From NCBI GenBank assembly GCA_021205585.1, contig JAJPXI010000207.1, forward strand, positions 1 to 52,525: a stretch of DNA of 52,525 nt, in the 5' to 3' direction. The position numbers and the translations under genes are program-made. Shown one piece after another: positions 1 through 52,525 of this stretch. Origin of the DNA: Oscillospiraceae bacterium. Its GTDB lineage: Bacteria > Bacillota > Clostridia > Oscillospirales > Oscillospiraceae. How positions within the stretch are numbered: position 1 is the first letter of the stretch; the number at the start of each line of letters is the position of its first letter. The notes beneath the pieces are model-generated. The model ran no database searches and was not told where the DNA came from. It saw only the letters and a list, made by a program, of their open reading frames with translations.

Positions 1-41
1 GTAAACGCAACATATCAAATGCCGGGTGTTGCGTTTACTTT
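1..41 (+). terminator. Stem-loop at the window edge, possible terminator of an upstream gene
   Basis: gtaaacgcaaca (1-12) pairs perfectly with tgttgcgtttac (27-38) and is followed by ttt. The context upstream is cut off by the window. Confidence 0.3.
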
Positions 42-88
42 GGAAATTGAGGTGCGAAAATTGAAGGGTTCAAAAATGGTTACAGGGG

Positions 89-118
89 TTGACACCGCCC
101 TCCTGCATGGGGTATAAT
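89..118 (+). promoter_or_regulatory. Near-consensus sigma-70-type promoter pointing rightward, convergent with CDS 145-870
   Basis: TTGACA at 89-94, an 18-nt spacer, TATAAT at 113-118. The -10 is enclosed by the inverted repeat accgccctc (94-102) / gagggcggt (127-135). Confidence 0.5.
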
Positions 119-144
119 CCACACAAGAGGGCGGTTAGTAGCTA

Positions 145-870
145 TCAGGTGGTGACTACAAACTCCTCACCAACCAGGCGCTGGTGCATGGCATCCGCCA
201 CAAAATCAGCCATCTTGTGAGTTCCACCATAGATGATTTTGCCCACGCCGCCATTGCGGGTCATGGATGCCCGGATGTAAGCCACGTCATGGCTATTAGC
301 TCGTACACCCGGCAGGATGCTGTCAAAGCAAGCCTGCAAAGCCTTTACACAAGAGGTTTTAGACGCAGGGTTAGCGTCCTTGCCAAAGTCGTACAGAGTG
401 GCGGCCTTCTCCACCTCATACACGAACTGCGAATTGCTACACAGTTCCTTGTTGAACGCATCGGCCATAATAAACGCCAGTGCCTGGACTTTCGTCCACC
501 AGTCGCGGCCTTCGGCAAAGTTGCCGTATCCGCACTCTCCCGCATACTTGACCAGGGATGCACGGGTTTCAGCGTCCTTGATCGTGGCGGTCATCAAGCC
601 GGTTTCCTTGTCTGTACGAAACTGCACCCGCTTGATACCCGGCACAAAGCGGTCACGCAGGATGGCCTCCACTGGCTTTTCCTGAGCGTTCCATGCCTCA
701 TACGCATCGGCGGTTGCGCTTGCGTTGTAGGCGTCAAGAGCCGCATCCACCTTATCCTTCAGGGGGTCGGTCTCGGCGGCCGGTTTGCCGCCATTCATCG
801 CCTCCACCGCTTCATCGGTGGCGGTCTGAAGCTCAACCAAAAGCTCCATAGTCGTTTTCTTAGTCTCCAT
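145..870 (-). CDS. Hypothetical protein (242 aa), Ala/Asp/Glu-rich, no family recognised
   Basis: Internal ATG of track ORF 145..1080 at 868-870, preceded by GGAGG (minus-strand reading GAAATGGAGGTATTATTATG). Composition is protein-like, unlike the antisense ORF 184..1308. Confidence 0.7.
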   Translation of the reverse strand: METKKTTMELLVELQTATDEAVEAMNGGKPAAETDPLKDKVDAALDAYNASATADAYEAWNAQEKPVEAILRDRFVPGIKRVQFRTDKETGLMTATIKDAETRASLVKYAGECGYGNFAEGRDWWTKVQALAFIMADAFNKELCSNSQFVYEVEKAATLYDFGKDANPASKTSCVKALQACFDSILPGVRANSHDVAYIRASMTRNGGVGKIIYGGTHKMADFVADAMHQRLVGEEFVVTT

Positions 871-1010
871 AATAATACCTCCATTTCTTTTTACGCCCAG
901 TGTTGGACGCATAGAAACACCTCCGACCAGCGAAAACCAGTCGGAGGCGTATGCTATACGCCCAGCCAAGAGACAAGTCTCCAAGCTGGACAAGGAATTT
1001 TTAGATACCC

Positions 1011-1136
1011 TAATCAGCCGCAAAAACCGCCGGTCAGCAGACTTTTCCACCATTGCCCCCAGGGGGAGCGCAGGCCACAAATAATCCGCCCCCAGGGGGA
1101 GCGGTTGTGTTGGAAGTATCTGCTAATCAGCCGCAA
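1011..1136. repeat. Paired short repeats in the non-coding leader upstream of CDS 145-870
   Basis: gcccccagggggagcg occurs at 1055-1070 and 1088-1103; each copy contains the palindrome cccccaggggg. taatcagccgcaa occurs at 1011-1023 and 1124-1136. Confidence 0.6.
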
Positions 1137-1693
1137 GTTGTGGCGATCAGCCTATTTTTCCCATAGGTGGGACGATATACCCAACAGACCGCAAACTTCC
1201 AAAGTCTGGTTCAGGACTGCGGTCAGGCCGCCCTCTTGCCATTATTCACCAGCTTGGCAAGCGCCGCCCGTGTCGGTCACGGGGTACCCTCATACCTTGC
1301 CCGTATGAGTAGCTTTGAGCAGGTTCGCCACGCTGTCCAGCTGTCCGCCCTTGCTGTTGCGTGGGCTGTTCGGCTGTCCGGCGGCGCTGTCCCCTGTCGC
1401 TATATAAGGGATTTTAGAGGGCAAAACCGGACACGTCAAATTGCACAAAAATAAAAAAATTTTTTGTGCGGTTTATAGTAAACAAGCTGCTTTTCTGCAC
1501 TCCGTCCATAGACTTTTTAAGCCGATCCGCTGTTTTTGCCGTCTGCAAGGCCCATCAAGCGATTTTCACGGTGTGGGAATAAGAAATACATTCGAGCCGG
1601 AAAATGGCGTGACGGCGATTTATACGGCAATTTCTAAAATAGCAATCCAGATAGACTTTATACACAAACATACAAGGTTGATGGGTTTATAGG

Positions 1694-1725
1694 GCAAAAA
1701 AAGCCGCCCCTATTGCAGGGGCGGC
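1694..1725 (-). terminator. Rho-independent terminator of the sigma-like gene
   Basis: Stem gccgcccc (1703-1710) / ggggcggc (1718-1725). On the minus strand the stem is followed by an 8-nt T-run (A-run 1695-1702 on the plus strand). It lies 8 nt after the stop codon at 1734-1736. Confidence 0.8.
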
Positions 1726-1733
1726 GGAAAAGT

Positions 1734-2660
1734 CTATCCGATTAAGGATGCACGGGCGGCGGCCTCCAACCGCTTAAACATACGGCGGATCGTACGTCCG
1801 GCCACGCCGAGACGCGTGGCAATTTCTTCCAGGGTGTACCCCTGGAGCCGGAGCCTCCACGCTATATCGTAAGATGGCCCCATCTCGAGGGCGATTACAG
1901 ATATATCCATCTCCATCTCCGCCCGGCGGAGATCATCGGCTGCGTGGGAGTCGGGGATATTATGAGCGATTGTGCCGCCCTCCCCATCATCACGGGCGGC
2001 ATCCAGTTCCGCCCACCTAGCTACACGTCCTCTAGCACCATCAATGATGGCATATAGACATGGGTATACCACTTTTTGGACTTGCAAGCTATGTAAGTCC
2101 GCAAAATTGCAGAGCCGCCCATCCACTGCAAGCTCTACTAGGGCAAGCGCGGCGGCCTGCTTAAGCTCCATCATCTCTCGACCAATCACATTTTCCAGAG
2201 GCGATAGCATCGCCTCTTTGGCCTCTAAGGTCTCTTCCAATTCCATCTTTTGGATGGAGATGCCGCCCTCATGGCGGGTGTGTTCCTCCAAAGTTTGGAA
2301 GGGGGTGTCAATGTCCCCATGCTCCAGATAGGCCCGGAGGCGGAGAATGTCCCTGTATTGGGAAACAATCTCCAGCAGCCGGGGATTGCCGGACTTAGAC
2401 GCGGCGATTTTTGCGGCCTTGACTGCGTACATCCCCGCCGCAATATCAATTGCGACGGCGGCGGTGTCGGTAATACAAGCGCCGTCGGCGGGGGCGTGGC
2501 CGCGCTGTTCGGCGGCGGGCGCGCCGCATCCATAGTGATGCCACACACGGCGGGGGGCTTTGGTGGATTTTTCCGCCTGTTGCGCGGCGTGGAAAATCTC
2601 CACCTTCTTCCTTTGCCCCATGGTGAGGGCGTTCCGGGCGTTCATGTTGATTTTTTCCAT
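1734..2660 (-). CDS. Sigma-70 region-4 / HTH-containing transcription regulator (sigma-factor-like), 308 aa
   Basis: Start ATG 2658-2660 with an AGGAAG SD (internal start of track ORF 1734..2759). The C-terminus SYDIAWRLRLQGYTLEEIATRLGVAGRTIRRMFKRLE resembles a sigma region-4 HTH. Confidence 0.6.
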   Translation of the reverse strand: MEKINMNARNALTMGQRKKVEIFHAAQQAEKSTKAPRRVWHHYGCGAPAAEQRGHAPADGACITDTAAVAIDIAAGMYAVKAAKIAASKSGNPRLLEIVSQYRDILRLRAYLEHGDIDTPFQTLEEHTRHEGGISIQKMELEETLEAKEAMLSPLENVIGREMMELKQAAALALVELAVDGRLCNFADLHSLQVQKVVYPCLYAIIDGARGRVARWAELDAARDDGEGGTIAHNIPDSHAADDLRRAEMEMDISVIALEMGPSYDIAWRLRLQGYTLEEIATRLGVAGRTIRRMFKRLEAAARASLIG

Positions 2661-2839
2661 AGTAAATACTTCCTTTCTTTGCTCCATCCAATAATGGGAT
2701 GGGCTGTTAGGTTTTTTGGTACTGTTGATATTGTAGCAGATGTAATTGTATATATCCATATGGCACTTTACACAAAGTTTCTGTTAATTTTTAGTTTATT
2801 CTTTATTCAACTTGTCTATTTTTCAGGGAGGTATTTACA

Positions 2840-3052
2840 GTGTATGACATTGATAAACAATTAAAGAGACAATCGGAGTTTAATAAGACAAATTATGACA
2901 AAATAGGTATAAATGTGTATAAAGGAAATAGAGAGAAATTAAAGGAACTTGCTTCCATCCATGGTCAATCTATGAATGATTACATTATACAAGCAATCGA
3001 GGAAAGAGTGACCAGGGATGGAGATGAATGGGAGAATAAGAAAATGATGTAA
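2840..3052 (+). CDS. Ribbon-helix-helix (CopG/Arc/antitoxin-like) DNA-binding protein, 70 aa
   Basis: GTG start 8 nt after GGGAGG. The segment IGINVYKGNREKLKELASIHGQSMNDYIIQAIEERV fits a beta-strand plus two helices, the RHH pattern. Confidence 0.65.
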   Translation: MYDIDKQLKRQSEFNKTNYDKIGINVYKGNREKLKELASIHGQSMNDYIIQAIEERVTRDGDEWENKKMM

Positions 3053-3321
3053 AGTCTGTGGACTATCGAACAGATGTTCGAGTGCTGGTGGAGGATCGGG
3101 AGTTTTGTTATTGAACGGAAGTTTTGGTTATCAAGTGATAACTTTTCAAAATTATGTAAACTATGTTCAGTTTTATACTTTAGCACGTTAAAGTGTTAAA
3201 GTATAGCTATGTGATAAATTCTCACTTCAGAACATAGGATTCACCAAAATACTCCATAACTGTTACCCAGGCCCTATTTTTGGTATTTTGATGGGGCTGT
3301 CTTCCAGAATATTGTATGTGT

Positions 3322-3716
3322 TACCCTCTCTCACACCCACCACTCAAAAACTAAAACTTCTCCTCACCTCTCCCCGCCCCCACCGTCCGAACAAACGACG
3401 ATTCCGATTTTGGAGGGGTTCGGCAGGCGCTGGCCGAAGCGAAAAGTTTGAAATCCGGAAACGACATGACGGCCAGCTTGGTTTGTGGGTGTTCGAGAGC
3501 TGGTCGAGATCCAGCGGCCAAAAATGGGTAGACAGTATCGAGACCAGCGATATGAGCTGGCCGGGTTCAGGAAACCAGAGACGTAGATTATCTATCGAGG
3601 CCAGCGAGTAATTCAAGACTTTTATTTCTTTTTATTTATTTAAAATAGTTTGCAGGTTTTGATGATTCTTTATTTGTTTTATGATGTTTTCAATAATTAT
3701 TAAAAATGATGTTAAT
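3322..3716. other. Candidate replication origin or regulatory hub: G-free tract, iteron-like repeats and an AT-rich block
   Basis: A G-free pyrimidine-rich run of about 55 nt starts near 3323. tcgagRccagcg occurs three times (3504-3517, 3536-3550, 3593-3607), and ggccagc/gctggcc 7-mers are scattered in both orientations. A strongly AT-rich stretch of about 110 nt follows at 3608-3716. No credible ORF is present. Confidence 0.35.
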
Positions 3717-4135
3717 TAGCTGCTGGCCGCAGGGTCGCAGTACCACCCGGCAACAGGAGCCAAACTCAGCTTGGTACCGGGTACGATGATTGGTAGCTCC
3801 TACCAAACTTCCACCCTGCTCCCCTGCTTTCCCCGTTACTGTTGGAGGTACCCAACATTTACCAAGTTCGTAATTACGGGGTACTGCGTAGCAGTATGGC
3901 GACGGTAGAATGTAGAAGGCGAGGTTGCCACGCCCGCCTGCTCGTTGCTGAGTGGGGCGCACTCTTGCGCCCAGTACCACGTTGCAGTCTTGATGAGGTT
4001 CTACGGGTACCAGGTACAGTAGACGTAGGATGGTGGTTCTGTTCAACCTTGCTGGATGGTATAGATCGGGATACAATGGTAGAAAGTTTATGAAAGACAA
4101 TGGTGCAATGTAAACCACCCGTTTCTGCGATACTA
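3717..4135. ncRNA. Candidate large structured RNA of unknown class; strand undetermined
   Basis: The GC-rich segment has nested hairpins: ttggtag-ctc-ctaccaa, gttgg-aggtac-ccaac enclosed by ccccgt/acgggg, and gggcgca-ctct-tgcgccc. A long-range pairing cgcagtacc/ggtactgcg is also possible. The only ORFs here (3690..4313 minus, 3842..4093 plus) are W/C/R-rich and lack an SD. Confidence 0.3.
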
Positions 4136-4158
4136 AATTGTTTTTAGGAACGCTCTCG

Positions 4159-4182
4159 AAAAAAACCAGCATTTTCAATGCT
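4159..4182 (-). terminator. Possible minus-strand rho-independent terminator
   Basis: Minus-strand reading: agcatt-gaa-aatgct, then gg and a 7-nt T-run. No minus-strand gene upstream of it is evident. Confidence 0.3.
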
Positions 4183-4345
4183 TTCAACCACCCTAAAATC
4201 CATTTTGGCCATTCCGATGGTCTACAAAATAATTTTGGCCACCTCCCTATTTTAGTGCTAACACCGACCGATCGACCTGGCCTGGCTGCTGAGTATTCTT
4301 CCAAATCATTCACAAATTATTTACACTTTTCCACTTCCCGACCTG

Positions 4346-4375
4346 TTGACAATACTTGACCTGGTGTGGTACAAT
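4346..4375 (+). promoter_or_regulatory. Strong sigma-70-type early promoter with extended -10
   Basis: TTGACA at 4346-4351, an 18-nt spacer ending in TGg, TACAAT at 4370-4375. It heads the rightward gene block that starts about 200 nt downstream. Confidence 0.65.
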
Positions 4376-4529
4376 ATGCTTAGGAGATCTCGTGGTCTTC
4401 TGAGTTTCCAAGCTGTGGATTAAAACAACTACTCCTTTCTTTTCTCCCGCTTTGTGGGTGGCGGTTGATTGTGTGCGATCTTGTCAGCTACGGTGCTCCT
4501 GATTCCGCGAGATTTTCTCTGAGCGGCTT

Positions 4530-4551
4530 AACCTACATTTATACCCGGATT
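4530..4551 (+). promoter_or_regulatory. Copy 1 of a conserved 22-nt element (aacctRcatttatacccggatt)
   Basis: aacctacatttatacccggatt lies about 30 nt upstream of the AGGAGG of the NTPase gene. It matches 6109-6130 at 21 of 22 positions. Confidence 0.5.
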
Positions 4552-4631
4552 GAGCAATACTATTTTTTTTAGGAGGAATTTATCTGCAAAATCTTTTACG
4601 CGAAAACTCATTCGACCACCGAGTTATCAAC

Positions 4632-5897
4632 GTGGTCGACGCACCTATGGGCGCTGGCAAAAGCCAGGCCGCTATCGAATACATCAACAACCTGCCGCCT
4701 GGTGAGCGAGTGGTCTACACCGCCATCTACAACGATGAGGCTGAACGAATCCAAAAGGGTTGCCCTGATGCGAAAATGTACTTTCCTGAGCATGAGGAAC
4801 ATTCGGGCAAGACGAAGTGGCCTTTGATCGAGCGAGCTATCAAAAGAGGTGAGAATGTTGCTTGTACACACCAAGCCCTCCCTTTCTTTAGTCCTGAGAC
4901 GCTGGATTTCGTGGCGTATGGGAATTATACCCTAATTATTGATGAATCTTACGACGTCTTGAGACCAATTACGGCGGCCGATCGAAAGGCGTTCTTCTTC
5001 CTGCTTGATCATGAATGTCTTAATGTTGATGAGGACACTGGCCTCGTGATGTTCCGCAGCGACTTTGAAGAAAAATCATCCGATGTACTCAAAAGTAATA
5101 TTGCAACCTTAATCTCTCACGGCAATATTTATTATGTTGACGGGGATCTCATCTTCTGGACTTTCCCCGTCGGTGTTCTGGACGCTTTCAGTCGCATTAT
5201 TGTTTTGAGCTATATGCTGGACGCTCAACCGATGTACTACTATCTCTTGCACAATAAATTCCAGATAAACAATTTTGGGGTTCACAAATTTGAGGATGGT
5301 CATTATGAGTTCTGCTCTCCCGAAGATGCTGACGGATTTCCTTTCAATGTCCGGGATAAAATTGAGATTCTTCAGCGAGAAAAACTGAACAGCATTGGGG
5401 ATGGCCGGACGGACTTGTCGGTTGGGTGGTGTACTCGAACCGTCAAGATTGACGATAAGAAAGGTGTCGCCCAGCTTGGACGCAATGTCTGGAATGTGTT
5501 TAAGCATATTTACAAGTGTAAACCAACGGATTTTGCTTGGACGTGTTTTTCGAGGTATCGTAGTAAGTTTAAGAAAAAGGGTATCATCACGCGGTATATC
5601 CCCTATAACCAGCGGGCCTCCAACAAATACTCCAATGCCCACTATCTGGCTTACGCCGTGAATGTTTTCAACCAGCCGAACTGCTACAATTATTTCAAAG
5701 CTCGCGGGCTGGAAATGGACATGGACCGCTGGGCGCTCTCTGTTATGATTCAATGGATCTGGCGCAGTGCCATCCGCAACGGCGAAAAGATCTACATATA
5801 CTTACCCAGCAAGCGAATGCGGGATCTCTTAGAGGACTGGATGGACTCCCTGGAAGACAACTCCCTTGAGGCAGGCGGTGAAGAAATTGCGGTGTGA
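4632..5897 (+). CDS. P-loop NTPase, SF2-helicase-like
   Basis: Walker A DAPMGAGKS, Walker B-like LIIDESYD, motif VI-like QWIWRSAIRNG. The track start is GTG 4632, but the frame is open upstream and AGGAGG (4571-4576) sits 7 nt before an in-frame CTG at 4584, so the true start may be 4584. Confidence 0.7.
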   Translation: MVDAPMGAGKSQAAIEYINNLPPGERVVYTAIYNDEAERIQKGCPDAKMYFPEHEEHSGKTKWPLIERAIKRGENVACTHQALPFFSPETLDFVAYGNYTLIIDESYDVLRPITAADRKAFFFLLDHECLNVDEDTGLVMFRSDFEEKSSDVLKSNIATLISHGNIYYVDGDLIFWTFPVGVLDAFSRIIVLSYMLDAQPMYYYLLHNKFQINNFGVHKFEDGHYEFCSPEDADGFPFNVRDKIEILQREKLNSIGDGRTDLSVGWCTRTVKIDDKKGVAQLGRNVWNVFKHIYKCKPTDFAWTCFSRYRSKFKKKGIITRYIPYNQRASNKYSNAHYLAYAVNVFNQPNCYNYFKARGLEMDMDRWALSVMIQWIWRSAIRNGEKIYIYLPSKRMRDLLEDWMDSLEDNSLEAGGEEIAV

Positions 5898-6090
5898 TAA
5901 CTGCTGCTTCGGAGATGTATGTTCTCTGGGCGGCGACTGCCCCTACTTTTCTCCGCTGGATGAGCTGGACTTTGAGGAGGACGTGCTGTTGTCCTCCGAG
6001 CGACTAAAGCGGGATTATGACGAGTTTTTGCTTGACTGGCTTGAATATATTGGTGAGTACCGGGATTCTAGTTGGCCTGACGATGAGTAA
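5866..6090 (+). CDS. Small Cys-rich acidic hypothetical protein
   Basis: The track ORF overlaps the end of the NTPase gene. It contains CDNCCFGDVCSLGGDCPYF followed by an acidic tail. The start codon is uncertain (TTG 5866, GTG 5878 or TTG 5887). Confidence 0.4.
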   Translation: MRQAVKKLRCDNCCFGDVCSLGGDCPYFSPLDELDFEEDVLLSSERLKRDYDEFLLDWLEYIGEYRDSSWPDDE

Positions 6091-6108
6091 AATTTTTTTT
6101 GGTTTGTC

Positions 6109-6130
6109 AACCTGCATTTATACCCGGATT
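6109..6130 (+). promoter_or_regulatory. Copy 2 of the conserved 22-nt element
   Basis: aacctgcatttatacccggatt follows a T8 run and lies about 90 nt upstream of CDS 6222. It is followed by two copies of tttgcgggcgac (about 6130-6141 and 6176-6187). Confidence 0.5.
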
Positions 6131-6221
6131 TTGCGGGCGACCGATTGTGAATAATGCCGTCGTGATTTGCGATGAATTTGCGGGCGACACAAATGTCGCT
6201 CTCAGGAAAGGATAGATTATT

Positions 6222-6467
6222 TTGAGTGAGATTGTTGTAAGCAGAAAGGATTACCTGGTCGAGCTGGTCAAGGCTGCCGGGCAGGAAATTATTGACCGGG
6301 CGGAGGATGTTGTCGGCGAGGGCGGGCAGATTTCTGACCTTACACTTTGGGTCAACTTTCCCGCTGGCGAGGTTCCGACCATTGAGGTTCAGCGCGAACA
6401 CCTGATTACGAACTCTTTTGATCTGATTGGGCCGTTGACAGTAAGGAGGAGACCGTGTGAGATATAA
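6222..6467 (+). CDS. Hypothetical protein (81 aa)
   Basis: TTG start after aggaaagga. The ORF is co-oriented with and overlaps the next gene. Confidence 0.5.
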   Translation: MSEIVVSRKDYLVELVKAAGQEIIDRAEDVVGEGGQISDLTLWVNFPAGEVPTIEVQREHLITNSFDLIGPLTVRRRPCEI

Positions 6468-6870
6468 GAAAACGGACGGCAGTGGGATTGTGTACAATTC
6501 GATAACCGAGGCGATTGACGATTTTTGCAGCGAACATAATCGCTGCGCTGGATGCCCGCTGGAAGATATGGCATTAGTGTCCATTAACGAGGATTGCTGC
6601 GGCTGGGCAAGAAGAAACCCGGAACGGACCGCCGAACTGATGGGTCTTATTGCTATTCCAGACGTTGCCGGTGCTAAGCCGCCGCTTGGTGTAGCGCCGT
6701 ATTGGGCTGTTGCCCAGGACAGAATCGACGAGCTGGCGCAGGCAATTCAGCGATACGCACACGATCGAGATGGCTACAAAGAGATCCGTGGCTGGGCGGC
6801 TGAGATTGTCGAGCAGTGTGACCTGCTTCATTATATGAGCGTTGAGTATGAGGAGGGTGAACGTGGATAA
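6457..6870 (+). CDS. Hypothetical protein (137 aa)
   Basis: GTG start 7 nt after AAGGAGG (6443-6449). Confidence 0.6.
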   Translation: MRYKKTDGSGIVYNSITEAIDDFCSEHNRCAGCPLEDMALVSINEDCCGWARRNPERTAELMGLIAIPDVAGAKPPLGVAPYWAVAQDRIDELAQAIQRYAHDRDGYKEIRGWAAEIVEQCDLLHYMSVEYEEGERG

Positions 6871-7207
6871 ACCGTTACCCGATTGGACGCTACGGGAGGC
6901 CAGGGCATATTGCAAAGCGCAACACTGTGAAGACTGTCAGATGCACGGGGACGACTCGTGGAGCTGTAAAATTAACAACCCCACCAACTGGGATTTGTCG
7001 GGGTGGTCGAAGTACACCCCTGAGGAAATTGCCTTGGCGAAGTTGTTGTTGAGGACCGGGCTTGAGACGGTGGAGCGCGACGGGTTCGCTGGACTGTCAC
7101 TATACGGAAATGGCGAGTGGAACAGCCGGTTGCCCGGAGAAGCCTTTCCGTCGGTTGCGCTTGGAGAAATGGTGTCGCTGAAAGATATAGCGGAGTCGGA
7201 AGAATAA
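6863..7207 (+). CDS. Hypothetical Cys-containing protein
   Basis: In-frame GTG 6863 lies 6 nt after AGGAGG (6851-6856). The track ORF begins at TTG 6842. Confidence 0.55.
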   Translation: MDKPLPDWTLREARAYCKAQHCEDCQMHGDDSWSCKINNPTNWDLSGWSKYTPEEIALAKLLLRTGLETVERDGFAGLSLYGNGEWNSRLPGEAFPSVALGEMVSLKDIAESEE

Positions 7208-7229
7208 AAATTTAAGGAGGATTTACATA

Positions 7230-8021
7230 TTGGAAAATATTATTAAATTATTCAACGAGGAAGATTTTAAGGTGTTCGAGAATTCGGACTTTGGTAATTT
7301 ACGGACTGTGTATATTGATGATGAGCCGTGGTTTGTCGGTAAGGATGTGGCGACAGCGCTTGGGTATGCTGATACATTCGGGGCGTTAAAAAAGCACGTC
7401 GATGCCGAGGATAAGCAAAACTGCCAAAATGACAGTTTTGACAGTCCGAGGGGAATGACCGTCATCAACGAGTCCGGCTTGTACTCTCTTATCATGTCCA
7501 GCAAGCTGCCAACCGCGAAAGAGTTCAAGCGCTGGGTGACGAGCGAGGTTCTCCCAAGTGTCCGTAAGCACGGAGCGTATATCACCAGAGAGACACTGAA
7601 TCAAATCATGACTTCGCCGGATTTTGCGATCCAGCTGTTTACCCAAATTAAAGAGGAACAGGAGAAGAACGCCGAACTCCAGAAGGAGAACGACGCCCTG
7701 AAGACTGAGGTTGACGGTCTGGCGCACAACACGGCTGAGTGGGACAAGCGGGCGACGCTCGTAGCTTTGATGCGCAACTTGGCCCGCAACAGTCTTCATA
7801 GTGATTTCCGCTATGCGTTCAATATCCTTTATAAGGAACTGCGGTACGCAAAGAAAATCAGCCTGTCTCAGCGCGACGGTGATGGTTCCCTGATTGACCG
7901 GATTGAGGATGATGAGTGGGACGATGTTCTGGAAGTTGCTTGCTCTATCTGCAAGCGGCACGGTATTGATGTAGCTCGCGTAGTCAATGAGGTCAATGCC
8001 GCTGCTTGCCAGTGCGTTTGA
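7230..8021 (+). CDS. Phage antirepressor, Bro-N domain plus KilAC/ANT-like C-terminal domain
   Basis: TTG start after AAGGAGG. The N-terminus FGNLRTVYIDDEPWFVGKDVATALGY...ESGLYSLIMSSKLPTAKEFKRWVTSEVLPSVRKHGAY is a typical Bro-N signature. Confidence 0.85.
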   Translation: MENIIKLFNEEDFKVFENSDFGNLRTVYIDDEPWFVGKDVATALGYADTFGALKKHVDAEDKQNCQNDSFDSPRGMTVINESGLYSLIMSSKLPTAKEFKRWVTSEVLPSVRKHGAYITRETLNQIMTSPDFAIQLFTQIKEEQEKNAELQKENDALKTEVDGLAHNTAEWDKRATLVALMRNLARNSLHSDFRYAFNILYKELRYAKKISLSQRDGDGSLIDRIEDDEWDDVLEVACSICKRHGIDVARVVNEVNAAACQCV

Positions 8022-8028
8022 TTTTGGG

Positions 8029-8704
8029 GTGGTGCAAACGAGAATTCTTGTAGCTTGCGAGGAGAGCCAGGCCGTGACGGTAGAGCTTCGGCGGCTGGGT
8101 CACGAGGCGTACTCCTGTGATTTGGAGCCTTGCTCCGGCGGACATCCTGAGTGGCATATCCAGGTGGATGCGCTGGAGCTGTTGAAAATGCGGTGGGACA
8201 TGATTATCGCTTTTCCTCCGTGTACATATTTATCCAATGCTGGAGCGAGGCACTTATTCAAAGGCGGAGAGCTGAACATAGAGCGGTACCAAAAGGGGCT
8301 GGAGGCGAAGGAATTCTTTCTAAGTTTTCTTTACGCCGACTGCCCGAAAGTGGCCGTTGAGAATCCGGTGTCGAGCAGAATCTTTGAGATGCGGCCCGAA
8401 AGGGGCCGTGTCCAATCCGGGGTCGCCCCGAATCTTTTTGTCGCCCCCCCCCCCAACGCAGGAAATACAGCCGTGGCAGTTTGGCCATCCTGTGCAGAAA
8501 AAGACCAGGCTGTGGCTTCGCGGACTGCCGCCGCTGGAGCCGACCAATGTGATCGAATACAAATGCGGATGCCACGAGGCCGGAACGTGGTTCATGGTCG
8601 GAGGGAAAGACCGCCAGAAGAACCGAGCGAAGACATTCCTGGGCGTGGCAAAGGCTATGGCCGAACAGTGGGCTGGGGACGCAAATCAGAAAGAGGTGAT
8701 ATGA
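8029..8704 (+). pseudogene. Small C5-cytosine DNA methyltransferase-like gene with its frame broken at a C11 tract
   Basis: The N-terminal part (frame of ORF 7987..8742) has ILVACEESQ, FPPCTYLSNAG and VAVENP motifs. The C-terminal part (frame of ORF 8357..8704) has TQEIQPWQFGHPVQKKTRLWLRGLPPLEPT...RAKTFLGVAKAMAEQW. The frames change within cccccccccccc-type run 8444-8454 (11 C), and removing one C fuses them. The GTG 8029 start is uncertain. Confidence 0.7.
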
Positions 8705-8881
8705 ATATCCAAAAAATTAACGGCACAGCGGTACATATTTAAGATACGCAGCTCCAGACTGCGCAAGGCAAAATGGAATCTGACGCTGTCCATCGACGAG
8801 GCCAGAAAAAATGAGGAGGTCATCGCTCTGGCCGACAGCCAGGTACTGCGTTGGATTGACGAGCTGAACGGCCTGGAGGAC

Positions 8882-10330
8882 ATGGACGCCTGCGCTATTG
8901 AGTTAAAGCGAGAGATCCGGCAGATCCGCAGGGAGCCGAACAGCATCCAGAGCAAACGCCGTATCCGGCGGCTGTATGCCGAGCTGGACAACGTGCAGTA
9001 CAAGCCGGACTACCTGTGCGTGGTGATGGACCGGCCAAGCGACTACCGGCGGGCGGTAAAAGGTTTTTCGGTCAACGGTATCCGGTACAAGCGTCTGCTT
9101 GGTACGGCTGGCGGCATTAAGAACAGCACCATCGTTTTTGTCAGCGACCGGTTGGTGGACGAGCTTCGTCGGCGGATTGACGACGGGCGGGACATGGCTC
9201 AGGCGTTCGTCCCGGCGAAACTGGAAGCGTATAAAGCTCTGACGTGCAGTGCCTCTACCCCGGTGTCCGCACCTAACGGCGTTCTGGTTGTGAACGACTG
9301 CGAGACCAGCTTTGTGTCCGAGGTCATGTATCTGACCGACGAGGGCGACGGCGAACCGGCTATGGAATACCGGGACGCCCAGGAGATTACGCTGGATGCG
9401 TCGGACGGCTGCGGGATGATTCATCCCTCCCTCGCCCAGAGGTGGAGCGACGAGCTTGGGCTTGGCTATTTGGCCAGCGGGCTGAACACCAGGATGGCCT
9501 GGGAGAAGGGCGTTGTCTTCACCTTCGACTTTGTGGACTTCGCCGAGCGGGTGGCCGGGACGTATCTAGTCAAGGACGCTTGGGGCGATGAGGTGGATGT
9601 GCGAAATGTGGACTTGGTGCTGACCACATCCATGGTCAAGCTGTGGGACAGTTATGAGAGCTGCCAGGATTATCTGGAGAAGTCTTACGCAAACGGCTAT
9701 ACATTCGGGATCACCAAGGTCTGCCCGGAGGAGCTGGAGAATGAGCGGACGCTGAACTACCAGTTCATCCAGCCGTTCTCGCTTTACGACGACGATATTG
9801 AGGAGCTGATCGCCCCGACGATGAACGAGGTTAAGGATGTGCTCGGCGGAGACTGGCGCAAGACTGTGCTGTTTCTAAAAGGCTCCGGTCTGAAAGAAGA
9901 GCGGGCTGCCAGGTTCGAGGACGACATCGCCAAGGCGATTATGATCAACCCACAGATGGTGGACGACCCGTATGTCCAGAACGCGGTGTACCAGGCGATT
10001 AAGAAGCGGATCGACGAGGCGAAGATCGGTGTGCTGAAAGTCCACGGCAACTACTCCATAGTCTCCGGCGATTTGTATGCTCTGTGCCAGAGTATGTTCG
10101 GGCTGGAGGTCACTGGTCTGCTGGGAGCTGGTGAGGTATATAACCGATACTGGCTGGACTGCAAGGCAGAAAACCTTGTTTGCTTTCGAGCGCCCATGAG
10201 CTGTCCAAATAATATCCGGCTGGTGCATCCGTCGGCCAGCGATGAGGCCGCCTACTGGTTCCGTTATATGCGGACTTGCACTGTGTTCAATGGGTGGGAC
10301 ACGGCGATGGTGGCATTAAATGGGTTGGAT
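8882..10330 (+). CDS. Two-barrel (DPBB) DxDGD polymerase candidate, YonO / RdRP-like, exon 1
   Basis: Track ORF 8882..10333 ends ...CFRAPMSCPNNIRLVHPS...TAMVALNGLD, then TAA. The frame is open upstream to 8705 with no ATG/GTG/TTG, so the N-terminus is uncertain (see findings). Confidence 0.65.
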
Positions 10331-10628
10331 TAAATATCTATAGTCCCCCGCGTGGGTAACTGCGCGGTGAAAATTCGGTGAACCTGTAAATGCAGGGTGT
10401 GCGCACTGCGGTGCGTGCTAACGGTGAAACTCTCAGCTGAGACAACACCGTGCCAAGCCTTTGCGGAAACGCATTGGAAGGTGTAACGACTACAGCATAC
10501 GGCCTAAACGAGAGCATGGTTATGAAGCTGGTACTGCGCCGGTGAAACTCCGGCGCGGGAAGTGCCGAGCGCCCAGACTGCTGGGTGATGAGATAGTCTA
10601 TTCCCCATGGTGACATGGGGTAGTAAAG
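10331..10628 (+). mobile_element. Group I intron (298 nt, no ORF) inside the polymerase catalytic motif
   Basis: P1 is ggaT (10327-10330) with Gtcc (10343-10346), giving U.G at the splice site. P10 is tatg (10629-10632) with tata (10339-10342), directly adjacent. An R-like element ggtgtaacgactaca (10480-10494), an S-like gagatagtc (10590-10598) and several GNRA-type capped hairpins are present. The last nucleotide is G. The first intron codon is an in-frame TAA. Confidence 0.8.
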
Positions 10629-11738
10629 TATGACGGAGACCTGGTCATGCTGACCGACAACGAAGTCCTGGTGCGGAACTTCGAGCCGCTTCCCGCCCTA
10701 ATGTGCGTCCAGCGCAAGGCGGAAAAGAAAGTGCCGACGGAAGAAGACTTTGTAGAATCCAATCTTGCCAGCTTTGGCAACGAGATCGGACAGACGACAA
10801 ACCGGATCACAGCGATGTATGAGATCCAGTCCCGGTGCAGGAAGGGCGACCGGGAGTATGATGAGCTGGCGTACCGTATTCAATGCGGGCAGTTGTACCA
10901 GCAGAATTCAATCGACAAGGCGAAAGGGATTATCTGTAAGCCAATGCCGAAGACCTGGTACGACCGGCACGCGGTCAATGATATTGAAGACGGCAACACG
11001 CGGGAGTTCTACCGCAGCATTGTGGCGGACAAAAAGCCGTACTTCATGCGGTACGTCTACCCCGCCCTAATGAAGCAGTACAACACTTACATAAAGAACA
11101 CGGGCCGCAACGCCCAGCGGGAATTTCAGACGACCGTTGAGGAAATGAAGAGCGTTCCATACGGCGAGCTGAAGGATGACCAGAAGAAATTTCTCCATCG
11201 GTATGACTACGGGATGCCGGTCGGAGTTGGCGACTGCGTCATGAATCGGATTTGCCGCCGGTTCGAGCGGGAGTTCGATGGCCATATCAAAAAGCACAAT
11301 GCCTCCTCTCTATTCGACTACCGGATTCTGAAATCCGGCTGTGAGTATAGCGAGGATCAATTCCGCGAGATCAGACGGCTATACGACGAGTACGTCGCCC
11401 AGCTCAAGCGGTACAAGATATTCTCGGCCTACGAGAAGGTCGACGGAGATATTTCCTCCGCTGAGTTCCAGGTTATGAACGAGGCGTTCCGTGCCGCCTG
11501 CGTCACCACCTGTCCGAACGAGGCGACCCTGTGCGATACTCTGCTGGACTTGTGTTATACACGCAACGCGACCAAGCGGTTTGTATGGGAGATGTGTGGC
11601 TCGTCAATCATACAGAATTTACTAAATCGAAATGACAGGATGATCTCCGTGCCTGTCCGGTGCGAGGACGGAGAATTTACATACGCCGGAGAGCGGTATG
11701 CTGTGCGGCAGACAAAGCTGGACGAGGTGAGCGGTTGA
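10629..11738 (+). CDS. Two-barrel DxDGD polymerase candidate, exon 2
   Basis: It begins tat gac gga gac (YDGD) in the frame of track ORF 10647..11738. Ligation gives ...ALNGLD-YDGD-LVMLTDNE. Confidence 0.7.
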   Translation, partial: YDGDLVMLTDNEVLVRNFEPLPALMCVQRKAEKKVPTEEDFVESNLASFGNEIGQTTNRITAMYEIQSRCRKGDREYDELAYRIQCGQLYQQNSIDKAKGIICKPMPKTWYDRHAVNDIEDGNTREFYRSIVADKKPYFMRYVYPALMKQYNTYIKNTGRNAQREFQTTVEEMKSVPYGELKDDQKKFLHRYDYGMPVGVGDCVMNRICRRFEREFDGHIKKHNASSLFDYRILKSGCEYSEDQFREIRRLYDEYVAQLKRYKIFSAYEKVDGDISSAEFQVMNEAFRAACVTTCPNEATLCDTLLDLCYTRNATKRFVWEMCGSSIIQNLLNRNDRMISVPVRCEDGEFTYAGERYAVRQTKLDEVSG

Positions 11739-12529
11739 GCGTTGAGCTTCGAGAAAATGAATGGGCGGAACGGATGATCTCTCTGGGTGAGCTTGGCCGT
11801 AAGCCAGGTGTGACGGTGCGGCGTGTGGCGCGGTACTACCTGGATTGCGGCTATGACCGCCGAGCGGCGGAGCGGGCCGTTGAGGAGTTTGTACTCCGCT
11901 GTGCGCCGGACTCCGGCTCCCTCTATCGCTCCAGCTTGGCGGAGAATGGAGTAAAGTGGGCGATGAAGCAGGAGGCGGTTAATATTGACTGGATTGGAGT
12001 TTCGGCTGGGGAGCTTGAGAAGATTGGGCAGATAAGCAGAAGACCGGTGAAGCGTTTGGCCTTTACACTCCTCTGCCTTGCGAAATATGGCATGATACGC
12101 AATCCGAAAAGCAACTACTGGGTCAGCACTCCATGCAACGACATTATGCGCATGGCGAACATCAAGACTTCGACCAAGCGGCAGGACGCCATGTTCCAGG
12201 AGCTGAACAGTATGGGCTTGATTGAGTTCTCTGTGCGGGTGGACAACCTAAGCGTTCGAGTCTGCTTTGTGGACGACGGGGAGCCGGTACTCCAGGTACC
12301 AGACTTTCGGAATCTAGGTTATCGGTATCAGATGTATCTGGGCGAGCCGTATTTCGAGTGCGTGAACTGCGGGTTGGTCACGCCGCAGAACGATCCAAAG
12401 AATCAGCGCCGTCAGAAATACTGCCCGGACTGTGCGCTCAAGATTCGGACGAAGCAGCACGTTGAGGCGGTTTCCAGGTATGATGCGGCGAAGAGAAAGC
12501 GAAAGCAGGAAGTTCAGCCAGCTCCTTAA
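11735..12529 (+). CDS. Hypothetical protein with a C-terminal zinc ribbon (CVNCG...CPDC)
   Basis: In-frame TTG 11735 overlaps the upstream TGA (TTGA) and follows GAGGTG. The track ORF 11660..12529 starts further upstream, inside the previous gene. Confidence 0.6.
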   Translation: MSVELRENEWAERMISLGELGRKPGVTVRRVARYYLDCGYDRRAAERAVEEFVLRCAPDSGSLYRSSLAENGVKWAMKQEAVNIDWIGVSAGELEKIGQISRRPVKRLAFTLLCLAKYGMIRNPKSNYWVSTPCNDIMRMANIKTSTKRQDAMFQELNSMGLIEFSVRVDNLSVRVCFVDDGEPVLQVPDFRNLGYRYQMYLGEPYFECVNCGLVTPQNDPKNQRRQKYCPDCALKIRTKQHVEAVSRYDAAKRKRKQEVQPAP

Positions 12530-12556
12530 AATTGGGACAACTGACAATTTTAAGTA

Positions 12557-12600
12557 CCCCGAAAAACATTGAGTTCTCAATGTTTTTCGGGGCTTTGTTA
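12557..12600 (+). terminator. Rho-independent terminator ending the early block
   Basis: A 16-bp stem ccccgaaaaacattga (12557-12572) / tcaatgtttttcgggg (12577-12592) is followed by ctttgtt. Confidence 0.8.
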
Positions 12601-12663
12601 CTTTTATTATAGTGGAAGGAAAATAAGTCGATCATTTGGTCGATATGAAAGGACGATTATTAT

Positions 12664-13455
12664 TTGGTAGAAATTACTCCGGCGAGATGCCCGAACTGTG
12701 GCCAGCATTTTTCCGTCAACACATTTGTTGGCGAGGAGCCGCTTCGGAGCGACGCCACACTGGTCAGGTCTACGATGTACAGAACGAACTGGTCTGACCT
12801 TCAGGAACTGATCACCAGCGACGATGGCAAGCACAGGTATGCGCTTTCGGTTGGTGACAAGGTTCAGTTCAGCTTAAAGGACGGGACTGAGACATTCGTC
12901 TATGTGGCGGCCATTGACCACTACAACCAGAACAGCGTGATCTTTTCGTTTGGCGAATCGCTGTGGAGCGCGGCGATAGCCGGTAACGCAAGAGACGTTA
13001 TGCTGACCGCGCACTGCGGCTGGTCTGACAGCGCGATGGTGGAGTTTTTGGAAAAGACTGTGCTTCCGCAGTTGCCAGACGAGCTTGTAGAGATTATTGT
13101 GCCGAGGAACATCGACCAGCGGCTGGAGGGGTACATCAGTATTAAAAAGTCGAAGCTGTGGCTGCCGTCTGTAGCGGAGGTTTTCGGGGAGAGTGTGCGG
13201 GATGAGGAATGCGAGTTCGGTGTAAAGCAATTCCCCTTGTTCGAGACTCTGCCTGGACGGATGCGCTACTGCGGGGGCGGCTCGTATGCTAAGCCGTATT
13301 GGACACGCTCCCCGAAGCTGCTTGACAGACAACGATTCTGGGGCGTCAACTATTACGGCTATGCCAATGCTGTGTATACGCATTGTCTGTCCGGCGTGTG
13401 CCCGTGTTTTATGATCAAGCGGGAAGAACGAAAGGTGGAAACGAGTTGCTTTTAA
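12664..13455 (+). CDS. Zinc-ribbon plus DUF6273-like domain protein (moron-like)
   Basis: TTG start after gaaaggacg. N-terminal CPNCG. The C-terminal pattern KLWLPSVAEVFG...YWTRSP...GVCPCFMI resembles the DUF6273 family as I recall it. Confidence 0.6.
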   Translation: MVEITPARCPNCGQHFSVNTFVGEEPLRSDATLVRSTMYRTNWSDLQELITSDDGKHRYALSVGDKVQFSLKDGTETFVYVAAIDHYNQNSVIFSFGESLWSAAIAGNARDVMLTAHCGWSDSAMVEFLEKTVLPQLPDELVEIIVPRNIDQRLEGYISIKKSKLWLPSVAEVFGESVRDEECEFGVKQFPLFETLPGRMRYCGGGSYAKPYWTRSPKLLDRQRFWGVNYYGYANAVYTHCLSGVCPCFMIKREERKVETSCF

Positions 13456-13625
13456 TTAGCAAGGGAGAAAAGGAAATGATCGCGCAGAGATTCCCGGAGG
13501 CGCACATCAGACGGACTATGACACAGAAATCCAAACGGCACCGCTACTATGTGGAGGAGACGAAGCCGGTTGTAGAATTCTTGAACGAGCTGCGCAACAG
13601 CGGCGTGGTCGAGGTGAGGTCATGA
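13446..13625 (+). CDS. Small conserved phage protein (59 aa)
   Basis: In-frame TTG 13446 follows AAGGTGGA. ISKGEKEMIAQRFPEAHIRRTMTQKSKRHRYYVEE matches a small-protein pattern common in Firmicutes phages. Confidence 0.55.
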   Translation: MLLISKGEKEMIAQRFPEAHIRRTMTQKSKRHRYYVEETKPVVEFLNELRNSGVVEVRS

Positions 13626-14839
13626 GCGAGGAGCTGTATCGCCGCAGGGATGGTGAGACGCTGCTGCAATACCACAGGCGGTTGGTGAACGGCAAGCTGG
13701 TGGACAAGACCATCGACCTGGATTACACGGAGCTGTCCGAACTGGTCTACGGCCAGCACTACTCCAGCGACGTGGCGCGGCGTATGCTGTACGGCAGCCG
13801 CAAGACATTGGAGCTTTTGGACGCCGAGCGCACCAATGGCATGGATGACGATATGATTGCCGAACTGGACGAGAAGATCGCCCAGTCCAAAATGGAGACG
13901 CAGAAGCTGCGCGACCAGAGGCGTGAATATAATAAGCTGATGTATTTCGACGGCCGTATGGAACATTTGTATGAGCGGCTGGTGGAGGCCGCTGAGAATC
14001 TCAGGGACACGATTGGCGATCTGAATTTTGATGTGCCATTCGTACCGAATGATGCAAAAAACGAGAATGAGGCTGTGCTGGTGTTTGCCGACTGGCATTA
14101 TGGCCTGAAGACCTCCAACGCCTTCAATGAGTACGATACGGAAATTTGCAAGTGCCGCGTTGAGAAGGTTGTGAACGATGCGGCGGAGAGAATCGCGCTG
14201 CACGGCTGCAAGAAATTACATATTGTAATCCTGGGAGATCTGTTCCACGGCGCAATTCATACCAGCGCACGGGTCGCCTCGGAAGAGCTGGTGTGCGACC
14301 AGATTATGCAGGTGTCCGAGATTTTGGCACAAGCCATCGAATATCTGAGCCACTTCTGCCCCAAGGTTGAGGTGTACGCCACTTACGGTAATCATGGTCG
14401 GACGGTGCAGAACAAGAAGGACAGCATCCACCAGGACAACATGGAGAAGCTGATTCCCTGGTGGCTGACATATCGGCTGGACGGCTGCGAGGGCGTTTGC
14501 GTACATAACGGCGAGGTGGACGAGTTCGTTTTCCCCTCTGTTTGCGGGCATGAGTTCTGTGCGGTGCATGGAGACAACGATACAGTGCGGCAGTCTCCAA
14601 AGCTGCTGACGACGCTGTTCCAGAAAGTATATGGGAAGAATGTGGAATATATTCTGCTGGGTGATAAGCATCACGGTGAGAGCTTTGAGGAGCTGGGCGT
14701 GACGGCGATTATGTGCGGGTCTCTGTGCGGAACAGACGACTACGCCAACGGAAAACGATTGTACTCTACCCCGTCCCAGTTGCTAATGATTGTCAATCCT
14801 GCGTGCGGTGTGGACGCCATGTATCGCATCAAGTGCTAA
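13622..14839 (+). CDS. Calcineurin-like metallophosphoesterase (Mre11/SbcD-like fold) with a coiled-coil N-terminal region
   Basis: ATGA overlap with the previous gene. Motifs DWH, GDLFHG, GNHG, HGD and GDKHHG are present. Confidence 0.85.
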   Translation: MSEELYRRRDGETLLQYHRRLVNGKLVDKTIDLDYTELSELVYGQHYSSDVARRMLYGSRKTLELLDAERTNGMDDDMIAELDEKIAQSKMETQKLRDQRREYNKLMYFDGRMEHLYERLVEAAENLRDTIGDLNFDVPFVPNDAKNENEAVLVFADWHYGLKTSNAFNEYDTEICKCRVEKVVNDAAERIALHGCKKLHIVILGDLFHGAIHTSARVASEELVCDQIMQVSEILAQAIEYLSHFCPKVEVYATYGNHGRTVQNKKDSIHQDNMEKLIPWWLTYRLDGCEGVCVHNGEVDEFVFPSVCGHEFCAVHGDNDTVRQSPKLLTTLFQKVYGKNVEYILLGDKHHGESFEELGVTAIMCGSLCGTDDYANGKRLYSTPSQLLMIVNPACGVDAMYRIKC

Positions 14840-14859
14840 TATAGAAAGGAGGCGGTTGT

Positions 14860-15885
14860 ATGCCGAGAAAAACAAAACACAACACCATCACATCGCCGGA
14901 GCTTCTGGCGAAGGTGAATCCGGAGAACACTGCATTGCTGAATGACTTTCTGGATTACCTACGGTCTACGGACAAAAGCGCGGGGACAATCGCCGCCTAC
15001 GAGAGCGATATTGAGATTGCCTTTGTCTGGTGCTTGCAGCACAACGAGAACCGGTTCTTTGTGGACTGGACGAAGCGCCAGATTGTGCAGTATCAGAACT
15101 GGCTGATCAATGAGAACGGGAATAGTCCGGCCAGAGTGCGGCGGCTGAAAGCGTCGCTGTCCAGCATGGCTAACTTCACGGAGTCAATTTTGGATGACGA
15201 GTTCCCGAACTTCCGCAACATTATCAATAAGGTGGAAAGCCCGATCAACCAGCCGGTGCGGGAGAAGACCATCTTCACCAGTTCGCAGATCGTCGGCCTG
15301 CTGGAGTACCTGACCGAGCGGGGTGCGTATGAGAAGGCTTGCGCTGTGGCGCTGGCGCTGTACTCCGGTCGGCGCAAGGCGGAGCTGCTGCGGTTCCGGG
15401 TATCGGACTTTACAGACGACCGGCTAGTCTGCGGCGGGAGTCTGTACAAGACCGGAAAGATCAAGACCAAGGGTCGCGGCGCACAGGGCAAGATGCTGGA
15501 GTGCTTTTGCCTGGCGAAGCAGTTCAAGCCGTATCTGGATCGCTGGCTTGAGTACCGGGAGCGGAACGGGATTGAGAGCGAGTGGCTCTTCCCTTCCAAG
15601 GAAGATCCGTCTGTACCCCTCGGCATTGCCACGCTGAACAGCTGGGCGATGTCCTTCAGCCGGTATCTCGATATGGATTTTTACTGGCATAGTCTGCGGC
15701 ATTTGTGTGTGTCCGACTTTAAGCGGGCTGGGATTCCTGATACCGTGATCCAGCAGTACATCGGCTGGGAGGACATCTCCATGGTGCCGGTGTACTCGGA
15801 TTTGCAGGCAGACGAACAGCTCAGTATGTATTTCAATGAGGACGGCATTGTCAAACCGGAACAAAAGGATTTGAGCGAAATCTGA
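14860..15885 (+). CDS. int: Tyrosine recombinase / phage integrase
   Basis: AAGGAGG SD. Has a SAM-like N-terminal domain, LALYSGRRKAELLRF (box I Arg), HSLRH (box II) and a C-terminal VPVYSD Tyr. Confidence 0.9.
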   Translation: MPRKTKHNTITSPELLAKVNPENTALLNDFLDYLRSTDKSAGTIAAYESDIEIAFVWCLQHNENRFFVDWTKRQIVQYQNWLINENGNSPARVRRLKASLSSMANFTESILDDEFPNFRNIINKVESPINQPVREKTIFTSSQIVGLLEYLTERGAYEKACAVALALYSGRRKAELLRFRVSDFTDDRLVCGGSLYKTGKIKTKGRGAQGKMLECFCLAKQFKPYLDRWLEYRERNGIESEWLFPSKEDPSVPLGIATLNSWAMSFSRYLDMDFYWHSLRHLCVSDFKRAGIPDTVIQQYIGWEDISMVPVYSDLQADEQLSMYFNEDGIVKPEQKDLSEI

Positions 15886-15902
15886 CCACGGGTGGTGAAT
15901 AA

Positions 15903-16421
15903 ATGGAGATCACGAAGAAAAAATTTGTCAGTCTTGTAGCCGAACGCCTTCGGGAGAAGGGGGCGCGGAAGCCGGTGTCGATTCCGAAACATACGTTCCG
16001 GATTTCGGACGAGGACGGCAACACAAGCGACTTTACTATAAAGGAAAGGAATAAGACGGCCGTCTATACGGTGGACGACGTGGCGACTATTTTTGAAAGC
16101 TGTCTGGAGATTCTTCTGGACTGCGTCCGCTCCGGTGTGGTGGTCAACTTTATCGGGTTCGGCTCTTTCCGAGCTAAGAAGCATAGGGGTCATCTTGTGC
16201 GGGACGTAAACGCCCACGGCGAGGATCTTGTTATTGAGGACTACTATGTGCCGAAGTTTACCGCCGGGAAGCACCTTCGGCTGGCCGCCAAGATGTATGG
16301 CCTATATTTGAAGGAGCATCCAGAGCTGGAAGAGGGCGAAGATGACGAGCCGGAGGAAGAGAACGTTGAGTACACGGTGAAGGAGACCGAGGACGGTGAT
16401 CAGTATTGTCTTTGGAAATAG
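15903..16421 (+). CDS. HU/IHF-like DNA-binding protein with an acidic C-terminal tail
   Basis: FIGFGSFRAKKHRGHLVRD...YYVPKFTAGKHLR matches the HU beta-arm region. Confidence 0.75.
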   Translation: MEITKKKFVSLVAERLREKGARKPVSIPKHTFRISDEDGNTSDFTIKERNKTAVYTVDDVATIFESCLEILLDCVRSGVVVNFIGFGSFRAKKHRGHLVRDVNAHGEDLVIEDYYVPKFTAGKHLRLAAKMYGLYLKEHPELEEGEDDEPEEENVEYTVKETEDGDQYCLWK

Positions 16422-17413
16422 GTGGCCGTACTGTTCTCTGCTACCGGTGCGGAGCAGAGTACTCTAAATATAAAGGATTATTCCCGGTGAGTTACGCCAA
16501 TCTGCACAAGGGCGTTGGTTATCTTCCATGGTGCAAGAAATGCGTGGAGGATTTGTACAATACCTATCTGGCGCAGAGCAACGACGCGAAGGCGGCGGCG
16601 CGACAGGTGTGCCGGAAGCTGGACCTGTTCTGGAGCGATGCGGTATATGACCGGCTGGAGAAGACTGCTTCCCCGGCCAGCATTATGACTCAGTACATGA
16701 GCAGGCTGTGTTCCACATCTCTGGCAGGAAAGAGCTATGACGATACGCTCGCCGCAGAAGGGACACTATGGTCTTTCACAGTGCCGGATGTGCCGCTGGA
16801 GGAATCGGAGCCGGAGACAGAGGTGGAGGAAGAGCCGGAGATTGAAGTACCGGAGGAGATCCGCCAGTTCTGGGGGCCGGGGTACGACTCGGCTATGTAT
16901 CTGGAGATGGAGGAGCGGCGGCAGTATTGGCTCTCCCGGATGTCCGGGACGGGCGAGTTGGACATTGGCACTGAGGCGCTGATTCGCCAAATCTGTCCGC
17001 TGGAGATCGACATCAACCGGGAACGGGCGGCTGGGCATCTATCCGAGGCCGGGAAGCTGGCGGGCAATCTGAACAACCTGCTCGGCAGTATGAATCTAAA
17101 ACCGGTTCAGCAGAAGGACGATGTGGACGCCGACCTGGAGAAGACGCCGCTGGGCGTTGGCATTGCTAAGTGGGAATACTACAGGCCGCTGCCTCAGACG
17201 CCGGACAACATGAAAGACCAGAGTGGCCTTGTGAAAACAGTGTTGACATTTTTTACCGGACACCTGTGCAAGATGGCCGGTGTGAAGGGATTCCACAGTC
17301 GGATGTATGACGAAGCTATGGAGCGGCTGCGGGTCAAGCGGCCAGACATCGACGAGGAGGACGACCGGGAATTCCAGGCCAAGTTCTTCGATTCTGGAGA
17401 CGACCCAAAATGA
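16406..17413 (+). CDS. Putative terminase small subunit / zinc-ribbon DNA-binding protein
   Basis: It sits immediately upstream of terL and is translationally coupled to it (ATGA). It has an N-terminal CYRCG...CKKC and an acidic linker. The function is assigned by position only. Confidence 0.45.
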   Translation: MSLEIGGRTVLCYRCGAEYSKYKGLFPVSYANLHKGVGYLPWCKKCVEDLYNTYLAQSNDAKAAARQVCRKLDLFWSDAVYDRLEKTASPASIMTQYMSRLCSTSLAGKSYDDTLAAEGTLWSFTVPDVPLEESEPETEVEEEPEIEVPEEIRQFWGPGYDSAMYLEMEERRQYWLSRMSGTGELDIGTEALIRQICPLEIDINRERAAGHLSEAGKLAGNLNNLLGSMNLKPVQQKDDVDADLEKTPLGVGIAKWEYYRPLPQTPDNMKDQSGLVKTVLTFFTGHLCKMAGVKGFHSRMYDEAMERLRVKRPDIDEEDDREFQAKFFDSGDDPK

Positions 17414-19248
17414 GCGCCAAGAAGAAGACGGCCGAGAGCAACTCTCCTGCTGAGAAGACGCGCCGGGAGCGGGTCATTGAAGGCATGGCGATTTGGGCGA
17501 GCTATTACCGAGAGAACATCGACGCATTTCTGGACGACTATCTCGGACTGACTTTCCTAAAGCCATTTCAAAAAGCTCTGCTCGCCATGATGAACCGGGA
17601 GAGTGAATTTGTCTGGATCGCCGCCCGTGGTATGGGCAAGACCTTTCTAATTGCGATATTTGTCTGCGTGCGGGCTATCCTCTACCCGGGTTCGCTGATT
17701 GTTATTACAGCTGGCAACCGGGGGCAGAGCATCAACGTGCTGGAAAAAGTGCAGACGATTCTGATTCCAAAGTCTCCGGCTTTAAAGAATGAGATCGACC
17801 TGAACGCCACAAAGTTCGGCGGACAGGACGCAAAGATTATGTTTAAGAATACCAGCGTAATCAAGGTGGTCACGGCCAACGACGGCGCACGCTCCAACCG
17901 TGCGAACATCCTGATCGTGGATGAGTTTCGCCAGGTCAAGAAGGACACGGTTGACACCGTTCTGAAGAAGTTCCTGACCTCCAGGCGGATGCCGCAATAT
18001 ATAGAGCTGACAGAGGAAGAGCGGGCTGCTGAGTACGCTAAAGAGCGCAACAAGCAGTTCTTCCTGAGTTCGGCATACTTCAAGGATTCCTGGGCTTATC
18101 GGAAAACCATTGATACAGCCAACGCCATGATCGCCGACCCGGACAACGTGTTCTGTGTGGGTCTCCCCTACCAGCTCTCCATCCAAGAGGGGCTGTTGTT
18201 TGAGGAAGATTTGCAGGGCGATATGCGCGAGTCTGATTTCAGTGAGATCAAATGGAGCATGGAGATGGGCGCTGAGTTCTTCGGTGTTGGGGACGGGTCG
18301 TTCTTCGACTTTGACTCCATATCCAAGAACCGCCACATCAAGTACCCCATGCTGCCGGACAAATACGCTGCGCTGGTCGGTTATGACAAGCGGGTGAAAA
18401 TTCCGGCGAAGCAGCCAGGCGAAGTGCGGATTCTGTCTGCCGACATCGCACTGATGCGGAGCGGGAAGAACAAGAATGATGCCACAGCAATCTTTATCAA
18501 TCAGATGCTGCCTACCAAGGCCAAGCGGTATTCCAACAACATTGTATATACCGAGGTCTGCGAGGGTCTGCGGACTGACGACCAGGCGCTGGTGATTCGC
18601 AAGCTGTTCGATGAGTTTAATTGCGACTATCTGGTGATCGACGCTCAGGGCGTTGGGCTTGGCTGCTATGACGCGCTGGCCCGGGACATGACAGACCTGG
18701 AGACGGGCGAGGTCTACCCTGCCTTGTCGTGCTGCAACAACCAGGAGATGGCGGCCAGGTGTTCTGTGCCTGGTGCGCCGAAGGTAATCTGGTCGATTAA
18801 GGCCAGCGCCCAGTTCAACTCGGACTGTGCGTATATGTTGCGGGAGGCGTTCCGCAACGGGCGGATTCGTCTGCTGTGCAACGAGTTCGATGCGCACAGC
18901 GAATTGTTACCGGAGATTAAGGCTTACACCTCTCTAAGTGAAGAGAACAAAGTGAAGGTGGAGCTTCCTTATATAAACACAACACTTCTCGTCAACGAGC
19001 TGATTCAGCTCCAGCACGAGGAGGTCGGCAACCGGGTCAAGGTGTTTGAGAAGGTCGGGATGCGCAAGGACCGGTACTCCAGCCTTGCCTACAACTATTA
19101 CGTTGCGACTCAGGTTGCGAACAAACTCGGTCGGAGACAGCGGGGCAGCTCTTCCGACGCGAGCTTTTTTATTATCAAGCCGCCGAGCTATTCAGAGGGA
19201 AGGAAGGTGAGTGCGGGTGGCAGAAGAAACGAACCGGGCTGGTACTGA
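17410..19248 (+). CDS. terL: Terminase large subunit
   Basis: Walker A AARGMGKTF, Walker B ILIVDEF and a C-terminal nuclease-sized domain. 612 aa, and its position fits. Confidence 0.9.
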   Translation: MSAKKKTAESNSPAEKTRRERVIEGMAIWASYYRENIDAFLDDYLGLTFLKPFQKALLAMMNRESEFVWIAARGMGKTFLIAIFVCVRAILYPGSLIVITAGNRGQSINVLEKVQTILIPKSPALKNEIDLNATKFGGQDAKIMFKNTSVIKVVTANDGARSNRANILIVDEFRQVKKDTVDTVLKKFLTSRRMPQYIELTEEERAAEYAKERNKQFFLSSAYFKDSWAYRKTIDTANAMIADPDNVFCVGLPYQLSIQEGLLFEEDLQGDMRESDFSEIKWSMEMGAEFFGVGDGSFFDFDSISKNRHIKYPMLPDKYAALVGYDKRVKIPAKQPGEVRILSADIALMRSGKNKNDATAIFINQMLPTKAKRYSNNIVYTEVCEGLRTDDQALVIRKLFDEFNCDYLVIDAQGVGLGCYDALARDMTDLETGEVYPALSCCNNQEMAARCSVPGAPKVIWSIKASAQFNSDCAYMLREAFRNGRIRLLCNEFDAHSELLPEIKAYTSLSEENKVKVELPYINTTLLVNELIQLQHEEVGNRVKVFEKVGMRKDRYSSLAYNYYVATQVANKLGRRQRGSSSDASFFIIKPPSYSEGRKVSAGGRRNEPGWY

Positions 19249-20734
19249 TATAGAGAAGGAATTCGCCGGAATGGTCGGAGACTCTATGAAGTTCTCTGAG
19301 ATGAGCAAGATGCGTATGCGCGACCTCAACTCCGGCAGTCGAACGCCGTTCTTTGCGATGTACAGCAAGGACGACATCCAGCGGTTTTTATCCAACCCAT
19401 ATCGGTATGAGAAGCAGCTCCGCCGGGCTGTTATTTATATGTACGGAGCCAGCAGCCATTTCTGGCGGCTGATTCAGTATTTCGTCGGGTTGACGGACTT
19501 TGCCTATGTGGTCGAGCCGTATAAGATCGACCCGAAGAAAACCAACGCCAGAATCTTAGGCAACAACTACCGGAAGGTGCTGAACCTACTGGCCGGGATG
19601 AATATCAAGAACCAGTTCAAGAAAATCCTGACGGTATGTCTGCGGGAGGATGTGTTCTACGGGACGATGCACATCTCTGGAGACAACATCACCATTCAGC
19701 AGCTGCCAAGCGACTACTGCGCCATCTCTTCGGTTGAGGACGGCGTACCCAATGTCACATTTGATTTTACATATTTCGATAAACACAAAGACCGCTTGGA
19801 CTACTATCCAGAAGAGTTCCGGTTGAAGTACGAGAACGTCTACAAGAAGCAGCTGCGGACCAGATGGGTTGAGCTGGACTCCCCCACCTCCTTTGCCGTA
19901 AAGTGCAACAGTGATATTCTCCACTATGCCATGCCGCCCTTTGCCGGTCTACTGCGTGAGCTGTACGACCTGGAAGAGTATAAGCGGCTGAAGATGCGTA
20001 AGACCGGGCTGGAGAATTACGCTATGCTCGCCATGATGATTCCGCTGGACAGCAACGGTGATTGGGGAATTGACATGGACAAAGCGCGTGACTTCTGGAA
20101 GAACTTAGACGCGGTTCTGCCGGAAGAGGTCGGCTCCGTGCTGACCCCAATGGAGATTAACAAGATCAGCTTCGAGAAGTCCAACACCGCCGACACCGAT
20201 ACGATTTCGGACGCGGAGCAGCATTTGTTCACGGCCGCCGGTGTGTCTTCTCTCCTGTTTAATAATGAGAGCGCTTCAGCCAATGCGCTGCTGCTCTCGA
20301 TTAAGAACGACCAGTCCATTACCTACGGAATTGTCAAGAGCATTGGCGATGTGATCAACCGCTATCTGTGGTCGCAGAGCTACGGGAAGAACTTCAAGGT
20401 CAATATGCTGAATGTCAGCGCTTATAACAGCAAAGAGGTTGGCGACTCGGCGCTGAAGGCGGCCACCTACGGGCTGCCGATGATTTCGATTTACGCCGCC
20501 TCTCAGGGACTTGGGCAGGCCGAGCTGGACTCTATGAGCTTCCTGGAGACCACGGTACTTGGCCTGCAAGATGTGTTCCGTCCGCTGCAAAGTTCGGCCC
20601 AGATGAGTTCCAGCGATACCGCCGCTGCGCAGGACAGTCCGACAGACGGCGAGCCCGGCGCTCCAAAGAAGGACGTCGGTGAGCTGACCGACAGCGGCGA
20701 GCAAAGCTCAGAAGACTCGGATGATTGGGGGTAG
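19211..20734 (+). CDS. Portal protein
   Basis: About 500 aa, directly after terL, with an acidic C-terminus. The start is GTG 19211 or 19217. Confidence 0.75.
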   Translation: MRVAEETNRAGTDIEKEFAGMVGDSMKFSEMSKMRMRDLNSGSRTPFFAMYSKDDIQRFLSNPYRYEKQLRRAVIYMYGASSHFWRLIQYFVGLTDFAYVVEPYKIDPKKTNARILGNNYRKVLNLLAGMNIKNQFKKILTVCLREDVFYGTMHISGDNITIQQLPSDYCAISSVEDGVPNVTFDFTYFDKHKDRLDYYPEEFRLKYENVYKKQLRTRWVELDSPTSFAVKCNSDILHYAMPPFAGLLRELYDLEEYKRLKMRKTGLENYAMLAMMIPLDSNGDWGIDMDKARDFWKNLDAVLPEEVGSVLTPMEINKISFEKSNTADTDTISDAEQHLFTAAGVSSLLFNNESASANALLLSIKNDQSITYGIVKSIGDVINRYLWSQSYGKNFKVNMLNVSAYNSKEVGDSALKAATYGLPMISIYAASQGLGQAELDSMSFLETTVLGLQDVFRPLQSSAQMSSSDTAAAQDSPTDGEPGAPKKDVGELTDSGEQSSEDSDDWG

Positions 20735-20745
20735 TCATATTAAAT

Positions 20746-20922
20746 ATGAAGAAATTTATTTATGTTTTCGACCGGGCCGACCGTGACGCTCTGCTTGACG
20801 CGGGGTACCGCATGATGCGGGCGGATGAAAAAGGTCAGGTATATATCTTCCAGAATACCGAGTCTTTGAATTTTGATTTGAGTGCTGTGGACATGGTCTG
20901 GTCTGATGTTTTGAGCTTTTGA
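20746..20922 (+). CDS. Small hypothetical protein (58 aa)
   Basis: In-frame ATG 20746 (MKKFIYVFDRADRDALLDAGY...). The track ORF starts at TTG 20725. Confidence 0.5.
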   Translation: MKKFIYVFDRADRDALLDAGYRMMRADEKGQVYIFQNTESLNFDLSAVDMVWSDVLSF

Positions 20923-20960
20923 CCTACTAATATAGTGGGTTTATCGAAGGAGGGATGCGA

Positions 20961-22445
20961 ATGGGCAAGGTGTTCAGCCTGGCCTTTGACTCCTCTCTGG
21001 ACAAGCTGTGCGAGGTGAACCACTCCTTTGACAAGGGTGTCTTGCGCATTTGCTACACAGGGCGAAACCGCAACGGTTCGTCTATCTCCAGAGGGGCTAT
21101 GGAGCAGAGCCTGCAAACAATTTATAACTGCCCGGTGGTGTGCCATTACTACCGGGACGAGGACCGGCTTGGCGGTCATGATGTGGAGGTCGTCAGGCGG
21201 GACGGCGAAGAGCCGTATCTCGCAAATGTCACAGAACCAATCGGCGTTGTGCCGGAGAGCGCCAATGTCTGGTTTGAGAATCTTGAGGACTCTGACGGCG
21301 TGACGCGGGAGTATCTGTTGGCCGAAGTTCTGCTGTGGAAACGGCAGGAGGCGTACAGCAAAATCAAGAGCGACGGCATTAGCGCCCAGTCTATGGAAAT
21401 CACTGTGCGCGACAGCGTTGACTCCGATGGGGTTCTCCGCATTAACGCTTTTGAATTCAATGCGTTTTGTCTGCTTGGGGACTGCCAGCCCTGTTATGAG
21501 GGCGCGGCCCTTGAGACATTCTCGCTCGACACATTTGACGAGCAGATGGAGCAGATGATGCGGGACTACAAGGAAGCGTTTTCGTTGGTCATTACGTCGA
21601 AAGGCGATGACGATACACACCCAAATTTTGAAACGGAAGGAGGAGAAGGAGAATTGGAAGACGAGAAAGTTTTATCTGACGAGGCCGTGGTGTCTGAGAC
21701 CGGAGAGGACGAAGCCACTCCTGTTGATGCCGAGACTGAGCCTGTGGCTGACGACGGCGGATCGGAGGAATTTGCTCTGACCGAGTCTTTGATTGATGAG
21801 ATTTTCCGGGTGCTTGAGGCCGAGACAATTCAGACTGAGTACGGCGATCGGCCTCATTATTATTATGCCGACTGCGACTTTGATGCCGGTATGGTATACG
21901 CCTGGGATATTTGCGATTGGCTACTCTACGGATTCCCGTACACCCAGAACGGCGACCAGATCACGATCGACTTTGCCGGGAAGAAGCGGATGAAATATAC
22001 GATTGTCGAGTTCGACGGCGCGGAGCAGCCCTCTCCTTTTGGGGAGACATACTCGATTATGAATCAGCAGATTCACGACGCCGCTGATATTCAGGAGAAA
22101 TATAATTCCGCCGTCGCTTCTATGGAAGAGATGACTGGGGAGCTGGAGGGCTTGCGGCAGTTTAAAAAGAACGCCGAAGATGCCGCCGCTGAAGCACAGC
22201 GGCAGAATCTGTTCGCCCGGTTCACCGATCTGGACGGCGTTGAGGCTTTTGAAACTCTGAGGGAGACTGGGGCTGAATATGACCTGGATACTCTGGAAGA
22301 GAAGTGCTTCGCCATTCGCGGCAGAAATGTCGATGGTTTGAGATTCTCTTACAAGGATGGCGGCTCTAAGCTGCCTGTGGAACACGACCAGGAGGTATTC
22401 GAGCCTTATGGCGGTCTGTTCCAGAAATATTCTATCAATGATTAA
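20961..22445 (+). CDS. Putative scaffolding protein or prohead protease-scaffold fusion
   Basis: ATG 20961 lies 8 nt after GAAGGAGGG. It has an acidic middle and a coiled-coil C-terminus, and sits between the portal and capsid genes. Confidence 0.55.
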   Translation: MGKVFSLAFDSSLDKLCEVNHSFDKGVLRICYTGRNRNGSSISRGAMEQSLQTIYNCPVVCHYYRDEDRLGGHDVEVVRRDGEEPYLANVTEPIGVVPESANVWFENLEDSDGVTREYLLAEVLLWKRQEAYSKIKSDGISAQSMEITVRDSVDSDGVLRINAFEFNAFCLLGDCQPCYEGAALETFSLDTFDEQMEQMMRDYKEAFSLVITSKGDDDTHPNFETEGGEGELEDEKVLSDEAVVSETGEDEATPVDAETEPVADDGGSEEFALTESLIDEIFRVLEAETIQTEYGDRPHYYYADCDFDAGMVYAWDICDWLLYGFPYTQNGDQITIDFAGKKRMKYTIVEFDGAEQPSPFGETYSIMNQQIHDAADIQEKYNSAVASMEEMTGELEGLRQFKKNAEDAAAEAQRQNLFARFTDLDGVEAFETLRETGAEYDLDTLEEKCFAIRGRNVDGLRFSYKDGGSKLPVEHDQEVFEPYGGLFQKYSIND

Positions 22446-22468
22446 AAATTTGAAGGAGGTTAATACAT

Positions 22469-22969
22469 ATGGCAGATATTCATGGTGTCGTCCGTACTGA
22501 TCTGATGTACGGCACCGACGTTCGCTCCGGCCTGGCTTCCGTGAAGTACATGGGCGAGGACGGGACGACTGAGACTGAGATTGACAACGGCTGTGTTCTG
22601 AAACTGGGCGCTCTGCTGGACGCCGAGAACGACCGTGAGATCTTTATTGGCGAGGTCCCCACTGGCTCCGAGGAGCTGGACGAGGTTGTTCTGATCGCCA
22701 CTCCCGAACTGATGTACGATGAGCGTAAGCACAACCTGTATGAGTTCTACAACGAGGCTGGCCGCGTTTGCCGTGGCTACAAATTCCACCCCGGCGACAT
22801 CTTTAGTGTGACCGCTGAGGCGCTGGAGGGTTCCCCCGCTGTGGATTCCACTGTGGCACTGGCTGCTGGCGTTAAGCTGGAGGTGGATGGTGCCGGTACT
22901 ACTGTCGGTACTATTATCGCCGAAGAGACTGACGACATCTATACCTATTATGTCGTCAAAGTTGGTTAA
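22469..22969 (+). CDS. Putative head decoration or auxiliary capsid protein
   Basis: Strong SD; 166 aa, immediately upstream of the major capsid gene. Confidence 0.5.
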   Translation: MADIHGVVRTDLMYGTDVRSGLASVKYMGEDGTTETEIDNGCVLKLGALLDAENDREIFIGEVPTGSEELDEVVLIATPELMYDERKHNLYEFYNEAGRVCRGYKFHPGDIFSVTAEALEGSPAVDSTVALAAGVKLEVDGAGTTVGTIIAEETDDIYTYYVVKVG

Positions 22970-22988
22970 TGAAGGGAGGAATTTATAA

Positions 22989-24005
22989 ATGTCTGAAATG
23001 AATGATATTGTCAAGCTGGCAATTGACTCTCATCGCGGCAGCGTGCAGAAGTATTCTGTGGCTGATTCCCAGAATGTGCTGCGCGAGGCTCTGATTGAGG
23101 CCAACAACGGCAAGACCGCTCTGGATTATAAGGACATCCGGGACGGTAAATGCGTCGGTCTGTTCAGCCTGATTGAGGAGATCCTGTCCACTACTGTTTA
23201 CGACGGACTGACGGGAACTGAATTCTGGAACGAATTGGTAGACAGCCGCAACCTGGCTCTGGGCGACCAGAACGTGTTCCTGGTTGAGAACCGCAATATG
23301 TTTGCTGTGAGTGAGGCTGCTGAGGGCACTCAGGGTATCCGCCGTCAGCGGCTGAGCGGTGTGACTGAGGTCGCTATTCCCACCACCTGGAAAGTGATTC
23401 GTATCTACGAGGAGATGAACCGGGTGCTGGCTGGCCGCGTAGACTTCAACGCCATGATCAACAAGGCTTCCGAGTCCTTTACCCAGCGTCTGCTCTACGA
23501 TATTTTCGCTCTGTGGAGCAATGTGGCTGCCGCCGATCTGGGAGGAGAGGTCTACTTCCCCACCGCTGGTGCTTATGACGAGGATGCTCTGCTCGACCTG
23601 ATCGCTCATGTCGAGGCTGCCGCTGGCGGGAAAACCGCTACCATCATCGGGACCAAGCGTGCGCTGAAGTACCTGAAGGAGAGCGTGGACGCCGAGAGCG
23701 CCAAGGATGAGATTCACAGCATGGGTTACTACGGCAAGTTCTATGGTACTCCCATTATGTGCATCCCCCAGCGCCACAAGTACAACACCACCGAGTTCCT
23801 GCTGCCGGACGACGTGATCACCGTCATCGCCTCCGACGAGAAGCCTCTGAAGGTTGTGTATGAGGGCGACTCCCTGATGCTCCAGAAAGATCCTCTGACC
23901 AACGCTGACTTCACCTATGAGGCCATGCTGGGTCAGCGCTGGGGTATGGGTCTGGTTACTTCCGGCTACAACAGCGGTATCGGCCGGTACGAGATTACCG
24001 CTTGA
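22989..24005 (+). CDS. Major capsid protein (HK97-fold type)
   Basis: Strong SD; 338 aa, with fitting position and composition. It is followed by a strong hairpin. Confidence 0.8.
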   Translation: MSEMNDIVKLAIDSHRGSVQKYSVADSQNVLREALIEANNGKTALDYKDIRDGKCVGLFSLIEEILSTTVYDGLTGTEFWNELVDSRNLALGDQNVFLVENRNMFAVSEAAEGTQGIRRQRLSGVTEVAIPTTWKVIRIYEEMNRVLAGRVDFNAMINKASESFTQRLLYDIFALWSNVAAADLGGEVYFPTAGAYDEDALLDLIAHVEAAAGGKTATIIGTKRALKYLKESVDAESAKDEIHSMGYYGKFYGTPIMCIPQRHKYNTTEFLLPDDVITVIASDEKPLKVVYEGDSLMLQKDPLTNADFTYEAMLGQRWGMGLVTSGYNSGIGRYEITA

Positions 24006-24013
24006 TTTTAATC

Positions 24014-24041
24014 ATCCGGCGGGCGTAACTGCCCGCCGGAT
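24014..24041 (+). terminator. Stem-loop after the capsid gene (attenuating terminator)
   Basis: An 11-bp stem atccggcgggc / gcccgccggat with a 6-nt loop. There is no clear T-tract. Confidence 0.5.
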
Positions 24042-24062
24042 CGAACGAAAGGAGATTTTTAT

Positions 24063-24656
24063 ATGGCGGATACTATTTCCGAGGAGCAGGCTGAAACTAT
24101 ACCTGACTCCGAAGCTGAAGCTGTGAAGACAGCTCGGCCAAAGACCAGGAAGAAGCCTGCTGCCGCCGAGCAGGAGTCTGCTCCTGTAGATACACCGAAG
24201 CCGATTCGCGTGCGGGACATCGACCCGGACCAGTATGTGACTGTGCGCAACGGGTTTCAAGGTCGGCTGATTTACAGAAGCCCCCGCACCGGGGAGATGT
24301 TCGACTGGGAGAAGTTCGGCGATGAGCAGGAGATGTCCCTCCAGGAGCTGTCGAAGGTGAAGAATTCCTACAAGAAATTTTTCATCAACAACTGGTTTAT
24401 GTTCGACGAGGACTGGATTGTGGACTACCTCGGCGTGAAGAATTATTACAAGAACGCAGTTCCCATCGACCGGTTTGACGAGCTGTTCACCAAGAGTGCA
24501 GATGAGCTGGCTGATATTCTGAGCAAGCTGTCTGAGGGGCAGAAGCGCTCAATCGCGTATCGTGCGAGACAGCTGATTGCCGAAAACGGGATCGACTCCC
24601 GCAATGTGATTCTGACACTGGAAGAGCAGCTCGGCGTGGATCTGATTGAGAAGTGA
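24063..24656 (+). CDS. Hypothetical head-module protein with a Lys/Pro/Ala-rich N-terminus
   Basis: AAGGAG SD, co-oriented with its neighbours. Confidence 0.6.
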   Translation: MADTISEEQAETIPDSEAEAVKTARPKTRKKPAAAEQESAPVDTPKPIRVRDIDPDQYVTVRNGFQGRLIYRSPRTGEMFDWEKFGDEQEMSLQELSKVKNSYKKFFINNWFMFDEDWIVDYLGVKNYYKNAVPIDRFDELFTKSADELADILSKLSEGQKRSIAYRARQLIAENGIDSRNVILTLEEQLGVDLIEK

Positions 24657-24660
24657 TCCG

Positions 24661-25110
24661 ATGGCGGTTCTTTCTTTTGATGATGTCATTGCGGCGTTCC
24701 TGAACAAGATTACAGAGTTCGACTTTATGCACCTGCCGGAGGAGAACCGGGAGGCTGTGGTTGACGGCTATCTCAAGCGGGCGGCCAGTGCATTTCGGAA
24801 AAACTGCAAGTATGACTTGACAGACTACGACGACGCGCTGAGAGAATTTCTTCCAGACATCAGACAGAATGATGTTGATGAGCTTGTGGAGATTCTTTCT
24901 GAGGGTATGCTTGTGCAGTGGATGAAGCAGTGCCTATATAAGCAGGAGCTTTTGGAGCTGACGCTGAACACGGCGGACTTCTCATCCTACTCCCCCGCTG
25001 AGATGCTTCGGCGGGTCGGCGACGCTTATGAGCGGGTCCAGAAGGACTATACCCAGATGATCCGGGAGTACAGCTATAATCACGGGAATTTGAGGGATTT
25101 GCATCTATGA
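24661..25110 (+). CDS. Putative head-tail connector/adaptor
   Basis: ATG 24661 (MAVLSFDDV...). The function is assigned by position. Confidence 0.5.
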   Translation: MAVLSFDDVIAAFLNKITEFDFMHLPEENREAVVDGYLKRAASAFRKNCKYDLTDYDDALREFLPDIRQNDVDELVEILSEGMLVQWMKQCLYKQELLELTLNTADFSSYSPAEMLRRVGDAYERVQKDYTQMIREYSYNHGNLRDLHL

Positions 25111-25490
25111 GCAAGAACGTCTGGACGCAGATGCCGGTACCCGATGCTGTCTTCCAGAACTACATGAATACATTGGTCAACGCCTTTTTCAAAATCATCC
25201 CGATCCGGGAGGAGCTAGACCAACAGGGCCGGACGACCGATGGCGGTGCAGAGCGGGAGGAAGACAGTTCGCTGGGTGTGTATATGCGATCCCTTCAAGC
25301 CGAGCTGCTGGGCTGTCGGGGGTTGGTCGCTGTTCTGAAGAACGACTCCAGGCTGATGTCGCTCGTCTCAATTTTGCAATACCTAATTGACAACCAGGAC
25401 TGCTCTTTTAGGACGCTCCGGCGCGAGGTGTTCAAGGCGATCAGAATATGCAATGCGCTTCAGGCGCAGTACGGGGAGGTGACACAGTGA
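25107..25490 (+). CDS. Hypothetical structural-module protein
   Basis: ATGA coupling with the previous gene. Confidence 0.55.
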   Translation: MSKNVWTQMPVPDAVFQNYMNTLVNAFFKIIPIREELDQQGRTTDGGAEREEDSSLGVYMRSLQAELLGCRGLVAVLKNDSRLMSLVSILQYLIDNQDCSFRTLRREVFKAIRICNALQAQYGEVTQ

Positions 25491-26305
25491 GCGTTTGGTC
25501 TGACTACGATACGAGGATGGAATCGAAGGGCGGATCGCGGCTGAGAACGTCGCTGCTGCGGGAGGAGAGATTTATTGACAGGAAGCTGCCGAACTCTCTG
25601 TCCTACTTCCCTGTCGAGGTCTATCCGCCGGAATACACATACAACGTGACCGGCGATGAGGCGCAGGAAAATAAGGTGCGGCAGAGTGTTGCGATTATCA
25701 GCACGACCACTACGGACACGCGGACAATTATCACGATGCCACATGACGATATTCAGCTCGGTGCTCTGGTGTACTGGATGGACAACTACTGGCTGGTGAG
25801 CGATCGGGATGCGAATACGGCTGTGTACACCAAGGCCACGCTGACCCAGTGCAACCACCTTTTGAAGTGGATCACCGCCGAGCATGAGATCATCGAACAG
25901 TGGTGCATGGTCAGCGACGGCACGAAGTATCTGATCGGCACTTATGAGGACAAGGACTTCTTCACGACCAGAGCTGATGCCCGTATGGGTATGACCATTG
26001 GGAAGAACGCTCAGACGGTTCTGTTTGACAGAACGTACCGGTTTTTGATCGACGACTCTGACGCGCCGGTAAAGATGGCCTACTCCCTGACAAAGCCGCT
26101 GAAGATCGGCGATGTCTACAACGGGTGTGGTGTGTACGGTTTCACTCTGCACGAGGTCAGCGCGACGGACGACGACAACCACGAGCTTGGTATCGCGGAC
26201 TATTACCGCCACTTTCCAAAAGATGATTTGTCAAATTCAGATTTGATTGACGAGGACTCGACCGCTGAGGATGTACCGCCGCCTGGGAAGAAGGTGTGGC
26301 TGTAA
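25487..26305 (+). CDS. Hypothetical structural-module protein
   Basis: GTG 25487 follows GGGGAGGTG and makes a GTGA overlap with the previous stop. Confidence 0.55.
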   Translation: MSVWSDYDTRMESKGGSRLRTSLLREERFIDRKLPNSLSYFPVEVYPPEYTYNVTGDEAQENKVRQSVAIISTTTTDTRTIITMPHDDIQLGALVYWMDNYWLVSDRDANTAVYTKATLTQCNHLLKWITAEHEIIEQWCMVSDGTKYLIGTYEDKDFFTTRADARMGMTIGKNAQTVLFDRTYRFLIDDSDAPVKMAYSLTKPLKIGDVYNGCGVYGFTLHEVSATDDDNHELGIADYYRHFPKDDLSNSDLIDEDSTAEDVPPPGKKVWL

Positions 26306-26817
26306 TGCAGTTGCAGGATGTATGGGATTATAAGAATCAGTTGATGGAAGATTTGCTGATGCACAAAGAGATTGTGAATCTTATCAACGAGGATATGACC
26401 TTAGAGCAGGCTCGTGATAGCGAGACGGGCCTGGCTTATACACAAATCTTCCCATACGAGTATGTCCCCAAGACGATCCAGGATGGCCATACATATGTTT
26501 GCTTCGATGTGGATGTGACGTCTGTAACCAACAAGACGTATCTCGCCCCGGTGCTTTATATCTGGGTATTTACTCATATTAGCAGGCTGCGACTTCCGAA
26601 TGGACGCGGTGTCCGTCCGGATGCGCTATGCAGCGAGATATGCAAGGCTATCAACGGCAGTATGTATTATGGATTGGGTGCACTGGATTTGTATTCTGTC
26701 AAACGGTTTTCACCGATGAGTGAGTACAACGGCAAGCTCATGACCTTCTATATGACTGAGTTCAACCGTCCATACGACGGAAGGAAGCCTATCCCGGCGA
26801 ACCGAAAGACCGGATGA
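26305..26817 (+). CDS. Hypothetical neck / tail-completion-position protein
   Basis: ATG 26305 overlaps the TAA of the previous gene (TAATG). Confidence 0.5.
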   Translation: MQLQDVWDYKNQLMEDLLMHKEIVNLINEDMTLEQARDSETGLAYTQIFPYEYVPKTIQDGHTYVCFDVDVTSVTNKTYLAPVLYIWVFTHISRLRLPNGRGVRPDALCSEICKAINGSMYYGLGALDLYSVKRFSPMSEYNGKLMTFYMTEFNRPYDGRKPIPANRKTG

Positions 26818-26818
26818 T

Positions 26819-27544
26819 ATGTCAACATTAAAACTGCTCTACGAAACTTCGTATCCAATCAATGACTTTATCCACGTCAAGATTCCGACAGTTGGAGAAG
26901 TTTTAGACCATGAGGACGATTACTATAGCCTTGTCTATCTTTTGACGGCTATGCCGATTGACTTGATGGTCATGCTGGACGATGCCGGGGTAGATTGGAC
27001 AACCGTGAATGAGTATGACGTTTTTCTTATGATGTTCACGGCGATGCAGGCGCAGGATACAAGTTTGGTTTTCGATAATCTGGATTTATCCAAATTTGCA
27101 ATGGCTGTCAATCAGCAGAACGGAAACGTGGTGCTGAGGGACGAGGCCAACAATATAACAATCGACCGTGCAATTCACGGTCAGGTAGCAAGGGTTTTGC
27201 GGCGCATCCACAATTTGAAGCAAGACCGCCGTAAGCCCGCCAACAAAGAAGCACGGGACTATATGCTTGAGCGGGCGCGAATTAAAGCTAAACGCAATCG
27301 TAACCGCAAACAGGAGTCCGAATTAGAGACCTTGATTGTTGCCATGGTCAACACACCGGAGTTTAAATACGACTTCGATGGCGTAAGAAACATGACTATC
27401 TTTCAGTTTAATGAGAGTGTGCAACAGGTGATTAAAAAGGTCGAGTACAACAACCGCATGATCGGCGTATACGCCGGGACTGTGAGTACAAAAAATCTGA
27501 GCCAGGACGATTTGAACTGGCTCACCCATAAACAGCGAAGGTGA
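26819..27544 (+). CDS. Hypothetical protein with a basic central region
   Basis: ATG lies 1 nt after the previous stop. Confidence 0.55.
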   Translation: MSTLKLLYETSYPINDFIHVKIPTVGEVLDHEDDYYSLVYLLTAMPIDLMVMLDDAGVDWTTVNEYDVFLMMFTAMQAQDTSLVFDNLDLSKFAMAVNQQNGNVVLRDEANNITIDRAIHGQVARVLRRIHNLKQDRRKPANKEARDYMLERARIKAKRNRNRKQESELETLIVAMVNTPEFKYDFDGVRNMTIFQFNESVQQVIKKVEYNNRMIGVYAGTVSTKNLSQDDLNWLTHKQRR

Positions 27545-27591
27545 TCTTCGCTTCAAAAATTTTTGAATTAGGAGGAATTAGGAGGTTTATT

Positions 27592-28389
27592 ATGAACATT
27601 GATTTCGCTGATATTGCGATTACCAGCGTAGAGACTGTTACTGCGTTCGATCTCTCTACCGGCGCGTGGAAGTTCACTCTGGACGAGCTGAGCAGTGTTT
27701 CTATTTCTCAGTCCGAAGAGACGACTGACATCACTGGTAAGCAGGGGCGCAAGCTTGCTAAGATCAAGAAGAACAAGACCGTCACCATCAGCGGTGAGAA
27801 CGGCTTGATTTCTGGTGGCCTGCTTGAGATGCAGACTGGTTCTGACCTGGAGAACACTACCACCGAGGTTATGTGGACCGACTATCTGACTGTGTCCAGC
27901 AACGCTGCCACAACCAGCTATACCGCCGTGGGTACGACCGGAGCTGAGATTATCAACCTGTATGTGAAGAACGCCGACGGCACTCTGGGGGACGAGCTGA
28001 CCCAGGGTTCTACCGCCACGAGCGGCGTGTTCACCTACACCCCGTCCAGCAAGAAGCTGGCCTTTAGCGGCGTGAGTGACGACACCGAGATCGTTGTGTT
28101 CTATAAGCGTCAGATTACCGCCGACGTTTTGGAGAACTACAGTGATACTTATTCCGGTACTTGTACTCTGTACATTGACGCTCTGGCCGAGGACACTTGT
28201 AACAACGTGTATCGCATCCAGTTCTATTTCCCCAGAGCCGACTTCAGCGGTGAGTTCTCCCTGGATATGGGCGACAGCCAGACTGTCCACTCTTTCGAGG
28301 TTGAGGCTCTGTCTGGTGGCTGTGGCGTGTCCAGCGGCCTGTACTTCACCTATACCATCTTTGGTGTTAATACCGAGGATGCGACCTAA
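27592..28389 (+). CDS. Major tail (tube) protein
   Basis: ATG 27592 follows a duplicated AGGAGG. 265 aa, Thr/Ser/Gly-rich, upstream of the chaperone-position and tape-measure genes. Confidence 0.7.
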   Translation: MNIDFADIAITSVETVTAFDLSTGAWKFTLDELSSVSISQSEETTDITGKQGRKLAKIKKNKTVTISGENGLISGGLLEMQTGSDLENTTTEVMWTDYLTVSSNAATTSYTAVGTTGAEIINLYVKNADGTLGDELTQGSTATSGVFTYTPSSKKLAFSGVSDDTEIVVFYKRQITADVLENYSDTYSGTCTLYIDALAEDTCNNVYRIQFYFPRADFSGEFSLDMGDSQTVHSFEVEALSGGCGVSSGLYFTYTIFGVNTEDAT

Positions 28390-28404
28390 TCAATAAAGGA
28401 CTAA

Positions 28405-28447
28405 GAGAGTCCGCCGCCAATTAACGCGGCGGCTCTCCGCTTTGTAA
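28405..28447 (+). terminator. Stem-loop terminator after the major tail gene
   Basis: gagag(t)ccgccgc / gcggcggctctc, a 12-bp stem with one bulge, followed by ccgctttgt. Confidence 0.5.
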
Positions 28448-28472
28448 GCCTATGGTTGGAGGTGAGGGAGAC

Positions 28473-28838
28473 ATGGCAAAAGGAATGCTGAAATGCAAAG
28501 TGTGCGGCAAGATGTATGAAGCGTGCCACACTGAGCACAAAGCGGACGGTATATTCCGCTGGAACGAAGTAGCGTGTTGCCCAGAGCATGGCGCTATCTA
28601 TTTGGAGCAGATTCTGGCGTCTCGCGCCGGTACTACGGAAACTACCGAGGAGACCGTTTCCACTGCGGAAACATCTCAGGTGGATACTGCCGAGACCGCA
28701 GAGGTGATCGTTGAGGAAGTAACCGAGGCAGTGGTCGAGGAGACCGCCGAGGTGACGACTCCCACAAAGAAGACTCGCTCCGCCAAATCTTCTGCGAAAG
28801 CCTCCTCGGCAGAGGAGACAGAGACCGCAGATGAATAA
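28473..28838 (+). CDS. Small zinc-finger protein with a Thr/Glu/Ala-rich tail
   Basis: ATG 28473 follows GGAGGTGAGGGAG. Contains CKVCGKMYEACH...CCPEHG. Confidence 0.6.
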   Translation: MAKGMLKCKVCGKMYEACHTEHKADGIFRWNEVACCPEHGAIYLEQILASRAGTTETTEETVSTAETSQVDTAETAEVIVEEVTEAVVEETAEVTTPTKKTRSAKSSAKASSAEETETADE

Positions 28839-28896
28839 GCTATGGGCCGTATCTCGCTTTGAGGTGCGGCCCATTTTGCATATTGAAGGAGGGAAC

Positions 28897-29349
28897 ATGG
28901 GCAGGACAAAGTACAATGTGGGCAAGGATACCAGCAAGCGCACCTATAACGGGATCGTCTTTGATTCTGAATTGGAGATGAAGTATTACAGGGATGTGGT
29001 TCTGCCCGGTGTGGAGTCCGGTGAGATTGTAGCCTATGAGTTGCAAAAGGCATACGAGCTGCAACCTAAGTTTGAGTATAACGGGAAGCGTGTGCGCCCG
29101 ATTACATATGTAGCAGATTTTTACATTGTTTACAACGGCGGGAAAGAAGCCGTGATCGACACAAAGGGATATACCACTCCCAATGCACAGCTGAAGCGGA
29201 AGATGTTTTGGTACCACTACCCAGAGCTGGACTATCAATGGATTGGGTATTCCAAAATCGACGGCGGGTTTGTGCCGTATGAGTACATCAAAAAACAGCG
29301 TGCGATTCGGAAGAGGAATAAAGCACGCCAAGAGTTAAAGGAGAGTTAA
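28897..29349 (+). CDS. DUF1064-type (PD-(D/E)XK-like) nuclease-fold protein
   Basis: ATG 28897 follows GAAGGAGGG. TYNGIVFDSELEMKYYRDV...ITYVADFYIVY...VIDTKG matches the DUF1064 pattern as I recall it. Confidence 0.65.
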   Translation: MGRTKYNVGKDTSKRTYNGIVFDSELEMKYYRDVVLPGVESGEIVAYELQKAYELQPKFEYNGKRVRPITYVADFYIVYNGGKEAVIDTKGYTTPNAQLKRKMFWYHYPELDYQWIGYSKIDGGFVPYEYIKKQRAIRKRNKARQELKES

Positions 29350-29352
29350 CTT

Positions 29353-29952
29353 ATGGAAAATGAAAATGTGACAGCCCAGGAATTGCTGGAAGTTATTAAG
29401 GATACCGAGCAGACGACCACCATCGACTATTGCGGGATGAAGATTCAGGTAAAAAACTACCTCTTCCCTGCCGATATGTTCGGGTTTGTGAGCGATGTAG
29501 TGTCTCTGTGTTTTGACGAGGACACCGGGGCGTATCACCCGGATGTCAAAGACTTTGCGATCCGGTGCGAGACCATTGAGAAATATACCGGAATTAAACT
29601 ACCGGACGACATGGACGAGCGGTGCAGGCTGGCGTATGAGTCGAAACTTGTGGACGCGATTGAGGACGTCGCAGATTTTAAACAGATGAACGCAATCCAT
29701 ATTGCGATTAACAGCGCATTGCAACACAAGGCAAGCCAGAGCATCGAGCAGCTGAATTTGCGGATGGGCGCTATCGCCTCCGCGTTTGAGGAGCTGGAGA
29801 ATAAGCTGACCGATATGTTCAGCGGCGTGGATACCGGCGATCTGGCGAAGCTGACGCAGGTTGTGGCGAACGGCGGATTTGACGAGGGCCGTCTTGTGGA
29901 CGAGTTTGTAAAACGCAGGAATGATACCAAAGGTGGTACCGTTGAAGGTTGA
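29353..29952 (+). CDS. Putative tail assembly chaperone (by position)
   Basis: AAGGAG SD; an acidic 199-aa protein between the tail tube and tape-measure genes. Confidence 0.5.
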   Translation: MENENVTAQELLEVIKDTEQTTTIDYCGMKIQVKNYLFPADMFGFVSDVVSLCFDEDTGAYHPDVKDFAIRCETIEKYTGIKLPDDMDERCRLAYESKLVDAIEDVADFKQMNAIHIAINSALQHKASQSIEQLNLRMGAIASAFEELENKLTDMFSGVDTGDLAKLTQVVANGGFDEGRLVDEFVKRRNDTKGGTVEG

Positions 29953-29953
29953 T

Positions 29954-30493
29954 ATGGACGCCATCCTCAAGAAGGCGCAAACATATCTGGATAGCTCAGA
30001 GGGACAGAAACAAATCCAGCAGGCGGCTCGCGGCGCGATTATGGGGAATGTTACCTTTCAAACGGCCAGTGGGCATGGATACAGTATTCGGCAGGCGGCC
30101 AATAAATTCATTGAGACGCTGAGAGGTTCTATCGCCGCCTCTGGTCTCAGCGCCGGTGTCGCCTCTGCTCTGAACGAAATTGAGTATGACGCACCGGTTG
30201 ACAATGGAGACGGTACATTTTCCATCAACATACATTTTGTTGGCAATCTAAAGCGCAAGTCACTGTACGACGAGGAATATCCAGAGGGTGTGGACAATCT
30301 TGCTGCACTGTACAACAACGGCGTAGATCACATGATGAGTCCAGTATACGGCACCTGGCACGGTGAGCTTGCACATAGCCGGACGGTTATCCCAGGTTTG
30401 CATTTTATCGAACAGGCAAAGCAATCCTTTATGGCGGCGGATGCCGCCAAGTACGGAGTGATTGATATTCAGCTCGGCGACGATTACAAGTAG
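29954..30493 (+). CDS. Hypothetical tail-module protein
   Basis: ATG 29954 lies 1 nt after the previous TGA and has a GAAGG SD. Track ORF 29921..30493 is in the same frame. Confidence 0.5.
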   Translation: MDAILKKAQTYLDSSEGQKQIQQAARGAIMGNVTFQTASGHGYSIRQAANKFIETLRGSIAASGLSAGVASALNEIEYDAPVDNGDGTFSINIHFVGNLKRKSLYDEEYPEGVDNLAALYNNGVDHMMSPVYGTWHGELAHSRTVIPGLHFIEQAKQSFMAADAAKYGVIDIQLGDDYK

Positions 30494-30527
30494 TCCCGGG
30501 CGCTTTCTTTTATAGGGAGGTGACATT

Positions 30528-32020
30528 TTGGCAACTGATTCTTCGCAAATACAACTGGTTGTGGGCGTAGACCAGAGTGCGAGTTTAAAGAATTTTAAAG
30601 ATGGAGTCAATGCTCTAATTGCGGAGGTAAACAAAGACCCGCCCAAAATCAAGGTGGAAATCGACACTGGTTCTGCCAAGTCAATCAAATCACAAATTGA
30701 TTCTGCGCTGAAAACTGCCAGCTCCGGTGGCACCTCTCTTGGGACGCAGTTTAAGTCGGCGACGACGGAAGTCCAGAAGCTGGTATCCACGCTCGGCAGC
30801 CTGGATGATAAGAGTTTGGGGCAGCTAACGTCCACACTGAGCAGCTTTGAGAATATATCCGCCGATGGAGCGAAGCAACTTGTCGCAGCGCTAAGCAATG
30901 TTAGTGGTAAAGTGACTGATGTCACGGCCAAGGTGAGAACGCTTGCAGATGGAGAGCGGCAGCTTGACTCCGTCACAGTGAAGGCTGTGGATGATTTTGG
31001 CAACATAGTCACACAGACCTCTAAGTGGAACGCAAAAACAAAGGAAGTATCCAGCACATTAGAGACCGTACACGCGAAAATGGATGCGACCGCGAAGGCT
31101 CAGGAGACGGCGACTGCGGCTACGAGCAAAAATACGAATACGACTCAGCAGAATGTAGCAGTTGAGAAAAGTTATATCAGCGTGCTATCCAATTGCAATT
31201 CCTTTTTAGAGCGGTATACGGCGGCAAAGAACAGTCACAATTCAAGTAGTCGCGCTGCGTACACAACTGTCGAGCAGGAGAAATCTGCTATGGAGGCTGC
31301 GTACAGCGCATATAAAACCGGCGCTCTTTCTTTGGAAGCGTTCAAGAATGCGATCAATAACACATCGGTCAAGATAAGAGAAAATACAGTTTTACTAAAG
31401 GCGAATGGTGACGCAACGAAAACTCTGGTCGGGCGCGTATCTGATTTAGCTGCCAAATTTAGCTCGTGGTTCTCCGCATATACAATTGTAATCAATATGA
31501 TGAAAGCCATGAAGTCTTTGGCGTCTGCCTCTGTCGAGATCGAAGACGCAATGGCTCAGATCCAGATTGTCACCGGGGCGACGGACTCACAGTTGACCAA
31601 GTTTCTGTCCGAGGCTATCGACCTCGCCAAAGAGTTGGGACAGTCTGTGACCGATGTGGCCTCCGCGATCGAGACGTTCTCCCGTTTGGGCTACAGTTTC
31701 GATGAAGCGTCTGAGCTGGCTGAGTACGCCACGATTCTGGCAAACGTAGCCGATACGGATGTTGACACGGCTACGACAGGTCTGACTTCAATTATCAAAG
31801 GCTACAGTCTGGAGGCTTCTGACGCGGAGCATATCGCCGATGTGCTTGTCACAGTCGGTCAGGAGTACGCCATCTCTGCCGAAGAATTGATGGAAGCATT
31901 TGAGCGCGGCGGCGCTGCCTTAGCTGCAACTGGCGCGACAGTGGAACAGAGTGCTGGTTTGTTTGCGGCGACCAATGCTGCGTTGCAGGATGCTTCGACG
32001 ACTGGTACGATGTGGAAGAC
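30528..32020 (+). CDS. Tail tape-measure protein, exon 1
   Basis: TTG start after GGGAGGTGA. The sequence runs into the conserved TMP core, ending ...AATNAALQDASTTGTMWK(T). The track ORF continues only 7 more codons to TAG 32040. Confidence 0.8.
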
Positions 32021-32530
32021 AAACTACTGTCTTTGTGTATAGAAATATGCGCATAGAACATATTTAATTGCAGGTAACGCCTAAAGCCTTACACCACAAT
32101 AGTCGGGAAACCAGATTATGACGGGGCGAAAGCGGAAACAACGTAAGGATGGCATATGGCCAAAAGCCTAAGTGCCAAGTTTACTAATTTGTATAAATTA
32201 GAAATGGCTGTTCGTGCAGCGAAGCACCCTAACGTATCCCACAGACCATGTGGTACTTAGCCGAGGGTGAACGTTCAACGACTATCCCCCTGTCGGGGCG
32301 TAGAAATATCCGTCTTGGATTATCAAATAAGGGTGGAAATCCCGAATATCTGCGCCAATAGGAGTACGGCACAATCGCAAAGGTGTTGGTGAGAACCCAT
32401 TAAACGGAAAAGGTATGCTTGCTGCTTGTGAAAGCGTGAGTAAGAAATAGTCTCCTCTCCATGTGAAAGCATGGGTATTATGAAATTGATTCGTAGTAGA
32501 TGCGTGTTGCGAACGCATTTAAGATATATG
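32021..32530 (+). mobile_element. Group I intron 1a in the tape-measure gene (about 510 nt, no credible ORF)
   Basis: P1 is gaagac (32015-32020) with gtcttt (32029-32034). P10 is agta (32531-32534) with tact (32025-32028), adjacent. P-like aattgcagg at 32066, R-like cgttcaacgactatc at 32271-32285, S-like aagaaatagtc at 32442-32452. A P9-like hairpin ccatg-tgaaag-catgg and a hairpin atgcgt-gttgcga-acgcat follow, and the intron ends ...gatatatG. The 5' boundary has C rather than U at -1. Confidence 0.65.
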
Positions 32531-32552
32531 AGTAAGTGCAAGGATTCGGGGT
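32531..32552 (+). CDS. Tape-measure micro-exon (22 nt, completes the Thr codon then encodes VSARIRG)
   Basis: a|gta agt gca agg att cgg ggt supplies exactly the x-S-x-R-x-R-G segment missing between GTMWKT (exon 1) and ATTELDELGE (next exon). A TGA at 32529-32531 lies immediately upstream in the same frame. Confidence 0.6.
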
Positions 32553-32882
32553 CAACATAAATGTGCCCAGCAAACAGAAATGTTTGTACAGCCTCCTTGT
32601 AAAACAAAGGCTGCTCAATAACTATATAAGTCAAAACGCTGTGGGAAGCGCAAGACTTAGGAAAGACTGTGAATACAGAATCCTCAGAGACTGCGGGGTG
32701 TATGTGGCAACACATATGCTGAAGTTATTCTCCCTGCCTATTTTGGCGAGAGTGATATACAGTCCGATCTCACGATATAATCCCACATAATATGAAACGT
32801 GAGAGCTGGCCGGAAACGACCAGCCGCCATGCGAAATACATGGTCAGTAGTCGTGCTAATTCCGACGAAAGTAACAGTTATG
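32553..32882 (+). mobile_element. Group I-like intron 1b in the tape-measure gene (about 330 nt); 3' boundary uncertain
   Basis: P1 is gggT (32549-32552) with Gccc (32565-32568), giving U.G. A GAAA-capped hairpin caaaca-gaaa-tgtttg is present. P7-like pairing is gactgt (32665-32670) with acagtc (32759-32764), inside the S-like gatatacagtcc. 3' hairpins are ctcacg/cgtgag, gctgg..ccagc and ccatg..catgg. In-frame G-terminated 3' sites exist at 32831, 32864, 32867 and 32882. Protein consensus favours 32882 (RIRG|ATTELDE). Confidence 0.5.
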
Positions 32883-35800
32883 GCCACTACAGAATTAGAC
32901 GAGCTTGGCGAGTCCTCCGAGGATTGTGCTGACGGCATTTCTAAATATCGGGAAGAAGTCAAGGCTCTAACCGGCGTTGACATCATGATTGACGACAACA
33001 CCTACAGAGATGTCTATGACATTTTCGTTGATATTGCGAATGTTTGGAATGACCTGAGTGATACAGCACAGGCTCGTGTGTCCGAAATTTTGGGCGGCAC
33101 AAGGCAGCTCTCTGGTGTGTCCTCTACTATTACAAATATTGCGGACGCTATAGGCGCATATGAGAGCGCAATGGATTCCGCCGGGGCCGCAACTGAGGCC
33201 AACGACATCTACATGGAGACGACCACCGCTCATATTGCACAGCTGAACGCGGCGACGCAGGAGCTTGGCAGTGACCTGTTCAATCAAGATATGTTCAAGA
33301 CCTTTTTTGACGGTGCGACAAAAGCTATAGAAGCTATTGATGTTCTTGTTAGCCACATGGGAATGATCGGTACCGGAGGACTTGCCGGGCTTGCCGCAGG
33401 TTTCAAAAGTATATTTTCATCCGCCAGCAATTTTTCTAAACAATTGAGTGACGTTTCAAGCATAGCTAATAGCATCGGGACTGCTACTACATGGGCAGCT
33501 AATTATGCAGATGCTATCGAAGGATGCAACGACGCGACAAAGAACTTGCTGTTGTCAAGCGGCGGGTTGAGTACGCAACAGCAGACGCTTGTTCAAAATA
33601 TTTTAAAGGCGCGGACGGGCATATCCAACCTTACGGCCGCAGAGGTAATGGACGAGCTTACAAAGCAGGGGCTAATCACCGCCGAAGAGACAGAAACGGT
33701 GATGAAAGAACTCAACATTACTAAAACCCAAAAGCTAACAGAGTCTCAGCTTACTGCGGCGTATGCTTCCGGAACTCTAACAGAATCGCAGTACAATACC
33801 GCGATGGCGTTAGTCGCCGAGTCAACGGCGGCGGCCAAAGCCACAACTTCGACGACATCTTTTTCGACCGCGATTAAAGGCGCAATGGCGACTAACCCCG
33901 TCGGCTGGATTATGTTGATTGTCAGCACTTTGGTATCGCTATACAGTATTGTTAAAAATAATACGGATTTATTCAGTACCACGTCTGAAAGGTTAGAGAA
34001 GCTACAGTCCGATCTGGAAGAGCTGGAGGAGACCATTGACTCCGCCGCATCCTCTTTTAAAGAATTGCGGGAGACGTTAGAACTCGATTCTGACGCAACT
34101 GTCATTGACGAATTCGCGGAGCTTGCCAAAGGTGTTAATCAGTTTGGTGAAAATGTTGACCTAACAGAAGATGAGTATGAGAGATTTACGGAACTGCAAA
34201 GCACACTTGCCGAGTTATTCCCGTCCATAGACAACGGGTTAAACTCAAATGGAGAGCAGATGCTGGCACTGTCCTACTCTTCCGATACATTGGCCGAGTC
34301 GTTATATGCGTTGGCGGATGCGGAGCTTGCGGCGTATCAGCAAGAAATAGCTGATACCATGCCAGACCTTGTAAAAGACATCGCAAAAGAGACTAAGATA
34401 TACCAGAACCAATTGTCCGATTTGGAAGATCAGTATACCGTCTTGACCGCACTAAGTAGCGGGTATGCCAATTATTCAGACGTTGGTCGAATGATGCCAT
34501 ATCAAGATGTTGCTGACTTATTAGAATCGTATGGATTGTCGGCCTCTCAAGATATTTATGGGATGTCTGTTGATCTGAATACAGACGAGGCTCTGGCTGC
34601 ATATGAAAGTGCTTTGGCTACGCTCGAGCAGGAAATAAAGCAGGTAAACGACGAGGTAGCAGATGCTTGGACTGATTTAAACCCAGTTATTACATCGTGG
34701 CTTTCTACCGATTATACCTATAATGAGTTAAGTGACGAGATGCAGGATCTTCTCGCCTCTCTGATTGGAAATATTGATTTTTCGGAGCTTGGCTATGGCA
34801 CAGCAGATGACATCCAATCCTATATCAAGACCAATTTCTTAGTGCCAATTTATAACGCAAGTGATGAAGTACAGGAGGCTTGGAGCGATCTAATAGCGGT
34901 CGACACCTCTGATACCTCTTATTCCAAATTATACAACACAATTCACGAGTATGCTAATGTTGTAGCAGATGGCATTGGTCAAGACGTAGAGGATATTGTA
35001 TCTTCTCTGTACGGCGATACACTGGAAACGTACAATGATAAGATCATCGCTCTGACGGAGGAGTTCCAGGAGAGTTCGTTCTATGCGACCTCTGCGGCGG
35101 AGGATGCCGCTGAGAGTATGACCAGAGTATATAGCTTTTGGCTTAACAATCTGGAGGTTGGGGACCTCGACCTGGTGTATACTCTGTCCCTGCAAGAGGA
35201 CACCAGTGGCTGGACGTTACGGGATTGGCAGGATAATCTTGAGAAACTTCGTGAGTACACTGACGCGACCAACTTCACCATCGACATCGACGCGGAGACC
35301 GAGGGGCTTGAGGCTGTCAACACCGCTCTGGCTGAGACCGCATCGGCCACTGGTCTAACATCAGATTCTATTGAAACGCTCAAAGAGCGGTATCAGGACT
35401 TGGAGGACTTTGACGCAGACGCTCTGTTCGAGAACACGTCCTATGGTGTGCGGCTGAATACAACTGAGCTGAAGAAGCTGGAAGATGAGTATGAGGCCGT
35501 TATCAAAACCGGCTTTGATGAGAAGCTCGAAGAGCTGGCGGATGAGTATAACGAGGCCAAGAGCGAATTGTCCAGCTATCTGGGAGATGTGGACGCCTAC
35601 AACGAAAAGCTGTCCGAGCTGGACGCAATCGAGGCTCAGATTGAAGAGACTGAGATTCTCGCCTCCCAGTATGGAGCGCTGACCTCTGCGTATAACGAGT
35701 GGCAGAACGCCATGAATACCGACAACCAGCGGGATACCTATGAGTCCATCGGTGCAAGCTATGAGGATATGCAGGACATCCTGAACGCCGGGTGGTACAA

Positions 35801-37045
35801 TGATGATTCTTTACAGTCATACCTCGATCTGTTGCTCGGCGAGGAAAATCGCACTGGTGATGCCCTGAAGGATTTTGCTAAGCTCAGTGAGACCATCGCT
35901 GGGACAACGCACTCCATCATGGATTACTGGGCGTATGACGAGGACGGCAATCTGCTGTCCAACGGTCTGGTGGATTTTCTGGAAGATGTGCGCCAAGTCA
36001 TGGGCGAGGACTATGTTTGGCTTGACGAAGAAGGCAGTTATGTATTCGATCTGACGGGCGATAAGATACAGGAAGTCGCTGACCGGTTCGGTATGGGCAC
36101 GGAAGCCATTGAATATTTCATCACAGCCTTGGGGGATGTCAGCGGGACGGTTGCTCTTGAGGATATTAGTGATACGCTTGACCTAATTACGACCAGAGCT
36201 GAGGATGCGATTGCGACACTACAGGGCATTGAAGGGCTGACGGACTTTGAGTTCGATCTGAACACTTCGGACGTGGACGAACTCCAAGATGACCTGGCGG
36301 AAGCACAGCGGATTTACGACTCTATGTTGGATGAAAACGGCATTCTCAATTTGGATATAGAGGGTGCGGACGATGCATATGCTTTACCTTACGCTATCAA
36401 TCTTCAGATTCAGCAGATCGAGCAACCGGCCATTATGACCGTTGACACGTCGTCGTTCAAAGAGGGGTACGAGATTGTTGCGGACGCCGCCGCGAAGATT
36501 ATAGAATATGGCGAATTGGTAAGTCAGCTAAAGCTCTACGAATCTCTTGGTAAGGATACAACCGATATAGTCACGGATCTACAGGAGGTTTCCGCAGAGC
36601 TTTCTAATATCTCTAAAGACGCATATATCTCTCTCGGTCTTGATACAGAAACCATAGAGGAGATAAAGAGCATCACTTCTGAATGTTCTGTAGAGCTTGA
36701 TCAGGATAGCGTTGATGCCGTGATGGATATACTTGGCTCCATAGACGTTGACGATCTACCGCTTGAGTGCGATACCGATGCAGTCGAGGAAGCGTTTGAA
36801 TATTATGAGGAATATCAGTTTGGCGACAAAACTATCGTTGTGACGGTATCCGGCGGGGCGCTCAAAGACCTGCGGGTGATACAAAGCGTTGTAGACGATC
36901 TGTCCGGAGCAAGCATTGCGATAGGCACAGCATCGAATGCAGACGGTACTGCCCACGCCACTGGTACGGCCAAAGCCAGTGGGGATTGGAGCGTCGGGTC
37001 GAGCGGAGAGTCTCTGGGAGGAGAACTCGGACAAGAACTCGTGGT
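32883..37045 (+). CDS. Tail tape-measure protein, exon 3 (main body)
   Basis: In the frame of track ORF 32799..37067. ATTELDELGESSEDCADGISKYREEVKALTGVDIMIDDNTY...ILGGTRQ continues the TMP core, followed by long helical repeats. It ends ...GGELGQELV(V). Confidence 0.8.
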
Positions 37046-37369
37046 TTTGCGAAGCCACGCCGCTTAGTGATAAGCGGTTCATAATTTATTGAATTGCTGG
37101 AACACCCTTAGAGCCTTACCACCAAAACGGAGTAGCGAATAGCTACAAACGGCAATGGTTTGAAAACGGTAGGGATTGGGCAATCAGCAGCCAAGCCGCG
37201 AATAGCGGAAGGTTCAACGACTATCCCGCAAGGGAGTAGGGCCGCAAGCGATTGGCAGCTCGAAGCAGTAAATTACCTATTATATAGGTAAAAGATATAG
37301 TCTGAACTCATGTGAGAACATGAGGGGCGATGCCCTGTCCGGTGTAGCGAACCGGGCAAAACATAATTG
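37046..37369 (+). mobile_element. Group I intron 2 in the tape-measure gene (324 nt, ORF-less)
   Basis: P1 is cgtggT (37040-37045) with Gccacg (37054-37059). P10 is cgcaa (37371-37375) with ttgcg (37047-37051). P2 is cgctta-gtga-taagcg. P ttgaattgctgg at 37089-37100, Q gggcaatcagcagccaagc at 37178-37196, R ggttcaacgactatc at 37210-37224, S aaaagatatagtc at 37290-37302. It ends ...ataattG. The boundary is good to within a few nt. Confidence 0.85.
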
Positions 37370-37959
37370 ACGCAACGGCAGATGGTTCACCATCGGGGAC
37401 GACGCGGCAGAGTTCTTCCACCACGAACCAAATGACATTATATTCAACGCAGACCAGACTGAGCAGATCTTCAAGTACGGTAAGATAGTAAGTGGTCGCA
37501 AGAGAGGAACATCTTTCCTTACTGGCACTGCGTTTACTGGCGGCTCCGGCAGCGGAGTCAGCCCCTCTACGACCGCCACCGCCTCCACTGCCAAGACCAG
37601 CTCTTCTTCGAGCAGTTCATCCAGCAGTTCTTCTGACTCCGACGACGAGAATACAGAAGAGGTCATCGACTGGATTGAGATCGCAATCGACCGGATTGAG
37701 CGGGCGATCGACAATCTGGCTACCATAGCGGAGAGCGCGTATCACACGCTTGCCGAGCGGCTGAGCGCGACGAAGGACGAAATCTCCACAATCACAGAGG
37801 AGATTCAAGTTCAGCAGGCGGGCTATGACCGGTATATGCAAGAGGCCAACTCTGTCGGGTTGAGCAGTGACCTTGCGGCTAAGGTCATGGACGGCACCAT
37901 CGACATTGAGACGCTGGATGAGGATACCGCAGATTTAGTAAGCCAATTTCAAGAATGGT
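37370..37959 (+). CDS. Tail tape-measure protein, exon 4 (absent from the ORF track because it has no start codon)
   Basis: An open frame from 37371 encodes RNGRWFTIGDDAAEFFHHEPNDIIFNADQTEQIFKYG...poly-Ser...EEVIDWIEIAIDRIERAIDNL...DLVSQFQEW. A TGA lies immediately upstream at 37368-37370. Confidence 0.8.
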
Positions 37960-39361
37960 ATATTTTCATGCCGCTGTACCTGGAACTGGTACGGCTTTTC
38001 TACTGAATTGCTGGGACGCCCCAAAGGTGACTAAGCCAAAACGTGAGAATGAAAGATGTCTGAGCGTGACGGCGGCGAAAGCAGAAAAAATTAGGCACAT
38101 AGGATATGGCGAAAGCCTAAGTCCTTTACAACGGGCAATCAGCAGCCAAGCTCCGAATAGGAGAAGGTTCACAGACTATCGCTGAAATGCGAGTAGGGCC
38201 GCAAGCGATTGGCGGCTCGAAGTGGTAGATTACTTATAATTGCAATTTAGAAGCCAATGATAGGAGGTGAAATATGTTTGATGAAAATCAATTAGTTATG
38301 GTACGTTGGAATAATACAAATAAGGAATGGTACGAGTTGATGGGTTACAAATATACAAAACGATATGACCCCTTTTATGTAAAAGCAAAGCATCTTTCCT
38401 TACATTCTTCGGCGCAGATAGTTGTTGTGTGTGATTATTGTGGAAACGAATATAAAACACAGTATGCCTTAATTACAAACGGACGTCTACTTCTTAATAA
38501 GGATGCGTGCTCTAAGTGCGCGCCCACGAAGGCCAACGAGCTTAGATGGGCGAGAATGTCAAGAAAAAAGATGGGTGAAGCTCGGCGTATTTGTGATGAG
38601 TGCGGATATGAACTAATCTCTTCTGAAGATGATTATGCCGGAGCCACGGCCGCCATTCAATTTCGATGCCCGATACACGGTATCCAGACTATGAATCTTG
38701 ACAATCTTTTGAGAGGGCATAGGTGCAGAGATTGTGGCTATGATAGCGTTAGGGTAGCCTTAAAGCACAGTGGCGATTATGTCAAACAGGAAATCGAGAA
38801 GGTAAATGGCAATATACTACTAAACCCAGAAGATTATAAAGGGGCGTTTATCAACAATCTGCGTATTAGATGTAGGTGCGGAAATGTATTTACAACGGCG
38901 TTTTCCAGCTATACTAAGGCAGGGATAAATCGTTGTCATACATGTTCGTGCAAAGAGAGCAGTGGGGAATTAAAAATCAGGGAGTTTTTGGAGTCAAAAA
39001 ATATCACTTTCGTTCAGGAGAAAAGATTCAAAGATTGTTGTGATAAAAAGCCACTCCCGTTTGATTTTTATTTGCCAGACTATAACACTATTATTGAGTT
39101 TGATGGTCAGCATCATTATATGCCGGTACACGGAGAAGATCGCTACCTCGTGACAATAGCTCACGACCAAATAAAGAACCGATATTGTTGTGCCCACGAC
39201 ATTCATCTATTGCGTATTCCATATTGGGAAGGTAAACGTATGGAGGAAATTATCGCAAACGATCTAAAAATTGCAATATGAGTAAAAGATATAGTCGAAT
39301 CTCATGGGAAACCCATGAGGGTAAAAGCCCGTCGGGTGTAGCGCCCCGGCGAAATAAAATG
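37960..39361 (+). mobile_element. Group I intron 3 in the tape-measure gene (1402 nt) carrying a homing-endonuclease ORF
   Basis: P1 is tggT (37956-37959) with Gccg (37970-37973). P10 is atgaaaa (39362-39368) with ttttcat (37963-37969), 7 bp and contiguous with P1. The core is nearly identical to intron 2: P at 38003-38015, Q at 38133-38151, R ggttcacagactatc at 38166-38180, S aaaagatatagtc at 39284-39296. The last nucleotide is G at 39361. Confidence 0.9.
38274..39281 (+). CDS. Intron-encoded homing endonuclease candidate: zinc-ribbon repeats plus a C-terminal PD-(D/E)XK / Vsr-EDxHD-like nuclease
   Basis: ATG follows TAGGAGGTGA inside intron 3. It has three CxxC...CxxC-type modules, then GELKIREFLESKNITFVQEKRF...LPFDFYLPDYNTIIEFDGQHHY...DQIKNRYC...HLLRIPYWE. 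AT content is higher than in the flanks. Confidence 0.75.
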   Translation: MFDENQLVMVRWNNTNKEWYELMGYKYTKRYDPFYVKAKHLSLHSSAQIVVVCDYCGNEYKTQYALITNGRLLLNKDACSKCAPTKANELRWARMSRKKMGEARRICDECGYELISSEDDYAGATAAIQFRCPIHGIQTMNLDNLLRGHRCRDCGYDSVRVALKHSGDYVKQEIEKVNGNILLNPEDYKGAFINNLRIRCRCGNVFTTAFSSYTKAGINRCHTCSCKESSGELKIREFLESKNITFVQEKRFKDCCDKKPLPFDFYLPDYNTIIEFDGQHHYMPVHGEDRYLVTIAHDQIKNRYCCAHDIHLLRIPYWEGKRMEEIIANDLKIAI

Positions 39362-41640
39362 ATGAAAAGGCCCTCGACTGCTCCGACGCAATTCTTGAGC
39401 TGAAAGAAAATCTAGCCGACCTGTACTCTGAGCAGTTCACTCTCATCGAAGAGGACTACGAGAACCAGCTCGCCCTGTTGGAGCACCTGACCACCACATA
39501 CGACAACGCCATCACCGATACAGAGACCCGTGGGTATCTGGTGAGCAAGGAATACTACAAGGCGCTGACGGAGGTAGAACAGGAGAGTATCGCCGTGATG
39601 GAGAGCGAGTTGGACAGCTTGCAGTCTGCTCTGGCTGAAGCTCTGGACTCCGGGACAATCTCCATGTACAGTTCCGAATGGTATGATATGCAGGAGTCCA
39701 TCAACGCGGTCACGGAGTCCATTCAGGAGGCCACCACGTCCCTCGTGGAGTATGCCAACGCTATGCGGGAGTTGGATTGGGATTACTTTGACTATGTTGA
39801 AGACCAGATCAGCAACCTGACCAGTGAGGCCGACTTCCTGATCGACCTGATGTCCAATACAGATCTGTACACCGATAACGGCCAGCTGACCGATACCGGT
39901 ATTTCCACTATGGGTCTACACGCCCAGAACTACGATACCTATATGTACCAGGCCGACGACTATGCTGAGCAGATCGAGGAGTTGAACGAGGCGATCGCAG
40001 ACGATCCGTTCAACACGGATTTGCTGGAACGCAGGCAAGAGCTGCTTGAGTTACAGCAGGAATCCATTCTGGCTGCCGAGGAAGAGAAACAGGCCATTGT
40101 GGATATGGTTGAGGAAGGCATTGAGCTGGAGCTGAGCGCCCTTCAAGATCTTATAGATCAATACGAAAATTCTTTAGACTCAGCAAAAGATTTATATGAC
40201 TACCAAAAGTCAATCTCTGACCAAACTTCCGAAATTGCAAGTTTGCAGAAACAACTTTCCGCGTATTCGACCGGCAACGATACTTCCGAAGAAACACGAG
40301 CAACGGTTCAGAAACTACAAGTCAGCCTGGAAGAAGCCGAGACCGAGCTGGCCGAGATGCAATACGAGCAGTTTATTAGCGACACTAAGCAAATGCTCGA
40401 CAACCTGTACGACGAGTATGAGCTGATTTTGAATCAGCGGCTGGATGACATTGACTTACTAATCAGCGATATGATTACCGCTGTAAACGCCAATGCTATT
40501 ACAATTAACGACACCTTGCTAAGCCAGTCGGAAGCTGTTGGATATACGATGTCCACCGAGATGTCTAATATTTGGCAGACGGCCTCGGACGCTTTGCGAG
40601 AGCTTTTTAGCGAACTTGGTATCGACATTGAGAACGCTACGACTCTTAACACAGACAAGATGCAAGAGCTTCTTGATAGTCTCGGAATTGATATTGATGA
40701 CGCGACTTTATCCGTAGGAGATATGGTCAAACTGTATCAAGCAGCTGTGGAGCAAAACGGGAAAGATTACACTACAGCTGTGACGACATACGGACCGGAT
40801 TTCTCCGACAAACAGACGACGACTAATCAAACGCTGGACAGCATCAAGGCGTATGTAGCGGCTATGCAGCAAGCGTCCGACACGACAGCCGCTGCTACTG
40901 TCAGTGAAACTAAATCGTCTTCCAGCAGTTCCACATCCTCTTCTTCCAGCTCGTCCAGCTCCTCTTCCACGAAGTCAAGCAGCAACAGCTCTGGCGGCGA
41001 CGGGGTTGTGGCGGTTGGCGACAAGGTGACATTCAAGAGCGGCAAGTATTATACCGACTCCTATGGTACATCGCCGACTGGGTCTAAGTATCTCGGTGAG
41101 AGCGTATATGTGACGAAGGTTGTGTCCAGTCCGAAGTCTGGGCAGAACTACCCGATTCATATCAGCACCGGGAACAAGCTCGGCAATGGCGACTTAGGCT
41201 GGATTAAGAAGGATCAGATTACCGGGTACAAGACCGGCGGTCTGGTAGATTACACCGGCCTTGCTCAGCTGGACGGCACGCCGCAGGAACCGGAGCTTGT
41301 TCTGAATGCAACCGATACGGCGAACTTTATTGCGCTAAAGGACGCTATGGCTGATGTTGCGAACGGTAACACGCTGACGGCTCTCTTTGGAGACAGCGCG
41401 GCGGAAAATCTGCTGGAGCAGCTTACAACAATCGGTATGCCGCTGAGTGTGGAATCCGCCGGTATCACGCAGGACATCAATTGCACGATGAATGTGGCGA
41501 TCGACCATGTGGAAGACTATAACTCGCTGGTCAACCAAATGGTGAAAGATCCGCAGTTCGAGAAATTTGTGCAAGCTATGACGGTAGACCAAGCTGTTGG
41601 TGGGAGTAAACTGGCAAAGAACAAATATAAATGGGGATAA
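39362..41640 (+). CDS. Tail tape-measure protein, exon 5 (C-terminal part with poly-Ser linker and SH3b-like segment)
   Basis: It joins as tgg t|at gaa aag (W-Y-E-K) in the frame of track ORF 39478..41640. It contains helical repeats, a Ser-run at about 40915-40992, and GDKVTFKSGKYYTDSYG...GWIKKDQITGY. Confidence 0.8.
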
Positions 41641-41646
41641 GAAAAC

Positions 41647-41675
41647 GGGGAGGCATAAGCCTCCCCTCCCTATTT
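41647..41675 (+). terminator. Stem-loop after the tape-measure gene
   Basis: ggggaggc-ataa-gcctcccc (8 bp), then tccctattta. Confidence 0.5.
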
Positions 41676-41697
41676 ACGAACAAAAGGATGGTGCAAA

Positions 41698-42003
41698 GTG
41701 AATCTGACATGGGATACCAGGCGGTTGGAGCGAAAAATCTCTGTGCTTGAAAAGCGGGTCGAGGCTCTGACCGAGGAAAATCAGGAACTGAACAAACAGG
41801 CAGATGAGTTTCGAGCGAGCGAACAGCGCTGGTGTGCGCGTATTGCTGCGGCTGAGAAAATGGAGCAGGAATATCAGACGCTGATTGCCGAGGTGTTGGC
41901 GCTGCGCGAGAACTACCAGACGGCTCTGAATGAAGTAAAGGAAATGAAGGATACCTACAGGAAGAAATTTGAACAAGCGATCAAGCGGGTCAAGGCTCCT
42001 TGA
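41698..42003 (+). CDS. Coiled-coil hypothetical protein (101 aa)
   Basis: GTG start after aaaggatgg. Heptad-like Glu/Lys/Leu-rich sequence. Confidence 0.55.
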   Translation: MNLTWDTRRLERKISVLEKRVEALTEENQELNKQADEFRASEQRWCARIAAAEKMEQEYQTLIAEVLALRENYQTALNEVKEMKDTYRKKFEQAIKRVKAP

Positions 42004-42018
42004 AGGAGGTGCTAATTC

Positions 42019-42804
42019 TTGTATGCTTATGACTTTGAATATGACGGCGTAACTCTGAGCGACCTTGGGTATACGCTTTGTAAATTTGACTCCAGCGGAG
42101 AGGAAACCGTGACCAACGGGTCGCAGATTACATTTAATACAGTATCGACTTTAAGGGGCGCGAAATATGAGCTTACCAGTTCGGAGTATAGCGAGTGTAT
42201 CACCACAACATTCCAGATGTGTAAAGACTTGTGTGCTTTCGACGATTTGGAAATTTCCGTATCTGAAATGCGAGAGCTGATGAGCTGGCTGAACCGGAAG
42301 CGGTTTCATAAATTCAAACTGCTGGACGAGAATAATGAGTATTCCAGTTTTTACTTTGAGGGCAGTTTTAATATTAGCCGGATTGAGATGGACGATAAAG
42401 TTGTTGGGCTGGAGCTGACGTTGATCACCAACCGCCCGTTCGCACTTTTGGAGCCTGTCACTGTGACGATTTCAACGAGCGGGTCGTTTGAGGACGTATC
42501 GGACGAGGAAGGGTTTATTTACCCGGAGACCACGATTACTTTGAAAGCAAGCGGAAACCTGACGATTTATAATGTAGAGGAAGACAGGACGACATATATT
42601 GCGAACTGTACGTCCGGGGAAGTTATTACGATGAACTATCCGGTTATCTCCTCTTCTCTTTCGTCCCATGAAATCCAGAACGACTTTAACTGGAATTTCT
42701 TGAGGGTTGCAAATACATATGAGGAACACACAAACACAATCAGCTCTTCTCTAAGTTGTACGATTGTGATGACATATTCACCTGTTGTTAAGATTGGCCT
42801 GTAA
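42019..42804 (+). CDS. Distal tail protein (Dit / siphovirus tail component)
   Basis: TTG start after GAAGGAGGTG. 261 aa; MYAYDFEYDGVTLSDLGY...FYFEGSFNISRIEMDDKVVGLELTLITNRPFA is typical of Dit N-domains. It lies directly after the TMP gene. Confidence 0.75.
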   Translation: MYAYDFEYDGVTLSDLGYTLCKFDSSGEETVTNGSQITFNTVSTLRGAKYELTSSEYSECITTTFQMCKDLCAFDDLEISVSEMRELMSWLNRKRFHKFKLLDENNEYSSFYFEGSFNISRIEMDDKVVGLELTLITNRPFALLEPVTVTISTSGSFEDVSDEEGFIYPETTITLKASGNLTIYNVEEDRTTYIANCTSGEVITMNYPVISSSLSSHEIQNDFNWNFLRVANTYEEHTNTISSSLSCTIVMTYSPVVKIGL

Positions 42805-42815
42805 GGAGGGATAGC

Positions 42816-45800
42816 ATGGCAATCAAAATCAAGTTTGATGCGGCGGGAAATCCTGAGCCTCCTATCCTTGTCCTTGCCACTAGAAGTGGGGATAAGTTCG
42901 GACAGATCCCCGCCGGGTCCATTAACATTGCTGATTATCAGAACGAGCCGTCTGAGATTCAGTTCCAGGTTCACAAGTATGACAGTGATGGCGAGCTGGT
43001 TCCGCTTTGGGATGAGCTTGTCAATTTCCGGCTGGTATGGTGCCAGGAGTGGGACGTGTGGTTTGAAGCCACGGTCAGTCTGGACGAGGATACCGAGACA
43101 GTCAAGACAGTCAACTGTACGAGACTCGGACAGGCAGAACTGTCTCAGATTATGCTCTATGATATTGAAATCAATACCGAGGACGATATCGCCAGAGACG
43201 ACTATGAACGGGCTACGGTCTTTTATAGCACCGCATATCCAGAAGCGTCTCTGCTGGACCGTATTATGGAGAAAGCGCCGCATTACAGCATTGCCCATGT
43301 GGACGATACGCTTGTAAATATTCAACGCACATTTTCTTTCGATGGGACTTCCCTGTATGATGCGTTCCAGGAAATTGCTACGGAGATTGGTTGCCTGTTT
43401 GTCTTCGACTCCGAGTCTGATGATGATGGCAAACCGAACCGGACGATTTCTGTATATGACCTGGAGTCCACTTGTGCGTCCTGCGGCTATCGTGGTGAGT
43501 TTACCACAACCTGCCCTGAGTGCGGCGGCACGACGATCAACGAGGGGTATGGCGAGGACACCACTATTTTCGTTACGGCGGACGCGCTGGGCAGTAACAT
43601 CCAGTTCACTACGGACACGGACAGCGTAAAGAACTGCTTCCGGCTTGTAGGCGGCGACGACTTGATGACCGCCACGATCCGCAACTGCAACCCAAACGGG
43701 ACAAGCTATATCTGGTATCTGACCGACGACATGAAAACAGATATGTCGGACGAGCTGGTCACAAAGCTGGACAAATACGACGAACTCTATGCGTATTATA
43801 AGGACGAGTATGTGGCCAACATTTCTTCCAGTGTTATAACAGAGTACAACGAACTGGTCAAAAAATATCAGACGTACAACAGCGATCTGGAGACTCTAGA
43901 TACGTCAATTGTTGGATACGCGGCGCTGATGAACGCCTACTACAACGCGATTGATTTAGAGCTTTATCTCCAGTCAACATTGATGCCGGATGTAACGACG
44001 AGCGAGTCCGACGCCAGTGAACAGGCTGCCTTGCTGACAGCAAGCAACCTCTCCCCTGTTGCGGTCGCAAGTATTGATAGCGTGTCTACAGCCACGGCAA
44101 CCAGTGCGGTTCTGGCCATGGCGAAGGCTATTGTTAGCTCCAAATATCAGGTTAAAGTAAATGACGGGGCTACTCTGTCTGGCACCGCCTGGACTGGCTC
44201 GTTTACCGTCACGAACTATTCAGACGATGAGGACACCGCAACAAGCAGCACTATATCTGTTACGGTTACAGACGACTACGAGGAATATCTCTTACAGCTC
44301 ATTGAGAAAGAACTGAGCGCCGACGACACAGACGATGTGAGCATCACCGGATTGTTTGCATACGACATCGACGACTTTGAGGAAAAGCTGAAGCTTTATT
44401 GTCTCGATAGTCTTACCTCCTTCCACGATTCTTGTCAGGCTTGTTTGGATATTTTGATTGAGCAGGGCGTTGGCAACGCAGACACCTGGGCGGGTGAAGA
44501 CCCGAACCTGTATGATGACCTGTACGCGCCATACTACGAAAAGCTCATGGCTATCGAGAATGAGATGGCACTGCGGGAAGAGGAGATTGAGTTAATCACC
44601 GGCGTCTATGACTCCGACGGCAATCTTGAAACCGGCGGTGTGCAGACATATATCGAAGCTGAGCGGGATGCGATTCAGGAGGCTCTGGACTTCGAGACCT
44701 ATGTTGGCGAAGACTTGTGGCTGGAATTTTGTGCTTATCGCCGGGAAGATGAGTACAACAACAGCAACTATATTTCTGATGGGCTGGATAATGCTGAGCT
44801 ATTTGAGCGAGCACTAGAGTTTATTGAGGTTGCGGAAAATGAAATTTATAAGTCTGCTGAGCTTCAGCACTCTATCTCCGCAACGCTGAAGAATTTGCTC
44901 ATCATCAACGGGTTCGAGGCGCTTGTAGACTATTTTGAGATTGGAAATTGGCTACGCATCCGGGTTGACGACGACGTTTATAAGTTGCGGTTGATTGGGT
45001 ATGGAATTGATTACGACAATCTTGATGAAATCACGGTTGAGTTTTCGGATGTCGTGAAAACTGCAACTGGAGTTTCTGATATGGAGTCGATTCTTAGTCA
45101 GGCTTCTTCTATGGCTACGTCCTACAGCGCAACACAACAGCAGGCCAGCCAAGGTAGTTCGGCCAGTTCCGTTGTTTCTGGCTGGCGTACCAACGGGTTA
45201 GATGTGACCAATACTAAGATTATAAGCGGCGCGGATAATCAGTCTCAGACATGGGACTCTCACGGGATGTTGTTCCGCAAATACGACCCGCTGACTGATA
45301 GCTATGAGGCAGAGCAGTCCAAAATTGTAAACTCTACTTATGCTATCACGGATGACAACTGGAAAACGATTCGGACCGCTATCGGAAGATTCTATTATGT
45401 CGATCCGACGACCGGAGAACTGACCAGCGCATACGGTGTTAACGGTGAGGTGCTGGTCGGCAATCTGATTCTGGGCGAATCGCTTGGCATTTATACCGCC
45501 GACGGGTCCATGACGTTTGATGCAAATGGATTGACTATTGACACCTCAAGCGGCGTCGCTTTTACGATTACGAACAACGGCAACACACAGTTCTACATCG
45601 ACGCCAATGGTAATGTTGTGTTGGATAATGGCGCGTCTCTCGTGTGGGGGAACATCGACCTGACGGATCTTATTTTGAACGCCGATAATGTGGTCTCAAC
45701 TGACGATGATGGCAACACCGTAACATTCCAGTCGTATCTTCAGACCAAGTATCTGAACGCCCAGTATATTACCTCTGAGTGTATCGACACTCAGTATTTG

Positions 45801-48800
45801 AACGCAGATGTAGTAGATGCTTACCTTGCCAATATCGTGAATCTGAATGCAGAAAATTTGTCTACGAATTACCTGAGCGCGGCGATTGCAGATATTGCAA
45901 AGGCCAACATCACTGATCTTGTGGCAGAAAATATCACCGCTGATTACATCGCGACGCTCTTGTTGGAAGCCGATACTGCGAGCGTAAACGATCTTTATGC
46001 AAAGGTAATTGAGGCCGAGACCGCTAATATTCAGACTATTACATCGGAGAGTATTACATCTGATTATATCGCAACGCGGCTTTTGGAAGCAGAGTCGGCC
46101 ACTGTTGATGAGTTGTTTGCAAAGGTAATTGACGTCGAGTCGGCCACAATCGAAGAGCTCGCCGCTGGGACGATTACAGCTGATACCGTATCCACTGCAT
46201 TGTTGACCGCCGACACAGCCGTAGTTGATGAATTGTATGCAGAAATCATCAGCGCTCAGAGCGCGACAATCGAAGAGCTTGCCGCCGGAACAATTACGGC
46301 CGATAATATTTCTACTGCTCTGTTAGAAGCCGATACCGCCGTAGTCGAAGAGTTATACGCCAGCATTATCGAGGCCGAGAGTGCTACGATTACAGACCTT
46401 GTCGCCGGAACGATTACGTCGGACGTAGTTGCCACAGCGTTGCTTGAGGCTGATGTGGCCGAAGTCAAAGAACTTTACGCTAAAATTATTGAAGCGGAGA
46501 CTGCTACAATTGAGAACATAGTTTCTACTAATATTGATGCAGAGTATATTTCCTCGACATTGATTGAAGCCCAAACACTGGAGGCGGAACAGGCATATGT
46601 TGAGGAGTTGTACGCGAGTATTATCTCCGCAACAGAAGCGCAGATCAACACAATTATTTCCGGGCAGGTAACATCCGATTATGTGTTGACTACACTTTTG
46701 GACGCCGAGTCTGCGACGATCAATGACTTATACGCCGCTGTTATCGAAGCGGAAAGTGCGACTATCCAAGAGCTTGCTGCTACAACAATTACCGCAGAAA
46801 ATATTTCTACAGCGTTGCTTGCGGCGGACGAGGCAACTGTTGGCGAGCTGTACGCGACCATTATCGAAGCCGAGTCCGCAACAATTCAAACTCTTACCAC
46901 AGAAGTAATCGACACGGCTTACATTGCGGCCGAGATATTAGAGGCTGACTCGGCTACAATTGGCGAACTTCAGGCTACCCTTATCACCTCCGAGTATATC
47001 ACATCGAATATCGTAACAGCTGACTATATCAACACAGCTGTATTGGATGCGGAATCTGCCACGATTAACTATCTGACTTCTGAATATATCTCCACAGTAC
47101 TGCTGGACTCCGAGTCTGCAATGATTGGTTATTTGGAGACAAACTATATAGAAGCTGGAACGATTGACGCGGACTATATCACTACGACACTACTTGTGGC
47201 TTCCGAGGCCAATGTTGCCGACTTGCAGGCATTGATTGTAACATCTGCATATGTTTCTTCTGCCCTGCTCGCGGCGGATGCCGCGTCTATCGCTGAGTTG
47301 CAGGCAGTGTTTGTCACGGCTGGTACGGTAACAACCGCCATCTTAAACGCCTCCGAAGCGAATATTGCAGATTTACAGGCCGCTCTTATTACAGTTGGGT
47401 ACATTGATGCGTTGTTCGTAGATGTAGACGAAGCAGATATAACCAACCTGCGTGCGGCTCTTGTGTCGGCGAGCTATATCGCCACTACTCTTTTAGAGGC
47501 AGATTCTGCAAACATTGCGGAATTGCAGGTACTGTTTGTGACCGCAGATGTCATTACCTCTGTGATGCTGAGTGCAGACGAGGCTTATATTGCTGACCTA
47601 CAAGCGGCGCTGGTTACGGCTGACTATATTGACACACTGTTGCTCAATTCTGGAACCGCTACATTCGGCGAGCTTTATTCAACGGTTGCAAACATTGAGT
47701 CTGTTCTTGCTGGCAATATTGGTGCAGGAAGTTTGACGACCGTACATTTGACCAGCGATAATGTGGTAGTTGACGACGCAGTTATTACATCTGCCATGAT
47801 AGCCAGCGTGACGGCAGATAAGATTACGTCTGGCACTATTTATACCACTCGGGTTAAGATTCAAACTGCCGAAGACGATGCCAGCCTTGTCATCGCAGAC
47901 GGCACCATTCAAATCAGTGATGGGACTTATGTCCGGGTACAGATTGGTGAGGACGCATCCGGCGACTACAATTTGTATCTGTGGAACTCAGAAGGTACGT
48001 TAATCTGGAACGCCGAAGGTTTAACCGAGGAAGGACTCGGCGGCAATGGCGCAATTATTAAGGATTTGAATGTTGCTGATGATGCGGCGATTTCCGGCTC
48101 GAAGTTGGATATACAGAGTGTGGCAAGCGCACTTAATAAGGATGGTAGTCTTGTCGTAGACGCGGCAAGCGTGACAATTGATAACACTACACTTAGCGCG
48201 GCTTACACATCAATTATCCAGCAGTTGGATGATTATGAATCAAGTCTTTCCGATCTTGAGTCCAATAGTGTTGCCAATATTGTTACCTATTATGCTATCG
48301 GTACATCTTCTACTGAATCTCCTGGCGATCCAGACCTGCAACGAGCGGCGGCCTATACCGACACTGCCATGACAGACGAGTCGCAGACTGACTTGGTAGA
48401 TGTCATCTCTGGCGTGTGGACGACCGAGCAATTAACTGCTGGTGAAGATGAATATCTGTGGATTTGTTACAAACAGGAAATGCTGGACGGCAGCGTTAAT
48501 TGGACAACACCGTTCTGTATCACGGATTCCTATGTTCGTTCTCAAACTACTACTTTAGTTACGGAACTGACCGTGATCCAAGGGCAAATCTCGTCTTTCG
48601 TCAGTGTAGATACATTGACAGAAACCGTCGATTCTATTGGGGATACTATCACGGAAGTACAGAGCCAATATTCCAGCCTTGTTGAAACGGTCGATGGTAT
48701 CACCGAAACCGTGATTGATCTCACTACAACTGTCGGCGATAACTACACCGAGCTATCTGATAAGTATACCACTATTGAGACGACTGTAAGTGGCATCACC

Positions 48801-51800
48801 GAAACCGTAGCTGACTTGAGTACAACGGTCGGCGATAATTATACCGAACTATCTGACAAGTATACGACAATTGAGACGACTGTAAACGGGATTACTACCA
48901 CAATTAGCGACCTGGAAGCTACTATTGATACCGTGAGCGGAAATTATACTACGCTTTCAGAACAGTACACTACGATTGAGGCGACCGTCGAAGGTATTAC
49001 GACTACTGTTGCGAGCCTAACTTCCACAGTGGATAGCTTGAGTAGTACTGTAACGAGTGTATCGGTAACGCTTGACGGCATTTCTGCAAGCGTGTCTTCG
49101 ATCGAAAGCACGGTGTCCAATCTTACATCTACCGCCGCTACAGAGGTTGTTGCCTATTATGCGATTGGCAGTTCCGATACTAAGTCTCCGGGTGATCCGG
49201 ATACGCAGAGGGCCGCTGCTTACACTGATACGGCAATTACGGATGATTCGCAGACCGACCTGGTAGATGTCCTCTCTGGTGTATGGTACACAGATGCACC
49301 GTCTACAACCGAAGATTGCCCGTATTTGTGGGTGGCCTATCGCACCGTAACGGTTGATGGTACTGTCAGCTGGTCCGAGCCGACTTGTATTACCGATTCT
49401 AATATTCTGTCGCAAACCACAACGTTGGTTACAGAACTGACTGTAATTCAAGGAGAGATTTCGACGCTGGTTAGTGAAGAAACATTCACCGAAGCCATCA
49501 ATAGCTTGGGCGAAACAATCACAACGGTATCCGATAATTATTCTTTCTTGACGGAAACGGTTAGCTCGATTGAATCTGAGGTCGGCACGTTGACCACGAC
49601 AGTTTCTGATAACTATACAGAGCTGACTAATTACTACAGCAGCATTAGACAGGACGTTGATACTATCACCTCTACCGTTGCCGAGATAGAAACAACGGTT
49701 TATGGCGAGGATGGCGAGAGCGGGTTAAGCGGAACCGTAACTACGCTTACCGAAAACTACAGCGAGATTGAGCAAACGGTTAGTAGTGTCTCGTCTACCA
49801 TTATAGAATTAGAGACGACCATTTATGGCGAGGATGGTGAGAGCGGGCTTGTATCAACGGTTTCTTCCAACTACAGCGAAGTTATCCAACTGATTGATAG
49901 TGTCACTACTACCATTGCGAGCCTGACGACTACCGTTGACGACCTGGAAGATGACTACACCACGATAAGCAATACTATTGCTTCTCAGTCTATCACACTC
50001 GACAGCATTACCACCAGCGTCTCCACGATCGAAAGTACGGTATCTGGTATTACGTCTACCGCCGCCACGGAAGTTACCGCTTATTATGCTATCGGCAGTT
50101 CTGCGACCGTATCGCCTGGCGACCCAGATACACAGCGGACGGCGGCCTATACCGATACCGCCGTAACTGATGATTCGCAGACCGATCTGGTTAATGTCAT
50201 CTCTGGTGTGTGGTATACGGATGCTCCAGATACAACAGAAGATTGCCCGTATTTATGGGTCGCCTATAAGACTGTAACAATAGACGGTGAGATCAGTTGG
50301 TCTGAGCCAACCTGTATATCTGATGCTTATTTAATCAGCAGCGTGTCGGATATGGGGTCCAGTATCACTCAGACCGAGGAGTTTATTGAAAACAAGGTTT
50401 GGGAATCTTATACCGAAACTTATGTTGGTAAAATCCTCTACGGTGAAGACGGCGACAGTGGCGTATATGCCGAACTTACTGGAGAGATTACAACTCTGTC
50501 CAGTAAGTATAGCACTCTTACGCAGACCGTTGGTGATATTTCTTCTACCGTAACCTCTCTGTCTTCTACGGTATCGAGCAATTATACCACTCTGTATGAG
50601 TATTATAGCACGGTCGACCAGAGAGTCGACAGTGTAGTGTCGAGCGTGTCCGCGCTATCAACTACTGTCAGCGATAATTACTCCGCACTGTCGTCTCAGT
50701 ATTCCGAAATCTCGCAGACTGTTGACTCTATCAGCTCAAGCGTATCCAGTTTGACCACGACAGTTAGCGATAACTATTCCACCCTGTCTTCGCAAATCTC
50801 TTCTCTCACCATATCTCTGGATAGCATCACTACTTCTGTCACTTCGATTCAAAGCGAGATTGAAGGGTTTGAGGCGGGCCTGACGGATGTCACGCCGTAC
50901 TTTGCCAGCTTTGCAGACGATACAGATCCGAGCGACCCAGCATTGTGCGTTGCGGCCGCTTACACCGATACGGCAAAGACCGATGAATCTTTAGTTGGCA
51001 TCACCGCAGTCAATAGCGACTGGAGCGAGAACTGCCCGGATGCCGCAGATGGATACACGATTTGGGTTTCCTTCCGGCAGGTCTCCGCTGATGGTACCGT
51101 ATCGTGGACTACACCGGTGACTTATGCTTCTGCCGGATATGTTAGCTCTAAAATCGAGCAATTGGCAGACAGCATTACCTTGTCTGTCACTGGTGGCCTT
51201 GGCAGCACGGCATCTATTGTGCTGTCTGTGGACGGCACAGAGACTGCGATCGACAGTGTAGATTTGTCTGCGGTGCGGACAGCGTTTGCGAACGATACCA
51301 CCGCTATTACAGTCTCCGCCGGAACAATTACGTTCTCCAGCAATACCCTTGTAATTGACAGCACCTACTTTGATGTGACTGCTGCCGGTGTTATTACCGC
51401 AACAAGCGGAACTATTGGTGCTATTACTCTGTCGAGTACGGGCATCCACAGCTATAATTCCAGCGTGAGTGGAAGTTACACAGGATGGTATAGACCGAGT
51501 ACAATCGCCTCGTCTACCATTGCCTTCTTTGCTGGCGCAACCAGCGCGACCGGAACAAGCGCAACCTTCAAGGTGACTTACGGTGGTGCATTGACTGCGA
51601 CCGGGGTCGATATTAGTGGTACGATTACTGCTACTGATGGCACAATTGGCGCACTGACACTGAGTAGTACCGGGATTTATAGCTATAACTCCGGCGTCTC
51701 TGGCTCTTATGCAGGCTGGTATAAGCCGAGTACTATTCTTTCGACCAGCACGGCGTTCTTTGCTGGAGCGACTGACGCGACCGGGACCGGTGCTACATTT

Positions 51801-52525
51801 AGCGTAACCTACGGCGGAGCGCTTACGGCGACGGGCGCGACCATCTCAGGTTCAATTACCGCTACGGACGGCACGATTGGCGGCTGGACGATTGGCGACA
51901 CCGCGATCTATAACGGTACCACATCTATGGCCTCTATTATCGTCGGAACATATATTGGCCAGTCCGGCTTCCGGCAGTACGCAAGCAGTTCCGCGTATAT
52001 CAATATGCAGAACGGTGTGTTGACTGCAACTGGTGTAAATATCAGCGGTAAGATTACCGCTACTTCCGGCACCATTGGGGATATTACTATATCTTCCACT
52101 GGGATTTATAGCTCCAATGCTTCTGTGCCTGGTACTTATGCTGGTTGGTATAAGCCGAGCACTGTCGAAACTTCCTCTATTGCTTTCTTCGCTGGTGCGT
52201 CGAGCGCAACCGGAACAAGCGCAACCTTCAAGGTGACTTACGGTGGAAATCTGACCGCCACCTCCGGTACCATCGGCAATATTTCTCTGTCCTCGACCGG
52301 CATCTATTCCAGGTATATTTCTGGCACGACCGCAAGCTCTACGGATACCGCCGTAACCGATAGCGCTGTTACTGACGGTACGGGCGTTTATACCGGATGG
52401 TATAAGCCCACGTCGGTCAAGAGTTCGTCGATTAGTTTCTTTGCGGGAGCGTCTGATGAAACAGGAACGGATGCGCCGTTCTATGTCACTTACTCTGGAG
52501 CTATTACCGCCACCTCCGGCACTAT
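42816..52525 (+). CDS. Giant tail-associated (Tal-like) tip/fibre protein, 3'-truncated by the window (over 3230 codons)
   Basis: ATG 42816 lies 5 nt after TAAGGAGGG. My manual translation found no stop through 52525, so the ORF is missing from the track, presumably because it is open-ended. The N-terminus resembles the phage minor structural / Tal N-domain. The remainder is repeat-rich fibre sequence. Confidence 0.85.
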   Translation, partial: MAIKIKFDAAGNPEPPILVLATRSGDKFGQIPAGSINIADYQNEPSEIQFQVHKYDSDGELVPLWDELVNFRLVWCQEWDVWFEATVSLDEDTETVKTVNCTRLGQAELSQIMLYDIEINTEDDIARDDYERATVFYSTAYPEASLLDRIMEKAPHYSIAHVDDTLVNIQRTFSFDGTSLYDAFQEIATEIGCLFVFDSESDDDGKPNRTISVYDLESTCASCGYRGEFTTTCPECGGTTINEGYGEDTTIFVTADALGSNIQFTTDTDSVKNCFRLVGGDDLMTATIRNCNPNGTSYIWYLTDDMKTDMSDELVTKLDKYDELYAYYKDEYVANISSSVITEYNELVKKYQTYNSDLETLDTSIVGYAALMNAYYNAIDLELYLQSTLMPDVTTSESDASEQAALLTASNLSPVAVASIDSVSTATATSAVLAMAKAIVSSKYQVKVNDGATLSGTAWTGSFTVTNYSDDEDTATSSTISVTVTDDYEEYLLQLIEKELSADDTDDVSITGLFAYDIDDFEEKLKLYCLDSLTSFHDSCQACLDILIEQGVGNADTWAGEDPNLYDDLYAPYYEKLMAIENEMALREEEIELITGVYDSDGNLETGGVQTYIEAERDAIQEALDFETYVGEDLWLEFCAYRREDEYNNSNYISDGLDNAELFERALEFIEVAENEIYKSAELQHSISATLKNLLIINGFEALVDYFEIGNWLRIRVDDDVYKLRLIGYGIDYDNLDEITVEFSDVVKTATGVSDMESILSQASSMATSYSATQQQASQGSSASSVVSGWRTNGLDVTNTKIISGADNQSQTWDSHGMLFRKYDPLTDSYEAEQSKIVNSTYAITDDNWKTIRTAIGRFYYVDPTTGELTSAYGVNGEVLVGNLILGESLGIYTADGSMTFDANGLTIDTSSGVAFTITNNGNTQFYIDANGNVVLDNGASLVWGNIDLTDLILNADNVVSTDDDGNTVTFQSYLQTKYLNAQYITSECIDTQYLNADVVDAYLANIVNLNAENLSTNYLSAAIADIAKANITDLVAENITADYIATLLLEADTASVNDLYAKVIEAETANIQTITSESITSDYIATRLLEAESATVDELFAKVIDVESATIEELAAGTITADTVSTALLTADTAVVDELYAEIISAQSATIEELAAGTITADNISTALLEADTAVVEELYASIIEAESATITDLVAGTITSDVVATALLEADVAEVKELYAKIIEAETATIENIVSTNIDAEYISSTLIEAQTLEAEQAYVEELYASIISATEAQINTIISGQVTSDYVLTTLLDAESATINDLYAAVIEAESATIQELAATTITAENISTALLAADEATVGELYATIIEAESATIQTLTTEVIDTAYIAAEILEADSATIGELQATLITSEYITSNIVTADYINTAVLDAESATINYLTSEYISTVLLDSESAMIGYLETNYIEAGTIDADYITTTLLVASEANVADLQALIVTSAYVSSALLAADAASIAELQAVFVTAGTVTTAILNASEANIADLQAALITVGYIDALFVDVDEADITNLRAALVSASYIATTLLEADSANIAELQVLFVTADVITSVMLSADEAYIADLQAALVTADYIDTLLLNSGTATFGELYSTVANIESVLAGNIGAGSLTTVHLTSDNVVVDDAVITSAMIASVTADKITSGTIYTTRVKIQTAEDDASLVIADGTIQISDGTYVRVQIGEDASGDYNLYLWNSEGTLIWNAEGLTEEGLGGNGAIIKDLNVADDAAISGSKLDIQSVASALNKDGSLVVDAASVTIDNTTLSAAYTSIIQQLDDYESSLSDLESNSVANIVTYYAIGTSSTESPGDPDLQRAAAYTDTAMTDESQTDLVDVISGVWTTEQLTAGEDEYLWICYKQEMLDGSVNWTTPFCITDSYVRSQTTTLVTELTVIQGQISSFVSVDTLTETVDSIGDTITEVQSQYSSLVETVDGITETVIDLTTTVGDNYTELSDKYTTIETTVSGITETVADLSTTVGDNYTELSDKYTTIETTVNGITTTISDLEATIDTVSGNYTTLSEQYTTIEATVEGITTTVASLTSTVDSLSSTVTSVSVTLDGISASVSSIESTVSNLTSTAATEVVAYYAIGSSDTKSPGDPDTQRAAAYTDTAITDDSQTDLVDVLSGVWYTDAPSTTEDCPYLWVAYRTVTVDGTVSWSEPTCITDSNILSQTTTLVTELTVIQGEISTLVSEETFTEAINSLGETITTVSDNYSFLTETVSSIESEVGTLTTTVSDNYTELTNYYSSIRQDVDTITSTVAEIETTVYGEDGESGLSGTVTTLTENYSEIEQTVSSVSSTIIELETTIYGEDGESGLVSTVSSNYSEVIQLIDSVTTTIASLTTTVDDLEDDYTTISNTIASQSITLDSITTSVSTIESTVSGITSTAATEVTAYYAIGSSATVSPGDPDTQRTAAYTDTAVTDDSQTDLVNVISGVWYTDAPDTTEDCPYLWVAYKTVTIDGEISWSEPTCISDAYLISSVSDMGSSITQTEEFIENKVWESYTETYVGKILYGEDGDSGVYAELTGEITTLSSKYSTLTQTVGDISSTVTSLSSTVSSNYTTLYEYYSTVDQRVDSVVSSVSALSTTVSDNYSALSSQYSEISQTVDSISSSVSSLTTTVSDNYSTLSSQISSLTISLDSITTSVTSIQSEIEGFEAGLTDVTPYFASFADDTDPSDPALCVAAAYTDTAKTDESLVGITAVNSDWSENCPDAADGYTIWVSFRQVSADGTVSWTTPVTYASAGYVSSKIEQLADSITLSVTGGLGSTASIVLSVDGTETAIDSVDLSAVRTAFANDTTAITVSAGTITFSSNTLVIDSTYFDVTAAGVITATSGTIGAITLSSTGIHSYNSSVSGSYTGWYRPSTIASSTIAFFAGATSATGTSATFKVTYGGALTATGVDISGTITATDGTIGALTLSSTGIYSYNSGVSGSYAGWYKPSTILSTSTAFFAGATDATGTGATFSVTYGGALTATGATISGSITATDGTIGGWTIGDTAIYNGTTSMASIIVGTYIGQSGFRQYASSSAYINMQNGVLTATGVNISGKITATSGTIGDITISSTGIYSSNASVPGTYAGWYKPSTVETSSIAFFAGASSATGTSATFKVTYGGNLTATSGTIGNISLSSTGIYSRYISGTTASSTDTAVTDSAVTDGTGVYTGWYKPTSVKSSSISFFAGASDETGTDAPFYVTYSGAITATSGT
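45770..47690 (+). repeat. In-frame tandem coding repeats (units of about 40 aa, degenerating to about 25 aa) in the fibre shaft
   Basis: Consecutive units include ELAAGTITADxxSTALLEADTAVVxELYAxIIEAESATIx, then ADYITTTLLVASEANVADLQALIVTS-type units. The same periodicity is visible in the DNA. Confidence 0.8.
48288..51125 (+). repeat. Four copies of an approximately 80-aa module separated by T/S-rich coiled repeats
   Basis: The module YYAIGxSxxxSPGDPDxQRAAAYTDTAxTDxSQTDLVxVxSGVWxT...EDxPYLWxxY...DGxVxWxxPxCIxD occurs at 48288-48526, 49155-49396 and 50083-50324, with a divergent copy at 50898-51125. The spacers contain near-identical units of about 80 nt (for example 48695-48775 versus 48780-48860). 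Confidence 0.8.
51396..52525 (+). repeat. Distal tandem repeats of about 80 aa (at least 5 units) running off the window
   Basis: The unit TATSGTIGxxTLSSTGIYSYNSxVSGSYxGWYKPSTxxSSxIAFFAGAxxATGTxATFKVTYGGxLTATG repeats about every 210-240 nt. Confidence 0.8.

Follow-up and report, generated by a model that had tools for sequence, protein, structure and literature searches.

The stretch of DNA analysed here (the window; 52,525 nucleotides) carries two open reading frames between positions 8705 and 11738 of the forward strand. With high confidence we regard this interval as one gene, which would encode a single-chain two-barrel RNA polymerase and whose DxDGD loop is interrupted by a group I intron. 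The first ORF, 8882-10333, closes at a TAA stop codon (10331-10333), and the second, 10647-11738, lies in the frame demanded by a junction between positions 10330 and 10629. In the resulting gene model, exon 1 of the YonO-like polymerase gene (8705-10330, + strand) encodes residues 1-542 and matches the Pfam RdRP family and phrog_25339. The intron occupies 10331-10628 (+), and exon 2 (10629-11738, +) encodes residues 543-911, ends with TGA at 11736-11738 and matches phrog_35857; a contiguous family, phrog_8308, spans both exons. A sequence-only reading of this DNA had placed the two ORFs 298 nt apart; 298 nt is the length of the intron, whereas the gap between the ORFs is 313 nt. The intron-bearing allele was found in two independent sequencing runs, and a megablast search of deposited phages with positions 7900-12600 returned no match. 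A neighbouring methylase gene contains a poly-C frameshift.

The last codon of exon 1 is GAT, which specifies the first catalytic aspartate (D542), and exon 2 opens with TAT GAC GGA GAC (Y543, D544, G545 and D546). Excision of the intron joins ...ALNGLD to YDGDLVMLTDNE and gives the reading ...NGLD-YDGDLVML, with GGGTTGGAT followed directly by TATGACGGAGAC as the predicted sequence of the ligated exons. The spliced product has 911 amino acids and a catalytic loop D542-Y-D544-G-D546, so that the interruption does fall inside the DxDGD motif, as had been proposed. This loop is invariant in 76 homologues and is present in the window gene only after splicing. Hundreds of uninterrupted homologues align colinearly with the spliced product (no indel, 66% identity, 99-100% coverage). 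Since these homologues read ...ALNGMD(Y/F)DGDLVMLTDN... at the corresponding position, the 10330/10629 junction is exact to the nucleotide. The Pfam RdRP score rose from 34.7 bits for exon 1 alone (residues 56-449) to 49.8 bits for the spliced form (residues 56-549), in an alignment that crosses the junction.

We also considered a genuinely split gene, in which the halves (483 or 542 aa, plus 363 aa from ATG 10647) would assemble as a two-subunit polymerase with no splicing. Split beta/beta' subunits occur in some phages and cyanobacteria, and ORF 2 has its own ATG. In addition, the halves are held as separate families in PHROGs (phrog_25339 and phrog_35857) and were annotated in c-st as 'YonO homolog N-ter only' and 'C-ter only'. 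However, translating the halves separately would remove Y543-V548, and with it two of the three invariant aspartates. Moreover, most homologues are uninterrupted, and what separates the ORFs is a covarying group I ribozyme, with ends placed so that the motif is restored exactly. We consider a two-subunit enzyme extremely improbable and retain the intron-split gene.

Judged on its sequence, the insert at 10331-10628 belongs to subgroup IA of the group I introns and is predicted to self-splice. The 5' splice site follows U10330, which forms a U10330·G10343 wobble inside P1 (10327-10346; GGAUUA/UAGUCC), where exon GGAU and intron UA are paired with the internal guide UAGUCC. P1 has 6 bp, just 4 of them with the exon, and P10 is contiguous with it (4 bp; UAUG 10629-10632 with UAUA 10339-10342). 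The U·G pair and the contiguous P10 had already been recognized in the sequence-only reading. The U·G pair is invariant in five related introns, and the neighbouring pair 10331/10342 covaries between UA and AU. The remaining helices, all on the + strand, are P2 (10348-55/10360-67), P3 (10374-78/10565-69), two hairpins between P3 and P4 (10383-96 and 10399-418), P4 (10421-26/10446-51), P5 (10431-34/10439-42), P6 and P6a (10452-82), P7 (10488-92/10594-98), P7.1 (10493-96/10527-30), P7.2 (10534-42/10550-58), P8 (10571-76/10581-86) and P9 (10603-09/10614-20), and the 3' splice site has the terminal guanosine G10628. P7.1 and P7.2, both with compensatory changes, lie between P7 and the 3' strand of P3, the arrangement that defines subgroup IA.

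The Rfam model RF00028 matched positions 10342-10620 with 44.3 bits (E 5e-10 in a local search over 651 nt; full model 1-253). Since the curated gathering score is 50 bits, a default Rfam scan of the window at that cut-off listed the tape-measure intron alone, and the present intron was found by the local E-value search. The tape-measure gene itself holds two further group I introns. The two additional hairpins that this subfamily carries between P3 and P4 lead the Rfam model to misplace P3 (at about 10412-20 with 10561-70), and that placement was dropped for the covarying 10374-78/10565-69. The same motif carries homologous introns in relatives whose proteins are 64%, 63%, 43%, 30% and 26% identical. 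Over five related introns, 94.4% of cells were paired versus 32-40% in slid controls, 46 of the 84 pairs (15 helices) had changed on both sides, and none of 500 shuffles reached the covariation count. P7 (GACUA/UAGUC) is invariant and thus uninformative in this respect. The minimum free energy fold (z = -4.7 versus shuffles) recovers P2-P9. The covariation and the exact exon junction, taken together with the sub-gathering match to the covariance model, bear out the claim that a group I intron splits the gene.

At the 5' end of the gene, a Shine-Dalgarno sequence (GAGGTGA, 8693-8699, +) lies 5 nt upstream of the start codon, with the in-frame TGA that ends the upstream gene at 8702-8704 (+). 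The polymerase gene starts at the non-AUG codon ATA 8705 rather than at ATG 8882, from which the first ORF had been read. The 59 N-terminal residues ahead of ATG 8882 are conserved in homologues and were modelled with pLDDT 89-97, and the arrangement of Shine-Dalgarno sequence, spacer and start is common to 76 related loci. A 2-bp deletion or sequencing error at the start was considered, as there is no canonical start at 8705 and ATG 8701 is in another frame. This was rejected because 50 of the 76 related loci, too, are without a canonical start there; use of a non-AUG codon is a feature of the whole family. We infer the true N-terminus of the polymerase, and the level at which a gene with an ATA start would be expressed, from these sequence comparisons. 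The start codon also bears on whether the intron could be a decayed, non-splicing element and the polymerase a pseudogene in a defective prophage. The sub-gathering Rfam score, the lack of an endonuclease in the intron, the frameshifted methylase gene and the non-canonical start could all be taken in this sense. Set against this, both exons are open with every invariant residue kept, all core helices are intact and backed by compensatory changes, the start codon is no lesion but a family trait, and the remainder of the window is a complete-looking phage. Decay is therefore very unlikely in our estimate, and we continue with an intact, splicing gene.

Sequence and predicted fold support the assignment of the spliced 911-aa protein to the YonO/RdRP-type double-psi-beta-barrel polymerases, in agreement with the original suggestion. 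The 49.8-bit match to Pfam RdRP (PF05183; residues 56-549 of an 852-aa form) compares with a cut-off of 23.8 and has an E-value of 3e-13. SPbeta YonO was matched by BLASTP with E 6.6e-38 (26% identity, residues 119-606 versus YonO 132-603, triad included) and by tblastn with E 4e-31. Invariant in 76 diverse homologues (alignment A3) are K172, D234, K268, K312, R495, P497, D542, D544 and D546. Residues known to be invariant across the superfamily, an R-x-P upstream of the triad and one Asp and two Lys in the other barrel (PMC2919709), are found in this alignment as R495, P497, D234, K268 and K312 (also K172), and may map one-to-one onto Rpb1/Rpb2. A phmmer search of PDB sequences with the single spliced protein gave no match, and with the 76-sequence profile RDR2 and QDE-1 were the only matches. 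AlphaFold modelled the spliced protein with pLDDT 92.6 and pTM 0.89. With this model, Foldseek retrieved RDR2 (6e-18) and QDE-1 (about 1e-17) with TM 0.45-0.49 over about 900 columns, followed by the phage RNAP 8f72, while bacterial beta' subunits reached an E-value of about 1e-2 only.

Directly downstream lies an ORF of 264 aa with a Zn-ribbon C-terminus (11735-12529, +; BLASTP match to CST177, phrog_30716, and gene calls on Logan contigs), whose TTG start overlaps the polymerase stop (TTGA). It matches c-st CST177 with a BLASTP E-value of 1e-22, and CST177 in turn matches YonO residues 799-820 (E 9e-4). By these matches, the ORF is the counterpart of CST177 and of the C-terminal module of YonO. 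A sigma-like protein had also been reported for this phage, and it corresponds to a sub-threshold Sigma70_r4/HTH match, which makes it a tentative candidate.

Even with the intron correct, the enzyme might be an RNA-dependent RNA polymerase or a primer-extending enzyme, and not a promoter-specific DNA-dependent transcriptase. Its best structural matches are eukaryotic RdRPs, its Pfam family bears that name, and the homologues in PMBT24 and TR-TP1 are annotated as RdRP. These annotations, however, come from the Pfam label rather than from assays, and the gene belongs to a dsDNA tailed phage, which would depend on transcription of its late genes. Furthermore, YonO, the only characterised bacterial or phage member, is a strictly DNA-dependent RNAP for the SPbeta late genes and loses its activity when mutated 3D>3N (PMC5467207). 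We consider an RNA-dependent or primer-extending enzyme unlikely and favour a DNA-dependent transcriptase. By analogy with a relative of 26% identity, we infer what its template (DNA or RNA) and target genes would be: the enzyme would act as a DNA-dependent RNA polymerase like SPbeta YonO, for phage and probably late genes.

The wider gene family makes the case less exceptional than the sequence-only reading had held, since Clostridia prophages commonly carry YonO-like polymerases, and copies split by an intron turn up often, also in published phage genomes. A first scan of genome contigs with window-specific peptides found no relative; relatives were found with patterns from the closer alignment A4, as the diverse alignment A3 was too variable for patterns. 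At 76 of 80 genome loci the gene is uninterrupted, and the best 80 IMG/VR relatives lack this intron. In the best 150 cluster representatives, the protein stops at site 1 in 12 cases and at site 2 in 10, and exon fragments make up about 1 in 7 of the best cluster representatives of the family. Related introns in YonO-like genes are located at three invariant sites, always after GAU: D-xDGD, DxD-GD and ID-KxKG (the hyphen marks the insertion point). The first two are only 6 nt apart. Most of these introns are ORF-less, and they share the GUC guide. ID-KxKG is site 2, which is occupied in the relatives L085, L087, L088, L142, L237, L253, L279 and L284. In the window gene, site 2 is uninterrupted at codons I637-D638 (10911-10916, +) of the invariant QQNxID-KxKG motif (alignment A3), and the codon there is GAC. 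That unoccupied sites avoid GAT is a weak trend only. The closest relative of the window intron (L085; 74% identity) is at the position shifted by 6 nt, and more distant introns share the position of the window intron.

Intron presence or absence is sporadic among otherwise similar alleles. The ORF list contains no meaningful ORF, and hence no homing endonuclease gene, within the 298-nt intron, while an ORF of 250 aa, with a weak AP2 domain, lies in the site-2 intron of L088. An HNH endonuclease gene is located in another intron of the same phage (38274-39281). The suggestion that the insertion is typical of homing thus agrees with the presence/absence polymorphism and with endonuclease-bearing relatives, but not with the intron's own content, and homing of this intron would be deduced from its relatives. 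The distribution over GAU sites might conceivably, though we think it doubtful, be a trace left in nature by guide-RNA-directed relocation, in which an intron moves from one GAU site to another through reverse splicing or sliding. To our knowledge, circumstantial evidence for guide-directed relocation of group I introns is otherwise scarce.

We propose that the host polymerase transcribes the gene, after which the intron would fold, bind guanosine in P7 and excise itself via two transesterifications, with ligation of the exons. Active enzyme would then be made from spliced mRNA only; on unspliced mRNA, translation would stop at TAA 10331 and yield a 542-aa fragment with one of the three catalytic aspartates. 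The polymerase may cooperate with the translationally coupled Zn-ribbon protein of 11735-12529. The intron would be a selfish element, which in our proposal persists because it sits in unchangeable codons and its GUC guide pairs with the GAU Asp codon. As a weaker possibility, splicing efficiency might gate the output of the phage polymerase, and hence the timing of the switch to phage-directed transcription.

Interest in YonO-type polymerases stems from the possibility that they are relics of the enzyme ancestral to every cellular RNA polymerase. Few phage enzymes are listed as carrying self-splicing introns in their catalytic codons, and this single-chain type would now be added to them. The corrected gene models would make the full-length 911-aa enzyme expressible from spliced cDNA. 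A further practical gain is a collection of compact predicted ribozymes, each of about 290 nt and naturally varied in sequence, and the three GAU-linked sites offer a testable case for the movement of ORF-less group I introns.

The predicted enzyme resembles SPbeta YonO (Forrest et al. 2017, PMC5467207) in its single chain with two double-psi beta-barrels, the R-x-P, the first-barrel Asp/Lys and the DxDGD triad (DNDGD at 535 in YonO), and both are encoded by Firmicute tailed phages or prophages. In contrast to SPbeta yonO, the window gene is intron-split, has a non-AUG start and encodes 911 instead of 839 aa. Its C-terminal ~300 aa form a different helical region, and the C-terminal Zn-ribbon module of YonO is a separate coupled ORF in the window, as in c-st. 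QDE-1 and RDR2 (2J7N, 7Y7P, 7W82, 7EU0) belong to the same Pfam family (PF05183; Foldseek E 6e-18 to 1e-15), and QDE-1 has the identical catalytic loop, DYDGD (PMC2919709). Identity to these enzymes is 13-15%, however, and the window enzyme is phage-encoded, probably DNA-templated and free of eukaryotic accessory domains.

There is a parallel for a two-barrel, RdRP-like phage RNAP gene broken at its catalytic aspartates: in zeta-group crAss-like phages, the RNAP ORFs break off inside the DxDxD motif (Yutin et al. 2021, PMC7886860). No one mechanism was settled on for those phages (stop codons, frameshifts or possible unknown mechanisms), whereas in the window a clearly delimited group I intron, with a junction exact to the nucleotide, makes up the interruption. 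The same gene family, at 40-42% identity, is found in the cultured phages c-st (CST179/CST178/CST177) and Enterocloster CB457P1/P2 and CB473P1-3, with related introns at DxD-GD and/or ID-KxKG. In these records the pieces are separate hypothetical proteins with no intron annotated. The c-st intron scores 25.4 bits with RF00028 and is inserted 6 nt downstream of the position in the window.

Group I introns in essential phage genes are known from T4 td/nrdB/nrdD, the SPO1 and T7-like DNA polymerase genes, SPbeta bnrdE/bnrdF and Twort orf142 (PMC3984707), and a mobile intron splits the beta-like RNAP subunit gp273/274 of phage 201phi2-1 (PMC2919709). The window intron shares with the known phage introns its subgroup (IA with P7.1/P7.2), its location at catalytic or invariant codons of a conserved enzyme, its sporadic presence among close relatives, and family members with homing endonuclease ORFs. 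It differs from them in its two extra P3-P4 hairpins, in its lack of an endonuclease ORF, and in having relatives at three sites of one gene, two of them 6 nt apart. It differs also in its host, as the literature searched (YonO-like polymerases, PMBT24, jumbo phages and group I introns) held no description of an intron in a gene for a YonO-like single-chain RNAP. Altogether, the intron is a fresh example of a familiar phage habit, one that is common and unannotated in the YonO-like gene family.

The plus-strand ORF at 8882-10333 closes at a TAA (10331-10333), and the frame of the ORF at 10647-11738 is the one demanded by a junction between 10330 and 10629. Removal of the 298 nt at 10331-10628 gave ...FNGWDTAMVALNGLD|YDGDLVMLTDNEVLV, the restored motif that the sequence-only reading had predicted. 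When the spliced product was used as query against ~5.8 billion proteins we obtained 4,450 relatives, the best of which were 858-942 aa long (64-67% identity, 97-100% query coverage), and uninterrupted relatives read ...WDTAAAALNGMD(Y/F)DGDLVMLTDN..., without a gap at the junction. The Pfam RdRP family PF05183 scored 34.7 bits against exon 1 alone (residues 56-449) and 49.8 bits against the spliced protein, in an alignment that crosses the junction and continues up to residue 549. Because relatives are gapless and the PF05183 alignment runs over the junction, these comparisons indicate that the intron-split gene is real and its junction exact to the nucleotide.

Against deposited phages, tblastn recovered SPbeta yonO (E 4e-31) with its phi3T and Goe phage relatives, and also Clostridium phage c-st, six Enterocloster phages and others. 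The BLASTP match to YonO itself (839 aa; E 6.6e-38, 26% identity, residues 119-606) included the YonO DNDGD, and among 1.84 billion cluster representatives, searched exhaustively, 2,006 clusters matched at E <= 1e-3, 571 of them at E <= 1e-30. Aligned across 76 diverse full-length members, the residues that never varied were K172, Y176, D234, G235, K268, G269, K312, Y352, Q353, R495, P497, D542, D544, D546, G596, N600, R625, I637, D638 and K641 (numbered on the spliced product). They contain the set expected in all two-barrel polymerases, namely R-x-P, the Asp triad, and an Asp with two Lys in the other barrel (PMC2919709). The Asp triad is D542, D544 and D546, so that the intron does lie inside DxDGD as had been claimed, and the spliced motif is identical to the DYDGD of QDE-1. 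In the PDB, a profile built from the 76-member alignment matched no chains but those of RDR2 and QDE-1. The AlphaFold2 model of the spliced product (pLDDT 92.6, pTM 0.89), submitted to the structural comparison with QDE-1 that had been proposed earlier, matched maize and Arabidopsis RDR2 and QDE-1 in a Foldseek comparison with the PDB (E 6e-18 to 1e-15, TM 0.45-0.49, ~900 columns). A single-chain RNAP from a phage ranked next (8f72, E 2e-6), and bacterial beta' subunits matched weakly after it. Sequence and model together identify the product as a YonO-type two-barrel RNA polymerase. The two ORFs could instead be translated separately, without splicing, but this would lose two invariant aspartates and we consider it very improbable. 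The late operon of SPbeta is transcribed by YonO, a processive RNAP that depends strictly on DNA and is inactivated by mutation of its Asp triad (PMC5467207), and by analogy the window enzyme may likewise be a DNA-dependent RNAP acting in late transcription, its template preference being judged from YonO.

Homologues are ~59 N-terminal residues longer than ATG 8882 permits. In the window these residues are in frame from 8705 (ISKKLTAQRYIFKIRSSRLRK...), downstream of an in-frame TGA at 8702, and no ATG, GTG or TTG is usable for this extension. Across 76 related loci the codon at the start position lies 5-6 nt past a GAGGTGA Shine-Dalgarno (window region 8693-8707) and is CTG in 49, ATA in 18, ATT in 6, ATC in 2 and ATG in 1 (c-st); 50 of the 76 lack a canonical start in the stretch from the upstream in-frame stop to this codon. 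Given the conserved N-terminus, the Shine-Dalgarno-spaced non-AUG codon and the confident AlphaFold2 model of the N-terminal segment, we infer a start at ATA 8705 and a product of 911 aa. Non-AUG initiation appears to be a trait of the family, as a result of which the same gene is called with a product of 858-862 aa in some cases and 911-914 aa in others. At the other end, the stop TGA (11736-38) overlaps, as TTGA, the TTG start of a plus-strand ORF at 11735-12529 (264 aa, C-terminal Zn ribbon). The homologue of this ORF in c-st is CST177, a protein that in turn aligns with YonO's C-terminal Zn ribbon; in SPbeta YonO the C-terminal module is fused, whereas here its counterpart is a separate ORF, whose product may be a separate polymerase subunit. 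Directly upstream of the polymerase, a DNA methyltransferase gene (7987-8704) carries a frameshift at a C11 tract (8444-8454). Taking one C from the tract fused the frames and lifted the match to phrog_757 from 101.9 bits to 177.4 bits (residues 17-236). The frameshift would be due either to a sequencing error in the homopolymer or to phase variation of the phage methylase by strand slippage.

A default Rfam scan of the whole window listed a single group I intron, at 37036-37324. The RF00028 search suggested in the sequence-only reading did return a match when run locally (10342-10620, full model length, E 5e-10), but its 44.3 bits stay under the curated gathering score of 50 bits. P1 pairs GGAU|UA with UAGUCC, with U10330·G10343 at the splice site, and P10 (UAUG 10629-32 with UAUA 10339-42) immediately adjoins it, both as had been described; the final intron base is G10628. 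P7 is GACUA/UAGUC, GNRA tetraloops cap P2 and P9, and the 298 nt contain no ORF. Between P7 and the P3 3' strand come P7.1 and P7.2, the hallmark of subgroup IA, to which the intron is assigned on these sequence features. For covariation we aligned it with introns of four relatives of the same gene, the loci L198, L085, L084 and L142 (64%, 63%, 43% and 30% host-protein identity to the window polymerase). The P3 placement of the Rfam alignment was dropped in favor of 10374-78/10565-69, found in a search for complementary, covarying segments. Two additional hairpins between P3 and P4 (10383-96 and 10399-418) probably explain the lowered RF00028 score. On the five-sequence alignment the 84-pair structure had 94.4% of its cells paired, versus 32-40% when 3' partners were slid; 46 of the 84 pairs had changed on both sides, and none of 500 shuffles reached the observed values. 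Free-energy folding of the window intron by itself gave the same helices (z = -4.7). With exons intact, and helices intact and carrying compensatory changes, a dead intron or pseudogene is unlikely, and the best explanation is ordinary group I self-splicing. The host polymerase would make the precursor and the intron RNA would fold, guanosine held in P7 would attack after U10330, and the freed exon end, positioned by the guide, would attack after G10628, such that only the ligated mRNA would encode the full Asp triad. Splicing could possibly also regulate the polymerase. The sequence-only reading of a group I intron in this gene was right in both observation and interpretation.

Junction mapping placed introns of the family at three sites (the bar marks the insertion point): D|xDGD (window, L198, L084, L142, L158), DxD|GD, 6 nt downstream (L085, phage c-st, Enterocloster phage CB457P1, L284), and the invariant motif ID|KxKG (L085, L087, L142, L237, L253, L279, L284 and L088, which is Enterocloster phage CB457P2). 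Coordinates are 5919-6212 and ~6490-6799 in L085, 2974-3290 in c-st (L086), 1745-2275 and ~2558-3037 in L087, and ~2088-3179 in L088. Most mapped introns follow a 5' exon with GAU at its end and have GUC within the guide; the ID|KxKG intron of L142 instead has exon end AU(U) and guide GUAGC, at an approximate junction position. By blastn the nearest relative of the window intron is that of L085 (74% over 261 nt), at the 6-nt-shifted DxD|GD site. The CB457P2 intron carries an ORF of 250 aa in which an AP2 domain is weakly matched, a domain likewise found in HNH-AP2 homing endonucleases. The segment with both sites was uninterrupted in the 80 best IMG/VR relatives and in 76 of 80 bacterial-genome loci, lists that are biased towards contiguous matches. 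Among the best 150 cluster representatives, 12 stop at query residues 542-547, 10 stop at 633-642 and 2 start at 549, all of them exon fragments. The potential sites unoccupied in the window (10632-10640, 10914-10916) have GAC at D544, D546 and D638, and the occupied one has GAT; in 81 intronless alleles GAC made up 57-85% at site codons versus 54% over all segment Asp codons, a weak trend.

The window is a tailed dsDNA phage of Clostridia, with a Bro-N/Ant protein (7230-8021), tyrosine integrase (14860-15885) and large terminase (17410-19248). Its relatives come from bins of Oscillospiraceae, Acutalibacteraceae, Ruminococcus and Lachnospiraceae, as prophages or contigs, and from isolates of Frisingicoccus, Lacrimispora and Anaerocolumna, as prophages; the same intron-bearing allele is present in two Logan assemblies. 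The tape-measure gene (32799-39500; first exon 1,422 aa) holds two more group I introns. The first, at 37036-37324, scores 77.5 bits on RF00028, and beyond it the frame resumes (…NGRWFTIGDD…) to ~37985; the other, from ~37940 to ~39320 (42.3 bits in its 5' part, 22.1 bits in its 3' part), harbors an ORF for an HNH homing endonuclease (38274-39281; phrog_559, E 1e-57). Together with the polymerase intron the phage therefore has at least three. Of the sigma-like protein claimed earlier, the sole candidate found was a 340-aa minus-strand ORF (1734-2759), whose C-terminal HTH matches Sigma70_r4 (E 3.5e-3) and HTH_23, both sub-threshold.

The 2005 annotation of c-st labels its pieces CST179/178/177 'YonO homolog N-ter only', 'hypothetical' and 'YonO homolog C-ter only'; the spacer scores only 25.4 bits against RF00028 but can be aligned with the related introns at P1, P7, P9 and the 3' end. 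In PHROGs the exons make up phrog_25339 and phrog_35857, with phrog_8308 for the uninterrupted form, and in Enterocloster phages OP172753-OP172757 as in c-st the exons are annotated as separate hypothetical proteins. None of these polymerase records and entries carries an intron annotation, and no description of introns in YonO-like genes was found in the literature searched. The novelty is that introns recur, unannotated, in YonO-like polymerase genes, at three insertion sites linked to GAU. The polymerase gene family itself was already known and is common, and the arrangement is familiar in kind: an essential phage enzyme whose catalytic codons are interrupted by an intron of subgroup IA. 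Among precedents, RNAPs of the crAss-like Zeta group are disrupted within the DxDxD motif, from a cause left unexplained (PMC7886860), and a mobile intron resides in the beta-like RNAP subunit gene of phage 201phi2-1 (PMC2919709).

Follow-up and report, generated by a model that had tools for sequence, protein, structure and literature searches.

The window, by which we mean the whole stretch of 52,525 nt that was analysed, is the packaging and structural module of an uncultured gut-Firmicutes phage. A tyrosine integrase is encoded at 14860-15885, and the phage is probably temperate. The tape-measure gene follows the portal/capsid module and precedes the tail protein DUF6558; the neighbouring structural genes are intact. 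Three long ORFs (30528-32042, 32799-37067 and 39478-41640) and an ATG-less open frame from 37371 were found in it. The sequence-only reading had taken all four for parts of one tape-measure protein. From the sequence analysis, the gene very probably consists of five exons with four group I introns between them and has the following features, splicing being predicted.

30528-41640, + strand: tape-measure gene, five exons and four intervening sequences
30528..32020, + strand: exon 1, 1493 nt; TTG start with GGGAGGTG 7 nt upstream; ends ...GTMWK + 'ac'
32021..32530, + strand: intron 1a, 510 nt, without an ORF
32531..32552, + strand: micro-exon, 22 nt, AGTAAGTGCAAGGATTCGGGGT; supplies the third base of Thr, then VSARIRG
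32553..32882, + strand: intron 1b, 330 nt, without an ORF; divergent group I type
32883..37045, + strand: exon 3, 4163 nt; starts with ATTELDELGE and ends ...GQELV + 'gt'
37046..37369, + strand: intron 2, 324 nt, without an ORF; canonical IA-like group I
37370..37959, + strand: exon 4, 590 nt, without a start codon of its own; VRNGRWFTIGDD ... QFQEW + 't'
37960..39361, + strand: intron 3, 1402 nt; paralogue of intron 2
38274..39281, + strand: intron-encoded homing-endonuclease ORF (putative), 335 aa; RBS GGAGGTG; inside the P8 loop of intron 3
39362..41640, + strand: exon 5, 2279 nt including the stop; begins (Y)EKALDCSDAILELK

Predicted splice product and its homologues

Exon lengths were recomputed (1493+22+4163+590+2279 nt), and the joined exons gave a single open frame of 2848 codons plus a stop, as had been claimed. 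With a slash at each splice site, the predicted spliced strings read ...ATGTGGAAGAC/AGTAAGTGCAAGGATTCGGGGT/GCCACTACAGAA... at join 1, ...GAACTCGTGGT/ACGCAACGGCAG... at join 2 and ...CAAGAATGGT/ATGAAAAGGCCC... at join 3; TVSARIRGATTELDELGESSEDCADGISK is an example of a junction peptide of the predicted product. Unspliced read-through meets a stop codon after 7, 22, 7 and 15 codons in introns 1a, 1b, 2 and 3, respectively, which agrees with the earlier reading. An intein was rejected, the stops lying within 7-22 codons of every 5' junction and the frame shifting between exons.

The conceptually spliced 2848-aa product was compared by BLASTP with intron-less homologues, a check that the sequence-only reading had proposed, and proved colinear with them at all joins. 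More than 100 uninterrupted homologues (2400-3200 aa) align ungapped over all four joins, the micro-exon residues VSARIRG included. Among 120 homologues, the local alignments spanning joins 1, 2 and 3 numbered 100, 98 and 111, and none had a gap at a join. Across join 1 the homologues read ...MWKTVSARIRGATTELEE... ungapped, matching the micro-exon residues; the joins rebuild conserved tape-measure segments, again as claimed. Both phage tail tape measure protein profiles exceed their curated cut-offs, and their matches start in exon 1 and run in one stretch over join 1 (PF10145: 90.4 bits, E 2e-25, cut-off 33.2; TIGR01760: 111.6 bits, E 4e-32, cut-off 28.8). Identity to the tape-measure proteins of cultured phages is 35% at most. 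This agreement is far beyond chance: the micro-exon gives exactly the seven residues VSARIRG, correctly ordered and framed, and the 100 homologues whose alignments span join 1 are ungapped at every join.

These alignments bear on whether the three long ORFs could be separate, split tail-protein genes, with intergenic mobile elements between them that are never removed from the mRNA. GenBank annotates like cases in this way (Thomasclavelia phage TR-TP1 is given as 'tape measure protein / HNH endonuclease / tape measure protein / HNH endonuclease'), and the ORFs at 32799 and 39478 have nominal GTG/TTG starts. Those starts, however, fall within an intron or past residues that are conserved, and exon 4 has no start codon. 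Each homologue is one protein that runs colinear with the five joined exons, seven invariant residues are recovered through the 22-nt micro-exon, and separate genes would split the Pfam domain in mid-motif. We regard this explanation as barely credible. The reading of one gene in five exons is supported, fitting every computational test that was run on the sequence.

Ribozyme elements of the four introns

Pairings at the splice sites and in the cores were located as follows (all on the + strand).

32015-32020 (GAAGAC) with 32029-32034 (GUCUUU): P1 and IGS of intron 1a, C-G pair at the splice site
32025-32028 (UACU) with 32531-34 (AGUA): P10 of intron 1a, 4 bp
32066, 32274 and 32442: P-like, R-like and S-like motifs of intron 1a
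32549-32552 (GGGU) with 32565-32568 (GCCC): P1 of intron 1b, U.G at the splice site
32688-92 with 32760-64: P7 (GACUG/CAGUC) of intron 1b, in a core with P3 (AAUAACU/AGUUAUU) and P4 (UAAGUC/GACUUA)
37040-45 (CGUGGU) with 37054-59 (GCCACG): P1 of intron 2, U.G at the splice site
37047-51 (UUGCG) with 37371-75 (CGCAA): P10 of intron 2, 5 bp
37956-59 (UGGU) with 37970-73 (GCCG): P1 of intron 3, 4 bp with two wobble pairs, U.G at the splice site
37963-69 (UUUUCAU) with 39362-68 (AUGAAAA): P10 of intron 3, 7 bp
38232-38247 with 39269-39283: P8 stem of intron 3, 15 bp, closing the ORF loop; read directly from sequence

The last base of all four introns is G (32530, 32882, 37369 and 39361; the terminal guanosine, omega-G). 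The sequence-only reading had given every gap P, Q, R and S motifs together with a P1 helix, a final G and P10. P1 and the final G were present in all four introns, and the motifs and P10 in introns 1a, 2 and 3. Intron 1b fell outside the pattern: it has divergent R/S-like elements only (CTCAGAGACTG and GATATACAGTC), the aattgcNgg and aatcagcagc motifs are absent from it, and P10 was looked for in it and in its relatives and was not found.

The proposed search with the Rfam model RF00028 (gathering threshold 50 bits) was borne out in part. Intron 2 matched the full-length model above threshold (77.5 bits, E 5e-18). Introns 3 and 1a stayed below it but were significant, with E values of 1e-8 and 1e-6, and intron 1b gave no significant match (9.2 bits). 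In intron 3 the ribozyme is split by the 1-kb ORF, and the match fell into a 5' part of 42.3 bits (37940-38293) and a 3' part of 22.1 bits (39209-39319); like intron 2, intron 3 aligns to the full model. Over the core, introns 2 and 3 are 83% identical (blastn).

The intron-3 ORF has Cys-rich repeats followed by a C-terminal Vsr/PD-(D/E)xK-like nuclease part (...FDFYLP...IEFDGQHH...). It matched phrog_559 (E 1e-57, residues 39-332), phrog_9084 'homing endonuclease' (E 1e-28) and phrog_7140 'intron encoded nuclease', with a weak Pfam CapR match (E 0.003); a PDB sequence search returned spurious zinc-finger and ribosomal-protein matches only. By these profiles and its location in a ribozyme loop, it is classed as a putative homing endonuclease of the PHROG 559 / CapR-repeat plus Vsr-like type. 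The exact protein was found in one other contig only, Logan SRR15221350, which looks like the same phage as that of the window.

The RF00028 match of intron 1a (36.3 bits, E 1.5e-6) ends at 32475. The relative locus L024 has an intron at this site too, and the two share 74% identity. RNAalifold on four copies of the family predicted 86 pairs, 38 of them compensatory, covering P1, P2, P4-P6, P7 and P9. A U.G wobble at the 5' splice site of group I introns is near-universal. In intron 1a the 5' splice site is preceded by C32020, not U, and the guide has the matching G; both also occur in the L024 copy.

Introns 1a and 1b are unrelated in sequence and lie 22 nt apart. Homologues of intron 1b occupy the same site in L030, L034, L037, L039 and L040. 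They were detected by nhmmer with a custom alignment; RF00028 found nothing at E <= 0.01 in the insertions of relatives at this site. In five copies of the family, 59 pairs were predicted; 97.2% of their cells are paired, and 24 of the pairs show changes in both partners. This was reached by 0/500 shuffles, and slid structures were 29-44% paired. The L034 copy has AGAGGU in the exon in place of GGGGU, and its guide has changed to match, from GCCC to GCCUC. Covariation thus supports a predicted group I-type core in intron 1b, P3-P9 with the P3/P7 pseudoknot.

It is very unlikely that gap 1 is instead a single composite element, either an intron with a long 3' extension or one in which 1b is a GIR1-type non-splicing ribozyme. 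That the RF00028 match stops at 32475 would fit, as would the best Rfam match of 32581-32798, which is GIR1 (15.5 bits, E 0.22); the GIR1 threshold, however, is 100 bits. Joining exon 1 straight to exon 3 would delete VSARIRG and shift the frame, with a stop five codons on, and 1b-type elements stand alone at this site, with exons on both sides, in L030, L034 and L037. A group II intron was also rejected: there was no Rfam group II match in the window (E <= 0.1), and the sole intron ORF is the endonuclease.

Site occupancy in relatives and a proposed course of events

The closest relatives of the phage in IMG/VR, GTDB genomes and JGI/ENA metagenomes share about 70% amino-acid identity at most. 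No near-identical phage or intron-less allele, whose empty site would point to recent intron mobility, was found in these collections; megablast against INPHARED gave short intron-core matches only and no near-identical phage. Homologous introns are present in independent contigs at the 1a site, the 1b site and the intron-3 site. About a third of the uncultured relatives are interrupted within the same 16-codon hotspot at join 1. Putative micro-exons between stacked introns measure 22 nt here, about 34 nt in L024 and about 45 nt in L036. The intron-3 site is occupied in 10 of 80 relatives (one of these introns scores 87.8 bits), and the intron-2 site is empty in all 80 loci. Intron 2 is an ORF-less paralogue of intron 3, and the flanks of the two sites are alike (TGGT/ACGCAACGGC and TGGT/ATGAAAAGGC), which suggests that intron 2 arose by ectopic homing and afterwards lost its endonuclease gene. 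Introns 1a and 1b are likewise best explained as ORF-less descendants of endonuclease-bearing relatives.

Apparent insertions were also seen near residue ~1810 in eight loci. The region is poorly conserved, and these may be divergent protein sequence rather than introns; they were left out of the intron counts.

From exon colinearity, ribozyme homology with covariation, and sites shared with other phages, all established by sequence comparison, we infer splicing, an order of invasion and an endonuclease activity as follows. The tape-measure gene would have been invaded four times by mobile group I introns. With a stop behind each 5' splice site, the primary transcript would be untranslatable beyond residue ~500. 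Each ribozyme would fold and remove itself through the usual guanosine-initiated transesterification in two steps, P1 placing the 5' exon, P10 and the terminal G placing the 3' exon, and the ligated mRNA would encode the 2848-aa tape measure. GTMWKT-VSARIRG-ATTELEE, where introns 1a and 1b sit, is the best-conserved motif of the protein. The first 4 nt of the micro-exon are in P10 of intron 1a and its last 4 nt in P1 of intron 1b; because its ends serve both, 1a and 1b would both have to splice accurately with the micro-exon kept. Intron 3 still carries its putative CapR-repeat/Vsr-like endonuclease, at a site commonly invaded in relatives.

An improbable alternative is a decaying pseudogene in a defective prophage, its introns present by descent, at least one of them (most plausibly 1a or 1b) no longer splicing, and no full-length protein made. 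The integrase permits a prophage state, and of the four introns only intron 3 has kept its endonuclease ORF. Intron 1a, with C at -1, falls short of the RF00028 gathering threshold, and intron 1b has no RF00028 match and no visible P10. The C at -1 with its guide G is, however, common to the independent L024 copy, which argues for function, and the helices of both families are kept by compensatory changes. Over 8.5 kb, moreover, the frame is unbroken in all five exons, conserved motifs lie at each join, and the adjoining structural genes are intact. We therefore prefer a functional gene in five exons.

A more speculative extension, rather unlikely when its parts are taken jointly, is that the GTMWKT-VSARIRG-ATTELEE motif in tape-measure genes of large gut-Firmicute phages is a battleground of several unrelated intron and endonuclease lineages with overlapping target sites, with stacked introns and micro-exons as the outcome and possibly put to functional use, and that the 1b-type ribozyme could be an undescribed group I subgroup. 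If so, the proportions of full-length product and a truncated N-terminal product of ~500 aa would depend on how efficiently the introns splice or on how often the micro-exon is skipped; alternatively, the stacked arrangement would time tail assembly.

Comparison with known systems

Gene callers report three unrelated ORFs here and miss exon 4 and the 22-nt exon, as also happens in GenBank records. Tail-length predictions, protein clustering and phage taxonomy from such calls will be wrong. The cultured gut phage TR-TP1 (PQ571309) is a case in point: two endonuclease-bearing insertions interrupt its tape-measure gene, one of them containing the 3' half of a 1b-type ribozyme (nhmmer E 7e-22), and the pieces are annotated as separate CDSs, not introns. 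Unlike ours, its insertions are at other protein positions, and join 1 is uninterrupted. RF00028 at its curated threshold detects one of the five introns of the window and misses one lineage entirely; since the model misses introns, group I introns in uncultured phages are undercounted. The locus further supports the notion that introns in phages extend beyond genes of nucleotide metabolism, and indicates that a homing hotspot shared by several lineages can lie in the best-conserved part of a structural gene. It would also be a compact natural system for coordinated group I splicing, in which 22 nt separate two unrelated ribozymes, one of which has C at -1.

In the Bastillevirinae, a single gene can have as many as three group I introns (Weglewska et al. 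2025, PMC11878797). As here, they are IA-like and often split by an endonuclease loop, PHROG 559 endonucleases with a Vsr-like fold occur in structural/packaging (TerL) genes, and Rfam-type models often find one side of the ribozyme only. The genes invaded differ: they encode DNA polymerase, TerL, thymidylate synthase and ribonucleotide reductase, and the tape measure is not among them. The intron-3 ORF resembles the CapR-like plus EDxHD/Vsr-like homing endonuclease family (PMC12350094, 2025) in its Cys-rich repeats, weak Pfam CapR match and nuclease-like C-terminus, and is a candidate member by its PHROG and weak Pfam matches.

By the account in PMC10136302, orf142 of Staphylococcus phage Twort has three group I introns and a 23-nt internal exon (Landthaler & Shub 1999), and thus likewise several self-splicing introns in one gene and an exon of ~22-23 nt between two of them. 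In that account two very similar IA2 introns flank the short exon, and skipping of an exon was seen. Here 1a and 1b are unrelated, a transcript lacking the micro-exon would be shifted in frame and reach a stop 5 codons later, and the host gene is another.

The sequence-only reading held four introns in a tape-measure gene to be highly unusual. This was overstated, given published precedents and the interrupted relatives. Bacillus cereus-group prophages carry group I introns at three tape-measure sites (TMP-IVS1/IVS2/IVS3; Tourasse & Kolsto 2008, PMC2504315). These are IA1/IA2 introns, likewise at several sites and in conserved sequence, with related introns at different sites and re-adapted P1/IGS, as in introns 2 and 3, and a complete endonuclease gene is missing from most copies. 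They differ in having <=2 introns per gene, a ~1200-aa protein and no micro-exon (PMC2504315). Here there are four introns and a 2848-aa protein, in an unrelated lineage of uncultured gut-Firmicute phages. The five-piece tape-measure gene is an extreme example of a kind already described.

Exon layout and predicted splice sites

The ORF list contained three long ORFs (30528-32042, 32799-37067 and 39478-41640) and a 335-aa ORF within the third gap (38274-39281). Three-frame translation of the gaps gave an ATG-less open frame beginning at 37371; within the first gap it also gave the heptapeptide VSARIRG, in frame with exon 1. The tape-measure gene was divided as follows.

30528-32020, +, exon 1
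32021-32530, +, intron 1a
32531-32552, +, micro-exon, 22 nt
32553-32882, +, intron 1b
32883-37045, +, exon 3
37046-37369, +, intron 2
37370-37959, +, exon 4
37960-39361, +, intron 3
39362-41640, +, exon 5

The five joined exons comprise 8547 nt and 2848 codons, with a sole stop at the end. The TTG start is preceded by the Shine-Dalgarno sequence GGGAGGTG. Exon 1 joined directly to exon 3 was out of frame and met a stop 5 codons on. Each of the four intervening sequences has G as its last base, and read-through stops after 7, 22, 7 and 15 codons for introns 1a, 1b, 2 and 3, respectively. The long ORFs, ATG-less frame, exon sum and codon count of the sequence-only reading were reproduced on translation, and its terminal G residues and stop distances agreed. 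P1 and P10 were read directly from the window sequence.

Splice-site helices (P1, exon/guide; P10, 3' exon/guide)
Intron 1a: P1 GAAGAC/GUCUUU; P10 AGUA/UACU
Intron 1b: P1 GGGU/GCCC; P10 none found
Intron 2: P1 CGUGGU/GCCACG; P10 CGCAA/UUGCG
Intron 3: P1 UGGU/GCCG; P10 AUGAAAA/UUUUCAU

P10 of intron 1a and P1 of intron 1b both draw on the micro-exon, so two different ribozymes would use its two ends.

Homologues and neighbouring genes

The first 704 residues of the joined product matched Pfam PF10145 (PhageMin_Tail, 90.4 bits) and NCBIfam TIGR01760 (tape_meas_TP901, 111.6 bits), each crossing join 1 (exon 1/micro-exon/exon 3) as one unbroken stretch. The whole product was searched against a 5.8-billion-protein collection, giving 346 proteins at E <= 1e-10; the best 120 of these were nearly all single 2400-3200-aa proteins with PF10145. 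Windows of 60-70 residues centred on the joins were compared with these 120 by BLASTP. Local alignments over joins 1, 2 (intron-2 site) and 3 (intron-3 site) numbered 100, 98 and 111, none with a gap at any join; example homologue sequences are TGTMWKTVSARIRGATTELEEMGE, GELGxELVVRNGRWFTIGD and YQEWYEKALDC. Because the homologues align ungapped, the 22-nt micro-exon restores seven near-invariant family residues. The ungapped alignments and the domain matches across join 1 support the earlier claim of one tape-measure gene in five exons.

Upstream lie a terminase (17410-19248), a portal (19211-20734) and a virion protein gene, and downstream a DUF6558 tail protein gene. Just past the latter, a very large ORF from about 42816 extends beyond the window end (at least 2921 aa on a Logan contig). 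A tyrosine integrase (PF00589, E 8e-18) is located mid-module at 14860-15885, upstream of the terminase.

Group I intron structures

Group I core elements had been proposed in every gap. At curated thresholds, the single group I intron found by Rfam in the window was intron 2 (RF00028, 37036-37324, 77.5 bits, full-length model). Intron 3 (5' part 42.3 bits, E 3e-8; 3' part 22.1 bits) and intron 1a (36.3 bits, E 1.5e-6) were recovered at relaxed thresholds. The proposal was not borne out by RF00028 for intron 1b, where neither this model (9.2 bits) nor the group-I-derived GIR1 model (15.5 bits) gave a usable match.

A fifth group I intron (approximate boundaries 10342-10620, +; RF00028 44.3 bits, E 4e-8) splits another gene. 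Its flanking ORFs (8882-10333 and 10647-11738) match successive stretches of phrog_8308 (101-537 and 584-824 of its 847 positions). The upstream ORF passes Pfam PF05183 'RdRP' (34.7 bits, cut-off 23.8), a family that includes YonO-like single-subunit phage RNA polymerases.

Intron 3 is a paralogue of intron 2, with 83% identity across 108 nt of core. The ORF of intron 3 loops out from P8, and the two ribozyme halves are brought together by a 15-bp stem read from the sequence (38232-38247 with 39269-39283). The ORF stop codon is 5 nt upstream of the S element. The ORF matched PHROG 559 (E 1e-57) and two further PHROGs labelled homing or intron-encoded nucleases. PHROG 559 members of Bastillevirinae terminase introns have a Vsr-type fold (PMC11878797), and a weak CapR match agrees with the CapR-repeat + EDxHD/Vsr-like endonucleases, which a 2025 paper (PMC12350094) presents as a large family in phage introns that had gone unrecognised.

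Exon flanks at introns 2 and 3 (37042-37379 and 37956-39371) were alike at 11/14 positions (TGGT|ACGCAACGGC and TGGT|ATGAAAAGGC); this post-hoc observation may be a trace of ectopic homing, through the intron-3-type endonuclease, of such an element into the site of intron 2. In megablast matches from INPHARED (H1-H13), the intron 2 core (about 37177-37265) showed 86-97% identity over 36-89 nt to a stretch without annotation, near 8.6 kb, in Enterocloster phages CB457P1/P2 and CB473P1-3; it also matched sequence beneath a 'portal protein' annotation in Pseudomonas phages KIL1-5. These matches suggest related introns in other structural genes.

At the 5' site of intron 1a (32015-32034), the last exon base, C32020, pairs with a guide G. 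Group I 5' splice sites nearly always carry a U.G wobble. The sole alternative boundary, one base 3', would put A at the intron end. In L024, a related tape-measure locus, an intron at the same site is 74% identical to 1a (protein identity 70%) and has the same C-G pair (around 1231-1260). Because the C is shared, we infer that the variant is tolerated or functional and not a sign of damage. L040 and L014 also have introns resembling 1a, elsewhere in the tape measure. RNAalifold with four 1a-type copies predicted P1, P2, P4-P6, P7 (GACUA/UAGUC) and P9, with 38/86 compensatory pairs.

The intron 1b site, after VSAR[IL]RG, is interrupted in five IMG/VR loci (L030, L034, L037, L039 and L040) by elements of about 2 kb, homologous to 1b at both ends and each holding, in its P6 region, an ORF of 480-560 aa. 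Intron 1b is the ORF-less version, with P6a closed by a short hairpin. A group I-type core (P3, P4, P5, P6/6a, P7 in a pseudoknot with P3, P7.1, P8, P9 and three 3' hairpins) was drawn on an alignment of five 1b-type copies with ORFs taken out. In this core 97.2% of cells were paired and 24/59 pairs had changes on both sides, values attained by 0/500 shuffles; sliding partners by 1-3 columns reduced pairing to 29-44%. P1 covaried with the exon (L034 AGAGGU/guide GCCUC versus GGGGU/GCCC in the others), and the R-like CUCAGAGACUG and S-like GAUAUACAGUCC agree with the consensus for group I apart from one compensated P7 change. We conclude from these comparisons that 1b belongs to the group I introns, in a lineage poorly modelled by RF00028.

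An nhmmer search with this alignment located the family just 5' of MWKT (L027, L028, L031-33), in L036 and L012, and in cultured Thomasclavelia phage TR-TP1, with no second copy in the window. In the record of this gut phage, the TR-TP1 tape measure (PQ571309, 23866-35967; L127) appears as CDSs named 'tape measure protein' and 'HNH endonuclease' in alternation, and one insertion holds a 1b-type ribozyme 3' half (L127 5999-6149, E 7e-22). Its insertions are probably unannotated introns.

Interrupted relatives and precedents

In at least 13/41 IMG/VR loci, interruptions lie no more than about 16 codons from join 1 and occupy no fewer than five distinct sites: before MWKT, after WKT, RG and RGAxxE, and near residue 440. 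In the region of joins 2 and 3, the exact intron-3 site was occupied in 10/80 IMG/VR loci, one copy being ORF-less (87.8 bits), and the intron-2 site in 0/80; further sites recurred near residues 2196 and 2366. Several loci had two introns within the visible half-gene. Given these multiply interrupted relatives, the sequences suggest that four introns per gene may not be the ceiling in this phage clade. Relatives were recovered from metagenomes of the human gut and from Ruminococcus, Faecalibacillus and Lachnospiraceae MAGs; cultured phages had at most 35% identity in the tape-measure domain.

In L024 (1246-3000), an intron after GTLWKT is followed by a micro-exon of ~34 nt (VSARIRGAKTE) and then by another intron, inserted four codons 3' of where 1b sits in the window. 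L036 (2446-3000) has a 1b-type intron, micro-exon NMWKTVSARIRGADVE and another intron. On the 172-kb IMG/VR phage contig of L028, RF02920 'Fusobacteriales-1 RNA' matched above threshold (5292-5418, 73.5 bits) roughly 2 kb downstream of where the tape measure is interrupted.

The five-exon, four-intron tape-measure gene is real; splicing itself is predicted. Its main value is for annotation, as a measure of what escapes Rfam and as a stacked-ribozyme system occurring in nature. A literature search of limited extent found no report of four group I introns in one phage gene. The sequence-only reading of the gene is supported; the rarity that it claimed is overstated, and the case is extreme yet not categorically new. 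In B. cereus-group prophages, IA1/IA2 group I introns occupy three tape-measure-gene sites, with at most two per gene and near-identical introns at different sites with P1 re-adapted (Tourasse & Kolsto 2008; PMC2504315). Bastillevirinae polymerase and terminase genes carry up to three introns (PMC11878797). Twort orf142 is split by three group I introns, a 23-nt exon separating a pair of these, and in the Coxiella 23S rRNA gene a 34-nt exon lies between two introns (PMC10136302).

Follow-up and report, generated by a model that had tools for sequence, protein, structure and literature searches.

The tape measure gene of an uncultivated gut phage that lies in the window, by which we mean the whole 52,525-nt stretch of DNA analysed here, appears to be interrupted by two unrelated group I introns that are separated by an exon of only 22 nt. 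This exon, which encodes seven invariant residues of the protein, is predicted from sequence to be part of the mature mRNA, and we put the probability of this reading at about 0.88. The evidence consists of the anatomy of the sequence, the homology of its coding parts, the covariation within both introns and the presence or absence of each intron in other phages, all of which are observed directly.

The interrupted tape measure gene

The interrupted gene encodes a very large tail tape measure protein (TMP) of the TP901 family, and the gap inside it comprises 862 bases with no credible ORF. The coding parts on either side of the gap and within it are the following.

30528..32020, + strand: TMP exon 1 (ORF 30528-32042; PF10145 match; homologues align up to WKT)
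32531..32552, + strand: micro-exon of 22 nt, A GTA AGT GCA AGG ATT CGG GGT (homologue alignment)
32883..37045, 3' end approximate, + strand: TMP exon 3 (ORF to 37066; homologues align from ATTEL onward)

Exon 1, for which a TTG start codon is predicted at 30528, terminates in GGT ACG ATG TGG AAG AC, the final 'ac' (32019-32020) being the first two bases of a Thr codon. The ORF to which it belongs (30528-32042) closes seven codons past ...TTGTMWKT. When exon 1 alone is compared with PF10145 (PhageMin_Tail), residues 365-497 correspond to profile positions 2-139 of 201. The micro-exon completes this Thr codon with its first base and then encodes VSARIRG, and exon 3 opens at 32883 with gcc act aca gaa..., which reads ATTELDELGE. 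A further intron lies downstream of exon 3 and starts near 37036-37046. An alternative end of exon 1 at U32033, as implied by the Rfam alignment (...KTNYCL), was also considered and gave a lower Pfam/TIGRFAM score.

The reading frame is kept across the join (2 + 22 = 24 nt). Joining 30528-32020 to 32531-32552 and then to 32883 onward reads ...TTGTMWKTVSARIRGATTELDELGE..., and the junction peptide after splicing would be GTMWKT-VSARIRG-ATTELDELGE. The spliced TMP matches PF10145 in one piece, from profile position 2 to 198 of 201 (92.8 bits), and TIGR01760 over positions 7-329 of 349 (109.5 bits). With flanking frames that are open for ~500 codons upstream and ~1390 codons downstream, together with the PF10145 score of the spliced product, the TMP gene looks functional.

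Conservation of the 22-nt exon

A preliminary description of this DNA had proposed that a 22-nt exon encodes the VSARIRG missing from the TMP core, and the exact match to uninterrupted homologues bears this out. These homologues, which are 43-67% identical to the protein of the window (hundreds of them at 66-67%), read TTGTMWKTVSARIRGATTELEEMGEE over the junction, and all residues of KTVSARIRGATTEL are invariant in a seven-sequence alignment of such proteins. KTVSARIRGAT runs uninterrupted across the junction in P0001..., L001, L002, L008, P0122-P0125 and P0139, and the same junction residues recur in more distant relatives (P0122-P0125, P0139 and P0153). The motif that had been given for the TMP core, in which G-T-x-[LW]-K-T-x-S-x-R-x-R-G leads into an acidic TELEE-like stretch, is seen in the close homologues, and none of the TMP homologues examined lacks the x-S-x-R-x-R-G segment. 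By chance, VSARIRG would be expected to occur 5.4e-6 times in the gap over three frames.

Compared with the intron-less allele L001, the micro-exon carries changes at 8 of 21 nt and at none of the seven amino acids. Because nucleotides have changed to this extent while the residues have not, the micro-exon appears to be a translated segment under purifying selection. The general profiles respond little to its inclusion, the scores with and without it being 92.8 and 92.7 bits for PF10145 and 109.5 and 111.5 bits for TIGR01760. As the Pfam and TIGRFAM profiles thus fail to separate the splice models, the proof rests on the close homologues.

The upstream intron

The first part of the gap holds a group I intron at a position that will be referred to as site b.

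32021..32530, + strand: group I intron 1, 510 nt, no ORF (site b, after AAGAC; Rfam and family covariation)
32025..32034, + strand: internal guide sequence of intron 1, 5'-UACU-GUCUUU (P1 and P10 pairing)
32280..32284, + strand: 5' strand of intron 1 P7, GACUA, pairing with UAGUC at 32448-32452 (Rfam alignment)
32500..32518, + strand: terminal hairpin of intron 1, AUGCGU-GUUGCGA-ACGCAU (by-eye comparison with L003, L090 and L086)

The Rfam model RF00028 (Intron_gpI) matches intron 1 over 32024-32475 with 36.3 bits, which does not reach the gathering score of 50; the match is nevertheless significant, with an E value of 2e-7 when 1.1 kb is searched and of 1e-5 when the whole window is. RNAalifold predicted 98 pairs from ten members of the family, half of which (49/98) show compensatory changes, and the folding z-score relative to shuffled sequence is -3.1. 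The P7 pairing that had been pointed out in this part of the gap, gactat (32280-32285) with atagtc (32447-32452), is the one used as P7 by the Rfam alignment. A pattern scan located the conserved core of the intron, TAAAGCCTTACACCACAATAG, at 24 viral loci; in the genome collection, the core was found in two metagenome-assembled genomes only.

The guide sequence, 5'-UACUGUCUUU, pairs with GAAGAC↓AGUA (the arrow marks the splice site). GUCUUU and the GAAGAC of exon 1 form P1 with 6/6 pairs, while UACU and the AGUA that begins the micro-exon (32531-32534) form P10 with four contiguous pairs. No contiguous pairing was found between this guide and the start of exon 3 (32883 onward). In the relatives, P10 tracks the downstream exon that each of them has, with AGUGAG/UUUUACU in L003, AAUUUC/GAAAUU in L090 and AUUAAG/CUUUUAU in L086.

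Close to the 3' end, a (G/U)UUGCGA loop is carried on covarying stems just 5' of the 3' splice site in the window as well as in L003, L090 and L086, as judged by eye. The 12-nt tail that follows the terminal hairpin ends in a terminal G (omega-G) at G32530, in agreement with the preliminary description, which had the tail end in gatatatG and had quoted the same exon boundaries. A G precedes the 3' exon in all four of the site-b introns with a defined 3' end.

Group I introns near-universally have U·G at the 5' splice site, and a C-G pair at this position lowers cleavage efficiency in Tetrahymena ribozyme mutants. In intron 1, C32020 pairs with G32029, resulting in C-G rather than U·G. The coding constraint leaves no U for this splice site, and the latter was set after C32020 because of that constraint and the terminal-G rule; there is a one-base A/A ambiguity, which is resolved solely by the terminal-G rule. 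AAGAC↓A is common to every site-b relative, including L003, where a homologue of intron 1 that bears an intron ORF occupies the same site. A literature search for natural exceptions with C-G at the splice site returned nothing useful.

The downstream intron

The remainder of the gap is occupied by a second group I intron, at what will be called site c.

32553..32882, + strand: group I intron 2, 330 nt, no ORF (site c, after ...CGG GGT; covariation in an eight-member family)
32565..32568, + strand: guide of intron 2, GCCC, pairing with GGGU of the micro-exon at 32549-32552
32618..32623, + strand: 5' strand of intron 2 P3, AUAACU, pairing with AGUUAU at 32723-32728
32689..32693, + strand: 5' strand of intron 2 P7, GACUG, pairing with CAGUC at 32760-32764 (invariant in 8/8 members; partial Rfam alignment)

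Intron 2 resembles the introns of subgroup IA and has an additional hairpin between P7 and P3'. RF00028 gave no significant match to it, the partial alignment being confined to P4-P7 (9.2 bits, E 9.9), and the GIR1 model, which is group-I-derived, scored 15.5 bits (E 0.22). A cmsearch of the second half alone, which had been suggested as a check, would therefore have wrongly counted against the presence of two introns. Since Rfam provided no significant match, the family was gathered by DNA pattern scans.

Eight members were aligned (alignment A3) after the ORF insertions in P6 had been taken out, and the structure scored on this alignment included P3, P4, P5, P6, P7, the P7-P3' hairpin, P9, P9.1 and P9.2, with a P3/P7 pseudoknot. 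In this core, 97.0% of cells are paired and both-sided changes occur in 26 of the 51 pairs. None of 500 shuffles gave pairing as high, and shifted registers were 23-40% paired. The folding z-score of the intron relative to shuffled sequence is -4.1. Compensatory changes affect 3/6 pairs of P3, for example CAAACU/AGUUUG in the intron of Thomasclavelia phage TR-TP1 and GUAGC/GCUAC in L090. Helix substitutions that are specific to the window are compensated as well, as seen in P3 (AUAACU/AGUUAU vs ACAACU/AGUUGU), P5 (CGCU/AGCG) and P9.1 (GCUGG/CCAGC). The relatives have a 1.7-kb ORF insertion at the P6 hairpin.

The 3' strand of P7, CAGUC, is preceded by a J8/7-like GAUAUA. Of the second P7 pairing in the preliminary description, the 3' half, acagtc at 32759-32764, stands, whereas the proposed partner, gactgt, had to be replaced. 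The latter lies at 32666-32671, one base off the 32665-32670 that had been given, and it was rejected as P7 because it falls in the P6 hairpin and is unconserved in the relatives, while GACUG at 32689-32693 is invariant. All other sequence details of that description were found where it places them.

The splice-site pair of intron 2 is the canonical U·G wobble (U32552·G32565). The UGUGCCC guide, together with an exon ending in GGGGT↓, is also present in L013-L016, L028, L051, L104 and L107. P1 (GGGU/GCCC) is conserved across the family but comprises only 4 bp, and P10 with exon 3 is weak (~2 bp); the terminal G of the intron, G32882, directly precedes exon 3.

Occupancy of the sites in other phages

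As judged by comparison with other metagenomic phages, the two introns are independent, each being present alone at exactly the same site elsewhere. This distribution, along with the covariation in both families, upholds the earlier suggestion of two intron cores in the gap. Site c alone is occupied by the intron 2 family in L013-L016, L028, L051, L104, L105, L107, L108 and L109. At these loci the upstream exon has the unbroken end ...W[KRQN]TVSAR[LI]RG, and the next exon opens with [SAT]xTEL where the 3' end is present. The downstream exon of L109 is cut off by a contig junction. An ORF is found in most of the introns at these loci, L104 being without one. Site b alone is occupied by the intron 1 family in L084 and L086, where the next exon reads A ATT TCA ATG CGT ATC AGA GGT GCG... 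or A TTA AGT GCT CGC ATA CGT GGT GCA....

Other loci show further combinations. L003 has the site-b intron and a different intron 13 nt past site c, which leaves an exon of 35 nt. In L081, L090 and L099, a member of the intron 2 family is inserted after ...SVG, and a 14-nt exon, ACAGCCTTTAAGAC, separates it from the site-b intron downstream. Across the relatives, the motif contains at least four insertion sites within ~60 nt.

No second carrier of introns at both b and c was found by pattern scans of viral contigs, in the genome collection or in a search for exon 1 homologues. The site-c pattern had no match in the genome collection, and a loose pattern, GGGGTMAAN{2,6}TGTGCCCA, gave 67 loci on viral contigs, eight of which were not chance matches. 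No close relative of the window phage was found among deposited phages or in the database, the next best exon 1 homologue being 46% identical; this is the reason why the double arrangement is seen in one lineage only.

Within the window introns, no ORF longer than 84 aa was found on the + strand, and the two that were scanned (34 and 84 aa) had no Pfam match. The intron ORFs of the relatives encode 314-492 aa and are located in P9 (L003) or P6 (L015 and L090). They have weak zinc-finger-type Pfam matches only, with no confident family, and their products are putative homing endonucleases. Since neither window intron has an ORF, both are probably immobile derivatives of ORF-bearing relatives.

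Alternative splice models

The gap might be thought to contain a single intron of ~862 nt, with 32020 joined to 32883 and the VSARIRG stretch representing a chance match or an intronic relic. Rfam indeed reports one intron only in the gap, and the profiles score as well without the seven residues as with them (92.7 vs 92.8 and 111.5 vs 109.5 bits). However, this direct join is out of frame, 22 not being divisible by 3, and the junction AC↓GCC leads to a stop after ~5 codons. Furthermore, VSARIRG is invariant in the homologues at a chance expectation of 5e-6, the second half has its own group I core, which is backed by covariation and occurs alone at the same site elsewhere, and the guide of intron 1 pairs with 32531-32534 and not with 32883 onward. 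A single intron is thus hardly tenable. The same join could conceivably be made in some of the transcripts, the 5' site of intron 1 being linked to the 3' site of intron 2 in a regulated or by-product isoform that would specify a frameshifted, truncated TMP. Such partial skipping could be favoured by the very short length of the micro-exon, but we consider it unlikely given that the introns differ both in family and in guide sequence and that P10 of intron 1 is unmatched to exon 3. With its product out of frame, skipping cannot yield a functional TMP.

Alternatively, the gene may be decaying, in which case one or both of the ORF-less introns would splice no more and the TMP would be made as separate polypeptides or be absent. 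The lack of ORFs in both introns, the C in place of the canonical U just before intron 1 and the poor Rfam scores of the two introns could be taken in this sense. This explanation nevertheless seems very improbable, considering that the helix substitutions specific to the window are compensated, that the splice-site C is common to all site-b introns, the ORF-bearing one of L003 included, that the differences in the micro-exon are synonymous only and that the long downstream exons are intact.

Relation to known systems

Neither the presence of group I introns in TMP genes nor that of several introns in one phage gene is new, and in this respect the current understanding is unchanged. TMP introns have been described in prophages of the Bacillus cereus group as TMP-IVS1, IVS2 and IVS3a/b (Tourasse & Kolstø 2008, PMC2504315). 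According to the available text of that study, these are IA-type introns, often without an ORF, that occupy several sites in the TMP gene; some prophages have two of them, changes in P1/P10 have redirected related introns to different sites, and one site is shared by different introns. The same text reports no strain in which the paired sites IVS1 and IVS2 are both occupied and describes no micro-exon, in contrast with the two occupied sites 22 nt apart in one motif found here.

In the Staphylococcus phage Twort, a gene with three group I introns undergoes exon skipping (Landthaler & Shub 1999, cited in PMC3073962 and PMC11878797). As far as these accounts go, the likeness lies in several self-splicing group I introns within one phage protein gene, with short internal exons between them; the Twort introns are, however, similar to each other, whereas the two introns of the window come from different families. 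The exons of Twort are reportedly tens to about a hundred nt long, i.e. longer than 22 nt.

Micro-exons between organellar introns are found in mitochondrial cox1, both in placozoans (PMC5436844) and in fungal mitogenomes (PMC12308204). Here as there, very short exons between adjacent self-splicing introns are missed by gene finders and recognised through protein conservation, although the cox1 cases concern organellar genomes and another host gene.

A further case is that of the Thomasclavelia phages TR-TP1/TP2 (PQ571309/PQ571310), in which a member of the intron 2 family, with a core 73.6% identical, is inserted in the TMP gene. The TR-TP1 member was found by BLAST between a 'tape measure' CDS and a 'hypothetical protein', adjoining an 'HNH endonuclease'. 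It shares the P1 pairing GGGU/GCCC and differs in its location at a non-homologous position of the TMP, after GAGGAGGGT; its P6 holds the ORF annotated as HNH endonuclease. The record annotates separate genes for TMP, HNH endonuclease and hypothetical protein, and no intron. A literature search found no case, in phages or bacteria, of a micro-exon flanked by two group I introns, and no mention of this hot spot in TMP.

Proposed mechanism and origin

If the 22-nt exon is retained as we propose, each intron would fold separately on the pre-mRNA. The guide of intron 1 (32025-32034) would hold the end of exon 1 in P1 and the first four bases of the micro-exon in P10, and that of intron 2 (32565-32568) would hold the four bases at the opposite end of that exon, with a U·G pair where cleavage occurs. 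The micro-exon would be linked to exon 1 by one guanosine-initiated reaction and to exon 3 by a separate one. In this manner, ...TTGTMWKT-VSARIRG-ATTELDELGE... would be restored and one continuous TMP would be translated. We infer that both introns are spliced in vivo, and the same applies to the order and the efficiency of splicing.

As for their origin, the two introns belong to two different mobile intron families, both of which are found singly at the same two sites elsewhere, often with an ORF, and at adjacent sites of the motif. Because these families occupy the same and neighbouring sites elsewhere, the window would show a hot spot for introns with two of its sites filled at once. It is tempting to speculate that the invariant motif G-T-x-W-K-T-V-S-A-R-I-R-G-A-x-T-E-L of TMP genes in gut phages is as a whole such a hot spot for group I introns, with at least four sites in ~60 nt, in which members of at least two families occur in varied combinations and hop by guide retargeting, leaving exons down to 14-35 nt, and that one of these families splices after C. 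We hold this broader scenario with about even confidence.

Implications

Gene callers based on ORFs report this TMP as several unrelated 'genes', from which seven invariant residues are missing. This annotation problem is widespread, as illustrated by the record of the Thomasclavelia phage and by the many 'TMP' proteins in databases that end in read-through junk, and the case should be of interest to specialists of introns and of phage annotation. Should the hot-spot scenario be true, phage annotation pipelines would systematically split such genes.

For the study of splicing, the window offers a natural case in which two unrelated ribozymes share a 22-nt exon, four bases of which serve for P10 and four for P1. 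With the relatives that have 14-nt and 35-nt exons alongside it, one can test directly how short an exon may be and whether group I introns that lie next to each other depend on one another. The C that one family conserves at its 5' splice site lets the U·G rule be tested on a natural example and, if the hot-spot scenario holds, would be a natural exception to a highly conserved rule of group I catalysis. With regard to phage evolution, several families of mobile introns would have been packed into the most conserved stretch of a structural gene.

Further group I introns in the window

Beyond the two introns that bound the 22-nt micro-exon (32531-32552), Rfam matches place two more group I introns in the tape measure protein (TMP) gene and a fifth elsewhere in the window (forward-strand positions):

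10342-10620, fifth group I intron (Rfam 44.3 bits, E 4e-8)
37036-37324, third TMP group I intron (Rfam 77.5 bits)
~37371-37945, later TMP exon (junctions approximate)
37940-~39357, fourth TMP group I intron (Rfam 42.3 bits)
38271-39278, 336-aa ORF within the fourth TMP intron (only weak CapR/zinc-finger matches)
39358 to past 41499, later TMP exon (junctions approximate)

Since exons resume after each additional intron, the TMP gene comprises at least four introns and five exons. The intron at 10342-10620 lies between ORFs 8882-10333 and 10647-11738. The first of these matches PF05183 (RdRP, the QDE-1/YonO-like RNA polymerase family), so this intron appears to interrupt a phage RNA polymerase gene. 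Genes neighbouring the TMP gene, at ~27000-30500, viewed via the compared locus L110, include a YomU_Tube match, a weak YomV_2nd match (SPbeta-type tail proteins) and a DUF1064 match. No close relative was found among deposited phages; the sole other source of the contig is one Logan assembly, SRR15221350.

Exon sequences at the insertion sites

In all members of the intron 1 family inserted at the 'KT' site (window 32015-32034; loci L003, L083, L084, L086, L090 and L094), the 5′ splice site follows the C of AAGAC and precedes an A, a one-base A/A ambiguity being settled only by the assumed terminal G. The predicted partner of this C is the G in the guide GUCUU, and the resulting C-G pair stands at a position where U·G is near-constant among group I introns. 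At the downstream site, occupied by intron 2, the Arg-Gly codons read [AC]GG GGT in intron-bearing alleles (window 32547-32552), providing the GGGU required for P1, and AGA GG[CT] in the intron-less alleles L001, L002 and L008 (around 3540). This difference suggests exon-intron co-adaptation or co-conversion.

Micro-exons and annotation in related phages

Other micro-exons occur in relatives:

L090 1531-1544, also L081 and L099: 14-nt micro-exon ACAGCCTTTAAGAC, encoding TAFK plus 2 nt
L003 4984-5018: 35-nt micro-exon encoding VSARIRGAKTE, with an ORF-bearing intron 1 homologue as 5′ neighbour
L003 5019-5283: group I intron of a third type (Rfam 27.3 bits), directly 3′ of the 35-nt micro-exon; its insertion point follows ...ACAGAGT

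The 14-nt micro-exon has an intron 2 family member with an ORF on its upstream side and an intron 1 family member on its downstream side; the upstream intron is missing from L084, which comes from the same metagenome as L090. LAG(K)/LGGK-type motifs also precede intron 1 family insertions (L080, L085, L088, L091, L092, L096, L100), and the TMP genes of the clade probably contain several more intron sites.

In databases, many of this clade's 'TMP' proteins (P0123, P0124, P0125, P0128, P0153) close with short unrelated tails, for example ...VWDN followed by ICREKKK, or ...KNIG followed by RDKMYSLRN. In Thomasclavelia phage TR-TP1 (L011, PQ571309.1 28535-30047), three genes are annotated, 'tail length tape measure protein', 'HNH endonuclease' and 'hypothetical protein'. 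The sequence itself indicates, rather, a single TMP gene broken by a group I intron of the intron 2 family, with the endonuclease ORF in P6.

Follow-up and report, generated by a model that had tools for sequence, protein, structure and literature searches.

Two IA2-type group I introns, with and without a putative endonuclease gene, in a giant phage tape-measure gene

The stretch of DNA analysed here (the window, 52,525 nt from an Oscillospiraceae bacterium) carries a giant tail tape-measure gene that is divided by group I introns into four exons (Table 1). Exon 1 matches the Pfam family PhageMin_Tail (PF10145). The reading frame is unbroken over the spliced junctions, at which homologous proteins start or end exactly or read straight through, and it passes without a stop from ...GGELGQELVV into RNGRWFTIGD... 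(exons 2 and 3) and from ...LVSQFQEW into YEKALDCSD... (exons 3 and 4). The splice sites of introns 2 and 3 were set from this frame together with P1; the last bases of exons 2 and 3 are U37045 and U37959, and exon 4 starts at 39362. For annotation, the tape measure is one gene of ~2,850 codons rather than four ORFs plus an "HNH endonuclease". The distance of 590 nt originally given between the two intron sites is exactly the length of exon 3. Protein-pattern scans of viral or genome contigs returned no close relative of the tape-measure region, and tblastn against phage records returned a single weak match; the best tape-measure identity found was ~50-60%. No close relative of the window phage was thus found from which to date when its lineage acquired or lost introns.

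Table 1. Features of the tape-measure gene and its introns in the window. P1 of intron 2, the P5 module, the 3' strand of P8 and the Shine-Dalgarno sequence were read from the sequence.
Feature	Positions	Strand	Remarks
Giant tail tape-measure gene	30528-41640	+	Four exons: ~30528-32021, ~32856-37045, 37370-37959, 39362-41640
Intron 1, more distant group I intron	32022-32855	+	Boundaries approximate; Rfam RF00028 36.3 bits; alignment gap against the uninterrupted homologue in L124
P1 of intron 2	37040-37059	+	Exon CGUGGU paired with internal guide GCCACG (37054-37059)
Intron 2, IA2-type group I	37046-37369	+	324 nt, no ORF; site sB, after ...ELVV, codon phase 2
P7.2 hairpin block of intron 2	37234-37265	+	gagtagggccgcaagcgattggcagctcgaag; segment closest to intron 3, 31/32 identical to 38191-38222
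P8 of intron 2, minimal hairpin	37273-37291	+	UUACCUAU-UAU-AUAGGUAA; between P3' and J8/7
Exon 3	37370-37959	+	590 nt; frame continuity; uninterrupted in homologues without introns at both sites (P0001, P0004/L127)
Intron 3, IA2-type group I	37960-39361	+	1402 nt, ORF in P8 loop; site s3, after ...QEW, codon phase 1
UAUGG-CGAAAG-CCUAAG module, P5 extension of intron 3	38105-38121	+	Absent from intron 2
P7.2 hairpin block of intron 3	38191-38222	+	
5' strand of extended P8, intron 3	38230-38248	+	Complementary to 39268-39285
Shine-Dalgarno AGGAGG	38262-38267	+	6 nt 5' of the endonuclease ATG
Putative homing endonuclease gene	38274-39281	+	335 aa; N-terminal zinc-ribbon (CxxC) repeats; C-terminal EDxHD/Vsr-like nuclease domain
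3' strand of P8, intron 3	39268-39285	+	Overlaps last ORF codons and TGA stop
Intron-less junction sequences			s3 ...TTTCAAGAATGGTATGAAAAGGCCCTC...; sB ...GAACTCGTGGTACGCAACGGCAGA...

Intron 2 scores 77.5 bits against Rfam RF00028 (over 37036-37324), above the curated gathering score of 50 bits. Intron 3, with its ORF in place, matches the same model in two pieces because the ORF splits it; the 5' piece scores 42.3 bits and the 3' piece 22.1 bits, each below 50. A U.G wobble in P1 marks the splice site of both (U37045.G37054 in intron 2, U37959.G37970 in intron 3) and of 9 of the 11 introns in the family fold, and the 3' ends are G37369 and G39361. Across that fold 93.9% of cells are paired, against 35-41% in slid-partner controls, with compensatory changes at 54 of 85 pairs; P1 covaries over the family, P7 is 100% paired with one compensatory change (U-A to C-G, in homologue L135), and intron 2 retains every helix in the family alignment. 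Between P7 and P3' both window introns carry P7.1 and P7.2, the hairpins that define subgroup IA, and 6 of the 7 pairs of P7.2 covary. Extra hairpins of this kind have been described as a hallmark of the subgroup (review PMC3984707).

The short AT hairpin of intron 2, originally seen as occupying the position of the intron-3 ORF, is P8, and the ORF of intron 3 does lie in the P8 loop; the two P8 strands flank it, and its stop codon falls inside the 3' strand. The stem UUACCUAU/AUAGGUAA of the intron-2 hairpin is identical in two ORF-bearing introns at site s3 of other phages (L125 and L126), and the P7.2 loop of intron 2, CAAGCGAUUGG, is common to L001, L002, L099 and all tape-measure introns. 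Exact-pattern scans gave no match to the P1 of intron 2 and none to an ORF-less P8 of s3 type. By its sequence motif, the P5-extension module of intron 3 is what we take to be a candidate 11-nt GAAA-tetraloop receptor; some family members have a P5 extension and others lack it, regardless of site.

The endonuclease gene of intron 3 is apparently intact. Its 335-aa product matches PHROG 559 (E = 1e-57). Its homologues number more than 600, with over 120 clusters of them at 45-59% identity. There was no match among PDB sequences (3r3p included) and no useful one in NCBIfam or Pfam; the nuclease was placed through fold comparison alone. In the AlphaFold model (pLDDT 91.5) the catalytic domain is predicted to have a Vsr-like fold; Foldseek aligns it to the catalytic domain of I-Bth0305I (3r3p_B) over 105 columns with a target TM of 0.73, an rmsd of 3.1 and a probability of 1.0, but an E-value of 0.027. 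E232, D264, E275, D277, H281, H297 and D298 are invariant among 38 homologues, and K301 is invariant too. The N-terminal two-thirds are repeated CxxC zinc-ribbon units with faint Pfam matches to CapR, DUF723 and DUF4379; Pfam found no NUMOD in this region, but the NUMOD/helix-turn-helix characterises the prototype and not the nuclease family as a whole. That prototype, for the EDxHD family of homing endonucleases, is I-Bth0305I (Taylor et al. 2011, PMC3239194), which is likewise the product of a phage group I intron gene with a C-terminal Vsr-like nuclease domain. Compared by spacing, a conserved Asp and His of both proteins lie 17 residues apart (D264/H281 here, D196/H213 in I-Bth0305I; PMC3239194). 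The two differ in the DNA-binding N terminus (zinc-ribbon repeats here, NUMOD/HTH in I-Bth0305I) and in ORF position (P8 here, P5 there).

The sequence blocks by which introns 2 and 3 had been paired in the original prediction all occur in both: gggcaatcagcagccaagc and ggttcaNNgactatc; gagtagggccgcaagcgattggcNgctcgaag, which is the P7.2 block; aaaagatatagtc, followed by a ctcatg..catgag hairpin; and a 12-mer that intron 3, which starts ctgaattgctgg, matches at 11 of 12 positions, the 11-mer tgaattgctgg being present in each. Pairwise global alignment gives 237/306 identical positions (z = 23.6 against shuffles), and the homology reaches well past the P/Q/R/S core and its generic consensus, with P2, P7.1, P7.2, P9 and a P9.x hairpin with a GUAGCG loop in common. 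Identity of the pair is 62-77% depending on the alignment, 62-65% in multiple alignments and ~72% in the core. In P1-P2 (9/38) and the P5 region (14/40) the two are among the least similar of all pairs. The guide sequences, originally described as unrelated, are related: GCCACG in intron 2 and GCCG in intron 3 both pair with exons ending ...TGGT, and the junctions GTGGT/ACGCAACGGC and ATGGT/ATGAAAAGGC (the slash marks the insertion point) agree at 11 of 15 positions, a score reached by 2 of 7033 positions of the spliced gene in a test whose window size was picked after seeing the data. The P7.2 form of the two introns was seen nowhere else in the contigs searched (a 23-mer from the block has no exact match in 2.9 million viral contigs), and the pair has the most exclusive shared derived bases of any pair, six. 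These features hint that the pair may be specially related or may have undergone gene conversion. Five of the six bases are AT to GC changes, however, in introns that are richer in GC (48% in the window genome vs 30-43% in relatives), and convergence is therefore plausible.

Both introns are members of a large IA2-type phage family found at eight or more positions in homologous giant tape-measure genes from metagenomes, and the near-identical blocks are features of that family. The sequence GGGCAATCAGCAGCCAAGC by itself has more than 120 exact matches in viral contigs. In four of five segments other introns equal or beat intron 3 as the match to intron 2; ranked by segment, intron 3 comes 66th and 148th of 247 in two segments and first by a small margin in two others. 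Multiple alignments of 16 tape-measure introns give a family identity range of 55-86%, with the window pair inside it, and pairwise scoring against the 14 other tape-measure introns places the pair at rank 4-5 of 15. For each intron the best partner comes from a different phage but occupies the same site. The score of intron 2 is 350 with the sB intron of L154 (L154_sB) and 314 with intron 3; that of intron 3 is 384 with the s3 intron of L125 (L125_s3). Bootstrap analysis makes introns 2 and 3 sisters in 2-32% of replicates and joins intron 3 to L125_s3 in 42-76%, in a ribozyme-body phylogeny with almost no resolution. Of the predicted close paralogy, then, the homology beyond the core stands, but the two introns do not appear to be each other's closest relatives clearly above the family background, that is, at ~80% identity or more.

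Each of the two sites was found empty or occupied among the tape-measure homologues surveyed (designated here by L and P numbers). Site s3 holds an ORF-containing intron in the window and in L125, L126, L130, L131 and L142 and an ORF-less one in L148 and L155; it is also occupied in L132-134 (within the range L131-134) and is empty in L124, L127 and L128. Site sB, ORF-less in the window, carries an ORF in L154 and L143 and is empty in most other homologues; L127 and P0001/P0004 have no intron at either of these two sites. Site sA, empty in the window, is occupied with an ORF in L124, L136 and L147 and without one in L135. Further sites are occupied in L149 (sA'), L130 (sC), L128 (sD) and L127 (sF). 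Three sites are crowded within 23 nt of the most conserved motif of the tape-measure homologues, and three sites show all of the empty, ORF-containing and ORF-less states. The snapshot of the homing cycle that had been read into introns 2 and 3 is thus visible population-wide, since the relatives include all three states; the cycle shows across the population rather than inside the window pair.

Endonuclease clades follow the site, and ribozyme bodies do not. Identity among the endonucleases is 41-57% within s3, 40-65% within sA/sA'/sB and 32-43% between the two groups; the intron-3 enzyme belongs to the s3 clade, and sB elsewhere holds another clade. Because the clades differ between s3 and sB, intron 2 is not simply intron 3 minus its ORF. 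Ribozyme parts recur across sites and phages: L135_sA and L130_s3 are 77-80% identical, and L154 joins an s3-like P1 to an sA-like P8 and endonuclease. Movement of the introns from site to site in the tape-measure gene family is clear from the sequences compared, so that the proposed spread holds for the family; a recent duplication within the one gene of the window would be no more than possible. Two apparent affinities of intron 2 were discarded. Its 3' tail AAAACAUAAUUG, considered as sA-specific, was given up because the same tail is present in the s3 introns of L142, L148 and L155. A bootstrap split of 77% placing intron 2 in the s3 clade fell to 0% once the P1 and P8 columns were removed; the s3-like part of intron 2 is the P8 arm only, the ribozyme body excluded.

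Introns 2 and 3 are probably two independent residents from one large IA2 phage family, which has colonised many positions of the giant tape-measure gene in SPbeta-like phages. Intron 3 occupies s3, the most commonly occupied site. There its enzyme, with activity and specificity that we infer, would cut the s3 allele of any co-infecting relative that lacks the intron, and double-strand-break repair would copy the intron into the cut allele. Intron 2 sits at the rarer site sB, upstream of s3 by the length of exon 3 and within the conserved motif GELGxELVV; it has no endonuclease gene, would be kept harmless by presumed self-splicing and could not home by itself. The homology of the two is that of the family, each having equally close or closer relatives at its own site elsewhere. 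Two routes to sB lead: ectopic insertion of an s3-type intron at the look-alike target TGGT/A.G.AA.GG, or ordinary homing out of a phage with an occupied sB, after which the P8 arm with its ORF was lost or replaced.

A wider reading, tentative and somewhat doubtful, treats the tape-measure gene of these SPbeta-like phages as common ground on which a single intron family passes between look-alike sites and swaps modules (guide arm P1/P2, body and P8-endonuclease). Intron 2 would here be an s3-type intron that jumped or reverse-spliced into TGGT/A.G.AA.GG as the second-best s3 target, with gene conversion between co-residents. Partial homogenisation by such conversion would leave a P7.2 that is identical in the pair and unique to the window genome. 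Colonisation of sB would have occurred at least twice independently, once by the window intron with its s3-type P8 and once by the L154 intron with its sA-type P8 and endonuclease. Concerted evolution of co-residents had been considered from the identical P7.2 in the window pair and in the L130 pair, and it is weakened because the unrelated pair L136_sA/L125_s3 is 27/28 identical in P7.2 and GC pressure could yield the window form.

That one intron was copied within the phage lineage from s3 to sB or in reverse, with later loss or gain of the ORF, so that the two are closest relatives (the original prediction), is unlikely. The P7.2 block unique to the window genome, the s3 type of the P8 stem in intron 2, the resemblance of the junctions with guides that both begin GCC, more exclusive shared derived bases than in any other pair and a sister grouping in 22-32% of bootstraps in some analyses all speak for it. 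They are set against an identity inside the family background in multiple alignments, better scores of each intron with its own-site partner in another phage, the bootstrap grouping of intron 3 with L125_s3, P1-P2 and P5 regions among the least similar of any pair, and derived bases of the kind that GC pressure would yield.

Arrival of intron 2 at sB by homing from another phage with an sA/sB-type endonuclease, followed by loss or replacement of its P8 arm and gene conversion with intron 3 over P7.2 to P8, seems distinctly improbable. L154 and L143 do have sB introns whose endonuclease falls in the sA/sB clade, intron 2 finds its best pairwise match in L154_sB, and the family shows plain reshuffling of ribozyme bodies with P8 and P1 arms, as in L135_sA/L130_s3 and the L154 mosaic; yet nothing of the GUGUAAA-type stem seen in L154 is present in the P8 of intron 2. 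For the conversion step there is a parallel in L130, whose co-resident introns share the P7.2 variant CAAGCTATTGG (27/28), but an intron of a different phage, L131, nearly has this variant (25-26/28), and the unrelated pair L136_sA/L125_s3 likewise reaches 27/28, so that identity of co-residents in P7.2 is weak evidence for conversion. Scarcely credible is a likeness due to the generic group I consensus (P, Q, R, S) in otherwise unrelated introns: several blocks are indeed conserved core found in hundreds of phage introns (P4/P6 GGGCAAUCAGCAGCCAAGC, P7 GACUAUC, J8/7 AAGAUAUAGUC), but the same architecture runs through P2, P7.1, P7.2, P8, P9 and P9.x, and the homology beyond the core with its pairwise z-score refutes it.

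Comparable arrangements are known. Prophages of the Bacillus cereus group carry the group I introns TMP-IVS1, IVS2 and IVS3a/b in the tape-measure gene (Tourasse and Kolsto 2008, PMC2504315). As in the window gene and its relatives, several group I introns lie there at different tape-measure positions, related IA2 introns occupy two sites with P1 fitted to each, different introns occur at one site, and the distribution is patchy, with ORF-less copies. Overall identity between IVS1 and IVS2 is 80%, rising to 90-92% in their core (PMC2504315), whereas the window pair reaches only the lower values given above (62-65% and ~72%). The present family also differs in its number of sites (at least eight, in a different and much larger tape-measure family) and in endonucleases that are Vsr-like (EDxHD-type) with zinc ribbons. 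The window pair itself is thus ordinary, IA2 introns at different tape-measure positions with a site-adapted P1 having been known since 2008; the wider set of introns has more value, as good natural material for the long-standing question of how such introns come to insert ectopically, and of whether a ribozyme and its endonuclease cassette move independently. The gene orf142 of Staphylococcus phage Twort has three group I introns (Landthaler and Shub 1999, as summarised in PMC10136302); the second and third are both of type IA2 and highly similar. According to the same summary that pair is separated by a 23-nt exon and shows exon skipping; the window pair, by contrast, has a 590-nt exon between its members and is no closer than the family background.

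A further member of the family lies in Thomasclavelia phage TR-TP1 (PQ571309), whose tape-measure gene is split by an intron with an ORF annotated "DUF2726/HNH". The TR-TP1 intron has a related P7.2 (GTAGGGTCACAAGCGATTGGTGGCTCGAAG, 27/32) and a related endonuclease (23-27% identity), and it too is in a tape-measure gene, but its ORF is downstream of P7' (in the P9 region) rather than in P8, and the tape-measure protein and insertion site differ.

The window holds a phage structural module, with a terminase-like ORF (17410-19248) and a DUF6558 tail protein (42019-42804), whose giant tape-measure gene is interrupted by three group I introns (see table). A continuous frame, a P1 U.G wobble at the splice site and a terminal G fix the boundaries of introns 2 and 3 where the original prediction put them; the spliced frame is open across both junctions (...GGELGQELVV joined to RNGRWFTIGD... 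for intron 2, ...LVSQFQEW joined to YEKALDCSD... for intron 3), and exon 3 between them is exactly 590 nt, the spacing claimed. AGGAGG stands before the intron 3 ORF, whose stop codon falls within the 3' strand of P8; intron 2 does have a minimal hairpin in place of the ORF. The P5 extension of intron 3 contains UAUGG...CCUAAG (38105-38121), which we take to be the sequence of a putative 11-nt GAAA-tetraloop receptor. Intron 2 is without this extension, and its P9 loop (37307-37324 region) is GAGA, against GAAA in most relatives. The P3-P5 half of intron 1 resembles intron 3, UAUGG/CCUAAG module included, and its 3' half differs.

Window features and insertion sites of the intron family in tape-measure genes (amino-acid positions are spliced coordinates counted from exon 2; L-numbers are loci from other phages or contigs)
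Feature	Position	Description	Introns with ORF	Introns without ORF
Giant tape-measure gene	30528-41640	PhageMin_Tail domain in exon 1		
Intron 1	about 32022-32855	longer group I intron, Rfam 36 bits, no intact ORF		
Intron 2	37046-37369	frame, P1 U37045.G37054 wobble, last base G		
Minimal hairpin of intron 2	37273-37291	position equivalent to ORF-bearing P8 of intron 3		
Intron 3	37960-39361	frame, P1 U37959.G37970 wobble, last base G		
Extended P8 of intron 3, two strands	38230-38248 and 39268-39285			
Intron 3 ORF, 335 aa	38274-39281	inside loop of extended P8		
Site sA'	before first GAACTCG of GELGxELVV motif		L149	none
Site sA	after GELGR		L124, L136, L147	L135
Site sB	11 nt downstream of sA		L154, L143	window intron 2
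Site sC	about aa 1437		none	L130
Site sD	about aa 1443		L128	none
Site s3	aa 1612		window intron 3, L125, L126, L130, L131-134, L142	L148, L155
Site sF	aa 1889		L127	none

Introns 2 and 3 are most likely homologues at the level of their family, with no recent duplication linking them. They had been read as close paralogues, spread within one gene and followed by ORF loss or gain, and all the sequence blocks listed in support are found in both (the guides were wrongly called unrelated: both start with GCC). Pairwise alignment gives 237 of 306 identical bases (z = 23.6 against shuffles), in a similarity that covers P2, P7.1, P7.2, P9 and the terminal hairpin with its GUAGCG loop, and so extends well beyond the generic group I core. 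The proper yardstick, however, is the intron family rather than random sequence. Viral contigs contain more than 120 exact matches to the block GGGCAATCAGCAGCCAAGC, and a distant BLAST search with the region matched introns in 145 phage records. When five intron 2 segments were fitted to 123 family loci, intron 3 narrowly took first place for just two, P7.1-P7.2 and J8/7-P9; for the other three it ranked 148th, 66th and 30th of 247. The two introns are 62-65% identical in multiple alignments, inside the family range of 55-86%, and each has better partners elsewhere: intron 2 pairs best with the other sB intron, from L154 (score 350; intron 3 scores 314, fourth of 15), and intron 3 with the s3 introns of L125, L130 and L131 (384, 360 and 329; intron 2 is fifth of 15). 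Neighbour-joining trees group intron 3 with that of L125 in 42-76% of bootstraps, and introns 2 and 3 as sisters in 2-32%. A grouping of intron 2 with all s3 introns, at 77% under purine/pyrimidine coding, fell to 0% without the P1 and P8 columns. Trees and pairwise scores therefore describe the ribozyme bodies as a cloud with almost no resolution; signal linked to site or endonuclease is found only in the P1 and P8 arms. Mixing within this cloud is clear. The ORF-less sA intron of L135 (6742-7147) and the ORF-bearing s3 intron of L130 (8584-10046), although taken from different samples, have 77-80% identity and a long P5 extension in common. They are closer than most same-site pairs, a likeness indicating movement or recombination of ribozyme bodies between sites. 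In the L154 intron, P1 is s3-like, and P8 and the endonuclease are sA-like.

Some features favour a special link between introns 2 and 3. The intron 2 P8 stem is identical to the s3-type stem. The exon junctions (GTGGT followed by ACGCAACGGC, ATGGT followed by ATGAAAAGGC) match at 11 of 15 bases, a score reached at only 2 of 7033 positions of the spliced gene with a comparison length picked after the data were seen, and the shared start of the guides adds to this. The P7.2 blocks of the two introns are identical at 31 of 32 positions, in a form found in no other intron searched or compared, and they share six exclusive derived bases, the highest count of any pair. Five of these six, however, are AT to GC changes, and the window introns have 48% GC, against 30-43% in relatives. 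Convergence of the P7.2 block is plausible, since in such GC-rich introns the step from the family-consensus stem GGAUUGC/GCAAUCC to GGGCCGC/GCGGC.C needs transitions only. The likeness is further weakened as evidence because the unrelated introns L136_sA and L125_s3 match at 27 of 28 positions of the same block.

Searching proteins with the spliced region as query yields 155 homologues; many of them begin or end exactly at the intron 2 or the intron 3 junction, and others pass uninterrupted. Across 15 contigs encoding homologues and 20 further loci found by DNA pattern, this tape-measure family has members of the intron family at eight or more positions, the eighth being that of intron 1. Sites sA', sA and sB fall within a span of 23 nt among the codons of the conserved GELGxELVV motif (window 37020-37050; L149, L124/L135/L136/L147, L154/L143). 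These codons hold a direct repeat, GAACTCG, and sA' to sA is one repeat unit, 12 nt. Sites sB and s3 are both empty in L127 and in the homologous proteins P0001 and P0004. A structure alignment of 11 of these introns has 93.9% of cells paired, versus 35-41% with partners slid, and compensatory changes in 54 of 85 pairs (L135 has one in P7); a predicted group I structure is thus strongly supported for them.

The intron 3 ORF is a member of PHROG 559, a very large family in phages, with matches in 480 phage records and more than 120 homologue clusters at 45-59% identity, nearly all about 332 aa. In a structure model from 38 homologues (pLDDT 91.5), the C-terminal domain is matched structurally by the I-Bth0305I catalytic domain (3r3p; target TM 0.73); that enzyme is the prototype of the EDxHD, Vsr-like family of homing endonucleases. 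D264, E275, D277, H281, H297, D298 and K301 are invariant. The N-terminus consists of CxxC zinc-ribbon units, whereas the prototype has NUMOD/HTH motifs. Tape-measure intron endonucleases cluster by site (41-57% identity among s3 enzymes, 40-65% among those of sA/sA'/sB, 32-43% between the two), and the intron 3 enzyme would be expected, from this clustering, to target s3 sites that lack the intron. The endonuclease accompanying sB elsewhere is of another lineage, and the window lacks it. Endonuclease frames of sA, sB and sD introns pass the P8 3' strand and J8/7 into P7, with C-termini ...HKDIV or ...HEDIV (L124 9933, L128 9932, L136 2022, and L154 at about nt 1500-1525 of the reverse-complemented locus), so coding and catalytic-core RNA sequences overlap.

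Intron 3 would then be a standard mobile intron, by prediction, at the commonest site of the gene family, and intron 2 an ORF-less and presumably immobile one at a rarer site, within the protein's most conserved motif. Two routes to sB fit the data. One is ectopic insertion of an s3-type intron into a look-alike site. The other is homing from an sB donor, then loss or exchange of the P8 arm. The homing cycle read from this one gene is seen across the population, with empty, ORF-containing and ORF-less states at three sites, and recent copying within the gene, though possible, is required by nothing in the data. The sB intron would also disrupt the targets of endonucleases acting at sA' and sA, 11-23 nt away, which could favour its persistence without an ORF.

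Related introns at different sites of one gene have direct precedents. In prophages of the Bacillus cereus group, Tourasse and Kolsto (2008, PMC2504315) found three positions of the tape-measure gene occupied by group I introns. Two of these, IVS1 and IVS2, are close relatives of type IA2, with 80% identity overall, 90-92% in the core, and P1 adapted to different sites; site IVS3 is common to two different introns. Phage Twort orf142, as described in PMC10136302, contains three introns, of which two are IA2 introns with high similarity to each other. Reviews list reverse splicing and relaxed endonuclease specificity as unproven routes of ectopic integration (PMC3984707). Introns 2 and 3 thus add a rather diverged case to a known phenomenon; more useful is the population picture, with many sites, three states at three of them, endonuclease clades by site and mosaic ribozymes.

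Elsewhere in the window, a + strand frame just downstream of the tail genes (43602-52525) runs 2974 codons without a stop and leaves the window end, encoding a giant protein with no Pfam match in its first 1000 residues. A 483-aa ORF (8882-10333) matches Pfam RdRP (PF05183; 34.7 bits, above cut-off) and may be a YonO-like phage RNA polymerase. The phage may be SPbeta-like, as this match and a weak YomN-like one in L125 suggest. In L124 (1-12), L125 (2316-3362) and L126 (1-122), the gene immediately upstream of the tape-measure gene encodes a tyrosine recombinase (Phage_integrase), which is unusual for that place. L126 also has a second partial copy of the sB region (6873-7184; aa 1378-1478, 52% identity) about 4.3 kb upstream of the main copy. 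Enterocloster phage CB457P2 (OP172754, 2957-4340) carries an intron of the same family in a different gene, in a record without intron annotation; its P7.1 is identical to that of intron 2, its P7.2 loop is CAAGCGATTGG, and an I-TevI-like endonuclease lies downstream of P9.
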